Part shown: positions 1 to 64,000 of the stretch, in pieces | Numbering within the stretch: the stretch's first letter is position 1 | Layout of the letters: each line of letters starts with the position of its first letter | NCBI RefSeq assembly: GCF_964204645.1 | Contig: NC_134035.1 | Coordinates: 7,410,451 to 7,474,450 of the forward strand | Length of the DNA: 64,000 nt | Origin: Tubulanus polymorphus | Taxonomy: Eukaryota; Animalia; Nemertea | Reading direction: 5' to 3' | The notes under the pieces: generated by a model | The model's database searches: none | What the model was told of the DNA's origin: nothing | What the model saw: the letters and a program-made list of their open reading frames with translations, nothing else | Position numbers and translations under genes: made by a program

Positions 1-255
1 CCTAATGTACTCAAATATAGTGAACTTTTGAATACCAATAACTTGACTACCAGACTAGCTAATTTTCTCTCAAATGTGATATATAATTAAAGATTTAATC
101 TCGTCTGCACATTGAACAGTGATAATTTATATACATCAATTGAGATTTATTGGTTATTACCGCCTTATACTATCGTTTTTAGTCATGGAGACGAATAAGG
201 TTATCTTATCTTACCATTTTGTTAGTCAGTTTGGCATTGGTTTTCCTCGCTGTTG

Positions 256-558
256 GACTGTGCGTCCTGTTTGGCCTGCTGTGTGCGGGCTGGAGGGCTG
301 TGTGCCCCAGATTCTACTGTGTGTGGATTAGAGGCTGTGTGCCTCGCATGACTATGCGTCCTGTTTGGCCTGCTGTGTGCGGGCTGGAGGGCTGTGTGCC
401 CCAGATTCTACTGTGTGTGGATTAGAGGCTGTGTGCCTCGCAGGACTGTGTGTCCTGTTTGTTTGCCTGCTGTGTGCGGGCTGGAGGGCTGTGTGCCCCG
501 GAGACTACTGTGTGTGGACTAGAGGCTGTGTGCCTCGCAGAACTTTGTGTCCTGTTTG
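256..558. repeat. Minisatellite, about 94-bp unit, about 3.2 copies
   Basis: Unit GACTGTGCGTCCTGTTTGGCCTGCTGTGTGCGGGCTGGAGGGCTG...GCCTCGCA restarts at 256, 350, 444 and about 541; it accounts for the repetitive ORFs at 119-559. Confidence 0.9.
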
Positions 559-1484
559 AGAAAAGAATATAAGAGTCGTTACGTTTAAAAAAAGAAATAA
601 ATAAATAAAGGGAATTATGAATTATGAATTTTAGGGCAGAGAAAACTCGAAACTTCAGGATTGTTGGTTCCCACTATTGTGAGATATCGGTCAGGGAGTT
701 CGTCTATTATTTCGCTTTTCTGATCTGTTTCGGCGATTTTAATTAGCGCATTTTCGGTTCGGTGGAAAGTCTAGTCGCAATCAACGCATGATTTAGTTTG
801 CTCCGTTCGTGCGGGACGCGTGACAAATACCCCCACAAAATAATGCGAGCCTTTTGACTACATGCACCCAGATTTTAGCATGTTTCTTTGTTTGTCTTTA
901 TGGCTGGACACGAGCAGACTGGCTACCGCGGTACCCTACCTTGGGACGGTGTATTCTATAAGATGTCTCCATTCAAAATCACCGGTAAGCTTTAATTTCT
1001 TATGCAGGTGGCGCAGATTGGACAGGCAACCAGTCTAAAGACGAATCCTTTCTCCGGATTTTAGTGTAATACGCCATAACCGTGGATTACAGATTACGAA
1101 ACTAGGTTTTGAGGTATTTGAAATATCGGCAAGCTCTTACTCTGAGTCCCGTTAATTAATCAGTGCATATTTAGAAAATTAATCTAGCCTGTTGCGGATA
1201 TATTCTCTCAAAATACGACTGGAGACGCTTTGAAATGCTCATTATTGCTCGATAATATCAATACTGGACAACGGTGAAGTACGTGCTAGATTTGAGCAAA
1301 GATGATATTTCACTTTTGTCAATTCAAATTAAAATTAAACGTTCTTTATTTATTGAAATTTGGAATGGAATTATGTACTGAGGATGAAATCTAAATCACG
1401 AACGCCTCGTCAGCTGTTCTTTCATTTTTCAAGTTAGTTTTTTGGATTTTGGGGTAGATTATTTTTAACCTCTTCGCTACCACA

Positions 1485-1849
1485 CAATTCAATTCAAAAT
1501 TTATTGCGTCCTTATAATTTACAGAGATTACATGAGACAGACATGGCAATAAAATAAAACTCAAAAAGATACTGACAATTAACAAGAGAGAAAGAGTAAA
1601 AAACAAACAAACACATTTGAACAATAGAAACAAACAGGCGCTTACACTGTTATTCAATAACAACATACAAGGTATAATACAGGGAGACCCAGAAATTAAG
1701 ATAATACATATAGGCATGTTGGAAGAATGATGGATATTACATGAAGATTATGAGATGAAAGATATTATATAAGATTAAGTTATAAACATGTAATCTGACA
1801 CTTTATCAAGTAGTGAGTAATATATAAGGTTGAAGGCAGACCCAAATAC

Positions 1850-1907
<58 letters not shown>

Positions 1908-2412
1908 ATGGGTTGAGATGGGTTTTTCTTTGGAGGCAAAGCTCGTTGACCAGTTGAGAGGATATGTCACCTATTTCACTGTCATTGTTGTTATATTCAA
2001 TTAGGAAGAGGAATTTGTCATTGTCGGAGAGTTCAGAGAAAGGGGGAGCGATATCAGTTATTCGTTCAAAAACAGGTAGGCCTATATGGGTGGAACAGAG
2101 TGTTGGGCAATGGACGAGAAAGTGTTCTTCATTCTCTATATTGATGAGCTGAGGCACAGGGGACAGGTTCTACATTTAGGAGCTATAGGAGGGCGAGAGT
2201 GTCGGCCTTTTTCTATTTGAAGGGATTGGCTAGAGACTCTGAGTTTAGATAGTTCTTTTCTATTTTGGAATTTTTGATGAAGATAATTTTCAGGATAAAA
2301 GCCTTTCTTAAACAGTTTGTATGTGCGTAATTTAGGTGTTTTAGTGGAATCATTAATGAGATTGAGCCACTGGGAACTATATAGGGATTGAAGTGAATTT
2401 TTTATAGATTTG
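1485..2412 (-). mobile_element. 5'-truncated non-LTR retrotransposon (L2/CR1-group LINE) 3' fragment
   Basis: Minus-strand translation KTPKLRTYKLFK...LSKLRVSSQSLQIEKGRH...CRTCPLC, then a frameshift, then IENEEHFLVHCP: the typical C-terminal region of invertebrate LINE ORF2. The 3' end reads AATAAA followed by a (TTGAA)n tail at 1485-1505. Confidence 0.8.
1853..1904. repeat. (TA)n microsatellite
   Basis: Uninterrupted TA run; a second run lies at about 3045-3075, just before the C2CD5 start exon. Confidence 0.95.
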
Positions 2413-3043
2413 GATCACAGGTAATGTAACGCGCCCTCACCAGAGCATTTTCCCATATTTTGACATATTTTCGTGTTTTTATTTAGATCTCAGAAAATAC
2501 TAATAATCACTCCTACAAACCATTTATATTTGTAAAGCTAAGGTCCTCAGCTATCAGATGGTATTGTTTAGAATCAAATCGTTTAAATCAGAAATTGATC
2601 ACCAATAATTATTGATCGATTTTTTGATCGATTTGTGGAACGATCAATGGATTTTGATCGAATAACTTGTAATGATTCATTTCCAGCACGTTTTTTGTAT
2701 TGTTATCATGTAGTAATTGACTGTCTGATTACTTATCAGTTTCTCCCTTATAATTGACCACCAAATATCGAACAAAAAAACTCATGCACGTGCCTTCTTG
2801 TTTCGCGCGCAAAGTGGTGCATGTTGTCACTCAAGCATAAATTTACTTTGATTCAGTTCAGTATTTGAGGCACTGATTCGCCATCTTTGAGTAAATAGTG
2901 TAACTAAACTGAAGCAGACGATCATTTAGTACGTCTATACACCAGCAGCGTAGTGACTCACCACACCAGCAATTGTAGTAAATGAATATATTTGTGACGT
3001 AAATATACGTCGCGCATGGTGAGAGAAGGACATTATTTGCGAC

Positions 3044-3082
<39 letters not shown>

Positions 3083-3099
3083 CTTTTTATCATTTCAGA

Positions 3100-6000
3100 A
3101 TGCCAGCGAAGTTGAAAGTACGAGTTTTGGCAGCCCGTGATCTTCCGATTATGGACAGAGCGAGTGAGCTTACAGATGCATTTGCTGAGGTATAATTAGA
3201 TGTGGCCATTGTTAGGCAGGTTCCCTCATCCAACATTCATGAATTTGGCAATGGGTATACATAGTTTGAGAAGGGATCTTTAACATATCATACAGGGCCA
3301 TGCGTTGATGTGTAAAAGGTTTTTTGAAAATGTCCATTGATCTTAACACATGGGTTGATATTCGATAATTGTAAGCGCTGTCGTGGGACATAATAACACG
3401 CATAGCATAATGATTCTGCCCCACTGGGGAGTTGAATTTTAAACGAATCCACAATTGGTTGGCTGTATTTTTTATCGGTACATGTACCTATTCATATTTT
3501 GTATCCGCAATCAATTGCCAAGCTGTAGCTCATTTTGTATTCTATGATTATGATGGCATCGCCCAAAAAGCATGAAATTTTCATGAAAATGAATAGGCTT
3601 GTTATATTTTTGTTAATTAGGTTCATAGTGGCCCTCTAAGCTGGTAGGCGACTGTTGCAGCCGCGAACACATTAGCTAAATTCTCCCAAAAAGTCAAAAA
3701 CATTCATGTTCATCATTTTTACAGGTGAGATTCAGCAATACAGTTTTTAAAACGGATGTATTTCGCAAGTCATTGAATCCAAACTGGAATTCTGAGTGGT
3801 TCAAGTTTGAGGTAATAGGAAAATCCTTCAGAGCGGTATCAATGAGTTTGATCAATATAATTTCGGCTTGAATCAATTATGGAGTTAATCCTTTTTGTGA
3901 AACTGGATCCAGCACTGCGGGACTGGGTCATTAAACTCGTTCTCTTTACGTTAATTCATAGGTCGATGATCAAGAACTACAAGATGAGCCATTACAAATC
4001 CGAGTGTTAGACCACGACACGTACAGCGCGCACGACGCTATCGGTAAAATCTATATCGATTTAAACCCATTGTTAGCGAAAGAGACGACTTCTGTGATTA
4101 GTGGCTGGTTTCCACTGTACGACACCATGCACGGTAAACAATGATTTTATAGAGAAAAGTAGCCGCAGACGCGCGATCGTGACTTAACCCTTCCAGTGCT
4201 GACTAATTAATACCCTACAGTGCTGAGGATAATTTGAAAATTTTGAAAAATTCCACCGTAGTGTGTTGAATAACGGGAATACCACTGTAAGTGCATCGGC
4301 ACTGTGGTTCAGTGTATCGTTAGTTATTAATTTCACTATGTTTGACAGGTGCTGCCATCTTTCAAAAGAGATAAAAACAAATTACATTTACACACTGCAG
4401 TGCGGTGTAGATGCACTGAAAGGGTTAAGTTTAAAATGGTCTTACGCAAGACTTGTCTTTGAGTTTTAGATGTTTACTGAACCTAGTTGTCCTCAGACTG
4501 ATCTTAAATCTAAGCCTTGACTATGCAACTACTATGCCCAGGCTCGAAACATAGTTACTCCTACTGTGGGCTTTAGTCTTGACTTTTGTTAGATTGGTTA
4601 TAGGGAGGGACAAGTAAGGCTGCGGGTGGCTTAGTTGAGTGGTCACTGAACCCATCTGTCTTTCATGTTTTTATCTCCCTTGGTGGTGAATCAGGAAAAT
4701 AGCAATAGTAGAGTGTTTGCCACTGGGCCTATTGTCTCAGATAAGATTATCATCGACAAAATATTTCAAATCTTTCCTTCCTCATATTCACCTGATGCCT
4801 CATTGCTTCCTAGTGCTCTGGAATTCACTTGCCTCGGAGGAAAAGGTATCTGTCCCGTGAGACCCGAGGCAAGTGTAGTCTATAAGCTGTAGTCATTAGT
4901 AATACCTTAAGGAACTAGCATCAAGACGGTTTAACAATAAAAGATTTGCTTGTTACTTTTTTTAGGAATTCGAGGAGAATTGAATGTTATCGTCAAAGTA
5001 GATCTATTCACTGATTTTAACAAGTTTCGACAATCCTCGTGTGGAGTTCAAATATATTGCAGTAAGTGGCGTTATTTTATGGCAGAAATTGATTCTGGTA
5101 GAAAATAAGGTTTCACTTAAGAGAGCATTAATCACTACCATATTATATGTAATCTCTGGTAATAGAGTATAATATTTCCATTAAGAATTATCTCCTAATT
5201 TGAATGTACACATTTTTTTTAAACTGTTCAGCGCCAGGAGTTCCGCAAGGTCACGTCATCCACAACATGTTGGGTTTTATTGAGGAGTTGGTCGTCAATG
5301 ATGATCCGGAGTATCAGTGGATTGATAAGATTCGAACTCCGCGAGCGTCCAATGAAGCTCGACAACGCTTGTTCTCTCAACTCTCGGGAGCTTTACAGCG
5401 ACGTATCGGACTTAAAGTTCTCGAACTCGGAGGGAATGCTGTAATCGGGTAAGTGTATGCCGTTTAAGTACTGCCCTATGATATGTCCTCCAGTTGCTAC
5501 TACATTTTACTCGTTTTGTTATTAAAAGTTATTTGTATTTGTATTTGGAGATATTTATGAAATGTATGAGGCGCAACGTTTCAGTTTCTCACTAGAGAGC
5601 ATCATCTCACATTGTACGCGTATAGTTAGCTATTGATTATTTATATTCTCTATTCATCATTTCCGATTCTAGTAATCTCAAGGCTCATATACTCGGCCAT
5701 TATCCTGAGTTAACCAAAGAGTGTTGAGGTCTTGAGATTTCCAATTGAGTACTGGGTATTCGCTGTTTGGTATCTGGGTCTGCAGCTTCATTCGTGCTTG
5801 AACATCATTGATAGCTCGTTGCTTATGTGAATTCTTCAGGTACAGACAGTGTTTTGATTTGGAAGGTGAATCCGGTATTGTTGTGCGTGGAATCGGAACT
5901 GCTGTGCACATGACGAAATCGACACAATTATTGAGTCCTCACAGTTCATCGCCGGTCATGAGTAGAGAGTAAGTATACTGTGATTAATGTTCGAGTAGAT

Positions 6001-9000
6001 TTACCGTAATGAGATCGGATTCAGCCAGTTGTCTATCTGTTTATCACCTGGACCTTGTTGTTATCTCTCCTCCTGGCTTCTCTAAATTCGATCTCCAATA
6101 CTGTGAACTTACATAGAAATTCTCCTTCAGTAAAAATGATGCTCTAATAGATTCTTTATGTGATAATCTTTCCCCCATTTTCTATTTGTTCTATGAAAGT
6201 GAGTATCCTTTTTGAAAGAACTGATGGCAGTAGGTTTATACATTGAGGGTCTTGTGCAGTTGATTATTAGGCCACACCAAAAGAAAACCCTGTTCCTCAG
6301 GCCCAACCGACCCGATATTTCGTCGTTTCAAATAATCATTTTCGGAATAAAATTTAATTGCCTACTGACCCTTTTTGTGGTCGGTTTCGCATAGTGAAAG
6401 ACACTTTGTTCAAATGATGTCATGTCAAATTTTTAACATTCATTTTTCTCTGTAACAACATAATGTCTACGCTTTTCGCAGTATACAACTTGTTTGTACC
6501 ATTGAATGTTAGATCAAGTTTATTTCCGTCATTGGATGTAAAAAATTGACAGAATTCCTTGAATAATTATGGCTAGACTATGGGATGACGGCATGGCACT
6601 GCTATGTCGAGTGCGCTGACTTGATTATGGAAAACCCACGCTCTGATTGGTTGTTTTGGGAATGCCAGCACTTTTGATGTAATTATGGGAAACCACGCTA
6701 TGTTTGGTTGTTACTAGTAAAAGTGCTGAACTGATCAGTTTGACAAGTTTAGTCGCTTATATACGGTAATCGCTCTCTAGAAGGCAGTTTTTTTAGGCCA
6801 GCCTTAGGCTGAGCCTATTACTATACAAATGGAGCGAATTTAAATGACATGGTTTCCAGAGCAAAGGCTCTTTTACTGTGCAACTGAGCATATATTCATA
6901 AAAATCATTCATTAAAGCATTATCCATTCTCCAAACTCTACGTAGCTAAATTTTGAAAGAGGGCCACGTCAAATTTAATCTGATCGCAAAAATATTGGTT
7001 ATGAAAAGCCAATCAGAAAGCAAAGACTCCTCTATGATTGGCTTAGCCGCAGAAATCAGCAGGTGTTCATGTGAACCCGCGGTATCGTCTACCGTTTTAC
7101 TTCCGGGTTTTATTTTAAGATCTTAAATTGTATTTCAAGATCAATTTCTGTGAAAGCTTTAGTTGATTTGGTTTTTGGGAGGAATATTTTTATTAGCGCT
7201 ACAGAAAATATCATTGACCATTGTACAAAGTCCGGGAAAAATAGCTTTTTCTTAAAGCGGATAGATGACCTTGATATGCTAATTAGCCATGTGCTCAAAC
7301 TACAAATTCAATCAAATTTTATTCCGCAAAAAAAATCAAATCCAATTCAATTTTACTTTATTAAACAAATAGAACATCCACTTCAATTTTGTTGTATTGA
7401 GCAAATTTCAGAAAATTCAATTCTATTCCGCATTAAAATCAATAAGACCAAGGGAAAAGATTTATCTGAGGTATTTGTTCCAGATCCAGTCGCTGTCTGT
7501 GCTACTTTTGTATTCTACGATTGTATTGTGTAAATTATTAGGTATTGACTCTGAGCTGGGAGTGTATTTTGACAAATTTAACCCACAGAATGCATCATCA
7601 TTTGCCATTTTATGAAAAGCTGACAGGCTGGCCATAGTGCCCCTTGGGGCTCTTGTTTTATCCTGACATGGATTTCATTTAACTTTGCCGATTAGTTTGT
7701 CTGATGTGTAAGAGGCTACAGAAGGGATTTTTCAGTGGGGAGGCTTTTTTCTGAAAAAATTTTTGAAAATTCAATCGCCGGATATGCATTTTTGGGCCAT
7801 TTCATGGTCTCATTCACAGAAGCATGAAAAGTCGTGAGCCAACCACCTTGTACAAAGAACGACGAGCTGCTACGCGGTAGAGCGTGCTTTTGAAAAAAGT
7901 TTTGTAATTTTTGTAATTTAGTAAATTTTTGTTAAGCAAAACAGTGTTAATTTCTGGTGACCTGAAAATACTTAGCAGCAAACTATAAGTAATAGGTGGA
8001 GGTCTGAATATTTTAGTGGTAAAATCCATGATTTGAAACGATCTACTTACATACGCCAAATTTTTATTACGGTACCGGTATGTTACATAGCTTCCGCGGC
8101 CATACATCGGAAAAAGTTGTCAAGACTCAATATTTAGCCACCATCTGATTTGTGATTTGAATTTTATACATGTATTTTCAAATACATTTTTTCCAAATAT
8201 AAAATAGTTTCCCTGCCTACCTGTACCCTACGAAATTTTGGACGTGGACCGTAAACAAATGTTTATTTTTGGCTTTGATTTGACTACAAAATAATTCCTT
8301 CAGTAAGAAAAAATGAAATAATAGAAATTTGAATTCACAAATTAAAAAGATTTTTCATAAGCCAAGCAGGCCCCAGTTTTCAAGGTAAACCAGACTTTGC
8401 CCATGGGCAATTTATTTTCTTTTTAACCCTTACGTTACCGGATTCTTATTCAAAATCGAGTCCTCAGGAACCGTATTAATTTCTAGGAATTTTGGTGAAA
8501 ATAGGTCCAATTTTCAAACAACTAGATTTTTACTGAATAAAGATATCCCCTTACTTTTAATGAAAAAGTTGTACAGTTTTGTCTCTAGTTTCTATTCCTA
8601 CCATTTTTAGCTAGGTTCTGGACACTTGGGTTACGTAAAAGATATTTTGAATGATAAAATTTTTGGAATACTGCTGTGTTCACTTTCAGGCGAGTCGATT
8701 TCATCAGCACTGTCTTAAGATTTGCACCCCCATTCAGCATCTAAATCACTTGCACTCGAGTCTGAATCCATAAAGATTCCTCTAATATTATCTGCGCTCA
8801 ATTTATGAGACAAGATGATCCTTTTATACTCTTCATAATATCGAAATAGTCAATCAAAACCAGTTTCCATTCGTACAAAATCTACTTCCGGGTTGTAATC
8901 GTTGTGATTGCTATATATTCTTGAGAAGCAATTTCAGATACCTTTCTTGGTCGCAATTGGTTCAGGAATTCATGCTGCTTCAGTTGCGAGGCGCTATATC

Positions 9001-12000
9001 TAACACCATAGCTGATTTTTCATGAAGGAACATCAAAATTTCGCAATGTCCGTATCTCGCCAAACGGCGAGACCGGTTCCTGAATGGCCGCTTCCGTGGC
9101 GAGACTGGTAATGTAAGGGTTAATCAAATCGTGATGTCGCACTGAGATCAACATTGTAAAAATATTTTATTACATTGGATTTAACAATTTGATTCTGGAA
9201 ATAGTTTTCAATAGCCTTTTATCATTGCGGTTTATCTACTAGCTGTTAACCATATTCCTGACTAAAAATTGGTCCCGTAAAAAGTATTTACGGCGACCAA
9301 CCCCATTTTCAAAAGTTTGCCAAAAAAATTTTTTCTATAAAAAGAAAAGAAAATTCCCTACCTGCCCACCCATTTTGGTGATTGCCCCGCCCGAGAAACA
9401 GGATTTTGTTTTTGGTGTGGCCTTATTTGAATCTTTTCTTAACCTCTTCACTATGGGCAGATAATGTAGCGCAAGATAATTTTATATAGTAAGTCTCTTG
9501 AAATGTTTCAGTTTTCCGTTGCCTGAAGATGTCGAAGCTCCTAATTCGCCGACAATGTTGACTCCTCTGACGGCGCCGGTTGTAACTAGTCATTCACCCA
9601 TTCCTGGTAAGATGCCGGCTATGCCCGTCCTAGTACGGCGTTCTTCAGATTCTGATCTAAGCACTCCGCCTAAAGGTACGACATTTTTCTATACGATGCA
9701 TGCTGAACAAACCTCCCTTTTATCTTTCCATGATTGCCACAGCTCTCTTCTGAATTCTACAAAAATATCTTGAATCTAACAATTGTTTTGATATTTTTTC
9801 ATTTGATAGTAAGAAAAGAAATATTCTGTAATTTTTCCAAGCAATTTCGCATTTATTTTTCATCTTCAAAATTTATTTTTTTGAAAAGCAAGTCATTTTA
9901 TGAGATATATATAGACGATGAAAATAAATATTGTTATATTATTGTGTTTTTATCTTCGCGGAGAGAATTTGAGCATGTTAATTTGTTCAATGATTTGGTA
10001 TATGTAGTTTTTTATGCTTTGTATCACGATTGGTTGTATACCTGTGTATATCTGATCTGTATTGATTATGTTATCACAGAGAAGTTTGCGTTAGTCATGT
10101 CAAATACGTATGGGACCATTCATTTATTACACACTATGGAGGCAGGCCTATTCAACGCAATATTCGAAAGTATATCCAAGTACTGTTCCCTGTAGCGGTC
10201 ATGACTTTGGTCTGAAACGTGGTCATAAATATTAAGTCTAGAATTGTAAGATTGGCTATCAACATGAGTGGCCGGGTCTTTGAATGGTCCAAACCTGTAC
10301 AGCGCCCAATTGCACATGACCTATATCCATAGGTGGTCATAAGTCGTTGAAATAGGTACATATTGAACCAAAATGAGCTTAGACTAGACTATGCAAGTGA
10401 ACCATGCTGTGATTTTATCCCAGCTTTTGTTTTGGTGGAATAGCAGTCGGAAAGGCTGTGCCTTGTGTTTCGTCGAATGAAAATAAGTCAATACATGTAC
10501 TGTACTGTTATTTCGTTGTGTTTTGCCCAGTGTCGTAGTTTGTCTTGGTATTATGATGGGCAGGGTGGCCAGTTACTGGCCAGATTGACCTCATTGTAAT
10601 TGCATACAGTACCACGGTACAGTATAATTAATTCGCTCATTACTTTTTTTCACATTGTACACCGTAAATTTCAAATTTTATGCCTATGTAATGAATGGAT
10701 GTTCCAAAATGTATCGAAATACGCTAGTCTTGATTCATTCGTATTGCGCACCTCCGGATGTTCCTGTCCTCCTTCCGAGGAATTGGTTTTCATTTCAGCA
10801 GTTTTTCATTATTCAATTGTTTAGCAATTCGTTCATACGTGAACACTAGAAAAGTGCGTCAGAAGTTCGTCTCGTATCAAATGAATTTTTTATTGGTTTA
10901 GGTTTGCGAACTGTGCGTTCATTTTCTATTGATGAAGGTACAACCTTTGTTTGTGGTAGTATGTATATACCTTATTTACGATTTCTTGAGTGTCTCTTGT
11001 GTTTTTTTTTCTGACGCATTAAGTACATGTTTTAAATGAGCATGCCGATACATTTTACCTTCATCATATACTTATTACCCTTGCATGTTTTCATCCTTCA
11101 CTCCTTCACGAGAAACACTATTACGTAATTATTATCATAGGGCTAGGTTGAATTCGATTTAAGTAGGCCTAGATTAGATATATTTTTTGCTTAGGTGTTG
11201 GTATCGGAATTTGTATCGAGTATTCAGTTGAGCGCATTTTTTTAAACCCATTTTCGAAACTATCATTAGAATTAATTTGAAAAGTCAATATTCTCTCAGT
11301 TTTTTCTTCATGATTGATGGGCTCAAAATTGAATATAGTGTCGCTTAACATAATGAATTATCTGTGATGCCATTTTAGTCATTCTGCAGTTCACTGACAT
11401 TAGGTTATGCTCCGTAGCAGATCTAGAATCCTGAATGAGAGACTCCTGATACACTGAAAAACGTGAATCCAATATTCACGGAAGCTCCCTCAGAGCTCAA
11501 AGCTCCCTTATGTTCCTCCCGGATCTTAGAAAGCTTATCCTGAATTTTGGCAAGGGCATTCGAGGTTTTTATATATCGGGTAAAATCGGAATTCTTGATT
11601 CATTTTTCTGGGGAGGAAAATCTGGGAATTCTGAATCTTCTCGAATGTTAGGGGAATTTTTGTGTTTTGTTCTTGCTAATGACCAGTGAGGCACTTAAGT
11701 AGAAACATCCACCCTGATGAGCAATATGATTTAATCAGGGAATTTTTGGAAAAGAGTCGGCAAAAATCAGGAAAATTTGGATTCCCAGTTTGATCTTTGT
11801 AAGGGCTAATGAGTGCACTTTTCAGAGATATTCATTAGGAAACATGAGCTACATATCAGTAGAAACTAATGCACTGCTGGTGCTGACCTCAAAGAGAAGA
11901 AAATGTTAGACAAATTCGAAACTAATTCTCACCGCGGTATCGTATTTTGCGCATCATTAATTTAACTGCATGTATGAATACACAAATACAGGCCAACGCA

Positions 12001-15000
12001 CTGCTGTATTTTATTTTTCGTTTTATAAGTTCATGAATTTGTGCACTTTCCCTGGTTACGTAAGGCTATAATTATAATGTTCTGTTTTGACCCGCTCTGA
12101 CGGGCTGATTACGCCTTTTGAAATTCTTGGTTAAACTAGATTTTGATGAACCATATGAAGTGCGAAGTGCTGTCTAATGCTTTACTGAAATTATGATTCT
12201 GACGGAATCTTTGATGAAATACTCACTTTCTGTGCTCATTTTCTTGAAAAAAATCTGCTGATACGCCGCGAAATATCTATGGTGTCACGAGCGTATTTGA
12301 ATGAAATCTGCTTTTAATTTTAATCATGGTTCCCACAGAACAGGGAAATTGGGAAAAACTTGGGAATTTTGAAATAATAATTCCCAGTTTGGGAATTTGA
12401 ACAATTTTCCTCAAACCAGGGAAATACTTGGGAAATTCATTACGTTTCACATATTGCATTTGCCAAGGGCAACTTTCTTCAGCAATTTCCCTTGAAAATC
12501 ACCTTTATCAACCAGTCACCGCTAAAATGTTGACTGTTGAATGACGATATGTGTTCATTTCCATTTGGGAAAATTGAAAAATCACCCATGAAATACTTGG
12601 GAAAAACTTGGGAACTTTTTTATTCATATAACTGCGGGAACCATGTTTAATCTCTGTTTCTTAGATTGTAAAATTGAAATGATGTTTTGGTTTAAGCAGG
12701 TAGTCAAGCCGGAAGTAGTGGCAGTGGTAGTGGTGGAGGTAAACCATCGCAGCCTCGACCTCCGTTTCCTCAACAAAGTATCGAAATGTTGGTACGTTTT
12801 TCAAGTAGAATAATCGGTTCATCATGAAATCTCCACTTAACAGCTATCCCACCAGATGGCATGACTAACAGTTGGTTTAACTTGTACGCTATCGACTATG
12901 AGTATACTCGTACTTTACGAGTTATGTTGTAGCTGATCCTGTTTGTTATTTTGCTTTCTGCCACACGGGATTGGTTCACAATGTGAACAATGTGCTTCAT
13001 TCTCGATGCTCATTGGTACATTTTGCACGTACGCTCACTGTAACAGTGCCAAGTGCGGCAGCAATCGTCTTAAGCGATTGTCAGAACTAGTCCATCTCAA
13101 TTCATTTAAAACGATTTCTTTCAGGAATTTCCATTTTTTACGATCAAGTCATTTCCGCAGGGATTTATTGGGCACTACGGCGGTGTTGTGTCGGCTCGAT
13201 CAGTCAAACTCCTCGACAGGATCCACAATCCAGGTAATTCATCCAGGTTTATTCAATATGTTCTTATGTATGAGATAGTAAGTAAAGTAATACAGTAAAA
13301 CCTCTCTTTTGCCGGGCAAAATCTTATTTTGGTGTCAGGCTAAAATAATCAATTTCTTATACTTTTATTATTAGGTCCATTGGGCCATCCCAAATTATTT
13401 GACAATTATTTTGGGATGGCCTTAGTGCCATCCTTACATAATCATAAAAAAGAATTAACGGTACTCAGTAATAAACCTTGAAAGGTTTATGATGATAATG
13501 AACTGTTTGATGATAAACACAAGCAAAGTAAAAACCTATCGATAAACCACTTTTGACTGTCCATGCGTAGTGGCATGAGGGTGTAAGATGATGTTTTTTT
13601 TTTCCACACAGATGAACCAGAAACAAGGGATGCTTGGTGGTTAGAGCTACGTACAGAAATTCGATCTCATGCTCGAGCGATGGGATGTCATGCTGTTGTC
13701 GGCTATTCTGAATCCACCAGTATATGGTAAGTAAAAAACAAATGATATTGTTTCAAATTTTGGGTTAAAATTTTTTTCTAGGAAAAGACAGCTAGAGAAT
13801 ATTTAACATTTCGACCATAATTTTGGTATATTTTTTGTGTAAATCTTTTTTTGCTAAAAAACATTCGAAATATCCACGGATTAAAGCCTGTATTCAGAAA
13901 CTCGTGGAGTGAATTTAGATAATCATGAACCTAAAAAGCATGATTTTTTTGTAGTAAGTTGACTTACTAATGAAATCCATTTAAAACGTTGATACTCTGG
14001 ATAATATTAGAGCACTTACTTGTAAGCTTTCGCATACAACTCTATCCATAATCATACTGATATGACTGACATCACACACTGACGTCACTAACGGCATACA
14101 GTTGTATGCGAAAGCCTGAATCTACATCAAAGGTTTAAGTTGACTTACATGTATATTATATTCTATTTCATGTTATAGTGATGAAGTGATTGTTTTGTCA
14201 GCGATGGGTACAGCGGCCATTGTGAATCTTCGACTCGTAGAAACAGTGCCGCCTCCTCCTCCGGTCACCGAGAGGTCTGTACTCAGTACTTCTTTAGATC
14301 GTCAGCATTTTGACAAGGAGAAAAAGCTTCATATTGACGTGCATTTGGCTAGTCAATTTACTGCCTGCCATCTTCACAGCATGTGAGTGGTAATAAAAGA
14401 GCATGATTTGCCAACATAAACATCATTTTCCTGGCTCCAATTTTCACATAATTGTCATTGTCGAAATTTGATCCTATTTTGACTGAAATCTGACTTACAA
14501 AATGTTTTACTGGGCCTAGACCGCAGCTAGTCTACTACCATCCTCCCTCGGCAGGGATTCGATCCTGATGACATCGCTACACTTGGACACAACACCAAAC
14601 CCTGTGAAACTAGATCGGGTGCGCAGATTTACCGCATGAAAACATGCGGTACCAATCAGATTGTCAAGGCAAAGGCAAATTTCACAGAAGAACTATAAAT
14701 GGACAAATGCAGGCTAAAATAAAACAGGATATCTGGTACCGTGGCAATCTCGATGCCATCAGGTTCGAATCCCTACTGGGAATTTAACCTTCATCTCTGA
14801 ATTTACTCCTGGGTACCGTAACTAACTCTCGGTTGAATTCTTAACCCAGGGTCTAGTTTGATTAATTTAAAAATCAATATAAGAATTGACGAGGTAGAAC
14901 TTTGCAATGTGTCACAAATGATGGTTAAAGTCTAAAGTCCAACAATGATATTTGTTAGCTGTCTATAAAATCAGGAATCTTCCATATTTCAAATTCGTTA

Positions 15001-18000
15001 TTGATGCTGTATTAGAATTCAGGGTTATGTTGGCATTTCATTGTATGTTGTTGTTGTCCTCCAATTGCTTGTTTCTTTTTCATTGTTTTCACTGGAACAG
15101 ATAATAAAGATTCTATCCTCTGTTTTTCATACTGCTCCTGATTCCTTGAAAATATCCCCTCTAAATTGATTAGATATTTTAAAGCACCTCAAATCAAATC
15201 TCTTAATCAGAGAAATAACTTAAATCACTGTGAAATTCCTTAAAATTTTTAAAGTGGCCAATATGATGACTCACTTCATAGGCCTATTGCTTCTGACTAT
15301 ATCAGCGAGATGCCCATACTAGTAGACCTTTTAGAGGGGGACCAGTGTATGATACCACGCTAAAGCTTCTTTGAAGAAATAAAATCTAGTATCAAAAGAC
15401 TAGTAAAAATAAAATTTAACCCATCAAAATCTATGCTCTAATAAAAACGTATTCACATGTTATTAACTGTAATATACTTTACCACCGTCACTGTCTATAG
15501 TTTTAAAAAGTATTTTATCTTGAATTTCTAAAAGGCATTGATCTACATTTGTCCGAAAAAAACAGAAATCCCCCTGGCTACGGCCCTGTATTTTCGCTCT
15601 TGCCATGTAAACCATACCTAGAAATTCTAGAACAACAGTATAGTAGTATGAACAACGGATGATGAATTCCAGACAGAGTGTTTCTTTGGATACTATACGT
15701 GTGTGATGTGCTCTTCATTATATGTTAATCTTTTCATTCACATGTACTCATAATATTTGTCTTAAGCCACTTGGAATTTTGCGAGCACGTGAGCATCGAG
15801 AATACAGACAACTCGATATCGTATCAACTCAGTGAAATATTTTCAGTCCCCATGCTTATGAGACTTTATTGCTGTATAAAAGAAATTGTTTTGAAATTAT
15901 CAATGTTGTTTTGTGTATTTTTAGCAATGAAGATGGCGCAGTAACGAATAATTGTGGACTGTGTCACATTCCATATACCGAGTCAACCGCTCCATTTCCC
16001 ATTAATCTATCAGCTTGTCACATCTGTCGGTAAGCGAGCCTCACTTAATATGGTGATTTGTAATCGGTTGATGGAATTGAAAATCGATGGAATATTCCTA
16101 TTTCAATGATTTCAATTTCTCCGTAAAGAATGATATTTCGTTATCATCGAGAAATGATAATACAAGTATTGAAAAAAACAACACAAAATGGCTCCAGTCA
16201 TGTAAAAAACCTAGCTCAGTGTCACGATAAAGTTTAACTCAAATTTTGGTTAAGTTCAGTGTTGTCAGACTTCCAGAAATTTCCGGAATTCCGGAAATTG
16301 AAACTTTCAACAAAAAAGTTCCCGCAAATTTTCGGCCATTCTACTACATCTAATAAACGATTTTTAAGAAAGATGTTTTTGTTTTTATTCATGAGCGATA
16401 GTTAAGTCAGCATAAGCCTCCCGTGATGCTGAACAAAATCGCTCCGTGAACGCTCATAGCCGTTGCTATGATGTCATCACCTATTCATAAGCATAAAAAA
16501 ACAATGTAGGTGGCATCACATTATGGGCTCTGAAAGCCGTTTTTTGCATTATGGTACGGGGAACGATCTTGAATTTTGTTTCTGGAAATATATTTGCCAG
16601 GTGCTGGCAACACTGTAATTTGCAATCTGTAAATTCATATTTTCGATGATGACAAAAATTTCAAACTTCACCGTTTTAAGCATAAAATCTTCATAAAACT
16701 GTACCCTGGCAGGAAAGGGTTAATTCTGACTCCTCATGCTCTGAATTATTGATTTCTCGTCTCGTCATCTGCGCGAAAATAAACAATTTCTACTCGAACA
16801 AATTTCAACCTTTTCATTCGCAGAAAGCAAAAAGTACCCGACGTGCTGTTCACGACGGTTGATCCACCTGCTGAGCTGCCCATCATCGGTAAGGGCGCGT
16901 TGATACAGGCTCGAATCTGTCGACAAAAACGTGACGAAAAATCAGAAGCTAATGCCAAAGAGATCAGTGACGTGAGTAGAATTAAAAAAATATAGTTTAA
17001 TATACATGTAGTTTAAAGCCCCCAAAATAAGCAAATCACGGAGATATAAATAACACAATTTTTGCTATCCTTTATCAGATTTTGAAAATTCTAGCATTCT
17101 TACAATAGTTTATTATATCCACCAGACGCAGGGGGTATTATATGATATATGAAGTTAAACATGTAATGCCATCCAAGATATAGCAATTTTCATACAAAGT
17201 GGATGTTGATGTCGGACCTATGAGGTTATTTTATTGTCAACCAATTATGTGGTTGATCATGTGCAATGTCGGGGATAATAAGGTGCAATATTCAATATAT
17301 TGTTGTCCATATGGTAATTTATTTTTGCATGTATTTTCAGTGTTTACCGTTTATGGAGTACGATCTTCACAGTCAGTTACTGTCGAAATTGAAAATTAAA
17401 GGAATGAATGCTTTGTTTGGTCTGCGAGTTCAAGTCACTATTGGAGAAGAACTCATCATTGTTTTAGCGGTAAGATTCCGTCAGCAGCTGGTGTTCGAGT
17501 GCCTTTAAGAATACAAAGCTATAAGCAGTTTTAACTCATAAACCTACAAACCAAAAGTCTCTATAATGCACAAAATATTACTTAGATTTTCAAAATTCTT
17601 TTGAGTAGGACCGTTCACCCGTCTCAGGCAGATGACGTGGATAGTGAACGTGTTGACAGTATTCCAGGTTTTGTTTTATTTTCATTTCAGACTGCTACTG
17701 GTGCGCTTATAGCTGGTCTTCCTACTCCGGCATTACCAAAAGTTTCTGGAAAGGTAGGCAAGCAGTATTTTTTTGATTTATGTATTCAGATTTTGGGTGC
17801 ACCCCATGATGATCCCGATGTTTCCCAGAAAATGATAGTTAGTTATCGTTCTCATCTATTTTCTGAATGATAAGACAATTAATTACGTATAATTTTCTGT
17901 GATCAAGATGTATAATAGGATGTCTATTTCGTATGTAGAAAATTAGGTAAATATCACCTTGCATCAATGCAAAGAATTGAATTTATGATGGTCAGTAATG

Positions 18001-21000
18001 ATGTAGGAAAATAGACGCCTCATGAATAGTACAAAGTTTTATCTGATTGATTATCTGGTTAATTATTGAAAAATGGATGAGTAACCAACTGACCACCATT
18101 TTATGGGACTCCCTGGATCTAGTTCCACAGTTGTGAATCAATATTTGATTCTAGAGTTAAAACATCAGAAATGAATTAATTTTAACTCTCTAGAGTCAAA
18201 CTCTACTCCGAACTGTGGAACTGGGCCTTGTATTCTGCTTGCAGTTATGATCATTTTGAGTTTTTTTTTGCATTTCATTCTAAAGTTTTTTATTTTCTTT
18301 GATATTTTAAGTTTATATCGTTTTTAAGGTGTTCGCAAAATTCGCGTGAACAGTTTCTTCTCTCTTCCAGGTGTTCTTTTGATTTATATTTTTCGCGCTC
18401 TGCAATATTGTTTTCAGGTGTTTCGTAGACATAGAAAAAAGAAATTTCAGTATCGTCCTTGTGTATCAAAGGTACAATGTAGTGCTAATAGATGGCGTAC
18501 TGCTCTTTTCTATATTATACCTGTATAACGAATCAACATTTCATGTTTTTCATTCTGTCACTCCGTTAATCATTATGCATATGATCGAATTATCGATGTT
18601 CTTGTACATGTATACATGAATGTAAAATAGCAATATGGTATTTACTGGTAACCTTTCGTTGCTAACAGTTTTTCCACGCTTAAGTGCTGGAGAAAATTTG
18701 AACATTCCATGACACTTGTATACGAGATCAGCAGACATTGCGTCTATTCGGGAGTGTGGTGTATGATGGATGTACATTTATTGCTAAATTGTGTCTACCC
18801 CATAGTATGCAGTGTTCAATGTACCACTATATTGCATATACCCTGTAGTGCAGTGTATGATATACGTATGGCTATATTTTATGTCTACACGCTGTGCAGT
18901 GTATGGCGATGTTTATTTAGTTACCAACATTTCACTATGCCAGGTGCTAGTTTCTTTCAATAGGGTTTTTAACTAATAATCAATTCATGGATACACCACA
19001 AAAACATGGATACACTGCATTATGGGGTACATGACCTTCTGCGTTGTTGCCTACTTGTACTAATTAAGTGGAGGAGATGGAGGAAAGTCAGATCGCAAGC
19101 TGACCATCAACATACCTTAAAATGTGCTCTATGCTCTGTATTCATCAGGACTTGATTCCATATTAATTGGATAAGTTTGATATTAGAGTTATAATCACTT
19201 TAGTCGAATTTTGTATAACTGACTTTGAAACAGGCTGGGGATCTATTTATTTACATGTATGGATTGGACGAAACAGATTAAAAATAAATGATGACAAATC
19301 TATTTACAGCGGTATTTTTGTTCTACATGTTATTACGTATCTCTTTAATTAGGGTGAAATATCGTCGAAAGATAAAAGACTCGTCGATCTACAGAAAAAA
19401 CTTGTCGATTGCGTAAATCGAAACAAAGAAATATACGAGTTGAATTCCACAGTACACGTAAGTTTAGAGTTATTATTATAACAGGTTGCTATAGCTATAT
19501 AAATTGGCAATGAAAATTCTACTAGGTAATAAAACAATGGTAGTAAGTCAGAGAAAACTGTAAGCCAATAAAAAACTGTTATGCTACGACAAATGAAACC
19601 CCAGCTACTACAAGATATCTTTAACTAAGACCCCTAAAACTACAAGATATTTTTTGCTAAAAGTTTGTCACATTGTAGAATTGTAATTTTTTACCATGGA
19701 GACAATCGTGAAAATACATTCTGTTTCATTCTTTTCTTGTAAGACTCCGAAAATTCCATATTATGCCGCAGCGCCACTTTCTTCGTTGATTTTTTCGCCG
19801 TGATTGTCTCGCATCTGTCGTTGTCACCTACTGGTGTTGTTGCTTTTTTAGTGCAGGCAGATGTTGCTTCATCCCTTATTATTTTGATCTCTGGTTGTTC
19901 TTTCTTAGTTTGTTCTCTTCGGGTATTATGGTTTGACAAATTCTTGTCTTCGTTTTTAGCCACATCCGATATTGGGTTGGTTATTGTTTCTACTGATTTC
20001 AACGGAGCTGTGTTGTAAGGCGAATTTTCTGCCATTTTTTCTTCGATTTCTTTCTCTTTTATTTTTCTCGGATGGACCACTTTCAAATCATTATCATCAT
20101 TTTGGTTCATCTTTCTCCCAATTGTCGGTGTAGTTTGTGGACCTGTATTTGAATTTATTACCGATGCTTCCATCCACTGCTCCTCATTTGATTTTTCATC
20201 GCCCTTAATTCTTATTTCTTCCCTTTCATCTTTAGCTGGTTCAAATTCTTCTTCCTTTTGTTCGAGTGTCTTCACTAAGACCTCTCTTTGTCGTTGTTTT
20301 TCTTCATGTTGTTTGATCAGCTTTATGATCGGCTCTGATCTTGTGTAAAACTTTGCCGACTTGTTGACCTACAGATCAAAGAAAATATCCGATAATATTC
20401 CGGTATTAAGACATACATTAGGAAAAACTATTGTGGTGTAAAAGGCCTTAGCTCTAATTGTCCATGGACCTCTATGTTAAACTACGTTCAATAAGAATAC
20501 TCACTCGGTCTAATACAGTCAGGTCAGCTTGTTTCAATAATAGTTTTATCACTTCTGTGTGATGATTTTTACAGGCATAGTGAAGTGCAGTTGAACCACT
20601 GGCCTGAAATGATCATAGATTCTCTTTGAAATTTCTGACGTCAGGTGGTTCCAGGACCCCCTGACAACTGGCGTGATATCCATGGTTGCTGGATGACTGA
20701 ATTCGCTTCATCTTATTCGCAACTATCTTTCTGATTTATGCTAGAATTATGATCCCCTGTTCATCGATCTCTCGATAAGTTCAAGTTCAAGTTGATTTAT
20801 TTCATAGAAAAGAGTATGTAAATGCATTTCTGCATCTACACTCAGCTGGACTTGTATGAATAATGTTGTCTTTGTGAACAAATATTTCGACAAATTTTGT
20901 TTATTTTTCTTACTGGGCCAAAAGTTGAGAAATTGAGAAGATGAGACAACTTCTCAATTTCTCGTCAAAAGTTGTGCACGTGAACCTAGCATGATATTTG

Positions 21001-24000
21001 GAGAAAATGATTTTCTTTACCTGAGATCTTATGTTCACATCACATCCAGCATTAAGAAGTAGTTTCACAATATCAGTGTGGCCAGCAGTAGCTGCCAGAA
21101 TTAGTGCAGTTTGACCATGCTGTAATAATGAAGATTTATAAGAGGTGATTCCTAAGGCAAGAAATGGGCAGGTGCATTCCTAGATATAGAAGATGTCTGG
21201 GAGCAAAGCCATATTTATCCTCCCAAAAATAGTTATACAGCTATATCCAAGATGGCTAGATTCATATAAATATTTCTGGGACTTTCCTTTATCAATCATG
21301 AGTTAACACGGAAATAATTATGTTTTCCATTAATTTGTTTAACTTGTTTATATGAAACTCTTGCTAAGGTTTTAAAGCTTTTCGTGAGCTACAACTTAAC
21401 GATTATTTTTATCAAATCTTTTCACTAAAGTTCTTAGTCAATTCGAGTTCATGCAGTTGAATATCAATTCAATCGTTGTAAACTCACTTGATTCTGGATA
21501 TCTACTGTGGCTCCTGCTTTGATCAAATATTTTACTATGGTTGTCTGGCCCTGGTGACAGGAATTTTGCAATGCCGTTTGTCCGTACTGGAAATATGTAG
21601 TAAAATACAGTCATGTTCATGTACTGGTATGTGACAGTAATCAAACCCTTCCGACATTACAGATGAGAGAATCCTCGATTGCTTTCGTCTACGAGCAATC
21701 ACTGCAGAGTCCTCATTTAAATTGATATGACCTATTTTTGATTAAGTTATACCCTACCTCCTTACCTGCGAAAGTATTTTTCATTTCTTTCTAAAAACTT
21801 ACTCGACTTTGAAAATCAACATTTTGTCCCTGTTGGATATGCTTATTGACCACATCACCTTCTCCTTTAGCTGCAGCTGCCGCAAGTGTCAACATTTCTC
21901 TTCCTTTTCTCAATTAAATATATTGAAAAATTGAATGTATTCTTCAACGAGGTATATATTCAACGATTCGAGGTATATACCTTTGGATTTAAGCCCTTTT
22001 TTATTCTAAAAAATAAATGACCTAGTCTCAACCACTTCGCGTATTAATCACTTCAACACCTTAGGGAAATAATCTGAATTGCATTAGTTGTTTTCTGCCT
22101 TAAGACCACTTTCAGTTATATGAGATCCAAACCACTTTAGTTAACTAGATTACGTTACAGCAGTTTACCGAAGTACTTGCAAATTTTCATAAATCGCATA
22201 CCGTATTCAAATACGCTTTCATAGAACCAGTTTATTATTTCATTTTCTAGTGTGAAACATCGTGATCAATGTTAAAAGTATTACATATTCGCAATCAAAA
22301 AATGTTGATCATAGGTTTCATGGTCAATCCGGATACTATCTCTGCTTTATAGTGTGTTTTCAGCCCAAAATAATCCAGAACTTAGCATAATAACTAAGCC
22401 TAATTATTTGTCTAACATCTATATTTCAGGAATGTGCAATTGCTACAGATTCTGCTCAGCTAACAGATGAAAGCGAAGAGGAATTGTCTGATTTAGATTT
22501 ATCGGCAGGCAATAAAGAGACTTTTTTACTTGAGGTATGTTGCGACTATACTAATACCCAAATTATTGTATCTGTATTCATTTAGACTGGATCATACTTG
22601 TGAGTTCATTTCTAATACATGCGTATACATGTTATGTTTTAACATCGGTACATTTTAAATTTTTAAATTAGTTGCAATGAACTTGTGGCAGATTTATGTT
22701 AGATACATATATATCAATGTATGAATGCAGAATCAGGCGGGCAAGTTGTAGTATAGCAAATGATCTGCTATCCGGTACTAGATTGAACTTGGGGTTATAG
22801 CAGTCATGCAACCAAGTGGTTTTAAAACCTTAGCGAATGGAGTCAATTGAAATTATTCATGCAATTTATATTCAAACAGGTCGATGATGCTGATGAAGAT
22901 ATAGGACAATTATTGCTGGAGAACCATCTTCCAGATGGATTTGAAGTTTGTAATACTCAAAGAATGCCAGGAATAGCAAATGACGTTTGCAACCTGCAGG
23001 TATTATTATGTTTCTGTTTTCAGATTAACTAAATACTGAATAAGCATGAAATATGGCCACGGTTTTGGTATCATGATAACAATTGTTCTTGTGGATAAGT
23101 ATAATATGTGGATTTACGAAAACCAAGGGTCACAATCTCATTCAGTATTGAGTACTGATAGTGATATTGTATTGCCCCTGTTTCAATTGAAAAAATCAAG
23201 TCAGGAACTGGACTGGTTTATTTAGTAACTAGAATATGGTTTAGTCAGTAACCAGACTGATTCAGTCGGTAACTAGAATGTGGGTTAGTCAGTTATTTTA
23301 CTGATTTAGTCAGTAATTTGAATCTGGTGTCAACAACCTGGCTATAGTTTAGCGTAAGAAAGCAGTTCATTCATTGACGTATGCTAAATATCTATTCATT
23401 AATCTTTCAGTTGTTCACTCGTGTTTGGAGAGGTCATCTCGTGAATAAGATGAGTAAAGAATTCGCAACCATCGTCGATGATTTTGTTAATGTATGCAGA
23501 TTTATTTTCCAATACAAAAATATCCAGCCTTATCAGGGAAATCATCTCTTTTTTTTTGGTTTTTTCATGCAGAGTATTTTCTTCAAGTTGCGTAAAATGC
23601 AGCCGTGCGTGTTGTGCAACTTGGATTTCAACGTCAAAGTACCGGATAAGAACGAAATTCAGTTGTCAGTGACCGGTATCTGCGTCGGTCTCGGCGAAAT
23701 GAACAACGTCGCCAGTACCAGTTCGAGTTTGAACAAATCGTCAGATTTGAAAACATCCGGTAAATAATACATTATTCTGAGTAAAAGTATGGGGAACTGA
23801 CTGAGGCAGGGGCAAATCTAGGGGGGTTTTGGGAGCGTTGAATCCTGTCTTCCCATCAAGGTTGCCCGTTGTGTCATTAAACCCTATAAATTTGACACTC
23901 ATCCTCTCTGAAATTGCATATTTTCGGATTGGTTTATAAGACCGAGAGGAATCCTCAGGGCTGCTTTATCTGAGAAATGCCTCTACTTTTTGTTTCGAAC

Positions 24001-27000
24001 CTGGCCGCCTTCAACATTTTCCCTGATCTGCCCCTGCCGAGTGTGTGGTACATTTCTCTTTGCTACTGCGCTTCTTTAACCTTCATTCATTGTTATCAAT
24101 TTCTTTAATGTCAAATCTTTTTGCATTCATGGTTTTTCGGTACAATTTTTTCTTCCATCTTTTTCTGTAATGTGTTTTTGTATATTTGATATTCTTTTTT
24201 ATCAGCCAGTCTCCCTTCTAACCTTAACACAACCCATTGTATACCACTTATTTACGGTAAGTTAAACGTTCCCAGCTTGGATTTTGTGTGTGCTGTGATG
24301 AGTCTGTGTATAAGTGGCATGCTTTGCTCGTAAGGTAATATGAGTACGCTCATGATATAGGCCACATGCATAACCAGCAAAATGACCGACGAGATTAAAT
24401 GATGTAGACCTATTAATGATATTCTACTAGATATAGTTGATCGCGTGTGAATTTTTGAATGTGACATTTGAAGTTAGCCACCATCTTGCACTCTCCGCTT
24501 GAATTTGTTTGGCTTTTCACCTCTATACATAGTTCATAAACCATGCAGCAACTATCTTGAAGAAACTGCGATCAAATAGCAAGTATCTGCTGCCAATATC
24601 TAGGTATCCTGTACACTTTCCAGGTCTACTACCGCTGCCAATGACTGTTATCTTATCTCTTGTATTGATCTGATCTCTCAATGATCTAGCATTCTAGCTG
24701 TAGGAGTGCACAGTTCCTGTAAACAAACTTGGTTGTCAATTTAGAACAAAGGCTGGCAATGTTAACTACGTATATGAACTATTTGAGGGTTGATGAAAAA
24801 GAAGAAGGGGGCTTTGTGGGTACACAGAACATGTGAAATCGAAATTCTGTGTACGTACACGAAATATGCTACTATTTCATGATCCCTCAAATCCTGCCAT
24901 ATAATAGCTATTGGAGTAGAACAATATCTTGCCTAGTTTCTTTAAGATATTTTTTCGATGTGTGCCTACACAGACATGCTACCTCATAATCAACCTTCAA
25001 ATCCTGCCACAAATGTAACTACAAAAATAACTTAAACATTGTGAAGAATACTCGTTTAATTGGTCAGTACCTGGTAATTCAAACTCTTTAACATTAACTC
25101 GTCATCAAAAGCTAACTGCTAGTTGCTCATATGTTATTGTCATATTTTTTTGGGGTAGATTTTTTGGTAACATGATATATTTATGGCAGCCACATTTTCA
25201 GAAGCGTTCCGTAATATTTCTTTCTTTCAACAGTTTCACCGCACATGAATGATCATGACGATTCAATGATGATGTTTCATATGGAGGGAGTAACCGAATC
25301 ATCGACGTCGTCGCTGCAAAGCTACGTGAGTCGTTCATCAGCGTCGTTAGACCGTACTCCGTCGTCTGCTGTACGAACAACGCTTGATACATCCACTGCT
25401 CAAGGCTGTCAGCAACAACGAAGTAAGGCTCTACGTTCAGTCCCGATCTGTAGCCCTATACGCTGCATAGTGTGTGTCATTCCTGCAGATTTCTATGAAA
25501 CTCAGTGGTACCAACGATAACAGTAATGTGGCTTATATAGGGCTTAATCTAGTCAGGCTGCGCAGAGTGCAGATTTTCTTTTATTAGTTGGTATACCTGC
25601 CCCAAGTTATATCTCTATATTGTATATTGTGTATTCATCTCTCCCTAGAGAGATGGAACGTTGGTATTATCGCCCCTAGTCTATAGCCATGTTCACACTG
25701 GTGCTTATGAAGTACCGTACTTCGCTGGTGCCGAATTCACCAAAATACGACGCTTATACAGCCAGTTAAGTTCACACGTAGAATCGGCAATACAGCACTT
25801 AGTAAGCCCAGTATAGTAGTCACCCGGTGTGCCGATAGAGGGGAGTGTAATTAGTGCTCAGTGTATTGTACTACGAAGATGTTAATACGCAGCTAGCTAA
25901 GCGCCGAATCTGCATTCACACTACAGAAAATATGCGGCCAGCTCAGTTCCGTACTTAATACTCAATTCCGCGCTTAACAAGCTGTGTATTTCAGTACGGA
26001 ACTGAATAAGCCGCGAATAATTTCCAAGTGTGAACACTTAGTACCGTACCGAAATCCTAGTGTGAACGCAGCTTATATCAGTCATCTCTCCCTGGTGAGA
26101 AGTAACATCCGAGTTTCTGTACTCAGCATTCAGGAGTTATCTATGAGGCCAATTACCCATTCATTTGCTCAGTGGTGGTGGATAGCCACTCAATTATACG
26201 GGTACTGCTCTATGATCTTGATAATGGCTTATTTTTGGTGTCTGGTCACTAAACATGAATTTTTTTTGGCTGTATACACGCTGTATACTTCCTGCTACAC
26301 TCGTTCAATGAATTATTATATCCGTTTCAAATGATTTTTTGACATTTTGTTTTCATTTTTGTTTCTATTCGGTTTTTTCATTGCATTTGTAGTTTTGGTT
26401 CCACGGAGTAAGTATATAGTAAGGTGTTTGTAACGCAAGGCGAGCGTGAGTGAGAGAGAATGAGTCACATGTAGAGCGCACTAAAACTAGTTTAGGCTCC
26501 TTTCACAATCTTTTTATTTTCCTCAATGTATAAGATAAGACAATGATATCGCGCGGAATACCTTATCAACATTGTCACACGTTAAATATTTCGCTGAATA
26601 ATTGCTTTACAAAGAAATGAAAATTGACTAACGATCATATTTCAGTAAAAGTTTAAGATAGATAGTACATAGAAGGTTAACTAGATTTATTTAGAGTACA
26701 AATGTTCGCTACTAGTGCATAGTAGCTTTATCAGGTCATAAATGCACTAGTAGCAAATACTTTTACTCTAAATGAATCTAGTCAACCTTTGAAGTACTGT
26801 CTTTAACGTTTTACTGATTCAGTACCGCGTTAAAACATCTCTTCTGATCATATTTTAGAAAATAATTACTAGATTACGTTATGCTTAAGTCCGCTCGAGC
26901 AGCGTCATAATCTGAATAATCAGACGATCTTTCGGCTTTTCCCTAGTAGAGAACAACAGATGTAACTTAGGACTAAAGACGAGATATCATTAGCGTATGA

Positions 27001-30000
27001 TAATCTACTATAAGAATTGATGATTGAGTTTGTTGACTTTTTCAAAAGCGATGAACATGTAACTATTTTTTGTTGTTCGCTATTGTTCTGTTATCATATT
27101 TTGTGTGAAAATAATATCCCTTTGAGATCACTCTGAGAATTGGAAATTCATTGATTAACATTACCACTCGATGATTAGCATTACTACACTAGGCGTGTAT
27201 CACTTACACATCCTGCAGACAGTAGATACACTGTGATATGCACTGTTTAATGTGGTTGCGAGATGAAATTTACATTTTTTTTTCGCAAATCATCGGCTGC
27301 ATGATGAAACAACCTCTTTTAGCTAAAAGAGTTCAGTGTGCCATTTGAATGCGTGCTAACTGAACTAGAGAATACAATAGTCTTGAAGCCACCACACTGT
27401 TTCGATGCATCATCGTGTTTCAATTGAATAATTTTGTGGTCTTATATTATGATAAGTGTCTCTAAGCACGGTACTCTAGCAATTTATCAACATATACAGA
27501 GTTATTGCATTTATTCAACAGCAAACTTAGACTTTTTATTATTGATTTGCAATTTTCAACCTAGATGAAACATAAACCTGATGAGTGAATCCTCCAATTA
27601 ACTAACATTCCCCTTCGACGAACGCATCCAACGAAGCTTTCTTTTTTTATTCTTATTCACCTTCCTGAATGAACACATCTTTCTAAGCTGTCATTGACAA
27701 AATATGGTGAGGTATGCGCGAGTCGGAAGTTTTGGGACAATAAGATTTTCTACTTCTGACTACTGTATGAATAAATCGGATTTGCAAGTGTTCAACGTCT
27801 TATAAATGGGCTCAATGTTAGTTCATACAATGAATTGATTCGTCTTATATATAACATCTACATGTGTCTCCAACTATTAGTGTGTTTGGTTGAACAACAG
27901 AAATTTCATAGGGCATTTAAACCGACTACCGGGTAATAGCTAGTGAGCTTCTGAATTTCGGGAAAGTATTTAGAAATTAGGAAAAAAATTGGACCAAACA
28001 TTCTCTGACGTGAGCATTTATCCGACTTAGGCATGGTTTACTGTATCACCTTTTGACGCAATTCAAAGTCTGCCCTTTTTTGTAACCACTTCCAATTGTT
28101 TAGATATAAAAAAACATGTGCGGATTCTATGTTCATTATCGATCTTAAAAAAACTTGCCTATTGAAACCGTTACCTATTTTGTTCTTTCAAATGAGTTGA
28201 GTATAAAACTTGCGGTTGCATGATTACTTACACTGTCTAACAACGCGCGCATGGAATTAACGGATTTTTACAATCTGCTCGTATGAAGAAAACATCTGAA
28301 TTGACTTGCATATTTTTTCAGTTTATTCACCCAAGACTTTATTCGTAATCTCTTGCATTTTATCATTAAATAGAATATTTTAAAACTGAATTAGAATCCT
28401 CCCCTGCTTCTGGGAAGTTTTACCGATAATTTGTTTTATTCTTTTTTCAGCACCAAAAGTTGGTCGAGAGAGAAAGCATAGTTTTCATGTATGTATATTT
28501 TCGTAGAAGTATGAAAATATCAGCGAGCTTCTTTTCAAAAACTTTGACATTTTGATCCTTAAAGAATGATCCTGATAGTAACTCTGTATTAGCTCTTGGT
28601 GGCATAAATTGTAACCACTGAACATACACAACTGATTTTTTTGTCATTAGGAGGGAAATAGGGGATGGGGGAGAGTATTTTGACAAATATAACCCATGGC
28701 ACAGGCATCATTTATGAAAAGCGTAGGTCGGCTCTTGTTTTCTTATAGAACCAAATTCATGCGCAGGTCATCATTCACGTTTTGCTAAAAAAGAAAAAAG
28801 GAAATCGTCTGTGAATGTCTCATGTCATTGTCTGGATTTCTATTTTCAGTTGAAACCGAATCACAAACACGGCGTAGAATTAACGCCTCTATCGTACGTA
28901 CCCGGCGGTCGTATCGAGACCTATTTCGGTAACATCAACTTGTTTTTTATCCGAGAAAGTACGTCTATTCGAGAGGTAAAGTCTAGCGATTCTGCGATCG
29001 ATATTGTGAGTACATGATGACATTTTTATTACATGATCGGCTGCTTGTATTCCTCTCCACAGCTGCCTCTATTCCCTGTTCTCCTGCTCTAGTTAGTTGG
29101 TTTAAGACTTAGTGTTTATTTTCAGCCTTCGTTGATAGATTAACGTAACCTACGTATATAGTCCGTCCAAGTCAGATATAAGATAAAATGATGCGTCTAT
29201 TGATATGGAGGATTTGGTGCAGTTATTTGGGTTGTCACATTCCTTTGAAAATCCTTAAATTGCAAGCTTGATCCCTTATTTGGACTTATTTTTTGCTGGG
29301 ATTCCTTAAAATCTCTTGAAATCGTAAATTGAAATGAATTCCTGCTAGCATTGCTCTGGAGGACTTGACAGCCTGGGTTATTATACGGGTAACAGTTGAA
29401 CCTTCTTAAGACATACTGGGATATAGTTATCTATATGATATCACTAACAGAATTTTTTGCAAATCTGAAAATATAACTCATCTTATACTGGAAGTAACAG
29501 ACAAAATTCACTGGCCCTTGAAGTAGTTCATTTTAGGATTCATTGTACTTACTTGTGTTGCTTTATTTTTACTTCTATCTGACTTTGCCCCTATGTTCCT
29601 ATGCTCTGTTTCCATGGTTTCTTATCACAGTAGACATTGCTTAAGCGTAGTTCCATGATCCCCCAATTTCGCTGGAATACAACTAAATGTTGATGCTAGA
29701 TTTCGTCTTCAACTCAATTAAAATCTAACTATTTCTCAAATTTTAATGTAATTCTAAAAGAGTTCATCAGGCTCATAGCGTGAGGAATGTATGGGTGGGT
29801 TTGTTTTTAACTTGGTTGGAACTAACCGGGGTCTGAGGCCCTCTATCATGAAAATTTTGAAAATTTGATGCCCCGATATACCCTCCGAACAATTTTATTT
29901 GATATGAATCAAAGTTCTAAGTATGGGAAATTTTAGTATACATGTACGTATTATGTTATGATAGTTGTAAGTGCAATGTTTCTATTTGATGTCATTTTGA

Positions 30001-33000
30001 AATAGAAATGAGCAGAACATTTTTTTGCCTCAAACCCCCACGCTACAGGCCTGTTCATAACATGATGTGGTATGACATAAAAACTTTACTTTTGGATTGG
30101 AAGACTCGATATATTGAGATCTAAGAACTAAATTGTAATTGAAAATGAACTAATTTTCATCAAGTATGTGTTATATTCTGGGGTACCATCTAACGGGATA
30201 ACTGGGTTTCTGGTACCTGATCTGCGCTAAACTGAGCGATTGGATGTTGTCAGGAATAATTTCTTATTGTATCTAATGACATTTTCGGTTTTATTTCAGA
30301 CCGGGGGTTTAAACGGGTTCATTCATAGTTTTATATCTGAAGTGTTAGCGATTGTACGAGCGCACGTGGTCGCTCTCGGTGGAAATGCATTGGTAGCGTA
30401 TAAGATGAGTGAATGTGTATTGCTCGATACACCGCACAAAAACCAGGTACATTTTAAATTGAAGTTTTGGCTTCATTTCTACTATGAATTTATCATTAGT
30501 TTCTCGATAAATAATGCTTATTAGTTTGCATTATTCGACTCAAATGCTGTGAGCAATTTTTGAAACAGATTTGACTTGTATTGCTTTGCTTTACATTGTT
30601 TGAATCTTAGTTTCCCAAAACTAACCTTATTTGACGTTCATTTATCTTCATGCAACAGCATCACGTCTTATCCCACTGAGCTACTGAGACTGTATATCTG
30701 GTTTCTGAACGCAGTGCTAACTGTAACACATGGTAGCCACAAGTTTACCCGTTGCTGGGTTAGAGTTCACTGAAATCTGAGTTTTTTTTTTAAAGAAATA
30801 ATAGATTCAATGATGGAGCAAAAGATCCTAAATGCTGAACCATGAACTACTTTAACTCTGCCACACACTTAGTGAAACGGCATATTTTTTATATCTCCTC
30901 TAGTTGATTCTACCCTTATGTAAACACCACATTATTGACTACATCTGATATTTCCTTCAGGATACGTTACGTGGGGCACATTTTAGAAGTTACCTTAGTT
31001 TGGGAACTATACCGCTAAACATTTTTTGGAGTACCCCGTACGTACGGTGGCGCCCCCATGAGCCACGTGACTCAATTTCTTCCTTAGCGCCGCCATTTTT
31101 GGGTGGTTCTTTCAATTTGGGAGCTGCCGTTTTCGATATTATTTGTGTTCGTGATGATTCAGTTCTGTTGGCTAGCTGGACCGTAATAGCACTTCGTTTC
31201 TTCGGTGAGTCCGTTACAATTCATTTTACCGAACAGAATTGCAATAAATTTGATCGTTAATACTCGCGGTCGGGGCAACTGCGACCACGTGCACAAGTGT
31301 TTCTTTCCCACGGTCGATTGATTTGTGCGGTGACTTCTCGCTAATAGCAAGCGAGCAGTCCGAGCCCGCTGACAATTCGTTTTCCTAAATAATTAAGAAA
31401 TTAATTATTAAATTAAATTGTCCGGGTTGTTTAAAAAATTTTTTTTTGTTCTTTCAGAATTGTAGTACTTAATTTTAATTAAACCTCGGCCTGAACCGGT
31501 TCCTAATTTTGTTCCAGTTCCGTCCGTAAGAAAGCCAGTCCCGACCCGGCTGGAACCAACTACCGGGTCTCGGACGGGTCCAAATGAGTCATCATCGAGA
31601 CGACTGTACATGCTTCGGCCCCGGCTAACCGCTCATATCCAAGTCCGGGGTCCGTTGCTGTACCAAAGAAAAGCCTAGACTCATCTGGTACAGGGATTTC
31701 GATCAGACTCAAATCTCCCGGACCAGGGACTGGGTCAACTCACTCAGCCGATCCAGGACTACCGCCCTCCAAAGGAAGGCCGGAGTCTCGTTTTTCTCCA
31801 CGAGCTCGCTCGCCCATGCGTCGCTCCCTGGGAGGAGGCGCAGGAAATGGTCACCGTCGCCCTCAGGCTCGACCTCATCCAGTAGGAAGAAGTAAGACCG
31901 TCACCGGCGTAGACGGGCACGTTCCCGGTCCAGCTCCTCATCGAGGTCTCGATCCTCGAGTAGGAGTCGAGTGCGTTCTCCACGCTATTACCGTAGCCGT
32001 CGAAGGAGGTTCCTTTCGCCGGAGCCGGCTGCTTCCACGTCCGGTTTCGTTTCGGCTGAGGATTTGAAGGCATTTCATGCAGAAATGCGTAGTATGTTGG
32101 AGTCGGTAAAGGGTCCTCTAGGCTCGACCGGAGCCGGAGCGCCAACCGCCTTCATCTGACTCGGAAAACTCCCGTCTCAAGGATGTTCCCCTCACGGTCC
32201 CCGACCCTAAGGATGTTGATGAATATTCCTTAGAGGCAGGCCACGGCACGCGTTCAGGCTCTAAGAAGCCATCGCCTCGGGTCCCGCCCGGAGGGTCCAC
32301 TTCCCACCCTCTGTTGGCGTTTGACCGACCGCCCAGTCCTGCGGCCTCGATCAACACGACTTTTGACAGTTCGACACCAGCAGATAGCCCTTTCCATCTC
32401 TTATTCAAGAGGTTTTCCGCAAGCATGGCGCCACTGTGCCTAAGCCTCATAAGTCTACGGATCAGGCTGAGTGTATGGCCTCGTATGCTGCCTCCGGATG
32501 AGACTCTCATGCTCTCCGCGAGTCCTCCGCGGTGACGGCCGAGTGGACACGGATCGATAGGCACTTGTGGGGTCAGGATCGGCCAACTGGTTTTGCCTAC
32601 CCCCACCGGAATCGGGTCTCAAGCAGGGAAAGCTCCTTTCTCTTGCTGAGCCACCGATCCCCGGTTTTAGAACATCCTATTATCATACACCCGGGTCAAC
32701 TGAACGTTTGCATGGTTCGGTGGAGGCGGACGTTAGATCGATTTTTTCCTCACCGTCGGTCGCGCCCGACCTTAACATTCAAATGCCTACGGCAGGGGTG
32801 ACCTCTTCCTTGTCATTCCTGGAAAATATTACGCGTATCGGGAGTTTCCAAGATATGGCCTTGTTGTCTCTGATAGGTAAGCTCCAGACATGAGCCCCAA
32901 GAGAGGTCAGGAGGTGCACATCACCCCTGTAATCGAAGAGTTGTTACAGAAGGGCGCACTCCAGCCGGTACAAAACGAATCCTCTCCAGGCTGGAGCTCG

Positions 33001-36000
33001 CGACTGTTTACCGTGCCCAAGGCCTCCGGAGGCCTACGCATGGTAATAGACTTGTCCCTTCTCAACAGACATCTCAGGGTGCCAAAGTTTCGCATGACCA
33101 CGCCGATGCAAGTAGTTCAGGCGTTCCGTCCCGGTCAATGGGCAGCGTCGATCGATCTGAAGGACGCATACTTCCAGGTACCGATACATCCCAAATCGCG
33201 TCGCTACCTCCGGGTCAAGTGGAAGGGTCGTCAGTATCAGTTCTCGGCACTTCCTTTCGGTCTAAGCTCGGCACCCTGGGTGTTCACCAAGCTGGTCAAA
33301 CCAGTCCAACGATATCTTCAAAAGAAAGGTGTGAAGATTTTCGTATATCTGGACGACTGGTTAATTGTGGGCAACTATCGGGACGAATGTCAGGCATCCA
33401 TCGACTTAGTTCTGGACCTGGTGCGGGAATTGGGCTTCAGGATAAATCTCGAGAAGTCCCAATTACACCCGTCACAAATATTCACCTACCTGGGCATGGA
33501 GTTTGACCTTCGCAAGGGCCAGGTGTTTCCCACTCAGGCCAGGGTAGACAAACTGCGGGAAGCTGTATCCGGCCTGTCGAGCACACCTCGGTCAGCGCGG
33601 TTCTGGTCCCGAGTCCTCTGTCAAATGAGCTCCATGTCCCTGGTGATTCCGCTGGGTCGCCTTCACAGCCGGCCATTTCAACGTTTTTGGAAGGCCTGCT
33701 GGCTACGATCGACAGGAGATTGGGAGGCTCTGCTGCCGTTTCCTCCTCCGGATCTGGATCCAGAGCTAAGTTGGTGATCGTCCCTTCGCAATCTAGAGGA
33801 AGGGTACTTCTCTGGCACCACTCCAAGCCCCCCTCCGGCTGTTTACCGACGCGAGTCATGCAGGTTGGGGTGCTCATTTGGAGAATTATCAGAAGGCCAG
33901 GAGATGCTCTCATCAGGAGGGGCTTCTCCATATCAATCAGTTAGAGCTCTTAGCGGTGCGCAAAGCCCTGGGTTTCTTTCACAGGAGGTTGACAGGCAGA
34001 CACGTGTGGTTAGCCACCGACAACCAGACGGTCAGGGCCTATCTTCAGAACCAAGGAGGCACCAGATCAGTTACGCTTACCGCTCTCATGGTGGAGATTC
34101 TTATCTGATGTCAAGCTCGAGGAATTCACCTTTCCGTGGTTCACCTGGCGGGCAAGAGGAACGTCGTTGCCGATGCCCTTTCCCGTCAGGATGCGGCCAT
34201 TTCTACCGAATGGTCACTTCACAGGGAAGTGGCAGTTCGAGTGGGGTCCCTGGTAGGCGTTCCGTTAATAGATCTGTTCGCCACCAGGTTCAACAAGAGG
34301 TTCCCGCTGTTTGTGTCATGTCCGATTCAAGTCTTATCAGCAGTCCTCGAAAAGATACAGCTGGCGTCCTCTTGTCTGATTGTTCTGATCGCGCCTTTCT
34401 GGCCAGCTCAGGCGTGGTTCAGTCGTCTTCTCAACCTTCTGTGCGACAATCCCAGGTGCTTGCCGCAATTTCCATCCCTCCTGTCGCAGAGGGGTTTCCG
34501 GAGGCACCCGGCACTAAAGATGCTCAACCTTCACACCTGGCCGTTGTCGAGTGACGCTTGGCGAGTGCAGGCTTTTCAGTCAGGGCTTCCTCGTTCATCG
34601 CTAAATCCAAACGCCCTAGTACAGGCGGGATTTATAACTCCAAGTGGAAGATCTATGGCGATTGGTGTAGTCAACGGTGGTTTGATCCATGCACTCCCCC
34701 TGTAGCCGCCCTTGCTGAATTCGTCCTCTTTCTTTTTGAGGTCAAAGGACAGCAGGTGGTAACCATTAAGGGTTACCGGTCCGCTATCGGCCATACTTTC
34801 AGGGCCGCTGGTATTCCGGACCTGACTACTGATCCCCGTATTTCCCAGCTCATTGCCGGTTTCACAGTAGCCCGGCCGAAAGTGCCTCGGGAAATCCCTC
34901 CATGGGACTTGGGGGTGGTCTTGAGATTTCTCATGGCTAGTCCGTATGAACCCCTCTCCGAAGTGAGTCTGTCCAAGCTCACTAAGAAAACAGTTTTTCT
35001 TATGTTTTTGGCTATGTCCGCTAGGAGGTCCGAAATTCATGCATTAACGACTCGACCTGGTCATATCGTTTTCGGTCCTGGTCATCGTTTTGTTGTTCTC
35101 CGCCCTTACCTCAATTTTATCGCTAAGAATCAAAGACCAGGTGCGGTTGGTAGAGAGTGGAGGGTGGAGGCTCTAACGCATAGGGTTCAATCCGACCTTC
35201 CAGATCGGGCGCTTTGTCTGGTTCGGGCATTATTTTATTTGCGTCGAACAGCCTCACTTCGGGGAGAGAGGGATCGGTTGTTTATTATGCTGAATGAGCA
35301 GTCCTCGAAGGATGTCTCGAAGGATACTATTGGTTGGTGGGTTTCAGAACTCATTCGTGAGGCCTCATCTTCGGTAGATGCCGAGTCTACTTGTGTTGTC
35401 AGTCATCAGGTGCGCGCGATGGCGACTTCGTGGGCAGCTTTTTCGGGCGCATCCATTGAGGAGGTTTGTCGAGGTGCATTCTGGAATAGTCAGAATACTT
35501 TTGCTTCCTTTTATTTGAAGGATGTGTCGGGACAGTTGGGTTCTCTTTCGTCGGTGGGCCCAGCGGTCATTGCTCAGGGCGTTCAGGTTTTTCCCTCGGG
35601 GTCTGCTCACTCCAGTTCTCATCCTGTAGATATATCGGATCCGTTTGATCCAAGTCAAAATGATTATTGATTGTTTTGCATTATTTTGGCTGTTTTCGTT
35701 TGTTCCGCAGCTAAGACCCAGGGGGTTTTTGCTGCCGGAATATCCTGGGGAGTGTGTTTGCCGTTCCGATTTAACGGGATTCATTTTCTCTCATAACCTG
35801 TACATATGTGAGCTTAAGCTAGGATATATCTGTACATGTATATGTTTTCTGTTGCTCCGGGCGTGAGTATAGTCTGGAATCTTTGTGCTGGGAGCAGTTA
35901 TATTTAACTTCGCAGGACCTTGTTGCCGAGAGCGATGGGCTAGTTCGGTAATTTGGTTTTGGCGCAGTTTTCAGGGTGAGTAATTTCCTTCTTTGAACAC

Positions 36001-36757
36001 GCTTTATTTGTGGTTTTAGTTTACACACATTTTTTGGGAGCCTTACCCGCCGCTTGGTGCTTGGCTAATCCTTCTAAAATGTGCCCCACATAACGTATCC
36101 TGAAGGAAATATCATAATTTTCCAGAGTAAAATTTGTATTTCTGAGGGATACTTATGTGGGGCTCAGGATATTCCCGCCCGTCTTCCCCGCTCGGCTCTT
36201 TGCGCTGAGTTTCGGAAGAAATTGAGTCCGGTCCACCGTATGGTACAGGGTACTCCAAAAAATGTTTAGCGGTATAGTTCCCAAACTAAGGTAACTTCTA
36301 AAATCCATGTAAGGATCCCTCAGAAATACAAATTTTACTCTGGAAAATTATGATTTTACAGTGAATTCTAACCTAGGTTTCTCTAAAATCAGCTGCTCAC
36401 TGATTATATTCAACCTGCTACAGGTATCGCTAGTAACCTTATCACTAGCAGGTACTATATTTTGATGTCGTATGACTCGTAGTCTCATCTGTATGTTTAA
36501 TAATGTGTATGATGTTATGTTCACAGGGTCAGTGTCTCGTAAACGTGTTCGGCGATGTCGCTCATGTCGTTTACGATTTTGAACTGCAGCCGATATCCGC
36601 CGACAGTATGTCGTCTTCGTCGAAACCAAACATGTCTCCGTTACCGCTCAACACGAAAAAACTGTCCGCCTCGCCGAAATTTCCGCCGCATCACGGTGCG
36701 CACGTCGGAGCCGTCAGTCCTCGTGATTTATCCAGACAAATCGTCGTCAAGTTATGA
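3100..36757 (+). CDS. C2CD5: C2 domain-containing protein 5 (C2CD5/CDP138), multi-exon, about 1082 aa
   Basis: GT-AG, phase-consistent exons: 3100-3189, 3725-3811, 3962-4133, 4966-5061, 5232-5448, 5840-5968, 9512-9675, 12700-12791, 13125-13233, 13612-13726, 14179-14382, 15925-16029, 16824-16971, 17341-17469, 17691-17753, 19353-19457, 22430-22534, 22880-22999, 23411-23491, 23573-23759, 25234-25422, 28451-28488, 28850-28975, 30300-30446, 36527-36757 (3249 nt). Translation MPAKLKVRVLAARDLPIMDRASELTDAFAEVRFSNTVFKTDV...EELVVNDDPEYQWIDKIRTPRASNEARQRL...GGVVSARSVKLLDRIHNPDEPETRDAWW closely matches the C2CD5 family as I recall it. Confidence 0.95.
4188..4424. mobile_element. piggyBac-type MITE
   Basis: TTAA target duplication (4184-4187, 4425-4428); TIRs CCCTTCCAGTGC / GCACTGAAAGGG. 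Confidence 0.8.
6270..9422. mobile_element. Non-autonomous PIF/Harbinger-like DNA transposon with nested insertion
   Basis: TIRs GGCCACACCAAAAGAAAACCCTGTT / AACAGGATTTTGTTTTTGGTGTGGCC, each flanked by TTA (3-bp TWA duplication); no transposase ORF recognised. Confidence 0.7.
8427..9119. mobile_element. piggyBac-type non-autonomous element nested in the Harbinger-like element
   Basis: TTAA on both sides (8423-8426, 9120-9123); TIRs CCCTTACGTTACCGG / CTGGTAATGTAAGGG. Confidence 0.75.
12325..12645. mobile_element. MITE with subterminal (A)CTTGGGAA repeats
   Basis: TIRs CATGGTTCCCACAG / CTGCGGGAACCATG, TTTAAT on both flanks, many internal TTGGGAAA motifs. Confidence 0.7.
14026..14115. repeat. 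Small fold-back element (16-bp perfect inverted repeat)
   Basis: GCTTTCGCATACAACT ... AGTTGTATGCGAAAGC. Confidence 0.7.
14515..14790. repeat. Dispersed repeat / MITE with B-box-like inverted repeats; related copy at about 41229-41553
   Basis: Both loci share AAATTTCAC(A/G)GAAGAACTATAAATGG and GTACCGTGGC...TCTCGATGCCATCAGGTTCGAAT. Confidence 0.6.
18115..18227. repeat. Short palindromic MITE (AGTTCCACAGTT TIR family); related copies near 38900-39001 and 47977-48282
   Basis: AGTTCCACAGTT ... AACTGTGGAACT, with an internal CTAGAGTTAAAA / TTTTAACTCTCTAG inverted repeat. Confidence 0.6.
19691..21895 (-). CDS. Ankyrin-repeat protein (about 355 aa), nested antisense in a C2CD5 intron
   Basis: Minus-strand GT-AG exons, all phase 0: 21895-21803 (MLTLAAAAAKGEGDVVNKHIQQGQNVDFQSR), 21586-21488 (YGQTALQNSCHQGQTTIVKYLIKAGATVDIQNQ), 21119-21021 (HGQTALILAATAGHTDIVKLLLNAGCDVNIRSQ), 20603-20505 (ASGSTALHYACKNHHTEVIKLLLKQADLTVLDR), 20368-19691 (VNKSAKFYTRSEPIIKLIKQHEE...VFSRLSPW*). 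The three 99-nt exons each encode one ankyrin repeat. Confidence 0.88.
23205..23330. repeat. Degenerate minisatellite (about 20-22 bp, TTAGTCAGTAAC core)
   Basis: Recurrent TTAGTCAGTAA(C/T) and CTAGAAT motifs. Confidence 0.55.
23807..24036. mobile_element. MITE with CAGGGGC..ATCT TIRs (related short copy 37620-37697)
   Basis: CAGGGGCAAATCTAGG ... GATCTGCCCCTG; second copy CAGGGGCGTATCTAG ... CTAGATCCACCCCT. Confidence 0.55.
25685..26073. mobile_element. MITE with GTTCACACT-type TIRs (Harbinger-like)
   Basis: AGCCATGTTCACACT ... AGTGTGAACGCAGCT, with internal TTCACAC/GTGTGAA repeats. Confidence 0.55.
26393..26407 (+). CDS. C2CD5: Candidate 15-nt C2CD5 microexon (adds ILVPR)
   Basis: Long pyrimidine tract, ...TTGCATTTGTAG | TTTTGGTTCCACGGA | GTAAGT; phase 1-1, fitting between exons 25234-25422 and 28451-28488. 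Confidence 0.6.
26642..26817. repeat. Intronic fold-back palindrome, about 176 bp
   Basis: TCAGTAAAA...CTAGATTTATTTAGAGTA...GCTACTAGTGCAT / ATGCACTAGTAGC...TACTCTAAATGAATCTAG...TTTTACTGA. Confidence 0.8.
31584..32893 (+). pseudogene. DIRS gag-like region, fragmented
   Basis: S/R/P-rich short ORF pieces in shifting frames, located between the left ITR and RT; assigned by position only. Confidence 0.45.
32890..34555 (+). pseudogene. DIRS pol: reverse transcriptase - RNase H - methyltransferase-like, disrupted
   Basis: RT motifs SIDLKDAYFQVPI, LPFGLSSAP and YLDD (32890-33777); RNase H LFTDASHAGWGAH, HINQLEL, TDN and NVVADALSR; MT-like IDLFATRFN...APFWPAQAWF. Stops at 33775 and 34106 plus frameshifts. 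Confidence 0.9.
34558..35670 (+). CDS. DIRS tyrosine recombinase
   Basis: Catalytic motifs SARRSE (R), HQVR (HxxR) and FASFY (Y); N-terminal core-binding segment YNSKWKIYGDWC...TIKGYRSAI. Confidence 0.88.
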   Translation: MASAGFSVRASSFIAKSKRPSTGGIYNSKWKIYGDWCSQRWFDPCTPPVAALAEFVLFLFEVKGQQVVTIKGYRSAIGHTFRAAGIPDLTTDPRISQLIAGFTVARPKVPREIPPWDLGVVLRFLMASPYEPLSEVSLSKLTKKTVFLMFLAMSARRSEIHALTTRPGHIVFGPGHRFVVLRPYLNFIAKNQRPGAVGREWRVEALTHRVQSDLPDRALCLVRALFYLRRTASLRGERDRLFIMLNEQSSKDVSKDTIGWWVSELIREASSSVDAESTCVVSHQVRAMATSWAAFSGASIEEVCRGAFWNSQNTFASFYLKDVSGQLGSLSSVGPAVIAQGVQVFPSGSAHSSSHPVDISDPFDPSQNDY

Positions 36758-39700
36758 TGAATTTTAGTTCAAGAGTTTTTGTGATTAGAATAATGTGCAT
36801 TAAATGTCACTAAGGACGGGACTACTGCTATATTGGTTCCCTGAATGATTTACTGCGGTGGAACCTCGTTATAACAAAACCCGGTAGTAATGGAATTCTC
36901 GTCTCGGCCAAAATCCTGATTGATTTTTTTATGTGGTCGTGTGGTTTTTATGAACTGTTGCGTCAAAAACTTTTCGACGCAACAAAAATTTAGCAAAAAT
37001 AAATTTAGAGCAAAAATAGATATTGCAAAAGATATCTTGATTCTTTTCCCTGCATATGCACGTAATACAGGTCACTGCATACAGGTAGCTACTGCACTCA
37101 AAATACCATCAGTGTAGACCGAGAAGTGGCCTCATTTGAAAAAAGAATCGTCAAATGTGGATGCGTTAGTCATTAAATTTGTACAGTGCAATGGCTACTG
37201 GTGGAAAGAAGATGTGTCGACAACAAAAATACAGATCATCAATGATATGGATAAGCGTTTTAGGGCTTCATTCGTCTGAATCTAGGCTGACGAAGCCCTT
37301 AAAATGTGCGATGTAATCGAACCTATGAAATGAAAAATGCGAGTATGCTATTTACATGTTAATAAATAAAAATCAGATATGATGAGAGATATTTGTAGGT
37401 TCCTTTGTATGATGTAATAAAATTTGTTTAAAAGTTTCTTCTAATGTGCGTAGTATTATATGGGTCTACTGTACTGCATATTACAGTCAGGATGAAGAAA
37501 AAAAATTGTTATAACAATGTTATAAAGACTGGTTTTTTCATTGAATTTGTGTTAGCTTTTGTATTTGTTTTTGCATAAATATTCATGATACCAAAAAATC
37601 CGACTTGCGGTAAGCAGATCAGGGGCGTATCTAGGAAAATTGGAAGTTGAGCCCAAAAAATAAAACGCATTTCTTGGATAATCTAGATCCACCCCTTCAG
37701 AGTTGACTGTATTTAGAACAGCAATTTTAATTTGTTAAAACCTATTAACATAGCATGTATTTACTGTTTGGTTGGTTTTAAAATAAGTTGTAAAAATGAA
37801 AATTGATATGCTCCCTAGGGTAAAGTTTACCAAAACATTGACGTATGTTTAAACATAATTGAGATTTGATGTTGAAAGATATTGTTAAGCATCATTACCC
37901 ATTTAGAACATGTTGATAGTGTTTAATTGATCAAAATGTTAATTAGTCTGACTGTGATAATGAATAATTACATGTAGATAATTTTTACTGGCCTTGTTTT
38001 AAAGGTTGTATATGTGAATGTATTTTCTAGATGTCTCATTAGTATTTAATGCGTGCACGTGTGATATATATATATATAGTACTGACGTTAACGAGCCGAG
38101 CTCTTTACTTCGACCCATACATTTTTAAGTGCATTTTGATGGAGAAAAATTATCATAGCTCAAGGCAGAGTTTTTGCTGTATCAGTAAATGATTACATTT
38201 GTCACAGAATTGAACTTGTAAATGGCACGATAAACCCAATAAGCCATGCAATCTGATATAGGCAGAATTTTATATTGAAACGTATTTCTACTTCAGACTT
38301 ATTCAGGATTAATCCGGCTTCATCCACCCCCTCAATCCAGTTTTACCACCCCCTTAGATCTATTGTCTGTACCCAGCCCCCACCTGCACTCTACCTGCAG
38401 ACTGTGGCTGCCCTTACAAAAACTGTCCGTCAGCGATCTGGTCTCCTGTCCGAATTGAAGGAGCCAGTTTAATAAGACTGATGTTAACTTTTTTACCTGT
38501 GGGTAAATGGGGTTTAAGTTAATTAAGTCTTTGCTTACAATCAGGCCAAGTTAATATTTTCAATTGAAGATGAATTGCATTTTTACATGACCAGACATAA
38601 GCATTATATTTCACTATACATGGAACGATCAGATCGTCCAGACTTCATCCATCAAGTGGTGATACAATGTATCTTAGAGTGGTGGGTACTAGCAACAGAT
38701 TGATACCTTGCAGTTTATGATTATGAAGACCGAATTAGACTGGAAAATTTAACCAGATATATGTTGTTTAAAAAGTAAGGATCAAATACAAGGATTGGCT
38801 ATATATGCGCCGGGATATACATGTATAAAATTCCACTGAAAATGTAATTCAGTTTTGTTCGACATAGCTTATTTCACCTAATCCAGAAGAAAAATAAATC
38901 CAGTTACACAGGCATAAGTTGTACTTATTTAAAGCTGATTCTATACTCATCTTCTAGTGATGATTTGTTGAATTTTAATTCGTAACTGTGGAATTGGGTC
39001 CCGGGTACCATGTTTTAATGTAGAAAATCTAAACACATTTATTATAGATATTGATTCCTTATTTATTTACGTGTTTATTTTTCGTAGTAAAATGACGATA
39101 ACGTCAATCAATCGATGTGTAAAAATCAGAGCAAACTCTGTGTTCAAAATTTTGGTGTGATTTTAGAGTCTGTCCAGGTGCTGAGATGTTGAAAATAAAA
39201 TGTATTCTGTAGATTTCTGCTGAAAAATTGTGTTCTTTCTTCGATTGTTTTTAATTAGCTTTAACAACAACATCGTTGTCAGCTGTTATCTTCATGACAT
39301 ACTATATTGGACTACTCTTCAGTCGCTAAGAGGTCTTTGTTTATGTTTTGAAAAGCTATAAATCTGTAGTTTGAATACCAGACGTTGATACGTCTTCCCT
39401 GACAACTTGTTTGGGAAACGACGGCTAGGTACTAGGCTACAGTTTGACATTAATATCTTTCGAATGATCGGATATAACGAAGTTTTTTTATTTTCTTGCG
39501 CCATCAACACCGGGTGACAAACATTGGCAATTGCAAATGTGTTAAGTTTCAAAACATTCATTTTTTCTGCCAATTGTAGCACAAAAACACTATGAGAAAA
39601 CCAATGAGAAATGAGAAAACCATGCTGCAATAGCACACAGTTACACGCGATTACGCCTGATATAAAGATCAGCACAGGGGAGCTGTTGAGAATCAAGGAA

Positions 39701-42177
39701 TTTATTTTATATGACCTGTTCAGCTGCCTACTGGTGCGTGGTCAATCCAGTGGTGCCTTCGATAAGCTCTCAATGTAAATTCATTCAACGTAAGAGAGAC
39801 ACAATTGCGATTTTTCAGAATTGTTGATATCATTAACGCCACCGACTGTCCGCGGTGTGTAAAACCATAGGCGATCATTCAACTCACGCTTCTCATACTG
39901 TGCAGACATAATGGTGACTCTGATTCTCCTCGCATTTCTTGCCATGCTACGCTACTATTGGCTCTTTCCTTTGGAAGAACGACGTCTTTATGTTTTATGT
40001 GTTGCTGTCCGTCTCTGTGCTGTTCTGTGTTCATTACTTCGTTCTATTTTTCAGCTTCTAATCCGTTCTATTTTTCAGCGTCTAATCCGTTATCTTTTTC
40101 AGGGCCGATTTATCTCGCGAATTTCAGTATTTTATGGAACAAAACTAATGTCCGAAAGCGTCAGCTCCTCCGCCGGTCACGTGTCGAGAACGTTAGGGAC
40201 GAGTCGGCCAGGAAATCATGGTTCTACGTGCCCTCGCACAGGGAATGCAAACCGATCGACAATGCCTCACGTCATTATCTGCCTACAGGGTGCACTGGAC
40301 GTATCGGCCCCACTCCGCGCGGTTCCGCCACCGTGCGGGATTTACGCAAAGCAGCAAACACAAACATGGCCACTCTCTCAATTTTCAATGATAGAAATCG
40401 TGTGTGCATTTCAATTATTTCGGCTGTTAGGGTTTTAAGGCACAATATAAGTTGATGATGTGATATGGCGATGTTAATTAATGATAATTCCGCAGTGAAG
40501 CTAGTCACGAACGGTGCCGATTGAATGTACAGCTGCCAAAAACACTGAAATGTGCGTAGTTGCGTAACTATTTGCAGTGAATTGCAGACGAAACATGAAG
40601 CTTTAACAGCCGTTTAAAAAAAATTATACCAATCGCAATTGTAAAATAAAAATGAGATAGAACCTAAGTTAAAATTCTGGCCATTTCTAAAATGTTATTA
40701 CTAATTTTTAGTCAGTGCCGAACGTGATAGTTTTCCAACAGTAATGAGGGGTGGTAGGTAGTCATGCAATTCAAGTCATCATTTATTACACGTTTCTTCC
40801 GTGTTGTTGAAAATCTCGCGAGTCCTGGACCAAACCCCATTGAACAATGTGATCTGTATGCTGGCCACAAATGCACACAGATCACACTACACTACCCATT
40901 ACAAACTCCAGTACCCACAGCTTTCATATATCCATCCAAATATTTAGAGTGTCTTTCTTCCTGGGTGACGTCAATGAATGTCAAATGACTGGATGGTATG
41001 AGTAATCTTTTTTGATTATACTACGGTATATTGGATTATTCAAGCTAACACCCCTCCAACAAGCCCCTATGGACAGAACACTCTGGAGGACCCTCAACGG
41101 ACTGCTTGCATTTGTTAAATTGACCGCCATGTTGATATCGGGACTGCGGTTCAATATAAATTGGGAACTGAGATAGCTGAAACGAAATTTGTAAGGTGAT
41201 TCTGGCCATCCGAAGTAGACAATTCCGTAAATTTCACGGAAGAACTATAAATGGGAAAACCCGGGCTAGAGAAGCGGGATATCCGATATTTCTAGCCTAA
41301 TTATATACATTCATTGAAAGATCAAACTCTTTTCTCAATCCCGTAACTGTAAATATTATTATGTTCTTTTCTATGGAATAGATTTACTTGAACTTGATAA
41401 TAACATCATGTAATGCGCATGTAGCTGCGCACTCGGTCTATATGTGATAGGGTTTCGTACCGTTTCGTACCGTGGCGAGTCTCGATGCCATCAGGTTCGA
41501 ATACCCGCCGGGGGATAATGGGAACGACGTGACTACCCGGGCCGACCCGGTACTTTAACTCAAGTTACTACAAACCGTCACTCGATATACATCAAGACAC
41601 AGATCATCATCGTGCTGGGTGATTCGATGTGTGCCCGCGTGTGAAATCTTAATATTCCACTTTATCGCCCAGTTGTTTGTTTCGAACTTTCCAGACTCTG
41701 AGCTACTTGCCGGAAACCGCTCGTTAACAAACAGCCTTTCAGTGAAACCACTAGCACTCGTTTTGTACGTGAGAAGCACGGATCTTTGTGGGATTTAACT
41801 CAACCATCTGCCTAAGGCCCACGGCACTATTATGGCTCTAACCAATTAACACCACTTATTGCATTATCAATAGAAGCTTCAAATTGTACGTATTAGTTGT
41901 TCATTGCTTGGTGAGTCGTACCAGTAGCTAATCCATTATCCATATATAAAAAGGATTTGCTGGTTTAAAGACGAACAGTAAAAGAGGTTGGATTTTTTTT
42001 AGGGTCCGTTTGTATGTATACGAGTATTTCCTTCACACAGAAACGTGTTCTCGTGCGTGACGGTCGATCGTATTACGGTTAAATGTAATGAGCTGATTCG
42101 AAGTACTTCTTTCTTGCGTAGAAACTTTCTTTCAATTTGCAATGAAGCATTTTCAAAAAGCCGTTCACTCCAGAAAT

Positions 42178-45100
42178 ATGAGTTACAGATGGTCGGTATT
42201 ATTGGTTACTGTTATTACTGTCGTGTTTGGCCAAAATAGGTACGACACCCACAATCTGGAATACACAGCCCCTGCGTACTGGAATCAGTACTCATCTAGA
42301 GGAATCAAATACGAAGGTATTTCTTTCTTATGTCGCTTGGAAAATTATAAGAACAAAATCTTTCAAACTGTTTTCATGTATACAATGAATTATATGTTGT
42401 TTGAATGACAACAATTCTTGGTAAGTTGATACGGAAGCGACGGGGCCATATTTATTGTTATATTTGAAAAATTGAATTCGAAGTATAATTATAAAAAAAC
42501 AGAATAAGAAAACACATTTTCGGGGTTTATTATGAAAAAGTAAGCAACTCGTAAAGAACTTGTAAAAATTATCTTTTAACAAATACATATGTTGATTGTT
42601 CTCGGGTGGTTTAAGAATGTGAATGATAAGCCTCTCGGGGCCTATCAACAAACTTGAAACAAGAAGAATGAAAGAAAAATTTTTAAAAAGGAGTGTATAT
42701 ATTCGCTAAACTTCTTATTTAGGCTAGAAGGATCGATACCTTGTTTTTTCATTTCTGCTGAGTTTATAAAGGTTGACTCGGCCGGCCAGCTATAAACCCT
42801 GTACAACTCATTTTTTCAATTATGATCAAATTAACAATAGCAGACCTTCGAAATGAACTGATATGACTTATATTACAGTTTACAAATTAGGAAAAGGTGA
42901 CATTTTTTGCTTAGCCAATCATTCGTTTTGAATTGCAGGATGGACGTCTGGATTTTTTCACCCGAATCCAAACGGATATTTCAAATCGAACTACTATTCG
43001 TCGTTGGTTGATTATACTTATTCCTCATATTGTAATTGCCGTTGCAACAAGATGGGAACCGTTACAGAATGTAAAAGTCCAACGATGTGGGTACCAGTGT
43101 TTTGCATGGGAAGTTAATTTAAATTCATAGGATAGGACAGGATTGTCCGATCTCGAGAACAAAGTGTCCTCTTAATAAAACAAATGTATCATGTCCTTTC
43201 AGCTCGATAAGGGCAACGCCAGTTACCAATATGACGAACGTGACTTTCAGTCGTTCGCTTAAAAGTCTGTACGTATCTAATCCTGTTTATATTCTATATG
43301 CTAAAAACTATGATAGCAAGAATGAATTTCAAAATCTGTTACTTAAGTGATATCCGAGGAATATGCCGCCCGGTAAGGTTAGGAAGGTAATGCTCATTAG
43401 AGATTTGATACTTTTGTGTTTCAGAAGGGTGCATAAAATACCGACGTTGACAAACATAACGGAGGACACGTTTAACCTAACGAATCTACTTACAGATGTG
43501 TAAGTAGTGAATCTTAATTTATCATCAAAGAATTAGGGCCGATATTGTCGATCTATGAATGAATTCATTTTGCATTTCAAAAAAGAAATGAAAAGATCTG
43601 TGTAGTATTTTACGGGTAATACGTATTGTATATCCGGTTAGAAAGTCCCAGAATTAAATGATTTACACGTTCAACGCATTTCATAGTTTAACTTTCTTGT
43701 GTTATCGGTGGAATTCATAATCTATTTACTAACAACATAAAAAATTATGACATCAGAAACTATATTATCTGATGTTGTATTTTGCTATCATTGTTTCCTT
43801 TTAACTCTGAAAAACGTGTTGAAATTCGATGTCGACTTATTCACCTTTCGTACAGGATTAAAGCATGTTTGGTATCTTTATTTTTCAGTGTTATCTCCGG
43901 CACAGGTATCACGACAATTCCCAATTTCTCAAATACGTCAGCTAAAATAATGTAAGTTTACCTGTGCTAGGTAAATTCAAGTATGTAAATCATCTCAATA
44001 TCATTATAATTTTCCTTATGCGTAATGTTAATGTTCGGTTGAATGAATATTCCGGTGTTTCATTTTTTTTCATCGAAAGAGTTCTTGAAAACAATAAAAT
44101 TCGTTTGACGTCAGATCATGAAATCTATCCGTGGCCGAAAACTCTCGAAGAACTGTAAGTTTCTTTCAATGCCTTCACATCAGAATAATTACCTATGCAT
44201 CATCGCAGTCGTTTAATTGTAGGTAATAGGATTCCCATAGTCTCAAACGTCATAAACTTTTGCAAGCGCTGACCGTCACTTTTTTTTCTTATGATTGATA
44301 TCATTGCTTGAAGATGGTTTGCCCTATCTTTTTATAGATCTTTGATTGGTAACGAACTATTTTGGTTACCACGCGATTTCCTTTCAAATACGAATATCCA
44401 AAGACTGTAAGTACCCCATCGTAAAGCTTTAGATACATTCATTCTCGCGTTCCACGTTCAATCAACCCTCCATAGGCTTGGCACTGAAATGAGCTTTCAT
44501 CGGAGTATGTGACCGAATACGATATTCCCTCGTACCTGCATGTGCTGATGTATTCATTTATGTGAAATGTATCAAAGTTGAAAACTTGACAGTAGACTGA
44601 TTATGTTATTCGTCAGTTCGTAGATTAAATGAAAGCCACGATATTTGACGGATTCGTTGTCGGACAGTTTCGGGATTTTTCTAAACCCCGTGTCCAGAGA
44701 ATAAATGATTGTTTCTTTGAAGATTGGATTTATGAAATTGGGAGAATATAAATAGATACATGAATGGAAGTTTTTTCCTAAGTTCCTAACATTATTCTAA
44801 TTTCCTATTCAGCGGTCTTGCGAGAAATAAGATATTGGCTTTTCCAGTCATCAGAAACGCGCCTAAGCTTTGGTTTTTGTGAGTAGATATCCACGTCATC
44901 GTTATGCACATTACCGGTCTCAATTAGGCATTTTTGATAGCTTGGTTTACCGGGAACACCGCCGACATTTATCATTAGATAAAAACTAAAGTAATTATTT
45001 TCTATTTACGTATTCCCATCCGTGGTAACGAATTCGTAGAAAAAGAAATGAGCAAAGAATAATTTCATTTTATTCATCTTTAGAAGGAATTTTTTTAAAA

Positions 45101-48100
45101 TTTTTGTACCCTCCTTCAAAATGGTGTTTCATTAGGTATACCCCACAAACCAAGCTATTACAAAAGGCACTACGTATTTCCAGCTCAAAAAGACGGTTGA
45201 AACGAGATATAATACCATGAAAACACTCAAATAGAATATGCATACGTATGGTAGATAACATACAAAAAGGGAAGAGCACATCGGGCAATTCGAGTGGAAA
45301 CCCATTGGTCCAAAGATATATCATACGCGGTAACCTTTTCCTGAGAATTTTGTAATATAGTTTTCTTTCCTACAGAAATATTGAAGATAATCAAATATCC
45401 CATATTTCACGGCATCATATTGAGCATCTGATGGATGACAAGAGTCGATTGATGCATTTGTGAGTAGATACGTGGATCATGCGCAATACAAATTATGCAG
45501 CGATATTACCCGATTTCGTTTTTCAATAGCTGCGTTTACTCTTTTATTATATATTCCTTGAAGGAATCTGAGTAAAAATGCAATAGAATACATCCAACCC
45601 GGAATATTGAAACATATGAAATACCTGAAAATACTGTAAGTATTGACTAAAGTTTGGAGAAGAATATATTGCAGTTTCTTAGATACAAGTGCCCAGGAAG
45701 TAATCCGTATTTCCAAATAATCAGTAAATAATTTGCTTAATTGTCAACTACGTGCGTATTTGATTCTATCTTTTGTTAGTTCATTTGTACATATTTAACT
45801 AACGAATCGTGTCTTTTGTTAAGGACTAATACGATTCATTTTTTCCTAATTCAAATAGTGAACTTCAATACAACAAAATGTCCACACTACCCGAGGGAGT
45901 TATCGAAGGCTTACCAGAAGTTTTCCATTTGTAAGTACACACGATGCTTGGATTTAAACACAATAGAAATTCAATTAACAAAACATGAACAGTTTTTTTT
46001 GTGACAACCAGATTAAAGTAATATTCAGTAATCCGCTGCCGTAGGCGAGGCGCCGATCTTTATTTCTCAATATATCTATATTTTCAGAGATTTAAACGGA
46101 AATAAATTGAAAATATTAAAGCGACATGCTCTCACGAATTGCCCTAAGCTTTATCGACTGTTTTTGGGACGACAGGATCCACCAATGAAAGCTATTCATA
46201 TCGACGCATTCTATAACATAGGCGAATTAACAGATTTGTGAGTCGTCTGTTTATCCTTTTCTGGGTTTGTTTGCACACGTTTTGTATCCTTGGGAAAGGT
46301 TCAATGACCAACTGCATCCATTGCCGATTCAGTCATTACAACGTGTCATAGGCCCTCTCTGGCCTCTGCCAAGAAACGCCGAAACTGCGAATTATGCTCT
46401 TACCGTTCTTCGAGGATTAAAAAACCCGTTTGTATGCGTAGGCCTACATCAATTGTACGATAGTTGGTATTGTAAGCGTCCTGAGGACATAAGAGATTTT
46501 CCGAATTTCCTCCACAGTATATGCGTGTACAATTATCCATTTTCCACCACACCACATTTTTGCGACTTTCAAATAAAAAAAAACACTAAGATTATTTCTG
46601 GATATAGCACTGGTGTCAATTTACATTTAAGCGTGATTCTAAACTTTGGATTCTTTTTTTTAGAATTTTATCACAGAACGCACTTGTGTCGTTCCCTCAC
46701 GTTGTGCTATCGCGACAGAACTATACCAATTTGAAGTTTATGTAAGTGTCTCCAATCATGCAAAGATAGATTAACCACAAAATCACTATGTACAGCTTGG
46801 TATCTTTCTCAATGGTACATGTTTTCTTGAATTTAGATTACTGAAATTCGTGTTCTTGATGGCTCCCCTGATTTTTTAAATGAAGCATCAATTCGAATCA
46901 GGATATTCATGCATTGCATTATTTACAGCCATCTTGATGACAATAAGATCTCCGATTATACGAGTTATGGACCCGAATCATTCACGGGCTCGATGGGAAT
47001 GGCCTATATTTTCAGTCGGGCGAAATGGGAAATGTGGAAAACTACTCCAAATATCGAAGACATGTAAGTTTCTTGGTAATCACTTAATCATCTTTCAAAT
47101 AACTCTTTGAAATGGTTCCCTAAGAATTCCCTTTCAAGAACCATCTGATGATGTTAAGGAGTTTTATAGGGGCTCTTAAAGAACCCCACAGAGATAGGTT
47201 CTTTAAACTTCGAGGAACCTTTCCCTCAGAGCTAAGCCTAAGAAACCTCGATGGTTCTACGGTAGAACCCAGTGACCGAATCGATAGTCGAAACCGGCCA
47301 AGCCCATACGCCGTTTTCTGGAATATCAAACGAGAAACAAGAACCATGGTTTCGGGAATAACATGTTTGTTGCCGTGTTTTCGTGTGTCCGTGTTATTCC
47401 CTGTGTCGTTTGCGAATGGCTCGAACGCACAAAACGGGGAAACGCCGGTAACATGTTTCTGTCTTCTGTTTCCTTGTTTCCATGTGTCACGTGCGGTAGG
47501 TTTTATTAGCCAGTGGCCTTAGATGTCTTGGCATCAAGTTGTACAACGAGCCGTAAACGTTTCTCATGAGAAAAACTTGGATTGCAGTTATTATCCTTGA
47601 TTTGATTTTAGATGGCTGACAAGAAACGCGATTGACGCCGTTAAGCCGTCCGACTTTTGTGCGCTAAAACAACTGAAGATGTTAGACTTGAGATTCAACA
47701 ACCTGAATACCCAAGAACGTCTGCCAAATGATGCGTTTCAGTGTCTCACGACTTTGAAAATTCTGTACGTGCTCCAGTTCAAACATGATTATAGGCTAAT
47801 ATATAATAGAACATTACTTACATGCGTGACACAATATGAACTAATAATGATTATTAAAAGTGGACAGCTCCGATGAATAGGAAATAATAGTGGTGATGGC
47901 CTTTAGGAAATACAGGTTTTTACCTTAGAAGACAACCCCCTTAAGAGCCAGTTCCACTCAAAGAATGTCTCATCTAGGCCCGGTTCCAGAGTTCGTGATT
48001 AAGATTTGACCCCACAGTTAAAACCTTGAATATGCAAAATGCAAAAAATTCTGTAAACTCGACCGCCGATCACACAACTATACTTCGATTTCCGATTTCA

Positions 48101-49447
48101 ATATCAAACCCCCTGTTTCGCTTCCGGCAGGTGTGGTGGGTCTGTAAGGGACACTCAATTGAAAAATCAAATGAAATTAATAACCAAATAGATAACAGGG
48201 ACAATCCCTATTTTAAGATAAAAAAACCATGAATATGAATATGAATATGAATATACGGTCACACGTCGACAGAACTGGACCCAGAACGGCTATTGTAATA
48301 GATAGAAATCATTATTTCGATGGTTTAAATTCAAATATTGGCTAGAGAATAAGCAACCTTTGAACCTTCCCTCTTGACGTTAGTGGATCTCAAGGTATTG
48401 CGAATGTCGTTTTTCAGGCGGTTGGCGGGAAATGAACTTCTGGATGTCTTTCCCGGGTTGAAAAACGCATCAAACCTTCGAGCGATTGAAATTCTACATT
48501 TGGATGATAACCGACTGACCTTCATCGAGAGGGGATCATTCACCGAACACGTGAATTTGAGAGAAATGTAATTTTTATCAAACTATTTTCACTAAATGAT
48601 TGTTATTCCAAATTGAAAAATTGTTCTTTATAAATTCTTGTTGATCAGCTACCACTGTTTGACCATCAGCTTTTATACAACAACACTAGCCTACTTGCTT
48701 TATGACTTTATCTCTACAAATATCAGCGACCAATAATTTCTTTACGAAAAGGAATTGTAAATGCAAAAGAATTAAATCTCTTCTTGGCTATTCTCCTTTA
48801 TAACTAAATTACTTTATATTTCTTAGTGCATTAAATGGAAACGATATCGTTGTGATGGAAGACCAGTCATTTCCAAATTCCACTGTAAATCTGTAAGTTT
48901 CCCCCTTTCATTCCAACGTATCAAACCCAGTGAATTTGGTTATCTCAGACCCTTCCTTTAGAGTCCAGTGTGGGCCTTCTAACTTCAAAACTCTTGTCCA
49001 ACGTTTTATTTCACCATATGTTCCAATTTCTTTTACATCTCATTGTAAATAGCTCCGTAAACGATATATGTATAAAGGCTCTGAAGAGATCACATCTAAA
49101 CAGTTTCTAGCTAACCTGGTTTCGATGAGGCCACGAAGGCCATGTCTCACTACATAAACGACTGGAGTACGTGACAGTGAAAGAATGTGCACTCAGTGTT
49201 TATGCAGCTCCTTGTTACACTATCTCATCAGCTACTGTATACCGATGAACTACGACTATATTCGTAGTTTCTAGATGAAAATTAAAGTTTCATGTGTATA
49301 TTTCAGGTTTGCTAACAATAACCGATTCCGTTTTACGCAGCCAGACGTGTTCCGATATCTCAACTCATTGGCAGTTCTTTTCCTTCATCAAAATGACATC
49401 GAATACGTTCCCGATCAAGCATTCGAGAAATGTTCATTCTCGCGACT
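42178..49447 (+). CDS. Leucine-rich-repeat extracellular/receptor protein, 5' partial (at least 576 aa; remainder presumably beyond the Polinton)
   Basis: Signal-peptide-like start MSYRWSVLLVTVITVVFG. GT-AG exons: 42178-42316, 42939-43086, 43203-43268, 43425-43499, 43889-43951, 44080-44154, 44338-44406, 44813-44878, 45376-45459, 45859-45930, 46088-46237, 46664-46741, 46929-47063, 47612-47764, 48418-48567, 48827-48892, 49307-49447. After exon 2 all introns are phase 2 and most exons carry 1-2 LxxLxLxxNxI repeats (e.g. LKMLDLRFNNL, IEILHLDDNRL, LAVLFLHQNDI). No stop is reached. Confidence 0.85.
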
Positions 49448-49823
49448 GTACGTAAACTGCTTTCATTTCTCAAAACCATTGACCTAGACAAATTGCTGGT
49501 AACCCGAAAGACCTCACAAGAAAGGCTGGATCCAAGAACATGTCTATCGCACTTTTGAGCTCAAACGGCCACTTTTACTAAGTAGCCACTTAAGAACAAT
49601 AAGCAATTAACAATACCGGCTACTTTTCCAGTAGTATACATTTCAAAACAGTCACTCTGAAATAGTCTACCTTTCAATTCAGTTGGTTTTCTATAGTAAC
49701 TGTTTGAAAGAGTCTACTACTGAAATGTGACCGTTTAAAAACACCTGGTTCTGATAATCCACGCTAGCAGTTAAGGTGACTTAATCACCGAATTATACAC
49801 AGCGACTTTGTGATAGTAACTCC

Positions 49824-50030
49824 AGTAATAGGGGTAATGGGCTTTCATACCAAAGGTCGAAAGGTCGAGCCCGAGAAATTTTCCAAAATGTTAAAATAAC
49901 AACAATTTCTACTTGAATTAGTCGCGTACACTCCTAATTCAAGTAGAAATTATTATTATTTTAACATTTGGAAAATTTATCAACCTCAACCTTTCGACCT
50001 TTGATATGAAAGCCCATTACCCCTATTACT
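49824..50030. repeat. Terminal 207-bp fold-back palindrome of the Polinton
   Basis: Arms 49824-49921 and 49934-50030 (8 mismatches, 1 indel), with a 12-nt loop TCGCGTACACTC. Confidence 0.92.
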
Positions 50031-50031
50031 C

Positions 50032-50067
50032 TTAAATGTTATTCATATATATATGAATAACATTTAA
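50032..50067. repeat. Perfect 36-bp palindrome upstream of pPolB
   Basis: TTAAATGTTATTCATATA|TATATGAATAACATTTAA. Confidence 0.9.
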
Positions 50068-50114
50068 ATCATTGAACTTCTAAAATCAATTTTAATAAAA
50101 AATATAGTATTAAA

Positions 50115-53100
50115 ATGGAAGCAAATAAGTACTACTGCCCAACATGTAATATCGATATAGATAAATCCCAAAAAGCAAGACACAATAAAACTAGAACACA
50201 TTTAGAGAATAAATTGAAATTAGAATATGAAGATGATATATTAGAAAATAAATTAGAAGAATTAAAGGATGAAAAAGAAACATACAAATGTGATACATGT
50301 AATCAATCATTCAGTGATAAAAGATATTATAAAGAACATTTAAAATCTATAAGTCATATTAGAAATAAGAATAATGATATTTTAGGTGAAGATTATTTTG
50401 ATAATGATAACGATAAGAAACAGAAGACAATTAAAAGAATAAAAAATAAATTAAACAATAAAAGACCATATATGGAAGATGTAAGAAATTATATTAATTC
50501 ATTAGATAATAAAAAAGATATAGAGATAACCGAAGCATTTAAAAGTGATATTGGTCCAGCAGCTATCGAGTTTAAATTTCATAAAGGTAAAACATTAGAA
50601 GAAAATAAAAAACATTTAGAAAATATGAAAGAAATAATAAAAATAATTACAAACGTAGAATATCCTAAAATAAGTATATCTTCTAAAGTAAAGTTTATAA
50701 AATCTGAAGATAAACCAATATATAATATAAATTCTCATTCACAACATATTATATCTAAACAACATATAGATGATAAATTAGATAAATGTTATAATGAAAT
50801 AAAAACTAAAATAGAAGAGAAATATTTTGAAGGATCTGGTTTAATATTTGATGAGATAATATTTATAACTTTACATGTTTATAACACAAAATATAATAAG
50901 TTAACTAAATCAAAACCAATTGATGAAAATAATTTATCATATTATAAAGAACCCGATATTGAAGCATCAAGTTATATTAAACTACCATTTAAAACTAATG
51001 CTGTAATAAATATACAAAATGAAGATGATAAATGTTTTCTATGGGCTATAATAAGTTGTTTACATCCAACAGAAGATATTACACATAGTTTTAGATTAAC
51101 TCATTATAAACCATTTGAAAATAATTATAAGATAGATAAGTATCCTGTTAGAATTAAAAATATTCCAAAAATAGAAAGAGATAATAATATAAAGATAAAT
51201 GTATTTGATTTAATTAAATTACCAAATACAAAAGGAAATAATATTAAACATTATACATTAGAACCTTTATACCTATCAAAAGATTATGATTCAAATGATG
51301 TTATAGATATACTATATTATGAAAATCATTACATGTGGATTAAACAAATCGATTTATTTTTCAAATCAGAAAATGATCACCATAAAATATATCTATGTAG
51401 AAAATGTTTACATAGATTCAGTAATGAAAGTACATTATTAAATCATAAACAACTATGTGATAATCATGATTATTGTAAATTAGTTTTACCAAATGAAAAG
51501 GATAAAATATTAGAATTCAAAAAATATGATTACAAAAATAAAGTACCATTTGTAATATATGGAGATTTTGAATCATTAAATAAAGAATTAACAGATAAAG
51601 ATAGAAAAGATATATATTATAAAAGAAAGAAATTAAATTCTAATGAAAGTGATTATTCAGAAGACCCACCAAAAACAAATACAATTAAAAAGATTCATCA
51701 ATCAGCTGCAGCTTTCGGGTTATATATTAAATCTAATTATCCAGAACTAATCGAAAGTGAATATTATAATTATAGAAATGAAAATGTTATCAATCATTTT
51801 TGTGACTTATTAATTGAATATGAAATAAGATTTAGTAAATTATTGAATACAAATATAGAAATTATTATGACAGAAGAAGATAAAGAAGAATTTGAGTTTG
51901 CAGATAAATGTTATTATTGTGAAAAGATATTTAATTATAAAGATAAAAAAGTAAGAGATCATGATCATTTGAATGGAAAGTTTAGAGGCGCTGCACATGA
52001 GAATTGTAACTTACAAGCTAAGAAAATTAACTTTGTACCAGTTATATTTCATAATCTATCAGGATATGATGCACATTTATTTATCAAACAGCTATGTTAT
52101 AAAATAGAAGAAATCAATAATGAAATAGAAATATTAAATTCAAATAGATCAAAAGATAAAATACCAACTTATAAATTTAGAATGTTAGCTAAAACATCTG
52201 AGAATTATATATCATTCCAATTTGGTTGTTTAAGATTTATAGATTCATATAGATTTTTAAATAGTTCATTAGATAACTTATCAAAATCATTAGTTAATGA
52301 TGAATTAAAGATATTAAAAGAATATTACCCAAATAATGATGATTTTCAATTAATGAGATATAAAGGCGCAATTCCATATTCTTTCTATAAAAATCATAAT
52401 GATTTTAACATAACTGAATTATTAAAAGAACAATTCTATGACGAATTAAAAAAATGAATATGTTAAAGATGAAGTTTATAATAGAACATTGAATATTTGG
52501 AATCATTTTGAAATTAAAAATCATGGACAATTAGTAGATTTATATTTAAAATCAGATGTATTATTATTAACCGATATATTCGAAAGGTTTAGAGATGTAA
52601 ACCTAAAATATTTTAACATTGATCCTTGTCATTGTTATTCATCACCAGGATTAACATGGGATTGTGGATTAAAATTTACAGATATAAAAATGGATTTGTT
52701 AACAAATATAGATCAATTACTATTATTTGAAAAATCTATAAGAGGAGGTGTTTCAGGTGTATTGGGTGATAGATATTTCAATGTAAATGATAATCCTGGA
52801 TATAAATTATTATACATAGATGCAAATAATCTTTATGGTTGGGCAATGATGGAACCACAACCTTATGGGATGTTTGAAATAACTGAAGTTTTACAAATTG
52901 ATAAATTTGATTGGAAGAAAAGAATCCTAGATATTGCAGATGATTCAGATACTGGTTACTTCTTTGTTGTAGATTTAGAATACCCTGAAAATATTAAATT
53001 CAAATCTAGAAATCTAGCATATTGTCCCGAACATAAAACTGTTAAACATGAAGAATTATCAAATTATCAAAAAAGAATTAAACCCGATAATCATATTCAT

Positions 53101-54144
53101 ACTGAAAAGTTAATGGTGACTCAAGAAGATAAATATAATTATGTAGTACATTATAGAATGTTGAAGTTTTATTTGAATCAAGGAATGATTCTAAAAAAAG
53201 TACATAGATATATTTCATTCAGTCAATCTAAATGGTTAGAAAAATATATAGATTTTAATACTACACAGAGAACTAAATCTAAAACTGATTTTGAAAAAGA
53301 TTTCTTCAAACTAATGAATAATGCATTCTATGGTAAGACTTGTGAAAATATTAGAAATAGAAATGATATTGAGTTAGTTAGTAATGGTAAAAGAATTAGA
53401 CATTTACAATCGTATCCGAAATTCATAGGTAATAGAATATTCGATGAAAATTTAGCAGCAGTTAAATTAAAAAGAACTTCTATGAAGTTCAATAAACCTA
53501 TTTATGTTGGAGCATCGGTTTTAGAAATTTCAAAATTACTAATGTATAAATTTTACTATAACATATTACAACCCCATTTTGGAGAAAAACACATAGAAAT
53601 TCTATACTTTGATACCGACAGTTACATATTAAAGATAAAAACTGATAACATAACAGATGATTTAAAAACATTAAAACACCATTTTGATTTTAGTAATTAT
53701 CCTAAAAATCATGAATTGTTTAGCAATGATAATAAAAAAGTTCCTGGGAAGTTTAAGGATGAATTAGGTGGTGAAGAAATGATAGAGTTCATTGGTATTA
53801 GATCTAAAATGTATTCATATAAAACCAAAACTCATGAAGCTAAAAAGTTAAAAGGAATAACCAAAAGCGTTGTTGAAAAGAATATTCATTTCAAAGATTA
53901 CATCAATTGTATATTTAATGAAGAAGTTAGAAAACATAAAATGAAATGTTTAAGATCTGAAGATCATGAAATGTATATTGAAGAGATAGAGAAGATAAGT
54001 TTGAATCCATTTGATGATAAAAGATATATTTTAGATGATGGAATCCACACAGTCGCCTATGGTTGCAATTTAGATGAATATATAAAATTCAAAAGAGAAG
54101 AAACAAAAGAAAATGAGATTATGAAAAGGATTCTAACGTGTTAA
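50115..54144 (+). CDS. Protein-primed family B DNA polymerase (pPolB) with N-terminal C2H2 Zn fingers and an endonuclease VII-like insertion; split by one frameshift
   Basis: Exonuclease motifs YGDFES, HNLSGYD and FIDS; polymerase motifs YIDANNLYG, KLMNNAFYGK, YFDTDS and KMY. EndoVII-like CYYC...VRDHDHLNGKFRGAAHENCN. ORFs 50115-52457 and 52489-54144 join if one A is removed from the A7 run at 52448-52454. Confidence 0.93.
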
Positions 54145-54152
54145 TAAATTTC

Positions 54153-54175
54153 AATAAAAATTTGTATAATAAATG
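54153..54175 (+). promoter_or_regulatory. Putative intermediate-type promoter AATAAAAA-N-TAAATG (representative)
   Basis: AATAAAAA starts 20-21 nt before the ATG at 50094, 54153 and 61208; variant AATAAGAAAA at 54510. Confidence 0.6.
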
Positions 54176-54514
54176 GAGAGTAAACAAGTACACAGTGAAT
54201 TCTTAGATAGAATTAAAGATACTTCAAGCGTTAAATCTGTAGATTATAAATTCAAAAAGTTAACAGAATTAACAATTCACAAGAAATATTTAATTACTAA
54301 CATTGAAACAATTACTAATAAATATGGAGATAAATTAGTAATTCATTTAGAATATGAAGGATTAAAAGGAAATATATATAAATTCAGAACTTATTTACCA
54401 GATAGATTTCATAGATTATCAAGTGAAGATCTAGAAGAATTATGTTCTGGAGATTTCTATTTCGTATATAAAGGTAAGAATGAAAAAGGGCACCACGATA
54501 TTGATTTCGAATAA
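54173..54514 (+). CDS. Small Polinton protein, putative OB-fold ssDNA-binding protein
   Basis: 113-aa ORF right after pPolB; FKKLTEL...NKYGDKLVIHL...YLPDRF resembles small beta-rich proteins that I recall adjacent to pPolB in invertebrate Polintons. Function is inferred. Confidence 0.55.
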   Translation: MESKQVHSEFLDRIKDTSSVKSVDYKFKKLTELTIHKKYLITNIETITNKYGDKLVIHLEYEGLKGNIYKFRTYLPDRFHRLSSEDLEELCSGDFYFVYKGKNEKGHHDIDFE

Positions 54515-54531
54515 GAAAATATGTAAAATAA

Positions 54532-55290
54532 ATGGCGGAATTAAAAGAATACAGAATATTTGTAGATTCTAGAAAACTTACAAATTATAAATCTCATAAT
54601 TTACTAATACAATTAGATAGAGAATTCAAGAATTGTGTTGATTTAAAATTAGTAAATATAAGTTTATGTAATTCTTTTTACAATATATCGAATAAAACTA
54701 TTGAACATAATACTTTTTTAATTCATATTAGAAATATAAATAAATGGTTTCATCTATTTCTAAGACCAGGATTATATAATTTAGAAACATTATCTCAAGA
54801 AATTAATCGTAGAGCACGGTTGAAAATTAGAAAAGATGATAAATTTTTAATAAGATTTATAAAAAGTGATAGCTCAAATAGAATTAAAATAAAGGTATTT
54901 GATGAAAGTCAACATGCATTTATGGTAAAAAAACCTATAGCTAAATTGCTAGGAATTGAACCAGATGTTGTTACAGTAAACGTAGAAGGTATTTCAAATA
55001 TAATACCTTTTACACATTTTTATATTTATTGCAATTTAATTGACCCAACAAAAACATTTGAAGCAACTAACGATACAACATGTAATTCTAGTATATTAAA
55101 TATTTTACCATTAAAAAATGTTAAAGAATTTGGAACGCAAATAAATTATAATTTAACAGAATGTGATTTCAAACCATGCATTCCTCGTTTTAATAATTTT
55201 AGATTAGAAATTAGAAATCATAATGGATACTTAATTGATTTGAATAACTTTCCTGTAATTTATGAATTAGTTATAAGATGTAAAGAGTAA
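54532..55290 (+). CDS. Minor capsid protein (penton, single jelly roll)
   Basis: IFVDSR...SFYNIS...PGLYNLETL...FYIYCNLID...ILNILP...LEIRNHNGYLIDLNNFPVIYEL pattern typical of Polinton/virophage pentons; 252 aa, intact. Confidence 0.8.
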   Translation: MAELKEYRIFVDSRKLTNYKSHNLLIQLDREFKNCVDLKLVNISLCNSFYNISNKTIEHNTFLIHIRNINKWFHLFLRPGLYNLETLSQEINRRARLKIRKDDKFLIRFIKSDSSNRIKIKVFDESQHAFMVKKPIAKLLGIEPDVVTVNVEGISNIIPFTHFYIYCNLIDPTKTFEATNDTTCNSSILNILPLKNVKEFGTQINYNLTECDFKPCIPRFNNFRLEIRNHNGYLIDLNNFPVIYELVIRCKE

Positions 55291-55307
55291 TTTTTTTCAC
55301 TATATAA

Positions 55308-55649
55308 ATGAATATAACTGTTGGACCGAGTATATGTTTTGGGTTTGATTTTAAACATGGTAAAGAAATGAGAATTAAACTAAATGATGTAATTACTGAT
55401 ATAAAAAGTAAATCATTTAACAATGCATCAATGATTGATTAAGAAAAGTATAATATAGAAAAAGTAATTGATTTAATTAAATCACCTTTAGAATATTATG
55501 AATTAAATGAAGATGGAATTATTGAAGATATTAAAAACATATTATCCAAAATATATGATAATCATAAAACTAGTAATAAAATAAATGTTGAATTAATCAT
55601 AAATAAGTTAACTAAATATTTTGAAGATAGTAATTTTTTTGATAAATAA
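55308..55649 (+). pseudogene. Hypothetical 113-codon Polinton gene with one in-frame TAA (55440-55442)
   Basis: TAAATG start; MNITVGPSICFGFDFKHG...MID*EKYNIEKVIDL...NFFDK* fills the gap between its neighbours. Missing from the ORF track. Confidence 0.7.
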
Positions 55650-55871
55650 ATGAGTGATAATAAGTGGATAATAACTGGATTATATAATGGCGCATTACTA
55701 TCAGTTGGAACTGTTGGTTATTCAATGGTATTAAAAAAAGTATTCAAAATGGGAAGTGTTGATGTTGATAGATTTGATATAAATGATATTTTAAAGTTAA
55801 CATTAGCAGTTACTTTATCTAATTTAACTATTGATTATTTGGAAAAACAAAAATATATTCCTCCCATATAA
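55650..55871 (+). CDS. Small hydrophobic Polinton protein (73 aa)
   Basis: TAAATG start; two hydrophobic helices. Confidence 0.75.
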   Translation: MSDNKWIITGLYNGALLSVGTVGYSMVLKKVFKMGSVDVDRFDINDILKLTLAVTLSNLTIDYLEKQKYIPPI

Positions 55872-55895
55872 ATGCATAATTTTTTTGCTAAATAA

Positions 55896-56318
55896 ATGGC
55901 TTCTGCAATTATAACTATTATAGGATCAGCAATTGTTAACGCTTTAGCATTTACTGGTGGTGGTTATTTATTTAAACATATTGATAAAAATAGTTCATTA
56001 GGAGAACAAAGAAGACATAACTTAGCGTTAGAGAAATATAATAAAGCTGCAGAAGAATATAGAGAAAAGAGACAAAACTATATGGATTATATTAACAAAG
56101 AATTATATGATCAGAAGATTTCACATAGAGATTTTCAATCAGTTGATGATGCAATGAGTTTATATAACGCTGTAACCAATAAAGAAAAATTACATCTATA
56201 CAAACCTAAATTATCAGATTATTATACCCCAAGTAAAGAACAACAGAAATATGAAATAATATGGATTTTAGGTGGAACTGTTATTGTTATATTTGTTGCT
56301 TATAAGTTTACTAATTAG
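55896..56318 (+). CDS. Polinton membrane protein (140 aa): N-terminal hydrophobic helix, EQRRHN coiled segment, C-terminal TM
   Basis: MASAIITIIGSAIVNALAFTGGGYLF; C-terminal IIWILGGTVIVIFVAY. Confidence 0.8.
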   Translation: MASAIITIIGSAIVNALAFTGGGYLFKHIDKNSSLGEQRRHNLALEKYNKAAEEYREKRQNYMDYINKELYDQKISHRDFQSVDDAMSLYNAVTNKEKLHLYKPKLSDYYTPSKEQQKYEIIWILGGTVIVIFVAYKFTN

Positions 56319-56337
56319 TAATTTTTTTGTTAAATAA

Positions 56338-56772
56338 ATGGAAGATAAAGTTGATAATATTGATATTATTCCTCATGATATAAATAAAACTAAATTAAAA
56401 ACATATTTAGAAAAACAAATATTAGAATTTGAAAGTGACTTAAAAGTTAAAAAGAAAAAATATTTAAAAAGTAAAATTATATATTATTTGATTATAAGTG
56501 GTTCGGTTACAATTAGTTCTGTAATAACATTTCTAGCAATATTCAGCCCATTAACACCTTTAGCTATATCAATTGGTGTGTTAGGATTAAGTTCAAGTGT
56601 TTTAACTGGTATAAGTTCAAAATTAAATATAAAAAGTAATAAAGAAAAAATTAAAACTAATATAAAAGAAATTAATAAATTAAAAAATACACTAGATTAT
56701 ATAATAAGTTTAAATGGTCATATAACAGTTGAAGAACAAGATAAATTATTAAAAGAATTAATAAATTATTAA
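56338..56772 (+). CDS. Polinton two-TM coiled-coil protein (144 aa)
   Basis: Hydrophobic hairpin IIYYLIISGSVTISSVITFLAIF-SP-LTPLAISIGVLGLSSSVLTGI flanked by K/E-rich helices. Confidence 0.8.
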   Translation: MEDKVDNIDIIPHDINKTKLKTYLEKQILEFESDLKVKKKKYLKSKIIYYLIISGSVTISSVITFLAIFSPLTPLAISIGVLGLSSSVLTGISSKLNIKSNKEKIKTNIKEINKLKNTLDYIISLNGHITVEEQDKLLKELINY

Positions 56773-56788
56773 TTTTTTAATTATATAA

Positions 56789-58177
56789 ATGGTAGATAGT
56801 TTTCCAAAAGCTTTCCAATATAATAAATCAATTAAATATAATATTCCAGCAATAGATTTTAATAAAGATATTACATATAGAAATGAAGTTTTAGATTCAT
56901 TAATTGATTTATATATTTATGTTACTGAAACTAATAATTTTAATGCAAAGATGGAAAATATATTTCATGTATATTTAATTAATTTTAAAAAATTGAAAGA
57001 TGAAAAACAATGGTTATTAAAATCTAATATGAAGTATTGGCAGAATCAATTAAATTTTGCTGTTTATTGTGCAACAACAGGATGTGGAATTAGTTGGAAT
57101 GATCATTTGAATAATTCTAAATATAAACTAATTCAAAGTTTATTTAGATTTCATACATACTTTCAAATCAGAATAATATTAAATGAATTAGAGTGTGCTT
57201 TACCAGGATCTAGGTATTTCAAAGAATTAGATAATAATATTAATTTATCAAAGTTTTATAAAATTTGCAATGAATTTAATATAGATATAAATAATTCTGA
57301 TTTTAGAATAAAAATTGGAACAATAAGATCACTTCCATGCCCTAGAAAGATTGCAGAATATTGTGCACTTCCCATACCATCTAATAGCTTTTATAATATC
57401 TATAATAAAAAATTAGGTTATGGTAAAATAGAAACAAAGGATTTAGAAACATTAAATTTCAATAAATTACCAAAATTTTATGATAATTTAAAACAAGAAA
57501 ACAATAATGGTTGGGTTTATTTTATTTTAGAAAATAGTGAAGGTTTTACTAAATCAGGTATAGAAAGAATAAATCAATCTATTAGAACTTATTTGATTTG
57601 TATTCTAGGATCACAAGTTGAAACAAGATCACCAATAATTGGAAATTTGAATACATCATTCGATACACAAAAACAATTTAAAGTTTTATTTGAAGATTCA
57701 ATTCATAATGATAAAAATAGATCGATTCCAGAAAACATTATAAGATATCAAAATTATTTAGATAAATCTCATGTAAGACTAAATTATTGTATAGGCCCTA
57801 ATCTATTAATTATTTCTAATGATTTAGTATTGAAGATGGGAAATATAATTGGTTATAATAATCTAATTAAAACTGCAACAATAAATAATTCATTTGGGTT
57901 AAATGATATAAATAAAAAGATTATTACTGCTCCAAAATTAATGGAAGGTGAAAAAAATAAAAAACATATTCAATCAACAGAAACTAAAACTAAGAATATT
58001 AAATTAAATAATGATTCTAAAATAAAAGATTACAATACATCAGAAGATATAAAAACTGATAAAATTTAACATGATATAATTAAACTAAATGATGATAATA
58101 AATCCCATGAAAATACTAAATTAGCTATAACTTGTATAGGAATTGTAATCGGAGGAATATTATATTTTAAATTTTAA
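56789..58177 (+). CDS. Uncharacterised Polinton protein with C-terminal TM anchor; premature TAA at 58067-58069
   Basis: 426-aa ORF (YWQNQLNFAVYCATTGCGIS...) continues in frame after the TAA as HDIIKL...HENTKLAITCIGIVIGGILYFKF* to 58177, which closes the intergenic gap. Confidence 0.75.
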
Positions 58178-58193
58178 TTTTTTTATTATGTAA

Positions 58194-59902
58194 ATGGATG
58201 TAGAAGGTGGAGAAGATTATGAAATGGGAGAAATGGGAAATAATAATGAAGGATATATTGATGATGATTATAATGATGCAGGTGCTAATATTGATAATGA
58301 TGATGAATCATCATATAATACTAATTTAGGTGAAGATGATGATTATGATGATGATTATGATGATGATCCCGAATTACGTGAAAAATTAAATAAATATTTA
58401 GAAGCTCCTGAAAGGGGTAGAATTTCAACTAGAAGAGAAAGAAAAGAATTTATGGAACTATTAGAAAAACAACAAGAAAAATATCCTGATAAACCTATGG
58501 AATTATATAAAATGAAATCTAGAGTAACAGATACAATTGTTAACGAACTATTACCAAAAGTTGTAATAGATGAAATTGATACTGAAGGTGTTGTAGAACA
58601 AATTTTTAAAGATGACCCATATTTCACAAATAATTTAGAATTTAAAAATGATGCAAGGTATTATAATCTTGAATTAAATAGGAATACTGTATCAATTCAA
58701 TTATCTAGAATGGGTCAAGAAAATATTTTTGAACCTGGAATGCGAGCAACATCTACAATTGAAGGTTCAAAAGGTGGTAGAGAATTTCTCAGAATTATAT
58801 GGAATGCACTCGATAGAATAAATGAAAAAGAACCAATTCCTAATATTGATATAAACAAATATTCACCATTTAAAAATCCAAATCCAAATCCTACTGATTT
58901 TGATCCAGAAATGGAAGAGAATAGAAATCGATTAGATAGATTAAGATCTTCAACACCCGAAACATCGAGAAGAGACACTCAACAAATTGATAATGATTCA
59001 AGTAAATTACAATTAGAAAATTAAATTGATAGATTAAGAGATTCAGAAGAAGAAATGAATAGTACTGGAATAAATCGACTGCAATATTTACTAGAAAAAG
59101 GATTATTTGATTTAACTGATGATGAATTAGAAGCATTTCCTGAACAAACACGTAGAGAAATTAAAGGTACGCAAGAATCAGCTGATAAAATTGCGCATGA
59201 TAAAAGTATAAGAGATTTTAAAATTAGAACTTTAGAAAAAGAATTAACTGATAAAAATAAAGAAATAGAACAATTAAAATTAGATAGAGATAATAAAGTT
59301 ATTGAAGAAATTGAATTTAAAAAAAGAAATGCATATTTAGAAAAAGAAAAAGATGATTTAGAATATAACATAGAATTACAAAAAGAAGAAATTAAATCAT
59401 TATTAAAATCATATGATTATAATATTAATAGATTTTTAAAAGTTATTTTTAAAGATTTGTTGATAAAACCAAATTCTGAAATATCATTAAAAGACAGAAT
59501 AAAGTTATTATTTAAGTTAGAAGGAATAACAATTCTTTCAATTCTAACAGCTGTAACTATGTTATTTACAACATGTTATTTACAACAATTGGTTTAGCAA
59601 TATCAAATGCTTTGAAATCTACTCCTACTCCAAATAAACCGGATAAACCCCCGAATGATAATAATTCTATACAAGATAAAGTTAAAGATGGTTTAAAGAA
59701 ATTAGCAAAATATTTATGGGAACTATCAAAGAAATCTGCTGCAGCACTACCAGGAGTTATTGCTTCAATTGTTGGTTTTATATTGAAATCTGCAGGAAAC
59801 ATTATTAACTTTGCTGCTGAACATATTATTTTATTTTTAATTACGGTTGTAAGTGCTATTATTTTTGGTTTAGTAAATATGATATCAAAAAATATCAAGT
59901 AA
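58194..59902 (+). pseudogene. Acidic / coiled-coil / C-terminal multi-helix membrane protein (about 564 aa restored), disrupted twice
   Basis: ORFs 58194-59024 and 59055-59597 are in the same frame across a TAA at 59022. A 14-bp tandem duplication ATGTTATTTACAAC (59559-59586) shifts the frame into ORF 59573-59902. Confidence 0.8.
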
Positions 59903-59927
59903 ACCATGATATCAAAAAATAAATAAT

Positions 59928-59950
59928 TAATTTTTTTTGTTAAATAAATG
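59928..59950 (+). promoter_or_regulatory. Putative late-type promoter of MCP, TAATTTTTTTT-N-TAAATG (representative of 7 copies)
   Basis: The same motif starts at 55288, 55631, 55877, 56319, 56770, 58175 and 59928, always 19-20 nt before the ATG. Confidence 0.7.
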
Positions 59951-61195
59951 AGTGGGAGTTATATAAGTCCTTCGAAGATTTCTAGAATATCTAACGCTAT
60001 TAAAGCAGAAAGATCACATCATATAATTACTCATAACCCTTCAAATATTAATCCCGATGAAACTTTATACGTTAGAATTCCGAGATTAACACAAAATACT
60101 TTTTATGTTCCAAACAGTATTTATTTATCAGCTGATATAAAAGTAATCGGTAATAATAATAATTATGTTGTTGATAATGTTGGAAGATATTTGATTAAAA
60201 AGTTAACAATAAAGATTGGTCCAGAAACAGTTTTCTCATTAGATGATTATAATTTATTTATGCATTATAAAGATTTATGGTTAACTAAAGAAAATAGAAA
60301 TAATATGATATTTCAGGGTATTCAATCAGAAAACCAAAATAAATTAAGATCAGAAGCTAATAGCGCAATATTAACTAATGATGTAGATAAATTGATAAAA
60401 AGTATATATGGAAGCAAATATAAAATTCCATTAGACTTTGAATTGATAAATAATAATGCACCTTTATATAAATACGCAATTCAAGAAGATATTATATTTG
60501 AGATAACATTTGCTCCTGTTAATGAAATTGTATTATCTAGCGTTAATAAAGATATGAGTAATAAATTATCGAATATATGTTTAGAATATGATACAGTAAC
60601 TGATGAAAATATTTCAAGTATAATTCAAACTCAATACAATCAAGGATTTTCATTATTATATGATTATATTGATAAATTTAAAACTGTAACTATTAATGCA
60701 AATGATGAAATAATTAATGAGAATATTAACTTCCCTAGAAGATCTATTAAAGGTATATTAATATTTTTTACCATTGGAACGTATACTAATGGTGCAATAA
60801 ATGTTGACAATTATTATAATCCTGAAATAACAAAAGTAGAAATAACTATCGAAGGAATAGCGAATAAAATATTTTGTCAAGGAATGAGAATGATTGATCA
60901 ATGGGTAGAAATTAAAAAACATTTTATGAATGAAAAAATAAAATCATTTGAAAATTGTAACATTAATCAAATTGATTATTATACCGGTAATAAATATGCA
61001 TTATGGTTAGATTTTAGAACAACTGAAGATAATTCATTACATGGTTCTGGGAAAAAACTACAAAATACAAAAGATGGAATACAATTATTCATAACAAAGA
61101 AAAAGGGAATCAAAAATTTTAAAATGCACATTTATATTATATCTGACGCGCAATTAAATATTGTAAATTCTCAATTAGATAGTGTTATGTATTAA
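59948..61195 (+). CDS. Major capsid protein (double jelly roll)
   Basis: 415 aa, intact, beta-rich; NPSNINPDETLYVRIP, NVGRYLIKKL, YKIPLDF, NICLEYD, RRSIKGILIFF and YALWLDFRT resemble invertebrate Polinton MCPs; size and context fit. Confidence 0.82.
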   Translation: MSGSYISPSKISRISNAIKAERSHHIITHNPSNINPDETLYVRIPRLTQNTFYVPNSIYLSADIKVIGNNNNYVVDNVGRYLIKKLTIKIGPETVFSLDDYNLFMHYKDLWLTKENRNNMIFQGIQSENQNKLRSEANSAILTNDVDKLIKSIYGSKYKIPLDFELINNNAPLYKYAIQEDIIFEITFAPVNEIVLSSVNKDMSNKLSNICLEYDTVTDENISSIIQTQYNQGFSLLYDYIDKFKTVTINANDEIINENINFPRRSIKGILIFFTIGTYTNGAINVDNYYNPEITKVEITIEGIANKIFCQGMRMIDQWVEIKKHFMNEKIKSFENCNINQIDYYTGNKYALWLDFRTTEDNSLHGSGKKLQNTKDGIQLFITKKKGIKNFKMHIYIISDAQLNIVNSQLDSVMY

Positions 61196-61227
61196 AATTT
61201 TAACTTTAATAAAAATATATATAATAA

Positions 61228-62283
61228 ATGGAAGGTGGAATATATGAAATACAATCTCCAAGTGAAATGATATCAGATATATATTATATATTACCTTATG
61301 ATGAATACAGTAAGTATTTTGGAGATTACTTTAATCAATTCAAATATAGAATAAGTAAAATAGATAAGAATATTGAAACAAAAATAGAAGATAATATTGA
61401 ACCTAAAATAGAAGATAAGAATGATATTGAATATAAAATAGAAGATGATATTGAATCTAAAATAGAAGATAATGTTATACCTTCTACATCGAATGATGAT
61501 AAGATTGAAACAAAAATAGAATATAATATTGAACCTAAAATAGAAAAATCAAATGTTCAACCAAAAGATAACATCAGATGTATGTATTGTGAAGAAGATT
61601 TTGATAATTACAATGATTATTTATTACACATCAAAAAAGATGAACATATTTTACAATTAGTAAAAACATATGCCAATATATATAAAGATAAATGCAAAGA
61701 GGATCAGAATTATTGTGCCTTCTGTAATGAATGTATAACAAAGGCTAATTGGGCAAAACATTATAAATTAAAAACAAAAGGTGGAAATGATTCAGCCCAT
61801 GCAATACAAGTATTTAAATCTTGGTGTGAAAAATGTAAAGAATATGTAATATATGATAAACAATTGAATCATAAATACTCAATTAAACATATTGGTACAG
61901 ATAATGTAATAGAAAATCCAACAGTTATAAATCCAAAATTTAATAATAAGAATATATTAGATTATCGGTGGTATAGAAAAACATTTATAGATTATTTCTT
62001 GAGTAATGATATAGTTACCATATTGAAAAAGTTAGATAACTTTAAACCAAATGTAACTTATGCAATGAACTTATTTGAACTTAAATATGATGATTTTAGA
62101 GAATTTTTAAATAAACATCCATCTAAAACTGAAATCGAAAATTATATTCCAAAAATATTTTCAAGAGAAACATTTAGGAAATATAAACTCGAGAATTATT
62201 TAGGAATTATACCAAAGAAAATGCAAAGGGATATATATTTAGAATACAATAAGCTTAAAGAAAAATATGAAAATGAAAATTAA
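61228..62283 (+). CDS. Zinc-finger protein with KIE(D/Y)NIEP repeats (351 aa)
   Basis: CMYC...HIKKDEH, CAFC...KH...H and CEKC...HKYSIKH fingers; tandem peptide repeats at about 61370-61550. Confidence 0.75.
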   Translation: MEGGIYEIQSPSEMISDIYYILPYDEYSKYFGDYFNQFKYRISKIDKNIETKIEDNIEPKIEDKNDIEYKIEDDIESKIEDNVIPSTSNDDKIETKIEYNIEPKIEKSNVQPKDNIRCMYCEEDFDNYNDYLLHIKKDEHILQLVKTYANIYKDKCKEDQNYCAFCNECITKANWAKHYKLKTKGGNDSAHAIQVFKSWCEKCKEYVIYDKQLNHKYSIKHIGTDNVIENPTVINPKFNNKNILDYRWYRKTFIDYFLSNDIVTILKKLDNFKPNVTYAMNLFELKYDDFREFLNKHPSKTEIENYIPKIFSRETFRKYKLENYLGIIPKKMQRDIYLEYNKLKEKYENEN

Positions 62284-62287
62284 AAAG

Positions 62288-62667
62288 ATTATAGAATTCA
62301 CTGTATATTGATGGATGAATGGATGAGTTGGATGAGTTGGAAGAATTGGATGAGTGGAAGAGTGGATGAGTATAATAATATATATATTTTACTTTTTAAC
62401 ACATAAATTGGAAGAATAGTATGAGTATAAATATAATATTTTTATTCTTTATTAAATTTAACACAATATATATATATATTATTAAAATAATATTTAAATA
62501 TAGTATAAAATTGATAAAATAACTTCAAATCAAACTCTTACTGTTTTAAAAATAAAAAACATATGTAAATTATATATTATTACACTCATCCATTCATCCA
62601 CTCATCCAATTCATCCAATTCATCCAATTCATCCACTCATCCATTAGTATACAGTGAATTCTATAAT
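62288..62667. repeat. Inverted repeat (97-bp arms with 7 TGGA(T/A)GA(A/G) iterons each) between convergent Polinton genes
   Basis: 62288-62384 versus 62571-62667, 9 mismatches and no gaps, around an extremely AT-rich spacer. Confidence 0.9.
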
Positions 62668-62683
62668 ATTTTGAATTAGGATT

Positions 62684-63298
62684 TTATTTTATAAATTTAT
62701 ATTCATATGGAAATTGTAATCTCATAAGTAATTTGGAACCTTTATTATTCTTTAATTTATTCATATATTCATCATGTAATTCAGTAGGTATAATTTGATT
62801 TTCTTCCAATGATTGTTGCATAGATTTTTTATCTTTGTTATAAAATAAAACTAGAAATCTTATATTCTCTCTAAAGTCTTTCACAATTGAATTATATTTC
62901 TGATTTAAAACCCAAGTTGTTATCCCAAAATGTCTCCCAGAGAAAGCTAAATAACATAACTCACTTTCTCTAACTTTTGAATCATGTAAATTTGCGCAAT
63001 CATCGATAATAAATAATGTATTAGATCCTTTATAAATATCTAATGCAATTTTTATACAATTATCTAAATTATCTTTCACTGTTTTAGAATTTAATATAAT
63101 AAACTTTTTATCTTTAAAAACTATATCTCTATTGTACGTTTCATTCATTTCATAAGTTGGGCAGAATAATATTATATTATCAAAATGATTCTGATAAATA
63201 GTTTCTAATAAATCTAATATGAAGTGTGTTTTACCACAATTTGTAACTCCAGTTATTAACATATTATGTGGTTCAAATATAAATAAATCTTTATTCAT
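62684..63298 (-). CDS. A32/FtsK-like genome packaging ATPase
   Basis: Walker A GVTNCGKT, Walker B FIIDD, SGRH arginine-finger motif; 204 aa, intact. Confidence 0.92.
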   Translation of the reverse strand: MNKDLFIFEPHNMLITGVTNCGKTHFILDLLETIYQNHFDNIILFCPTYEMNETYNRDIVFKDKKFIILNSKTVKDNLDNCIKIALDIYKGSNTLFIIDDCANLHDSKVRESELCYLAFSGRHFGITTWVLNQKYNSIVKDFRENIRFLVLFYNKDKKSMQQSLEENQIIPTELHDEYMNKLKNNKGSKLLMRLQFPYEYKFIK

Positions 63299-64000
63299 TT
63301 ATTCTTTTAATTTTACTAGATAAAATCCATTCATTAAATTTATCATCGTATCCTTTATATTTCACCAAAGAATACTTTTTTCCTTTAAGAGTTTTAGTTT
63401 TCAATACCTTTTCTATTTTGTATTCTATTTCATCTGGATTTGGTACTAATGCTAATTCTTGTTCATAAAAATAACCTAATATTTCTTCATCTTTTAAATC
63501 AAACAATTTATAAACAAATGGTTTAGTTAATATTATCTTTTTAATTTTAAATATTTCTTCAGTAAAATTAGGGGTATAACCTTTATAAAATGTTTTTCGA
63601 TATTTAGAAATTCTAACATGTTGTCCTATTTTAAATTTAGGTTCTCCGAAATCATGTGTAACAAACGCACCATATAAATTATTCCAAACTCTTCTGAATT
63701 TTCTTCTTGTCTAGCTTGTATAGGTTTCATATTTATAGAACTATGTTTAGAATTATTATAACCTTTAACTAAATCATCTAACACATCGATATATTTATAT
63801 GTTTCATTAGCGGTGAAATATTTCCACATTCTAGTTTTCAATGTTTTATTAAATCTTTCTATAACAGATGCTTTTTTATCTGAATGTGTTGAAAAATATT
63901 CTACATCGTTATCAGTTAATAGTTTTTTAAAATGTTTGTTATAAAATTCTTTACCTTCATCAAATTGTATTTTATCTGGGATAGCTTCTTTAAATATTAA
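63291..64000 (-). CDS. Retroviral-type (rve) integrase with C-terminal chromodomain; 5' part outside window, frameshift near 63690
   Basis: IQFDEGKEF...ASVIERFNKTLK (second D and E of the DDE triad), YNNSKHSSINMKP; after a 1-nt loss, KFKIGQHVRISK...YKIEKVLK...LVKYKGYDDKFNEW (chromodomain). Confidence 0.9.

Follow-up and report, generated by a model that had tools for sequence, protein, structure and literature searches.

The left end of a Polinton/Maverick element in Tubulanus polymorphus is a 207-nt fold-back at 49824-50030 of the window, by which we mean the whole 64,000-nt stretch of DNA analysed (NC_134035.1, 7,410,451-7,474,450, forward strand). The fold-back lies at the true terminus of the element and is found family-wide, its arms change together, and its strand-dependent mismatches belong to one class. 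Our tentatively favoured explanation is that it represents the conserved tip of the Polinton terminal repeat, and that the strand ending 3' at the terminus may fold back and rebuild a duplex end locally for protein priming; the folding and origin steps are those that we infer.

The outer arm (49824-49921, plus strand), which begins with AG, pairs with the inner arm (49934-50030, plus strand) across a 12-nt loop (49922-49933); the arms, of 98 and 97 nt, form 89 Watson-Crick pairs, with eight mismatches and one unpaired A. Apart from that A, which went unmentioned, this is the fold described in an earlier note made from the letters alone (about 98-bp arms, 12-nt loop, eight mismatches). The note had also claimed that six of the eight mismatches set a left-arm C against a right-arm A and become wobbles only on the minus strand, and both pairing and fold energies reproduce this. 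The six C:A mismatches (element nt 27, 43, 48, 49, 77 and 80) turn into G.T on the minus strand only, the remaining two are one C/C and one G/A, and the number of plus-strand G.T pairs is zero. Outer-arm C faces A in 6 of 15 cases, and outer-arm G faces T in 0 of 20 (Fisher p=0.003). With DNA parameters, the predicted folding energy is -89.7 kcal/mol for the minus strand vs -80.4 kcal/mol for the plus strand; 100 mononucleotide shuffles gave -13.5 +/- 3.0 kcal/mol, with a best value of -20.9. A comparable mismatch bias is absent from two other inverted repeats in the window (2 vs 5 and 3 vs 4).

The palindrome stops at the hairpin edges, with no extension into either flank. One base behind it lies a perfect 36-bp AT-rich palindrome (50032-50067), which is indel-rich among copies, is not evident behind the hairpin in the relatives L006 and L008 (see below), and could block extension from a folded 3' end. 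When the flanks of 49824-50030 were compared, no target duplication was found, as the note had stated, but the bases that it took for the right flank are element body by read depth. The host 6-mer before the element (49818-49823) would be the left half of an expected 6-bp target duplication; the reads have heterogeneous loose ends before 49823/49824.

The element is a Polinton/Maverick whose right end lies beyond 64000. GC content falls from about 37% to 22% at its start, and the 14 kb after the hairpin contain a two-piece protein-primed polymerase, a double jelly-roll capsid protein, an A32 ATPase and part of an integrase. The capsid protein (59948-61195, plus strand) gives a structure model with a pLDDT of 84.6 and a Foldseek match to the PBCV-1 capsid (E 6e-17), and the A32-type packaging ATPase (62684-63298, minus strand) matches PF04665 (E 1.2e-12). 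The retrovirus-like integrase part (63626-64000, minus strand), which from its motif we take to be rve, is cut by the window end and has a weak match to a PHROG transposase (E 9e-6). No Pfam or PHROG match to a minor capsid protein or maturation protease was found in the window ORFs, the element running past the window; 54532-55290 is a candidate. A 113-aa protein (54173-54514, plus strand) provides a weak lead, and a lead only, to phi29-type ssDNA-binding proteins (score 0.84); a similar small ORF is found between hairpin and polymerase in L006 (571-933) and L008 (338-721), and behind the polymerase in the window. The left end has AG at the read-defined terminus, in the same register in L006 and L009, and the element start AGTAAT differs by a single base from the (AGT)2 motif of PMC8097293. 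The element probably belongs to Beta/group 1 of PMC8502044, with an OTU-bearing pPolB, a class assigned from the absence of a PF03175 match.

Three further features of the window may be recorded here. A 115-nt inverted repeat (88%; 62270-62384 and 62571-62685) lies between convergent zinc-finger and ATPase genes and has no minus-strand bias (5 plus-strand G.T vs 2 A.C). A GC-rich element at ~30950-36360, which we take to be DIRS-like, contains reverse transcriptase-like and tyrosine recombinase-like ORFs and has split inverted ends. A separate host repeat (49520-49745; read depth ~1000) lies 80 bp left of the Polinton.

The N-terminal part of the protein-primed family B polymerase (50115-52457, plus strand) includes zinc fingers, a predicted PRD1-like terminal protein, a vOTU domain and an EndoVII insertion, and the C-terminal part of the same polymerase (52690-54144, plus strand) is 82-85% identical to single proteins of 1319-1365 aa. 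The gene is broken in this copy, the gap at 52457-52690 having stop codons in each of the three frames. In the structure model of the first ORF (pLDDT 80), the predicted terminal protein (about aa 119-256) is an alpha/beta domain whose best PDB matches are weak ones to Y-family polymerases (~120 columns, E about 0.01), one of them an isolated little-finger domain; the available text of bioRxiv 2024.03.18.585575 gives Polinton terminal proteins the same Y-family-like fold. Ser241, in a Ser-Gly between the second helix and the last strand, is present in 79 of 81 aligned proteins, and the vOTU residues Cys307 and His405 in all 81. The zinc and catalytic residues of the EndoVII domain (aa 586-634) are near-invariant (His616, 81/81; Asn632, 80/81). 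Judged by these residues, the polymerase appears to have kept its protein-priming module (terminal-protein serine and vOTU residues). No match to a Rep/HUH nickase was found in the 15 or 12 window ORFs searched, several ORFs having no assignment and the element being incomplete in the window.

One raw-read run of the same species and three contig sets were aligned to the region, and the raw run was aligned again to 49790-50100. Depth, ~3 in the unique flank, reaches 2330 at 49823-49833, and 2105 reads run leftwards past 49823/49824 into unrelated sequence (agreement 0.34). The first A therefore marks the true terminus of a family inserted several hundred times. Copy numbers are rough estimates with a noisy denominator: ~750 ends, 475 hairpin-body junctions and 210 polymerase copies. 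Just behind the inner arm, at 50037-50045, the depth is 1433-1496; the bases after 50030 are therefore element body, and the inner arm is an inverted copy of the terminus continuous with it. Indels, reads of ambiguous placement and some solo copies may each contribute to the drop across 50031, from 2400 to about 1460, which is only partly explained. Among the six largest loose ends (each of at least 466 reads, with 122 smaller ones beyond), none lies behind 50030, so only a minority of ends, be they inverted isomers or solo copies, join the inner arm to host DNA. The earlier note had proposed a comparison with other copies, and the hairpin is indeed present, and body-linked, in many (depth ~1460). 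The flip/flop isomers that it envisaged do not occur 1:1 among integrated copies, in which host-flanked reads number 2105 at the outer arm vs fewer than 466 at any single inner-arm position.

The copies are not uniform. In concert, 1257 reads depart from the window sequence beyond nt 47, and there are thus subfamilies whose interiors differ; a further joint departure, by 503 reads behind 50069, would fit either a right-end copy or a separate subfamily. In single reads, hairpins occur in shortened form with a portion of the loop retained; strand-switch joints have only a few reads each, and the loop differs among copies and is not conserved in L006. Among the 17 left-arm variants listed (40 of 79 variants in all are listed, unphased), nine have a counterpart at the pairing position, complementary and of similar frequency, and eight are unmirrored, 49862 A>G (25%) being a change that would give a plus-strand G.T; best-fit placement of reads on either arm may create mirrored variants and inflate asymmetry, and 659 of 7287 reads fit two places. 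Three C:A sites of the window (49871, 49900 and 49903) read T in at least half of the outer-arm reads and are thus not family-wide, whereas nt 27 has no variant on either arm among those listed. The reads also add an inner-arm A opposite an outer C at 49996 (77%) and 50003 (36%).

Six metagenome loci cover the N-terminal region of the polymerase at 60-85% identity, and the predicted hairpin is conserved in full in one of these relatives (L006) and in part in another (L008). The L006 fold-back (polymerase 85% identical), a 257-nt AG...CT structure, spans 190-446, and a GC step marks its left border; over nt 1-29 it differs from the window at 10 positions, 8 of which have matching changes in the two arms, and the two hairpins share C:A mismatches at nt 27 and 43. 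L008 (82%) begins inside a hairpin, with an inner arm of the same type. L009 (74%) has the outer-arm motifs in the same register and no inner arm, and the hairpin is therefore dispensable in the clade, while L007, L010 and L011 stop short of the element end. Upstream of distant pPolB genes (37%), L059 (7368-7550) and L003 (4657-4840) have ~185-nt palindromes with ACTACT...AGTAGT ends, whose outer motifs differ from those of the window and whose termini are putative; in L003, genes lie on both sides of the palindrome, as in an end-to-end junction. Plus-strand G.T is absent from the arms of the window, L006, L059 and L003. Self-comparison of 121 loci detected these four end-motif palindromes or parts of them (L008 by fold), a count that gives no frequency since most of the 121 contigs end before the element terminus. 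A six-arm profile run across the window and the 121 loci matched only its own sources, the exact end motif had only two chance matches in viral contigs (L004 and L005), and capsid and ATPase scans of viral contigs gave no match.

As features of the sequence, the mirrored arms and recurring C:A mismatches speak for folding of the strand that ends 3' at the terminus and against random deamination. Both readings had been offered earlier; minus-strand folding is strengthened by the recurrence at nt 27 and 43 in L006, and deamination of a single-stranded intermediate was rejected because the same mismatch positions are found in a relative, only two of the six fall at CpG, and neither C>T nor G>A predominates over 1.8 kb in the reads (44 vs 40 places). 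Cruciform extrusion in duplex DNA was also rejected, as it would favour neither strand. The folding of the 3'-ending strand that the bias suggests would be common to a local origin, to self-priming and to an unselected by-product.

Of the two strands at the left end, it is the minus strand that terminates there with its 3' end. Copying by strand displacement, or single-strand excision, would leave this strand unpaired at that end, and it could then fold, with G.T wobbles tolerated in that strand only. The rebuilt duplex end would provide a local origin for the terminal protein and polymerase, and perhaps for the integrase, in place of a long end-to-end panhandle. Protein-primed synthesis would begin at the extreme tip and run on through the hairpin, so that outer and inner arms keep a constant orientation; the fixed C:A mismatches may identify the outer arm as the functional end and stop the inner copy from acting as a second one. 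Kept protein priming and fixed orientation fit such re-initiation at the tip better than hairpin transfer. In the available text of PMC4150772, however, a single-stranded overhang, whether 5' or 3', makes phi29 origins inefficient, and the fold-back would leave such a 5' extension, which counts against a local origin. Because of these phi29 data and the hairpin-less L009, our confidence in the local origin stays somewhat short of even.

An inverted duplication produced by fold-back or template switching, with arms homogenised by occasional arm-to-arm copying and no selected job, is unlikely, though far from negligible. There is wide variation in stem length and loop (single reads with shortened hairpins, 257 nt in L006), L009 has no hairpin, and accidental annealing is named as an alternative in the available text of bioRxiv 10.64898/2026.07.28.741278, which cites Kapitonov and Jurka 2006 for it. 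Under frequent arm-to-arm copying, however, the fixed mismatches at nt 27 and 43 would be lost, and neutral drift would yield both mismatch classes, whereas the ratio seen is 6:0 and the control repeats are unbiased. The hairpin has moreover been retained in hundreds of copies and two other lineages, and even a by-product would still require the 3'-ending strand to fold.

It is rather unlikely that the folded 3'-OH itself primes into the body, as in rolling-hairpin replication, with the junction cut by the EndoVII domain or the integrase and protein priming used at other steps only. The favoured fold would bring the 3'-terminal T to the base of the stem, beside the template, so that the mark of parvovirus-type ends, a 3'-terminal fold-back able to prime, is seen here in the predicted fold only. 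The near-invariant EndoVII residues also suit self-priming, as does the existence of parvovirus ends with a single orientation. The same model has been proposed for protist virophages and PLVs (bioRxiv 10.64898/2026.07.28.741278, available text). Against it stand the lack of 1:1 flip/flop among integrated copies, the few reads per strand-switch joint, the conserved terminal-protein and vOTU residues and the missing Rep/HUH match in those 15 or 12 window ORFs. Of 119 loci, 43 have the EndoVII motif, among them L009 and L030, in which a long fold-back is missing, and a hairpin-specific EndoVII resolvase was rejected as unspecific on that account. The hairpin telomere or self-priming end suggested by the earlier note is thus weakened in its parvovirus or poxvirus form, since the priming module is kept and inner-arm-to-host ends are a minority, and self-priming retains a low probability. 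Similarly doubtful is a hybrid lineage that combines protein priming with a fold-back end, in which the 3'-ending strand would self-prime or rebuild the end and the EndoVII domain of the polymerase would resolve the hairpin junction; if real, it would mix adenovirus-type and hairpin-telomere replication.

A role in RNA is improbable. An antisense transcript reaching the end would fold, with G.U pairs, and regulate the polymerase gene or yield small RNAs; the predicted RNA fold of the 207-nt hairpin is stronger for the minus strand (-146 vs -120 kcal/mol) and the polymerase starts only 85 nt behind it, but an RNA would have no need of a stem that reaches precisely to the element's first base, as this one does. 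A solo MITE beside a Polinton, an assembly artefact or one-off deamination is largely refuted and very improbable: although both hairpin ends read AG...CT, and up to ~900 of 2400 inner-arm reads are not carried at full depth into the body, so that some solo copies may exist, the true terminus, the link to the body in ~1460-deep reads and the lack of a target duplication bear out the earlier view that this is not an independently inserted MITE, L006 and L008 have the same arrangement, and the arms and loop differ, unlike those of a fold-back artefact.

The rolling-hairpin ends of parvoviruses and the flip/flop telomeres of poxviruses are among the closest known counterparts of this end. The likeness lies in a terminal fold-back with conserved mismatches (PMC8956199, in its available text). 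Unlike those ends, this one has no Rep found with it and no 1:1 flip/flop, and it belongs to an element that integrates and encodes protein priming. In the adenovirus/PRD1 panhandle, a displaced single strand likewise rebuilds a duplex end for protein priming, but there, according to the accessible part of PMC11886824, both genome ends pair, whereas here one end could suffice.

With known Polintons/Mavericks the element has in common a pPolB with terminal protein and vOTU, an integrase, an A32 ATPase, a double jelly-roll capsid and the AG start, and it differs in that the terminus itself is a long imperfect palindrome. In their available text, PMC8097293, PMC8502044, bioRxiv 2023.08.22.554363 and PMC6431247 describe Polinton ends without terminal palindromes, and 'hairpin' and 'palindrom' are absent from that of the first three. 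A literature search found one report, seen in part, of terminal palindromes in this virus group (bioRxiv 10.64898/2026.07.28.741278); an earlier mention is possible, Kapitonov and Jurka 2006 and Repbase lying outside the search, and the 2006 paper may already mention palindromic ends. Chromosome exit and replication restart of Polintons are modelled rather than shown in the portions available of the papers cited. A strand-preferring conserved end would say which strand is single-stranded and folded, and as a short, defined substrate it could separate protein priming, self-priming, integrase binding and EndoVII cutting.

The Halocafeteria virophages and PLVs offer a further parallel, with a palindrome inside the terminal repeat, beside the host junction, for which hairpin priming has been proposed (bioRxiv 10.64898/2026.07.28.741278, available text). 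There, as far as that text extends, the palindrome is 52 nt long (figure), the host is a protist, the elements are preferentially those without pPolB, and no strand bias is reported; here, palindromes of 207-257 nt stand beside a pPolB that appears to keep its priming module. The range of terminal palindromes thereby grows from protist elements lacking the polymerase to include ones in which protein priming is retained.

Follow-up and report, generated by a model that had tools for sequence, protein, structure and literature searches.

Maverick/Polinton elements (PMC8502044; 10.64898/2026.06.19.733378) have pPolB, an rve integrase, an A32 ATPase, a double jelly-roll capsid protein and many chromosomal copies, all of which they share with the element described here, and the portions of these two papers that were searched make no mention of the word 'promoter'. 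By what means the Mavericks/Polintons of animals are transcribed is an open question, as is the reason why no virions of theirs have been seen. In integrated virophages, promoter matching decides reactivation (10.1101/2025.10.09.676808), and PLVs (polinton-like viruses) occur in entomopoxvirus occlusion bodies (PMC11296320). Vaccinia late promoters carry TAAATG over the start codon and, at the tenth upstream nucleotide, a T that is conserved (PMC11980589), vaccinia intermediate promoters have TAAA and, 15-19 nt upstream, a run rich in A/T (PMC5294985), and for salmon gill poxvirus TAAATG is marked too (PMC4542343). Our literature search found no published report of a clade of Polintons with pox-style promoters.

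The element at 49824 onward in the window (the whole 64,000-nt stretch of DNA that was analyzed) is an endogenous Maverick/Polinton (Polintoviricetes), with pPolB, an rve integrase, an A32-like ATPase and a double jelly-roll capsid protein, and it probably belongs to group 2. It is multicopy (~60 copies), longer than 14 kb and 23% GC, and its right end lies outside the window. The original prediction had its start at 50094; the inverted repeat and the read flanks place it at 49824, ahead of which 1,119 reads carry dissimilar flanks. Since the element is located 3' of the last leucine-rich-repeat exon of a host gene, we infer an intronic position. Five genes of this copy are broken, and it could not make particles by itself. 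The window contains the following features:

47610..49447, plus strand: host leucine-rich-repeat exons with GT donors
49824..50030, no strand: left end of the element; imperfect palindrome of 207 bp (folded), starting AGTAAT
50092..50117, plus strand: pPolB start signal, A-run class (AATAAAAAA ... TAAAATG)
50115..54144, plus strand: pPolB, frameshifted here; distal piece 42% identical to the L023 polymerase
54150..54514, plus strand: 113-aa gene with A-run class signal; candidate phi29-type SSB (score 0.84)
54509..55290, plus strand: conserved 252-aa gene with A-run class signal; putative minor capsid protein (family in 24 loci)
55289..55649, plus strand: 113-codon gene with T-run class signal; internal stop near 55440
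55631..55871, plus strand: conserved hydrophobic 73-aa gene with T-run class signal; its TAA doubles as the upstream stop
55877..56318, plus strand: conserved 140-aa gene with T-run class signal
56319..56772, plus strand: 144-aa two-TM gene with T-run class signal; sub-threshold SLATT similarity (E 3e-5)
56770..58176, plus strand: conserved gene with T-run class signal, truncated by a stop near 58067
58175..59902, plus strand: conserved acidic/coiled-coil/membrane gene (family 3) with T-run class signal, in three pieces with breaks near 59020 and 59570
59929..61195, plus strand: intact double jelly-roll major capsid protein of 415 aa, with T-run class signal (pLDDT 86)
61205..62283, plus strand: Cys/His-rich 351-aa gene (ORF351) with A-run class signal; motif-positive elements only
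62270..62685, no strand: inverted repeat, 115 bp, between convergent genes
62684..63320, minus strand: A32-like packaging ATPase (PF04665, E 1e-12); TAAATG start without T-run
63626..64000, minus strand: rve integrase, running off the edge of the window, frameshifted near 63690; weak match

The polymerase of L023, a related locus, matches PF03175, and the full-length integrase homologue in relative L001 matches rve (E 2e-9) and a chromodomain. The predicted capsid fold matches the SGIV, PBCV-1, mavirus and D13 capsids (best E 2e-17); the mavirus capsid ranks 49th in this search, and both the genes present and the related elements indicate Polintoviricetes. The phi29-type SSB is a possible assignment that serves as a lead, and ORF351 has a family of two representatives and a single-sequence fold of pLDDT 36. 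The gene start claimed at 55308 belongs to a real gene (homologue L003:1333), albeit one that is broken here; the dNK gene of the same relative has only four close relatives at E 1e-20. Pfam and NCBIfam gave no match for a maturation protease or a minor capsid protein, the Rfam search no match, and the PDB sequence searches nothing useful. Four further runs labelled with the same species, examined for expression, cover neither the element nor the host exons and so are uninformative.

As originally predicted, 11 of the 12 gene starts are TAAATG, with TAA preceding the ATGs at 54173, 54532, 55308, 55650, 55896, 56338, 56789, 58194, 59948 and 61228 on the plus strand and at 63298 on the minus strand; the pPolB start (50115) reads TTAAAATG. 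Across the element TAA stands ahead of 30/343 plus-strand ATGs, and the expected rate is 10% of positions inside spacers, or 6.5% by a first-ATG-after-stop rule in Markov-simulated sequence. The proposed enrichment was confirmed against a shuffled background, in which none of 100,000 spacer shuffles reached 11/12, as was the claim that the TAA is the upstream stop at 55650 only, the other spacers being 16-45 nt long. The lesion fragments put forward as motif-free controls needed correction: 52489 is a TTG and not an ATG. In the distal piece of the polymerase the first ATG is at 52690, and it also lacks the motif. Taken alone, these three or four controls carry little weight.

The signal is wider than the hexamer and consists of an A-run, then a T-run peaking 12 nt ahead of the ATG, and then TAAATG. 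In the window, seven starts (family D2 and 55308) share AATTTTTT-N5/6-TAAATG, four share an upstream AATAA(A/G)AA run, and 8/11 TAAATG sites read AATAAATG, as in iridoviruses. The profile of the relatives has T at -12 in 87% of starts, an A-run at -18 to -16 and almost no G from -15 to -11, and a start matrix trained on 83 starts of relatives and tested on the window ranked the true starts over 36 incidental TAAATG sites (p 3.6e-6). The class of signal follows the gene (T-run in 0/10 ATPase and 13/20 capsid genes), and four of the seven core starts that miss the motif retain TAAAT, displaced by 2-3 nt. T5 follows only 3/18 convergent ends, so that the T-run belongs to starts; we rejected it as a terminator of the upstream gene on this ground and because T at -12 is kept in divergent genes (21/28; tandem genes, 47/54). 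We also discarded depletion of the pox early terminator TTTTTNT as evidence, since it reflects generic homopolymer avoidance, and head-to-head compactness as an argument against Pol II, since motif-negative Polintons are equally compact (3-20 nt).

Among the 80 relatives surveyed, motif-positive and motif-negative counts came from 17 and 38 loci, respectively, all partial, and the distribution is all-or-none: TAAATG is found at 55/62 core starts in the former and 0/203 in the latter. Unlike most relatives, which have a purine at -3 and no TAAATG, the present clade has TAAATG. In the capsid tree, a quick, midpoint-rooted version, 18/18 positive rows fall inside one 22-row clade (SH-aLRT 100); the ATPase tree agrees, and the motif survives gene shuffling. 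In a second lineage, L086, TAAATG is found at 7/7 starts; its ATPase is 26-29% identical, and the best six matches of its integrase are all motif-positive loci. Profile searches for RNA polymerase, TBP, TFIIB and VLTF3 found none in the window or in the partial motif-positive loci, and an element-encoded transcription factor could be missed because these loci are partial.

TAAATG had been taken as diagnostic of poxviruses, a claim that failed: invertebrate iridovirus-type genomes (chloriridovirus-like genomes and one unclassified contig) have it at 52/137 gene starts (38%), and NCLDV contigs at 35-69% of ORF starts. With TAAATG shared by iridoviruses, what speaks for a helper of pox type is the upstream T-run alone. 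The iridovirus signal is like the Polinton one in that TAAATG is common, and unlike it in having AATAAA at a sliding distance, an A-rich upstream region and no T-run. AATAAA lies 0-8 nt from the ATG at 100/137 iridovirus starts versus 44/110 Polinton starts, which thus do not show the iridovirus-type arrangement, and AATAAATG occurs at 50/52 iridovirus TAAATG starts versus 39/90 in Polintons, where the position of the signal is fixed. In contrast, T at -12 is found at 17/52 iridovirus and 75/90 Polinton starts (p 2e-9), and at least four T between -15 and -11 at 6/52 and 49/90. The Polinton profile, with TAAAT(G) over the start codon and a T-rich core or an A/T-rich run, agrees with prose descriptions of pox post-replicative promoters, and it fits the published vaccinia late promoters, as described, better than the iridovirus signal; the match is one base off (T peak at -12 versus -13) when set against these descriptions rather than against sequences. 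What stands of the pox-like reading is therefore a clade-wide, promoter-like signal of vaccinia-like architecture, the hexamer alone not being pox-specific. A motif scan of viral contigs in search of a helper recognized no poxvirus among the 80 matches listed of at least 120, and 13 listed matches open an ORF of >=60 aa, which led to the iridovirus control; capsid searches of viral contigs found nothing.

What was observed directly is the type of element, the motif, the confinement of that motif to one clade and the way in which it differs from the iridovirus signal. Judging from sequence, we favour the reading that the two-part signal is a promoter for a pox-type virus RNA polymerase, which would make the clade helper-dependent like a virophage (probability roughly 0.55); helper dependence of the clade as such is likely. 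During infection by the helper, intact copies or incoming genomes would reach the cytoplasmic factory, where the post-replicative polymerase would initiate within TAAA and slip, giving a 5' poly(A) leader that would replace the templated T at -3 with A. Intermediate promoters may have their counterpart in the A-run class, found on the polymerase gene, the SSB-like gene, ORF351 and the putative minor capsid gene, and late promoters theirs in the T-run class, found on the capsid gene and most genes of the virion block. The integrase would return copies to host chromosomes, which would stay silent without the helper.

Other polymerases might read the signal. If the polymerase came from a large DNA virus other than a poxvirus, of which an invertebrate iridovirus and an unsampled nucleocytovirus are the most plausible, the clade would be helper-dependent still; such a virus is an unlikely source, given that AATAAA slides and the T-run is missing in the iridovirus-type genomes sampled (chloriridovirus-like ones and one unclassified contig) whereas the Polinton TAAATG is fixed and has a T-run. 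The frequency of TAAATG in NCLDV contigs suits it, and the capsid fold is nearest to iridovirus/chlorovirus capsids, which is uninformative at 10-12% identity. It can also draw on the junction hairpins between convergent genes, which recur at the same junction in L001, L002 and L005 in shorter form and with different sequence. Mimivirus 3' ends lie at hairpins, and poxvirus late transcripts read through. Going by descriptions of such 3' ends, the conserved hairpins are more reminiscent of those of iridoviruses, mimivirus and yeast elements than of the late read-through of poxviruses. Somewhat more doubtful is host RNA polymerase II acting in the nucleus, steered by a motif-binding host or element-encoded factor. 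Many sites read TATA(T)AAATG and are TATA-like, yet a TATA box overlapping the start codon puts the transcription start within the ORF. Coral Polintons, for which no helper is known, show expression (PMC11131425), and ORF351 and an HNH/zinc-finger family occur in motif-positive elements only; no TBP, TFIIB or VLTF3 matched in the partial positive loci, however, and VLTF3-like genes are present in the motif-negative L060 and L045. Pol II is further opposed by the start context, with a purine at -3 in 7/62 motif-positive starts, T being found instead, versus 162/203 in motif-negative Polintons, and by some six A(A/T)TAAA sites per kb in positive coding regions, which are undepleted (O/E 1.05; AT-rich negatives, 0.79, z -3.3, depleted; GC-rich negatives, 1.02, few sites, no depletion).

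A pGKL2-type cytoplasmic linear element, or a larger sister element, could supply a pox-related polymerase with no virus helper. Yeast virus-like elements have a protein-primed polymerase too. They also show a TAAAN initiator, slippage and hairpin termination (PMC6211774); nevertheless, their essential ATNTGA upstream element is missing from the Polinton profile, the related loci scanned contain no polymerase gene, and such helpers are described in fungi, which makes this source improbable. Hardly better placed, and if anything a shade less credible, is a role of TAAATG in translation, through stop-start coupling, as an in-frame guard stop or as a mark for trans-splicing of polycistronic RNA: the TAA is in frame with the ATG and the spacers are short, but only 4/95 starts, plus 55650, are coupled to an upstream stop, TAAATG also occurs in head-to-head and overlapping genes, and out-of-frame TAAATATG variants exist. 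A trans-splice acceptor was rejected, with AG in -15 to -4 at only 16/82 starts. Chance in AT-rich sequence, for which the 23% GC might speak, is practically negligible; it is refuted by the distribution over the relatives, the matrix test and the shuffles, with p near 1e-10 or lower, and by composition, as AT-rich negatives have the motif at 0/35 starts and positives of GC 0.30-0.44 at 29/32.

We propose more tentatively, at somewhat less than even odds, that one whole clade of animal Polintons and at least one unrelated lineage, which exchanged an integrase with it, live as integrating virophages on pox-type viruses, from which they copied intermediate- and late-class promoters. If so, chromosomal copies would be inducible traps, protection of the host as an antiviral defence would be possible, and in many invertebrates the start motif would serve to flag pox-like viruses yet to be discovered; sister Polintons would be transcribed by the host or by machinery that they encode themselves. 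With a promoter signature that holds across the clade, Polintons could be divided into helper-dependent and helper-free ones from sequence alone, and the class of helper to seek could be named. It would also carry the biology of integrated virophages over from protists into animals, and hint at pox-like viruses in hosts from which perhaps none is known.

To our knowledge, yeast pGKL virus-like elements have no capsid and no integrase. They are like the present element in their TAAAN initiator, hairpin ends and AT-rich linear DNA, and differ in their own polymerase and the ATNTGA element (PMC6211774). Within the Polintons, the SF1 helicase in place of pPolB in L018 and the VLTF3 of L060 are as for group 2 and coral elements. 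The mavirus/EMALE virophages of Cafeteria and the Tetraselmis PLVs (10.1101/2025.10.09.676808) are likewise integrating double jelly-roll viruses, and here the promoters would match a helper late promoter; those elements, however, have protist hosts and Imitervirales-type helpers and were shown experimentally, whereas the present system has an animal host and is known from sequence. The entomopoxvirus-associated PLVs (PMC11296320) are Polinton-type and pox-linked, two being divergent members of the mavpol2 capsid clade, but they are physically in occlusion bodies and lack an rve integrase, and promoters, motif and transcription go unmentioned in that paper. The vaccinia promoters resemble the Polinton signal in a TAAATG fixed on the start codon, a core rich in T that lies 5-7 nt upstream, a second class that is A-rich and lacks the T-run, and a TAAA not always before TG; unlike them, the Polinton signal belongs to an integrated 14-kb-plus element that shows no RNA polymerase in the part inside the window, peaks in T at -12 rather than -13, and is found on nearly all genes, including the polymerase and the integrase.

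GC content drops from ~0.37 to 0.23 in the region from 49824 to the window edge, which encodes pPolB, an A32-type ATPase, an rve integrase and a 415-aa protein with a double jelly-roll capsid fold in its predicted structure (pLDDT 86); the element is a Maverick/Polinton. Host leucine-rich-repeat exons with GT donors lie 5' of it, and the element therefore appears to occupy an intron of an animal gene. In raw DNA reads carrying the same species label, its median depth exceeds that of four unique host bins by a factor of ~57, and its left end is crossed by 1,119 reads that run on into unlike flanks. The left end (49824-50030) is a 207-bp palindrome, the first 46 bp of which alone is common to many host reads; this may point to related families or to miniature derivatives. 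The element-to-host depth over 50000-64000 (a contig depth, not a copy number) is ~8 times greater in run X1, which contains an 83-kb record, than in runs X2 and X3 of the same study, possibly through amplification, library bias or a copy-number difference. The CpG observed/expected ratio is 0.51 in the element (50030-64000) versus 0.92 in the host flank. A GC-rich DIRS-like retrotransposon, assigned by eye from reverse transcriptase, RNase H and tyrosine-recombinase-like ORFs, occupies 31500-35700.

Direct reading of the sequence bore out the original prediction that TAA precedes the ATG at eleven gene starts of the element, while the pPolB start reads TTAAAATG. TAA stands before 30 of the element's 343 plus-strand ATGs. 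The suggested check against an AT-matched background showed enrichment: none of 100,000 spacer shuffles attained 11/12, the chance expectation being a TAA at 10% of within-spacer positions, or at 6.5% by a first-ATG-after-stop rule in simulated sequence. The position 52489, proposed as an internal control lacking the motif, turned out to be a TTG. The motif exceeds six bases, since a repeat finder returned a 23-nt family at six starts. Seven starts (T-run class) carry AATTTTTT, followed by 5 or 6 bases and TAAATG; four (A-run class) have an AATAA(A/G)AA run upstream, and the ATPase start has neither. The feature is real, and the start signals of this copy are unbroken despite five broken genes:

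near 52450, plus strand: pPolB, broken
55308, plus strand: gene starting here, broken
56789, plus strand: gene starting here, broken
58194, plus strand: gene starting here, broken
near 63690, minus strand: integrase, broken

To follow the motif across relatives, we searched metagenome contigs with a capsid profile, analysed 80 of the 198 matching stretches, and scored the starts of nine core families with a length of at least 80% of the median. Among the matches listed, TAAATG was found at 55/62 starts in 17 positive loci, window included, and at 0/203 starts in 38 negative loci; of the remaining loci, 15 offered a single scorable start, which was positive in 5, and 11 offered none. As the loci were split by the motif itself, the informative part is the empty middle of the distribution, with no listed locus between 0 and 50%. 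Within the same matches, thirteen AT-rich negatives had the motif at 0/35 starts, and ten positives with a GC content of 0.30-0.44 had it at 29/32. Several of the related loci are near-copies, and the independent cases are therefore fewer. In a quick capsid tree of 60 rows, all 18 positives fell within one 22-row clade (SH-aLRT 100), which also contains the motif-less L015, L044 and L045, and L014 with a displaced motif; an ATPase tree recovered the same group. Positives vary widely in gene order and orientation. The polymerase of one motif-positive locus (L031, 8190-12390, minus) has an NSLWGKFGQ motif versus NNAFYGKT in the window's polymerase; the two polymerases differ in type, so the start motif moves together with the virion block. 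Some relatives have an SF1 helicase in place of pPolB, or VLTF3, and this gene content fits a placement in group 2 as described in 10.64898/2026.06.19.733378.

The relatives also include a Polinton with a deoxynucleoside kinase gene that has a T-run TAAATG start (L003, 10340-10981), and L044/L045, motif-negative within the motif clade, with 49% GC and a Bcl-2 homologue. Contamination by host or eukaryotic DNA is the most likely source of the capsid relatives labelled as Bartonella assemblies or prokaryotic MAGs (P0045 cluster, L081-L083). Two-TM genes whose similarity to SLATT stays below the threshold (window 56338-56772; L009 2348-2956) may encode membrane effectors. The window (62270-62685), L001 (3745-3830) and L005 (3180-3250) each have a long hairpin at one and the same junction of convergent genes; the hairpin sequences are unrelated, and the site may be one of termination, processing or recombination.

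Over 82 starts of the positives, the profile consists of A at -18 to -16, T at -15 to -10 and then TAAATG, with T at -12 in 87%, G almost absent from -15 to -11, and G at +4 in 72%. A matrix built from the relatives only placed the window's seven T-run starts at the top of 47 TAAATG sites and separated the 11 window starts from the 36 other sites (p 3.6e-6). The class tracks the gene: the T-run occurs in 0/10 ATPase, 13/20 capsid and 0/3 starts of the family of the 351-aa Cys/His-rich gene. In five of ten head-to-head pairs (L009, L010, L011, L031, L053) the starts are 28-30 nt apart, as if two promoters shared one symmetric AAATTT core.

That TAAATG serves translation is very improbable: coupling to an upstream stop accounts for 4/95 starts plus 55650, which is, as predicted, the sole window start whose TAA is the upstream stop. 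The signal is retained where genes lie head to head (21/28 have T at -12) and inside overlapping genes. Four of the seven misses still have TAAAT, shifted upstream by 2 or 3 bases and either out of frame with the ATG or separated from it. A purine occupies -3 at 162/203 starts in negative Polintons versus 7/62 in positives, and AG before the ATG is rare (16/82). A role of the T-run at gene 3' ends was ruled out, T-runs following 3/18 convergent ends. That host Pol II transcribes the genes with the help of a special factor is quite unlikely. With synonymous shuffles as the baseline for A(A/T)TAAA, 79 coding sequences of the clade show no depletion (O/E 1.05), 36 from AT-rich negatives do show it (0.79, z -3.3), and 126 from GC-rich negatives, where sites are few, show none; the lack of depletion in the clade is a modest fit to transcription outside the Pol II system. 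Short divergent spacers were dropped as an argument against Pol II, as negatives have them too, and TTTTTNT depletion was dropped because it is generic.

Another large DNA virus as the helper is doubtful. For comparison we took large-virus contigs with RNA polymerase genes from a motif scan (17 loci, L209-L225) and, after removing anchor genes and collapsing near-copies, scored 12, one of them an unclassified contig. TAAATG stands at 52/137 starts in these iridovirus-type loci, so that the hexamer alone is not pox-specific and only the extended profile favours the pox-type initiator of the original prediction. The iridovirus-type signal is AATAAA at a variable distance, lying within 8 nt of the ATG at 100/137 starts; passages from reviews make no mention of such a signal. 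At TAAATG starts, AATAAATG was found in 50/52 iridovirus-type versus 39/90 Polinton-clade cases, and T at -12 in 17/52 versus 75/90. Because the iridovirus AATAAA slides and fewer starts have T at -12, the Polinton profile fits the published pox description better. A partner resembling the yeast pGKL elements, for which PMC6211774 describes a related TAAAN initiator with slippage, is very improbable.

Pfam and NCBIfam scans of the window ORFs and of ORF-family representatives from the related loci, which are partial, found neither an RNA polymerase subunit nor TBP or TFIIB; several clade-specific genes received no assignment, and VLTF3-like genes occur only in motif-negative loci (L044, L045, L060). 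L086, a locus of another lineage whose ATPase is 26-29% identical to those of the window group, has TAAATG at 7/7 starts. The six best matches of its integrase (31-48%) are all motif-positive loci, which suggests gene exchange among elements that may have a common transcription niche. This integrase has a 200-aa N-terminal extension.

We favour, with a probability of roughly 0.55, a reading in which a pox-type post-replicative polymerase would transcribe intact members in the helper's cytoplasmic factory, and integrated copies would persist between helper infections; its start-site position, poly(A) leaders, silence, helper and defence are all inferred. A link between PLVs and poxviruses is known from entomopoxvirus occlusion bodies (PMC11296320) and promoter matching from mavirus (10.1101/2025.10.09.676808). 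Full-text searches of a collection where subscription journals are mostly missing, one of them covering the best 30 of 384 matches, turned up no report of pox-type promoters in Polintons, and the word "promoter" had no match in the main texts, supplements aside, of the entomopoxvirus-PLV, adintovirus, coral, egovirus and two classification papers (related literature: PMC11296320, 10.64898/2026.10.13.758929, PMC11464507, PMC8502044, PMC11131425, PMC5923455, PMC8400408, 10.1101/2024.03.23.586382). The novelty lies in a pox-like promoter signature that has two classes and spans a clade of integrase-bearing animal Polintons, and in the iridovirus contrast computed for it. As described for vaccinia, late promoters set TAAAT and a following G on the start codon, and their tenth base upstream is a conserved T with further Ts around it, whereas intermediate promoters have TAAA with an inconstant TG, lack this T, and carry an A/T-rich run 15-19 nt upstream (PMC11980589, PMC5294985); in salmon gill poxvirus, many genes are marked TAAATG (PMC4542343). 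Set against these published descriptions, the T-run and A-run classes of the Polintons resemble the vaccinia late and intermediate promoters, respectively.

Follow-up and report, generated by a model that had tools for sequence, protein, structure and literature searches.

Poxvirus-like start signals in two complementary forms precede the genes of an integrated Polinton-type element

A broken Polinton-type provirus lodged in the host genome has TAAA(A)TG at all 12 of its readable gene starts, each with a core made up of A and T only, 9-16 nt upstream. Seven genes (the major capsid gene, MCP, and a block of hydrophobic genes) have a T-rich core and five an A-rich one, these five encoding a protein-primed family B polymerase (pPolB), an SSB-like protein, the penton, a Zn-finger-like protein and the packaging ATPase. 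The sequence supports a reading of these cores as promoter-like, at fixed spacing and in the layout of poxvirus post-replicative promoters, in two forms. We give about an even chance to the explanation that each gene has its own poxvirus-style signal, which the RNA polymerase of an unseen helper virus likely reads in the cytoplasm, the A or T form likely setting lower or earlier versus higher or later output. In what follows, the window is the whole 64,000-nt stretch of DNA that was analysed; it cuts the element, whose right end lies outside.

Identity and gene content of the element

GC content drops from about 37% to 21% at the hairpin that forms the left end of the element (Table 1). Among the hallmarks of Polintons, pPolB, a retroviral-type integrase, a double-jelly-roll MCP, a penton and an A32 ATPase were found. 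Family B motifs are visible in the pPolB translation, which is 37-44% identical to the proteins of three related loci (L001-L003); its gene region also has a match to Endonuclease_7, and the Pfam family DNA_pol_B_2 gave no match on the window pieces of pPolB. The integrase fragment is 87% identical to the L004 integrase, itself matching rve at E 2e-9. The SSB-like protein scored 0.84 in the Atlas to a cluster with phi29 SSB on 44% of its members and has an orthologue in L006 at 36% identity; the last ORF of L006 is not clearly pPolB. The 426-aa protein has 1285 relatives at E<=0.001, with no Pfam family and no Atlas match >=0.9, and the Zn-finger protein has none at E<=0.001 among proteins of near length. 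No adenovirus-type maturation protease was matched among the proteins scanned, the element being cut by the window, nor any poxvirus transcription gene among the ORFs scanned. At the place of the long inverted repeat, L004, L005 and L008 have hairpins of other sequence.

Table 1. Features of the element and its start signals within the window
Feature	Position	Strand	Remarks
Left end of element	49824..50030	.	207-nt imperfect palindrome (hairpin), first letters AGTAAT; DNA fold -81 kcal/mol, z -20
A-type promoter of pPolB	50094..50117	+	TTTT-AATAA, 12-nt spacer, TAAA, ATG; layout as vaccinia G8R scaffold
pPolB	50115..54144	+	two ORFs: 50115-52457, 52690-54144
A-type promoter of SSB-like gene	54153..54175	+	
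SSB-like gene	54173-54514	+	SSB label a lead only
A-type variant promoter of penton	54510..54534	+	overlaps upstream stop
Penton gene	54532-55290	+	predicted model matches mavirus penton, E 2e-7
T-type promoter of truncated hypothetical gene	55288..55310	+	A-type in L006
Truncated hypothetical gene	downstream of 55288..55310 promoter	+	44 aa here, 126 aa in L006
T-type promoter of 73-aa gene	55631..55652	+	
73-aa gene	55650-55871	+	
T-type promoter of 140-aa hydrophobic gene	55877..55898	+	
140-aa hydrophobic gene	55896-56318	+	
T-type promoter of 144-aa hydrophobic gene	56319..56340	+	
144-aa hydrophobic gene	56338-56772	+	
T-type promoter of 426-aa gene	56770..56791	+	
Conserved 426-aa gene	56789-58069	+	
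T-type promoter of coiled-coil/hydrophobic gene	58175..58196	+	
Long coiled-coil/hydrophobic gene	58194-59902	+	three ORFs here; 485 aa in L006
T-type promoter of MCP	59928..59950	+	
MCP	59948-61195	+	predicted model (pLDDT 85) similar to double jelly-roll capsids, E 2e-15
A-type promoter of Zn-finger-like gene	61208..61230	+	A-type also in L004, L005, L008
Zn-finger-like gene	61228-62283	+	
Long inverted repeat	62270..62685	.	between convergent Zn-finger and ATPase genes; 115-nt arms, 88% complementary
A32-like packaging ATPase	63298-62684	-	Pox_A32 E 1e-12
A-type promoter of packaging ATPase	63296..63316	-	
Retroviral-type integrase fragments	63300..64000	-	gene start beyond window

Start signals in the window

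The T-motif TAATTTTTT occurs seven times on the + strand of 49.5-64 kb, exactly where the initial annotation had placed it, each copy 19-20 nt before the ATG within TAAATG. The A-motif AATAAAAA was likewise confirmed 20-21 nt before the pPolB, SSB-like and Zn-finger genes, with the variant before the penton; the same strand holds 14 copies of it, 11 of them away from these three starts. The ATPase on the - strand, absent from that annotation, has an A-type core. The TAA of the T-motif is the upstream stop at 55288 and 56770 and closes a 35-codon frame at 58175, while at the remaining four sites it is not the first stop, as had been claimed; the copy at 55631 does sit inside an open frame, of at least 62 codons, which is probably a piece of a broken gene. 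TAA was rejected as an essential part of the T-form, since in relatives the tract is preceded by ct-, gc-, gg- or aag-.

A run of five T at -20..-10 precedes 7/11 + strand starts versus 1/58 internal AAATG sites (Fisher p 2e-6), and AATAAAAA precedes 3/11 versus 0/58 (p 0.003). Neither form was found at internal TAAATG sites (0/20), and all seven T motifs are confined to 2-nt slots. At 10 nt before the initiator T, 7/7 T-type starts have T and 5/5 A-type starts have A. The layout of all seven T-type starts is late-type (TAAATG, and a T 10 nt upstream with more T around it); AATAA-N12-TAAA is found in three of the five A-type starts, and none of the five has T at 10 nt upstream.

Conservation and lability in related loci

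When the first ATG of each ORF was taken blind, TAAATG was found at 82/86 starts in 23 loci versus 0/204 in 40 further loci that share the MCP family, the two groups being defined from those same start counts. The TAAATG start persists at GC3 0.44-0.54 (L010, L011), and both results argue that it is not a by-product of composition. Three start regimes exist in this capsid family: TAAATG, AAAATG and none.

Among 40 starts of the close clade, positions 10-14 nt before the initiator T have 0-5% G/C and 0-5% TpA steps, and position 9 is T in 37/40. The A-counts at those five positions are two-humped (23 starts with 0-1 A, 2 with 2, 4 with 3, 11 with 4-5), with a variance of 3.2 versus 1.1 under independent columns (0/5000). 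In this clade an upstream TTTT-AATAA forms a separate element, present in the A-form only, and seven A-form starts have AATAA-N12/13-TAAA, the same as in vaccinia G8R.

Class is conserved per gene in close relatives (22/24 orthologous pairs, permutation p 0.001) but not in distant ones (10/20, p 0.41); compared directly with the window, 37 distant orthologues comprise 7 with the same class, 9 flipped and 21 mixed. Orthologous cores are not more alike than same-class non-orthologous cores, and close relatives share ancestry. In the close clade the MCP and hydrophobic block are T 14, A 0, mixed 1 and the other genes T 7, A 11, mixed 7, a grouping picked post hoc on rows with common ancestry. In L012-L014, divergent gene pairs have a single common tract, which is T-rich when read towards MCP and A-rich when read towards its partner. 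The two forms are best regarded as one reversible A(n)T(m) tract, poor in TpA steps, in which the A/T junction falls at either of two preferred places.

Promoter form, gene function and the poxvirus control

The initial annotation read the two forms as a temporal cascade, with replication genes in an intermediate class and virion genes in a late class. Two forms with poxvirus-like cores at fixed spacing are indeed present, and are kept in close relatives; the division of replication as A and virion as T did not hold. The A-form precedes both the penton gene (assigned by the fold match of its model) and the gene of the packaging ATPase. In L006 the T-form precedes the SSB-like gene and a dNK, and the MCP genes of L010, L015 and L016 have the A-form. 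Replication-versus-virion role by class is not significant in the window (p 0.13), in close relatives (p 0.29) or overall (p 0.36), the last ORF of L016, a possible pPolB start (E 0.02), being excluded from the function count; class did not track function in a manner conserved among homologous elements.

The control was one real poxvirus stretch with 16 genes. There, T stands at 10 nt upstream in 7/10 late versus 4/6 intermediate genes (p 1.0), with an A-run at late G3L and T-runs at intermediate G4L, J1R and I8R, so that this base is a weak stage predictor and the intermediate-versus-late difference is not a simple base rule. Late L3L (T8) and intermediate L4R (A8) share one tract, in both a 33% GC and a 66% GC poxvirus. 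T-runs are linked to promoter strength. From the sequence, the A/T split likely fits the probable dose of the proteins better than a replication-versus-virion role.

Alternative explanations

A strict cascade timed to a poxvirus helper, with true intermediate promoters on replication genes and true late ones on virion genes, is improbable. It can draw on the base 10 nt before the initiator T, which splits the T-type from the A-type starts of the window and is the position named in a review as separating late from intermediate promoters (PMC11980589), on the A-type core of pPolB in the window and L003, on the intermediate class of the vaccinia A32 ATPase, and on the early helper motif before the polymerase and recombinase of Gezel-14T. 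However, it conflicts with the class assignments and function counts given above, with the T-tract upstream of pPolB in L002 (in a different start context), and with the intermediate class of D13, the vaccinia capsid homologue. A single promoter class is rather unlikely: its core would work either way round, A versus T would be neutral, and copying or recombination would have carried the near-identical T copies from one gene junction to another. Consistent with this, four window T copies have 23 nt in common at 83-100%, outside the window many cores are intermediate (A3T4, A4T3), those of the mixed distant orthologues among them, MCP flips class between the sister loci L010 and L011, gene order is scrambled (8 different genes follow MCP in 18 TAAATG-group loci, versus the ATPase in 22/22 motif-less loci), and the poxvirus control has no stage signal. 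Against a neutral core speak the two-humped counts and the A-form-only TTTT-AATAA of the close clade, where bulk structural genes are never A-type, and class being kept across loci with MCPs 70-77% identical and flanks mostly 30-55% identical.

Host nuclear signals, with AATAAA serving the preceding gene as poly(A) signal, the T-tract as a terminator or nucleosome-excluding sequence and TAAATG as a stop-plus-start or Kozak-like context, are a very improbable explanation. The A-form does contain AATAAA, and TTTTTNT, which had been noted in the T-tracts as the poxviral early terminator, is present in 6/7 of them (not at 56770) and has fewer copies in coding strands than expected (3 vs 9.1, p 0.009). 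Yet pPolB, the first gene, has the A-form with nothing upstream to end; the tract distance is fixed to the downstream ATG and not to the upstream stop; tracts precede MCP in divergent pairs without an upstream gene on that strand; and pPolB, the SSB-like gene and MCP have no T-tract after them. Moreover, depletion affects A-runs no less than T-runs (A6: 24 vs 38) and AATAAA occurs throughout the coding strands. A poly(A)-signal role of AATAAA was rejected, and the early-terminator idea was abandoned on position and general run depletion, as the tract follows the downstream gene. Chance in 22% GC DNA, for which the 14 + strand copies of AATAAAAA might speak, is exceedingly improbable, being refuted by the slot and internal-site controls and by the retention of the pattern in relatives.

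Proposed helper-read promoters with a reversible core

If the promoters are read by a helper, transcription would be borrowed, as no RNA polymerase gene was seen in the part of the element within the window. The T-facing form would drive the bulk particle proteins (MCP and hydrophobic block) and the A-facing form proteins needed in low amount or sooner, such as the polymerase, penton, packaging ATPase and Zn-finger protein. AATAAA is not depleted in the coding strand (54 in 11.4 kb, null 53), in keeping with a transcript that is not nuclear. Viral contigs scanned for the T-form motif yielded no helper candidate (116 single hits, no systematic user). Unrelated AT-rich viral contigs often have TAAATG starts too, and therefore the helper need not be a poxvirus. 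Viral-contig scans with the MCP, ATPase and 426-aa queries found no relatives, and the scan with pPolB found three loci. A bolder version, possible but rather doubtful, takes the element for an endogenous virophage whose poxvirus-like helper is yet to be discovered, and which has copied that helper's intermediate-to-late switch, with tract orientation setting the stage. If this were true, the three start regimes would mark changes between helper types and a helper-free life in the nucleus, and the helper would be predictable from sequence.

Comparison with known systems

Vaccinia intermediate and late promoters (PMC11980589, PMC12917281, PMC4542343) have, like the element, a TAAA(T) initiator overlapping the ATG and an A/T-rich core about one turn upstream; here the initiator overlaps or adjoins the ATG at 12/12 starts. 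The A-form resembles the AATAA-N12-TAAA layout of the vaccinia G8R scaffold (PMC12917281, where an AT-rich core one turn upstream of TAAA is proposed to be recognised through shape readout), and the T-form resembles the L3L T-tract and a late-promoter-like resolution site. Divergent pairs with one common core at about 27-33 nt are found in relatives of the element and in poxviruses alike; a literature search of main texts found no bidirectional-promoter paper and no AAANAA word. Unlike in poxviruses, the signal here, of poxvirus-like layout, belongs to an integrated Polinton in which no RNA polymerase gene was seen within the window, and its two forms vary far less than the promoters of the tested poxvirus stretch, most of which are mixed. 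These uniform forms are natural templates for studying what separates intermediate from late poxvirus promoters.

Small double-jelly-roll viruses with one helper-type promoter per gene are known among virophages and PLVs: Sputnik and mavirus have late helper promoters, and Gezel-14T provides a precedent for a stage-specific motif on replication genes (bioRxiv 10.1101/2022.07.28.501842). Their motifs are those of Mimiviridae-type helpers, in protists, whereas here the motif is poxvirus-like, on every gene and in two complementary forms. The entomopoxvirus-associated PLVs (Barth et al. 2024, PMC11296320) are similar by description, as Polinton-like elements tied to a poxvirus helper in animals; the word 'promoter' is absent from that paper. 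Maverick/Polinton (adintovirus) proviruses (PMC8502044) share pPolB, the rve integrase, the A32 ATPase, the double-jelly-roll MCP, the penton and small hydrophobic genes. In contrast to the element, none of the 40 mostly GC-rich loci from its MCP family has a TAAATG start, and their gene order is fixed.

Helper-type promoters are thus already known, and what appears to be new here is a poxvirus-like motif on every Polinton gene, in two complementary forms. This bears on whether the Polintons of animals are nuclear viruses in their own right or live as parasites on larger ones. A poxvirus-type promoter on all genes of one lineage and not on its GC-rich kin may serve as a sequence marker for helper dependence, and the promoter type names the kind of helper to look for.

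The element and its start signals

From about 49.8 kb to the end of the window the GC content falls from about 36-37% to about 21-22%, and this stretch holds tightly packed, intronless genes, among them a family B polymerase split over two ORFs with its motifs visible in translation, an A32-like ATPase, a double-jelly-roll major capsid protein (MCP), a mavirus-like penton and fragments of an integrase. The element, a provirus of Polinton type, has several broken genes, and its flanking DNA, which probably belongs to an animal host, has few genes and a DIRS-like retroelement.

Features of the window and of related loci
Sequence	Positions	Feature
Window	about 31500-36000	DIRS-like retroelement, GC-rich; frames for reverse transcriptase, RNase H and tyrosine recombinase recognised visually
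Window	49824-50067	Left end of element: 207-nt hairpin (z -20), then perfect 36-nt palindrome with TAAATG on both strands
Window	50115-64000	Promoter cores intact despite gene decay: polymerase in two ORFs, hypothetical gene at 55308 truncated, integrase in pieces, coiled-coil/hydrophobic gene at 58194 in three ORFs, 426-aa gene without in-frame hydrophobic tail
Window	62270-62685	Hairpin at ATPase gene 3' end
L004	3720-3837	Hairpin at ATPase gene 3' end
L008	3163-3275	Hairpin at ATPase gene 3' end
L006	9173-9340	Hairpin at ATPase gene 3' end
L006	10340-10981	Deoxynucleoside kinase gene, T-type
L010	2895-3377	Deoxynucleoside kinase gene
L001	6-3842 and 10170-12047	Polymerase type common to a virophage: Sputnik-type MCP and protein-primed family B polymerase (pPolB), 41% identical to the C-terminal polymerase ORF of the window

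The motif coordinates and spacings of the initial annotation were all borne out on re-check, confirming the motif observation. The 11 starts on the + strand and that of the ATPase on the - strand all lie in TAAATG, except that of pPolB, which lies in TAAAATG. A T-run at -20 to -10 precedes 7 of the 11 + strand starts versus 1 of 58 internal AAATG sites, and AATAAAAA precedes 3 of the 11 versus 0 of the 58. The T word is specific to starts (7/7 copies), whereas the A word is not (3/14 copies at starts). With the ATPase included, the window has seven starts with a T-rich core (T-type) and five with an A-rich core (A-type); at 10 nt ahead of the initiator T, every T-type start has a T (7/7) and every A-type start an A (5/5).

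Read as terminators, the tracts make a weak case, given that they keep to the downstream ATG and that A-runs are depleted in coding strands as well as TTTTTNT (3 versus 9); a poly(A) reading is weak too, since AATAAA is not depleted there (54 observed versus 53 expected) and the tracts follow the downstream ATG. They are also present where no upstream gene lies on that strand.

Among 40 starts of the close clade (the window and the related loci L004, L006, L007 and L008; the near-duplicate L005 was left out), G/C and TpA steps are nearly absent at positions 10-14 ahead of the initiator T, position 9 is T in 37/40, and the A-counts are two-humped, with 6/40 starts intermediate. Starts of more distant loci (n=56) show intermediate forms more often. 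Most simply, the core can be described as a single A(n)T(m) tract whose junction can move. Such tracts form a single structural class, which is its own reverse complement, and in divergent gene pairs of three relatives (L012, L013, L014) both genes draw on one tract, which is T-facing as seen from MCP and A-facing as seen from the partner. In L051 and L076, divergent TAAATG pairs stand just 17 nt apart, the partner's initiator occupying each gene's core position.

The hairpin and palindrome at the left end may be a hairpin end or an origin; no comparable fold beyond pPolB was seen in six relatives. The hairpins at the ATPase 3' end are unrelated in sequence and, L006 excepted, separate this gene from the Zn-finger gene convergent with it. 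By analogy with the mimivirus hairpin rule for termination, these are possibly terminators.

Conservation of the start signal and of the core

Scanning with MCP yielded 83 loci, made up of the best 80 of 199 from metagenomes and 3 from another scan, and scanning with pPolB yielded 3. When starts were set at the first ATG of each ORF, 73 loci had scorable family genes and, in groups defined from the counts themselves, showed TAAATG at 82/86 starts (23 loci), AAAATG at 22/26 starts (10 loci, including L019, L020, L023, L024, L063, L065, L078 and L085) or TAAATG at 0/204 starts (40 loci). The AAAATG regime hints at another helper type. A quick tree of the 43 MCPs of at least 330 aa, other loci being left out (midpoint root, SH-aLRT only), placed the window in a 15-row clade (SH-aLRT 99) that is nearly all TAAATG, with further TAAATG loci and three without TAAATG on the same side. 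L047 and L048, a GC-rich element, have TAAATG at 0/7 starts yet lie on the TAAATG side, a possible loss of the start signal. TAAATG starts are retained at GC3 0.44-0.54, and therefore the signal is not composition alone. The gene after MCP is one of 8 different genes in 18 TAAATG loci versus the ATPase in 22/22 motif-less loci. Loci in which each gene has its own start signal have a scrambled gene order, and those without it a fixed one.

Conservation of class per gene, the check proposed with the initial annotation, held in close relatives but not in distant ones. In the former, 22/24 orthologous pairs agree with mixed calls set aside (within-locus permutation p 0.001), a figure inflated by shared ancestry, although the flanks are mostly only 30-55% identical; against the window (n=17), 12 were the same, 3 mixed and 2 flipped, namely the 55308 gene and the SSB-like gene, which is T-type in L006 at 36% identity. 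In the latter, agreement is seen in 10/20 pairs (p 0.41; near-duplicates L013 and L016 left out), and with all distant loci counted against the window (n=37), 7 were the same, 9 flipped and 21 mixed. An A-type core precedes MCP in L010, L015 and L016, and a T-type core the penton in L072.

Replication genes had been proposed as A-type (intermediate) and virion genes as T-type (late), timed to a helper virus cycle, but the classes are not sorted by replication or virion role (p 0.13, 0.29, 0.36). In a grouping picked after data inspection, MCP and the hydrophobic block have T in 14/15 close-clade starts and A in none, the other genes being a mixture. Hydrophobic segments are the sole functional clue for most proteins of the block, and the SSB label is tentative. 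Of the overall interpretation, the poxvirus-like architecture and the class retention in close relatives stand, and the split into replication and virion genes does not.

Comparison with poxvirus promoters and proposed mechanism

A poxvirus consensus reads T6-N7-9-YAAAW, and 7/7 T-type starts match it. As a control we used 16 post-replicative genes in the poxvirus stretch L206, named by order and size, with 11 checked by Pfam on a second stretch, L207; their stages were carried over from a vaccinia table, which gives the earliest stage. In L206 a single tract serves both L3L and L4R, presenting T to the late gene and A to the intermediate gene, and the same is seen in L204 at 66% GC. A T at 10 nt upstream was found in 7/10 late versus 4/6 intermediate genes. 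The start-signal architecture of the element is thus poxvirus-like, but expression stage is not confidently readable from it.

The start signal, its two forms and their distribution are the observed part of the mechanism. During infection by a poxvirus-like virus, post-replicative factors would meet any free cytoplasmic copy of the element as a naked template, and vaccinia factors reportedly use such a template. No RNA polymerase subunit turned up in the ORFs that were scanned. T-runs raise promoter strength; T-facing cores would give later or higher output (bulk particle proteins) and A-facing cores earlier or lower output (polymerase, penton, ATPase, Zn-finger). A promoter for each gene would also free the gene order, compare the scrambled order in TAAATG loci.

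Helper promoters are already known on virophages and PLVs, with a stage-specific one in Gezel-14T, according to bioRxiv 10.1101/2022.07.28.501842. The word "promoter" is absent from the available text of Barth et al. 2024 (PMC11296320) and of Starrett et al., and we found no description of poxvirus-type promoter classes in a Polinton among the titles and abstract beginnings searched, in a collection with few subscription journals. PMC11980589 gives TAAATG for late promoters, in which a T at 10 nt upstream is conserved; intermediate promoters have TAAA, prefer A and lack that T. PMC12917281 describes an AT-rich core without consensus, 12 bp before TAAA and read by shape, and no VITF-3 homologue found in entomopoxviruses, whereas a table in PMC4542343 lists A23R in all poxviruses. 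The vaccinia G8R promoter, as printed in PMC12917281, is AATAA-N12-TAAA and then ATG, and pPolB of the window is likewise.
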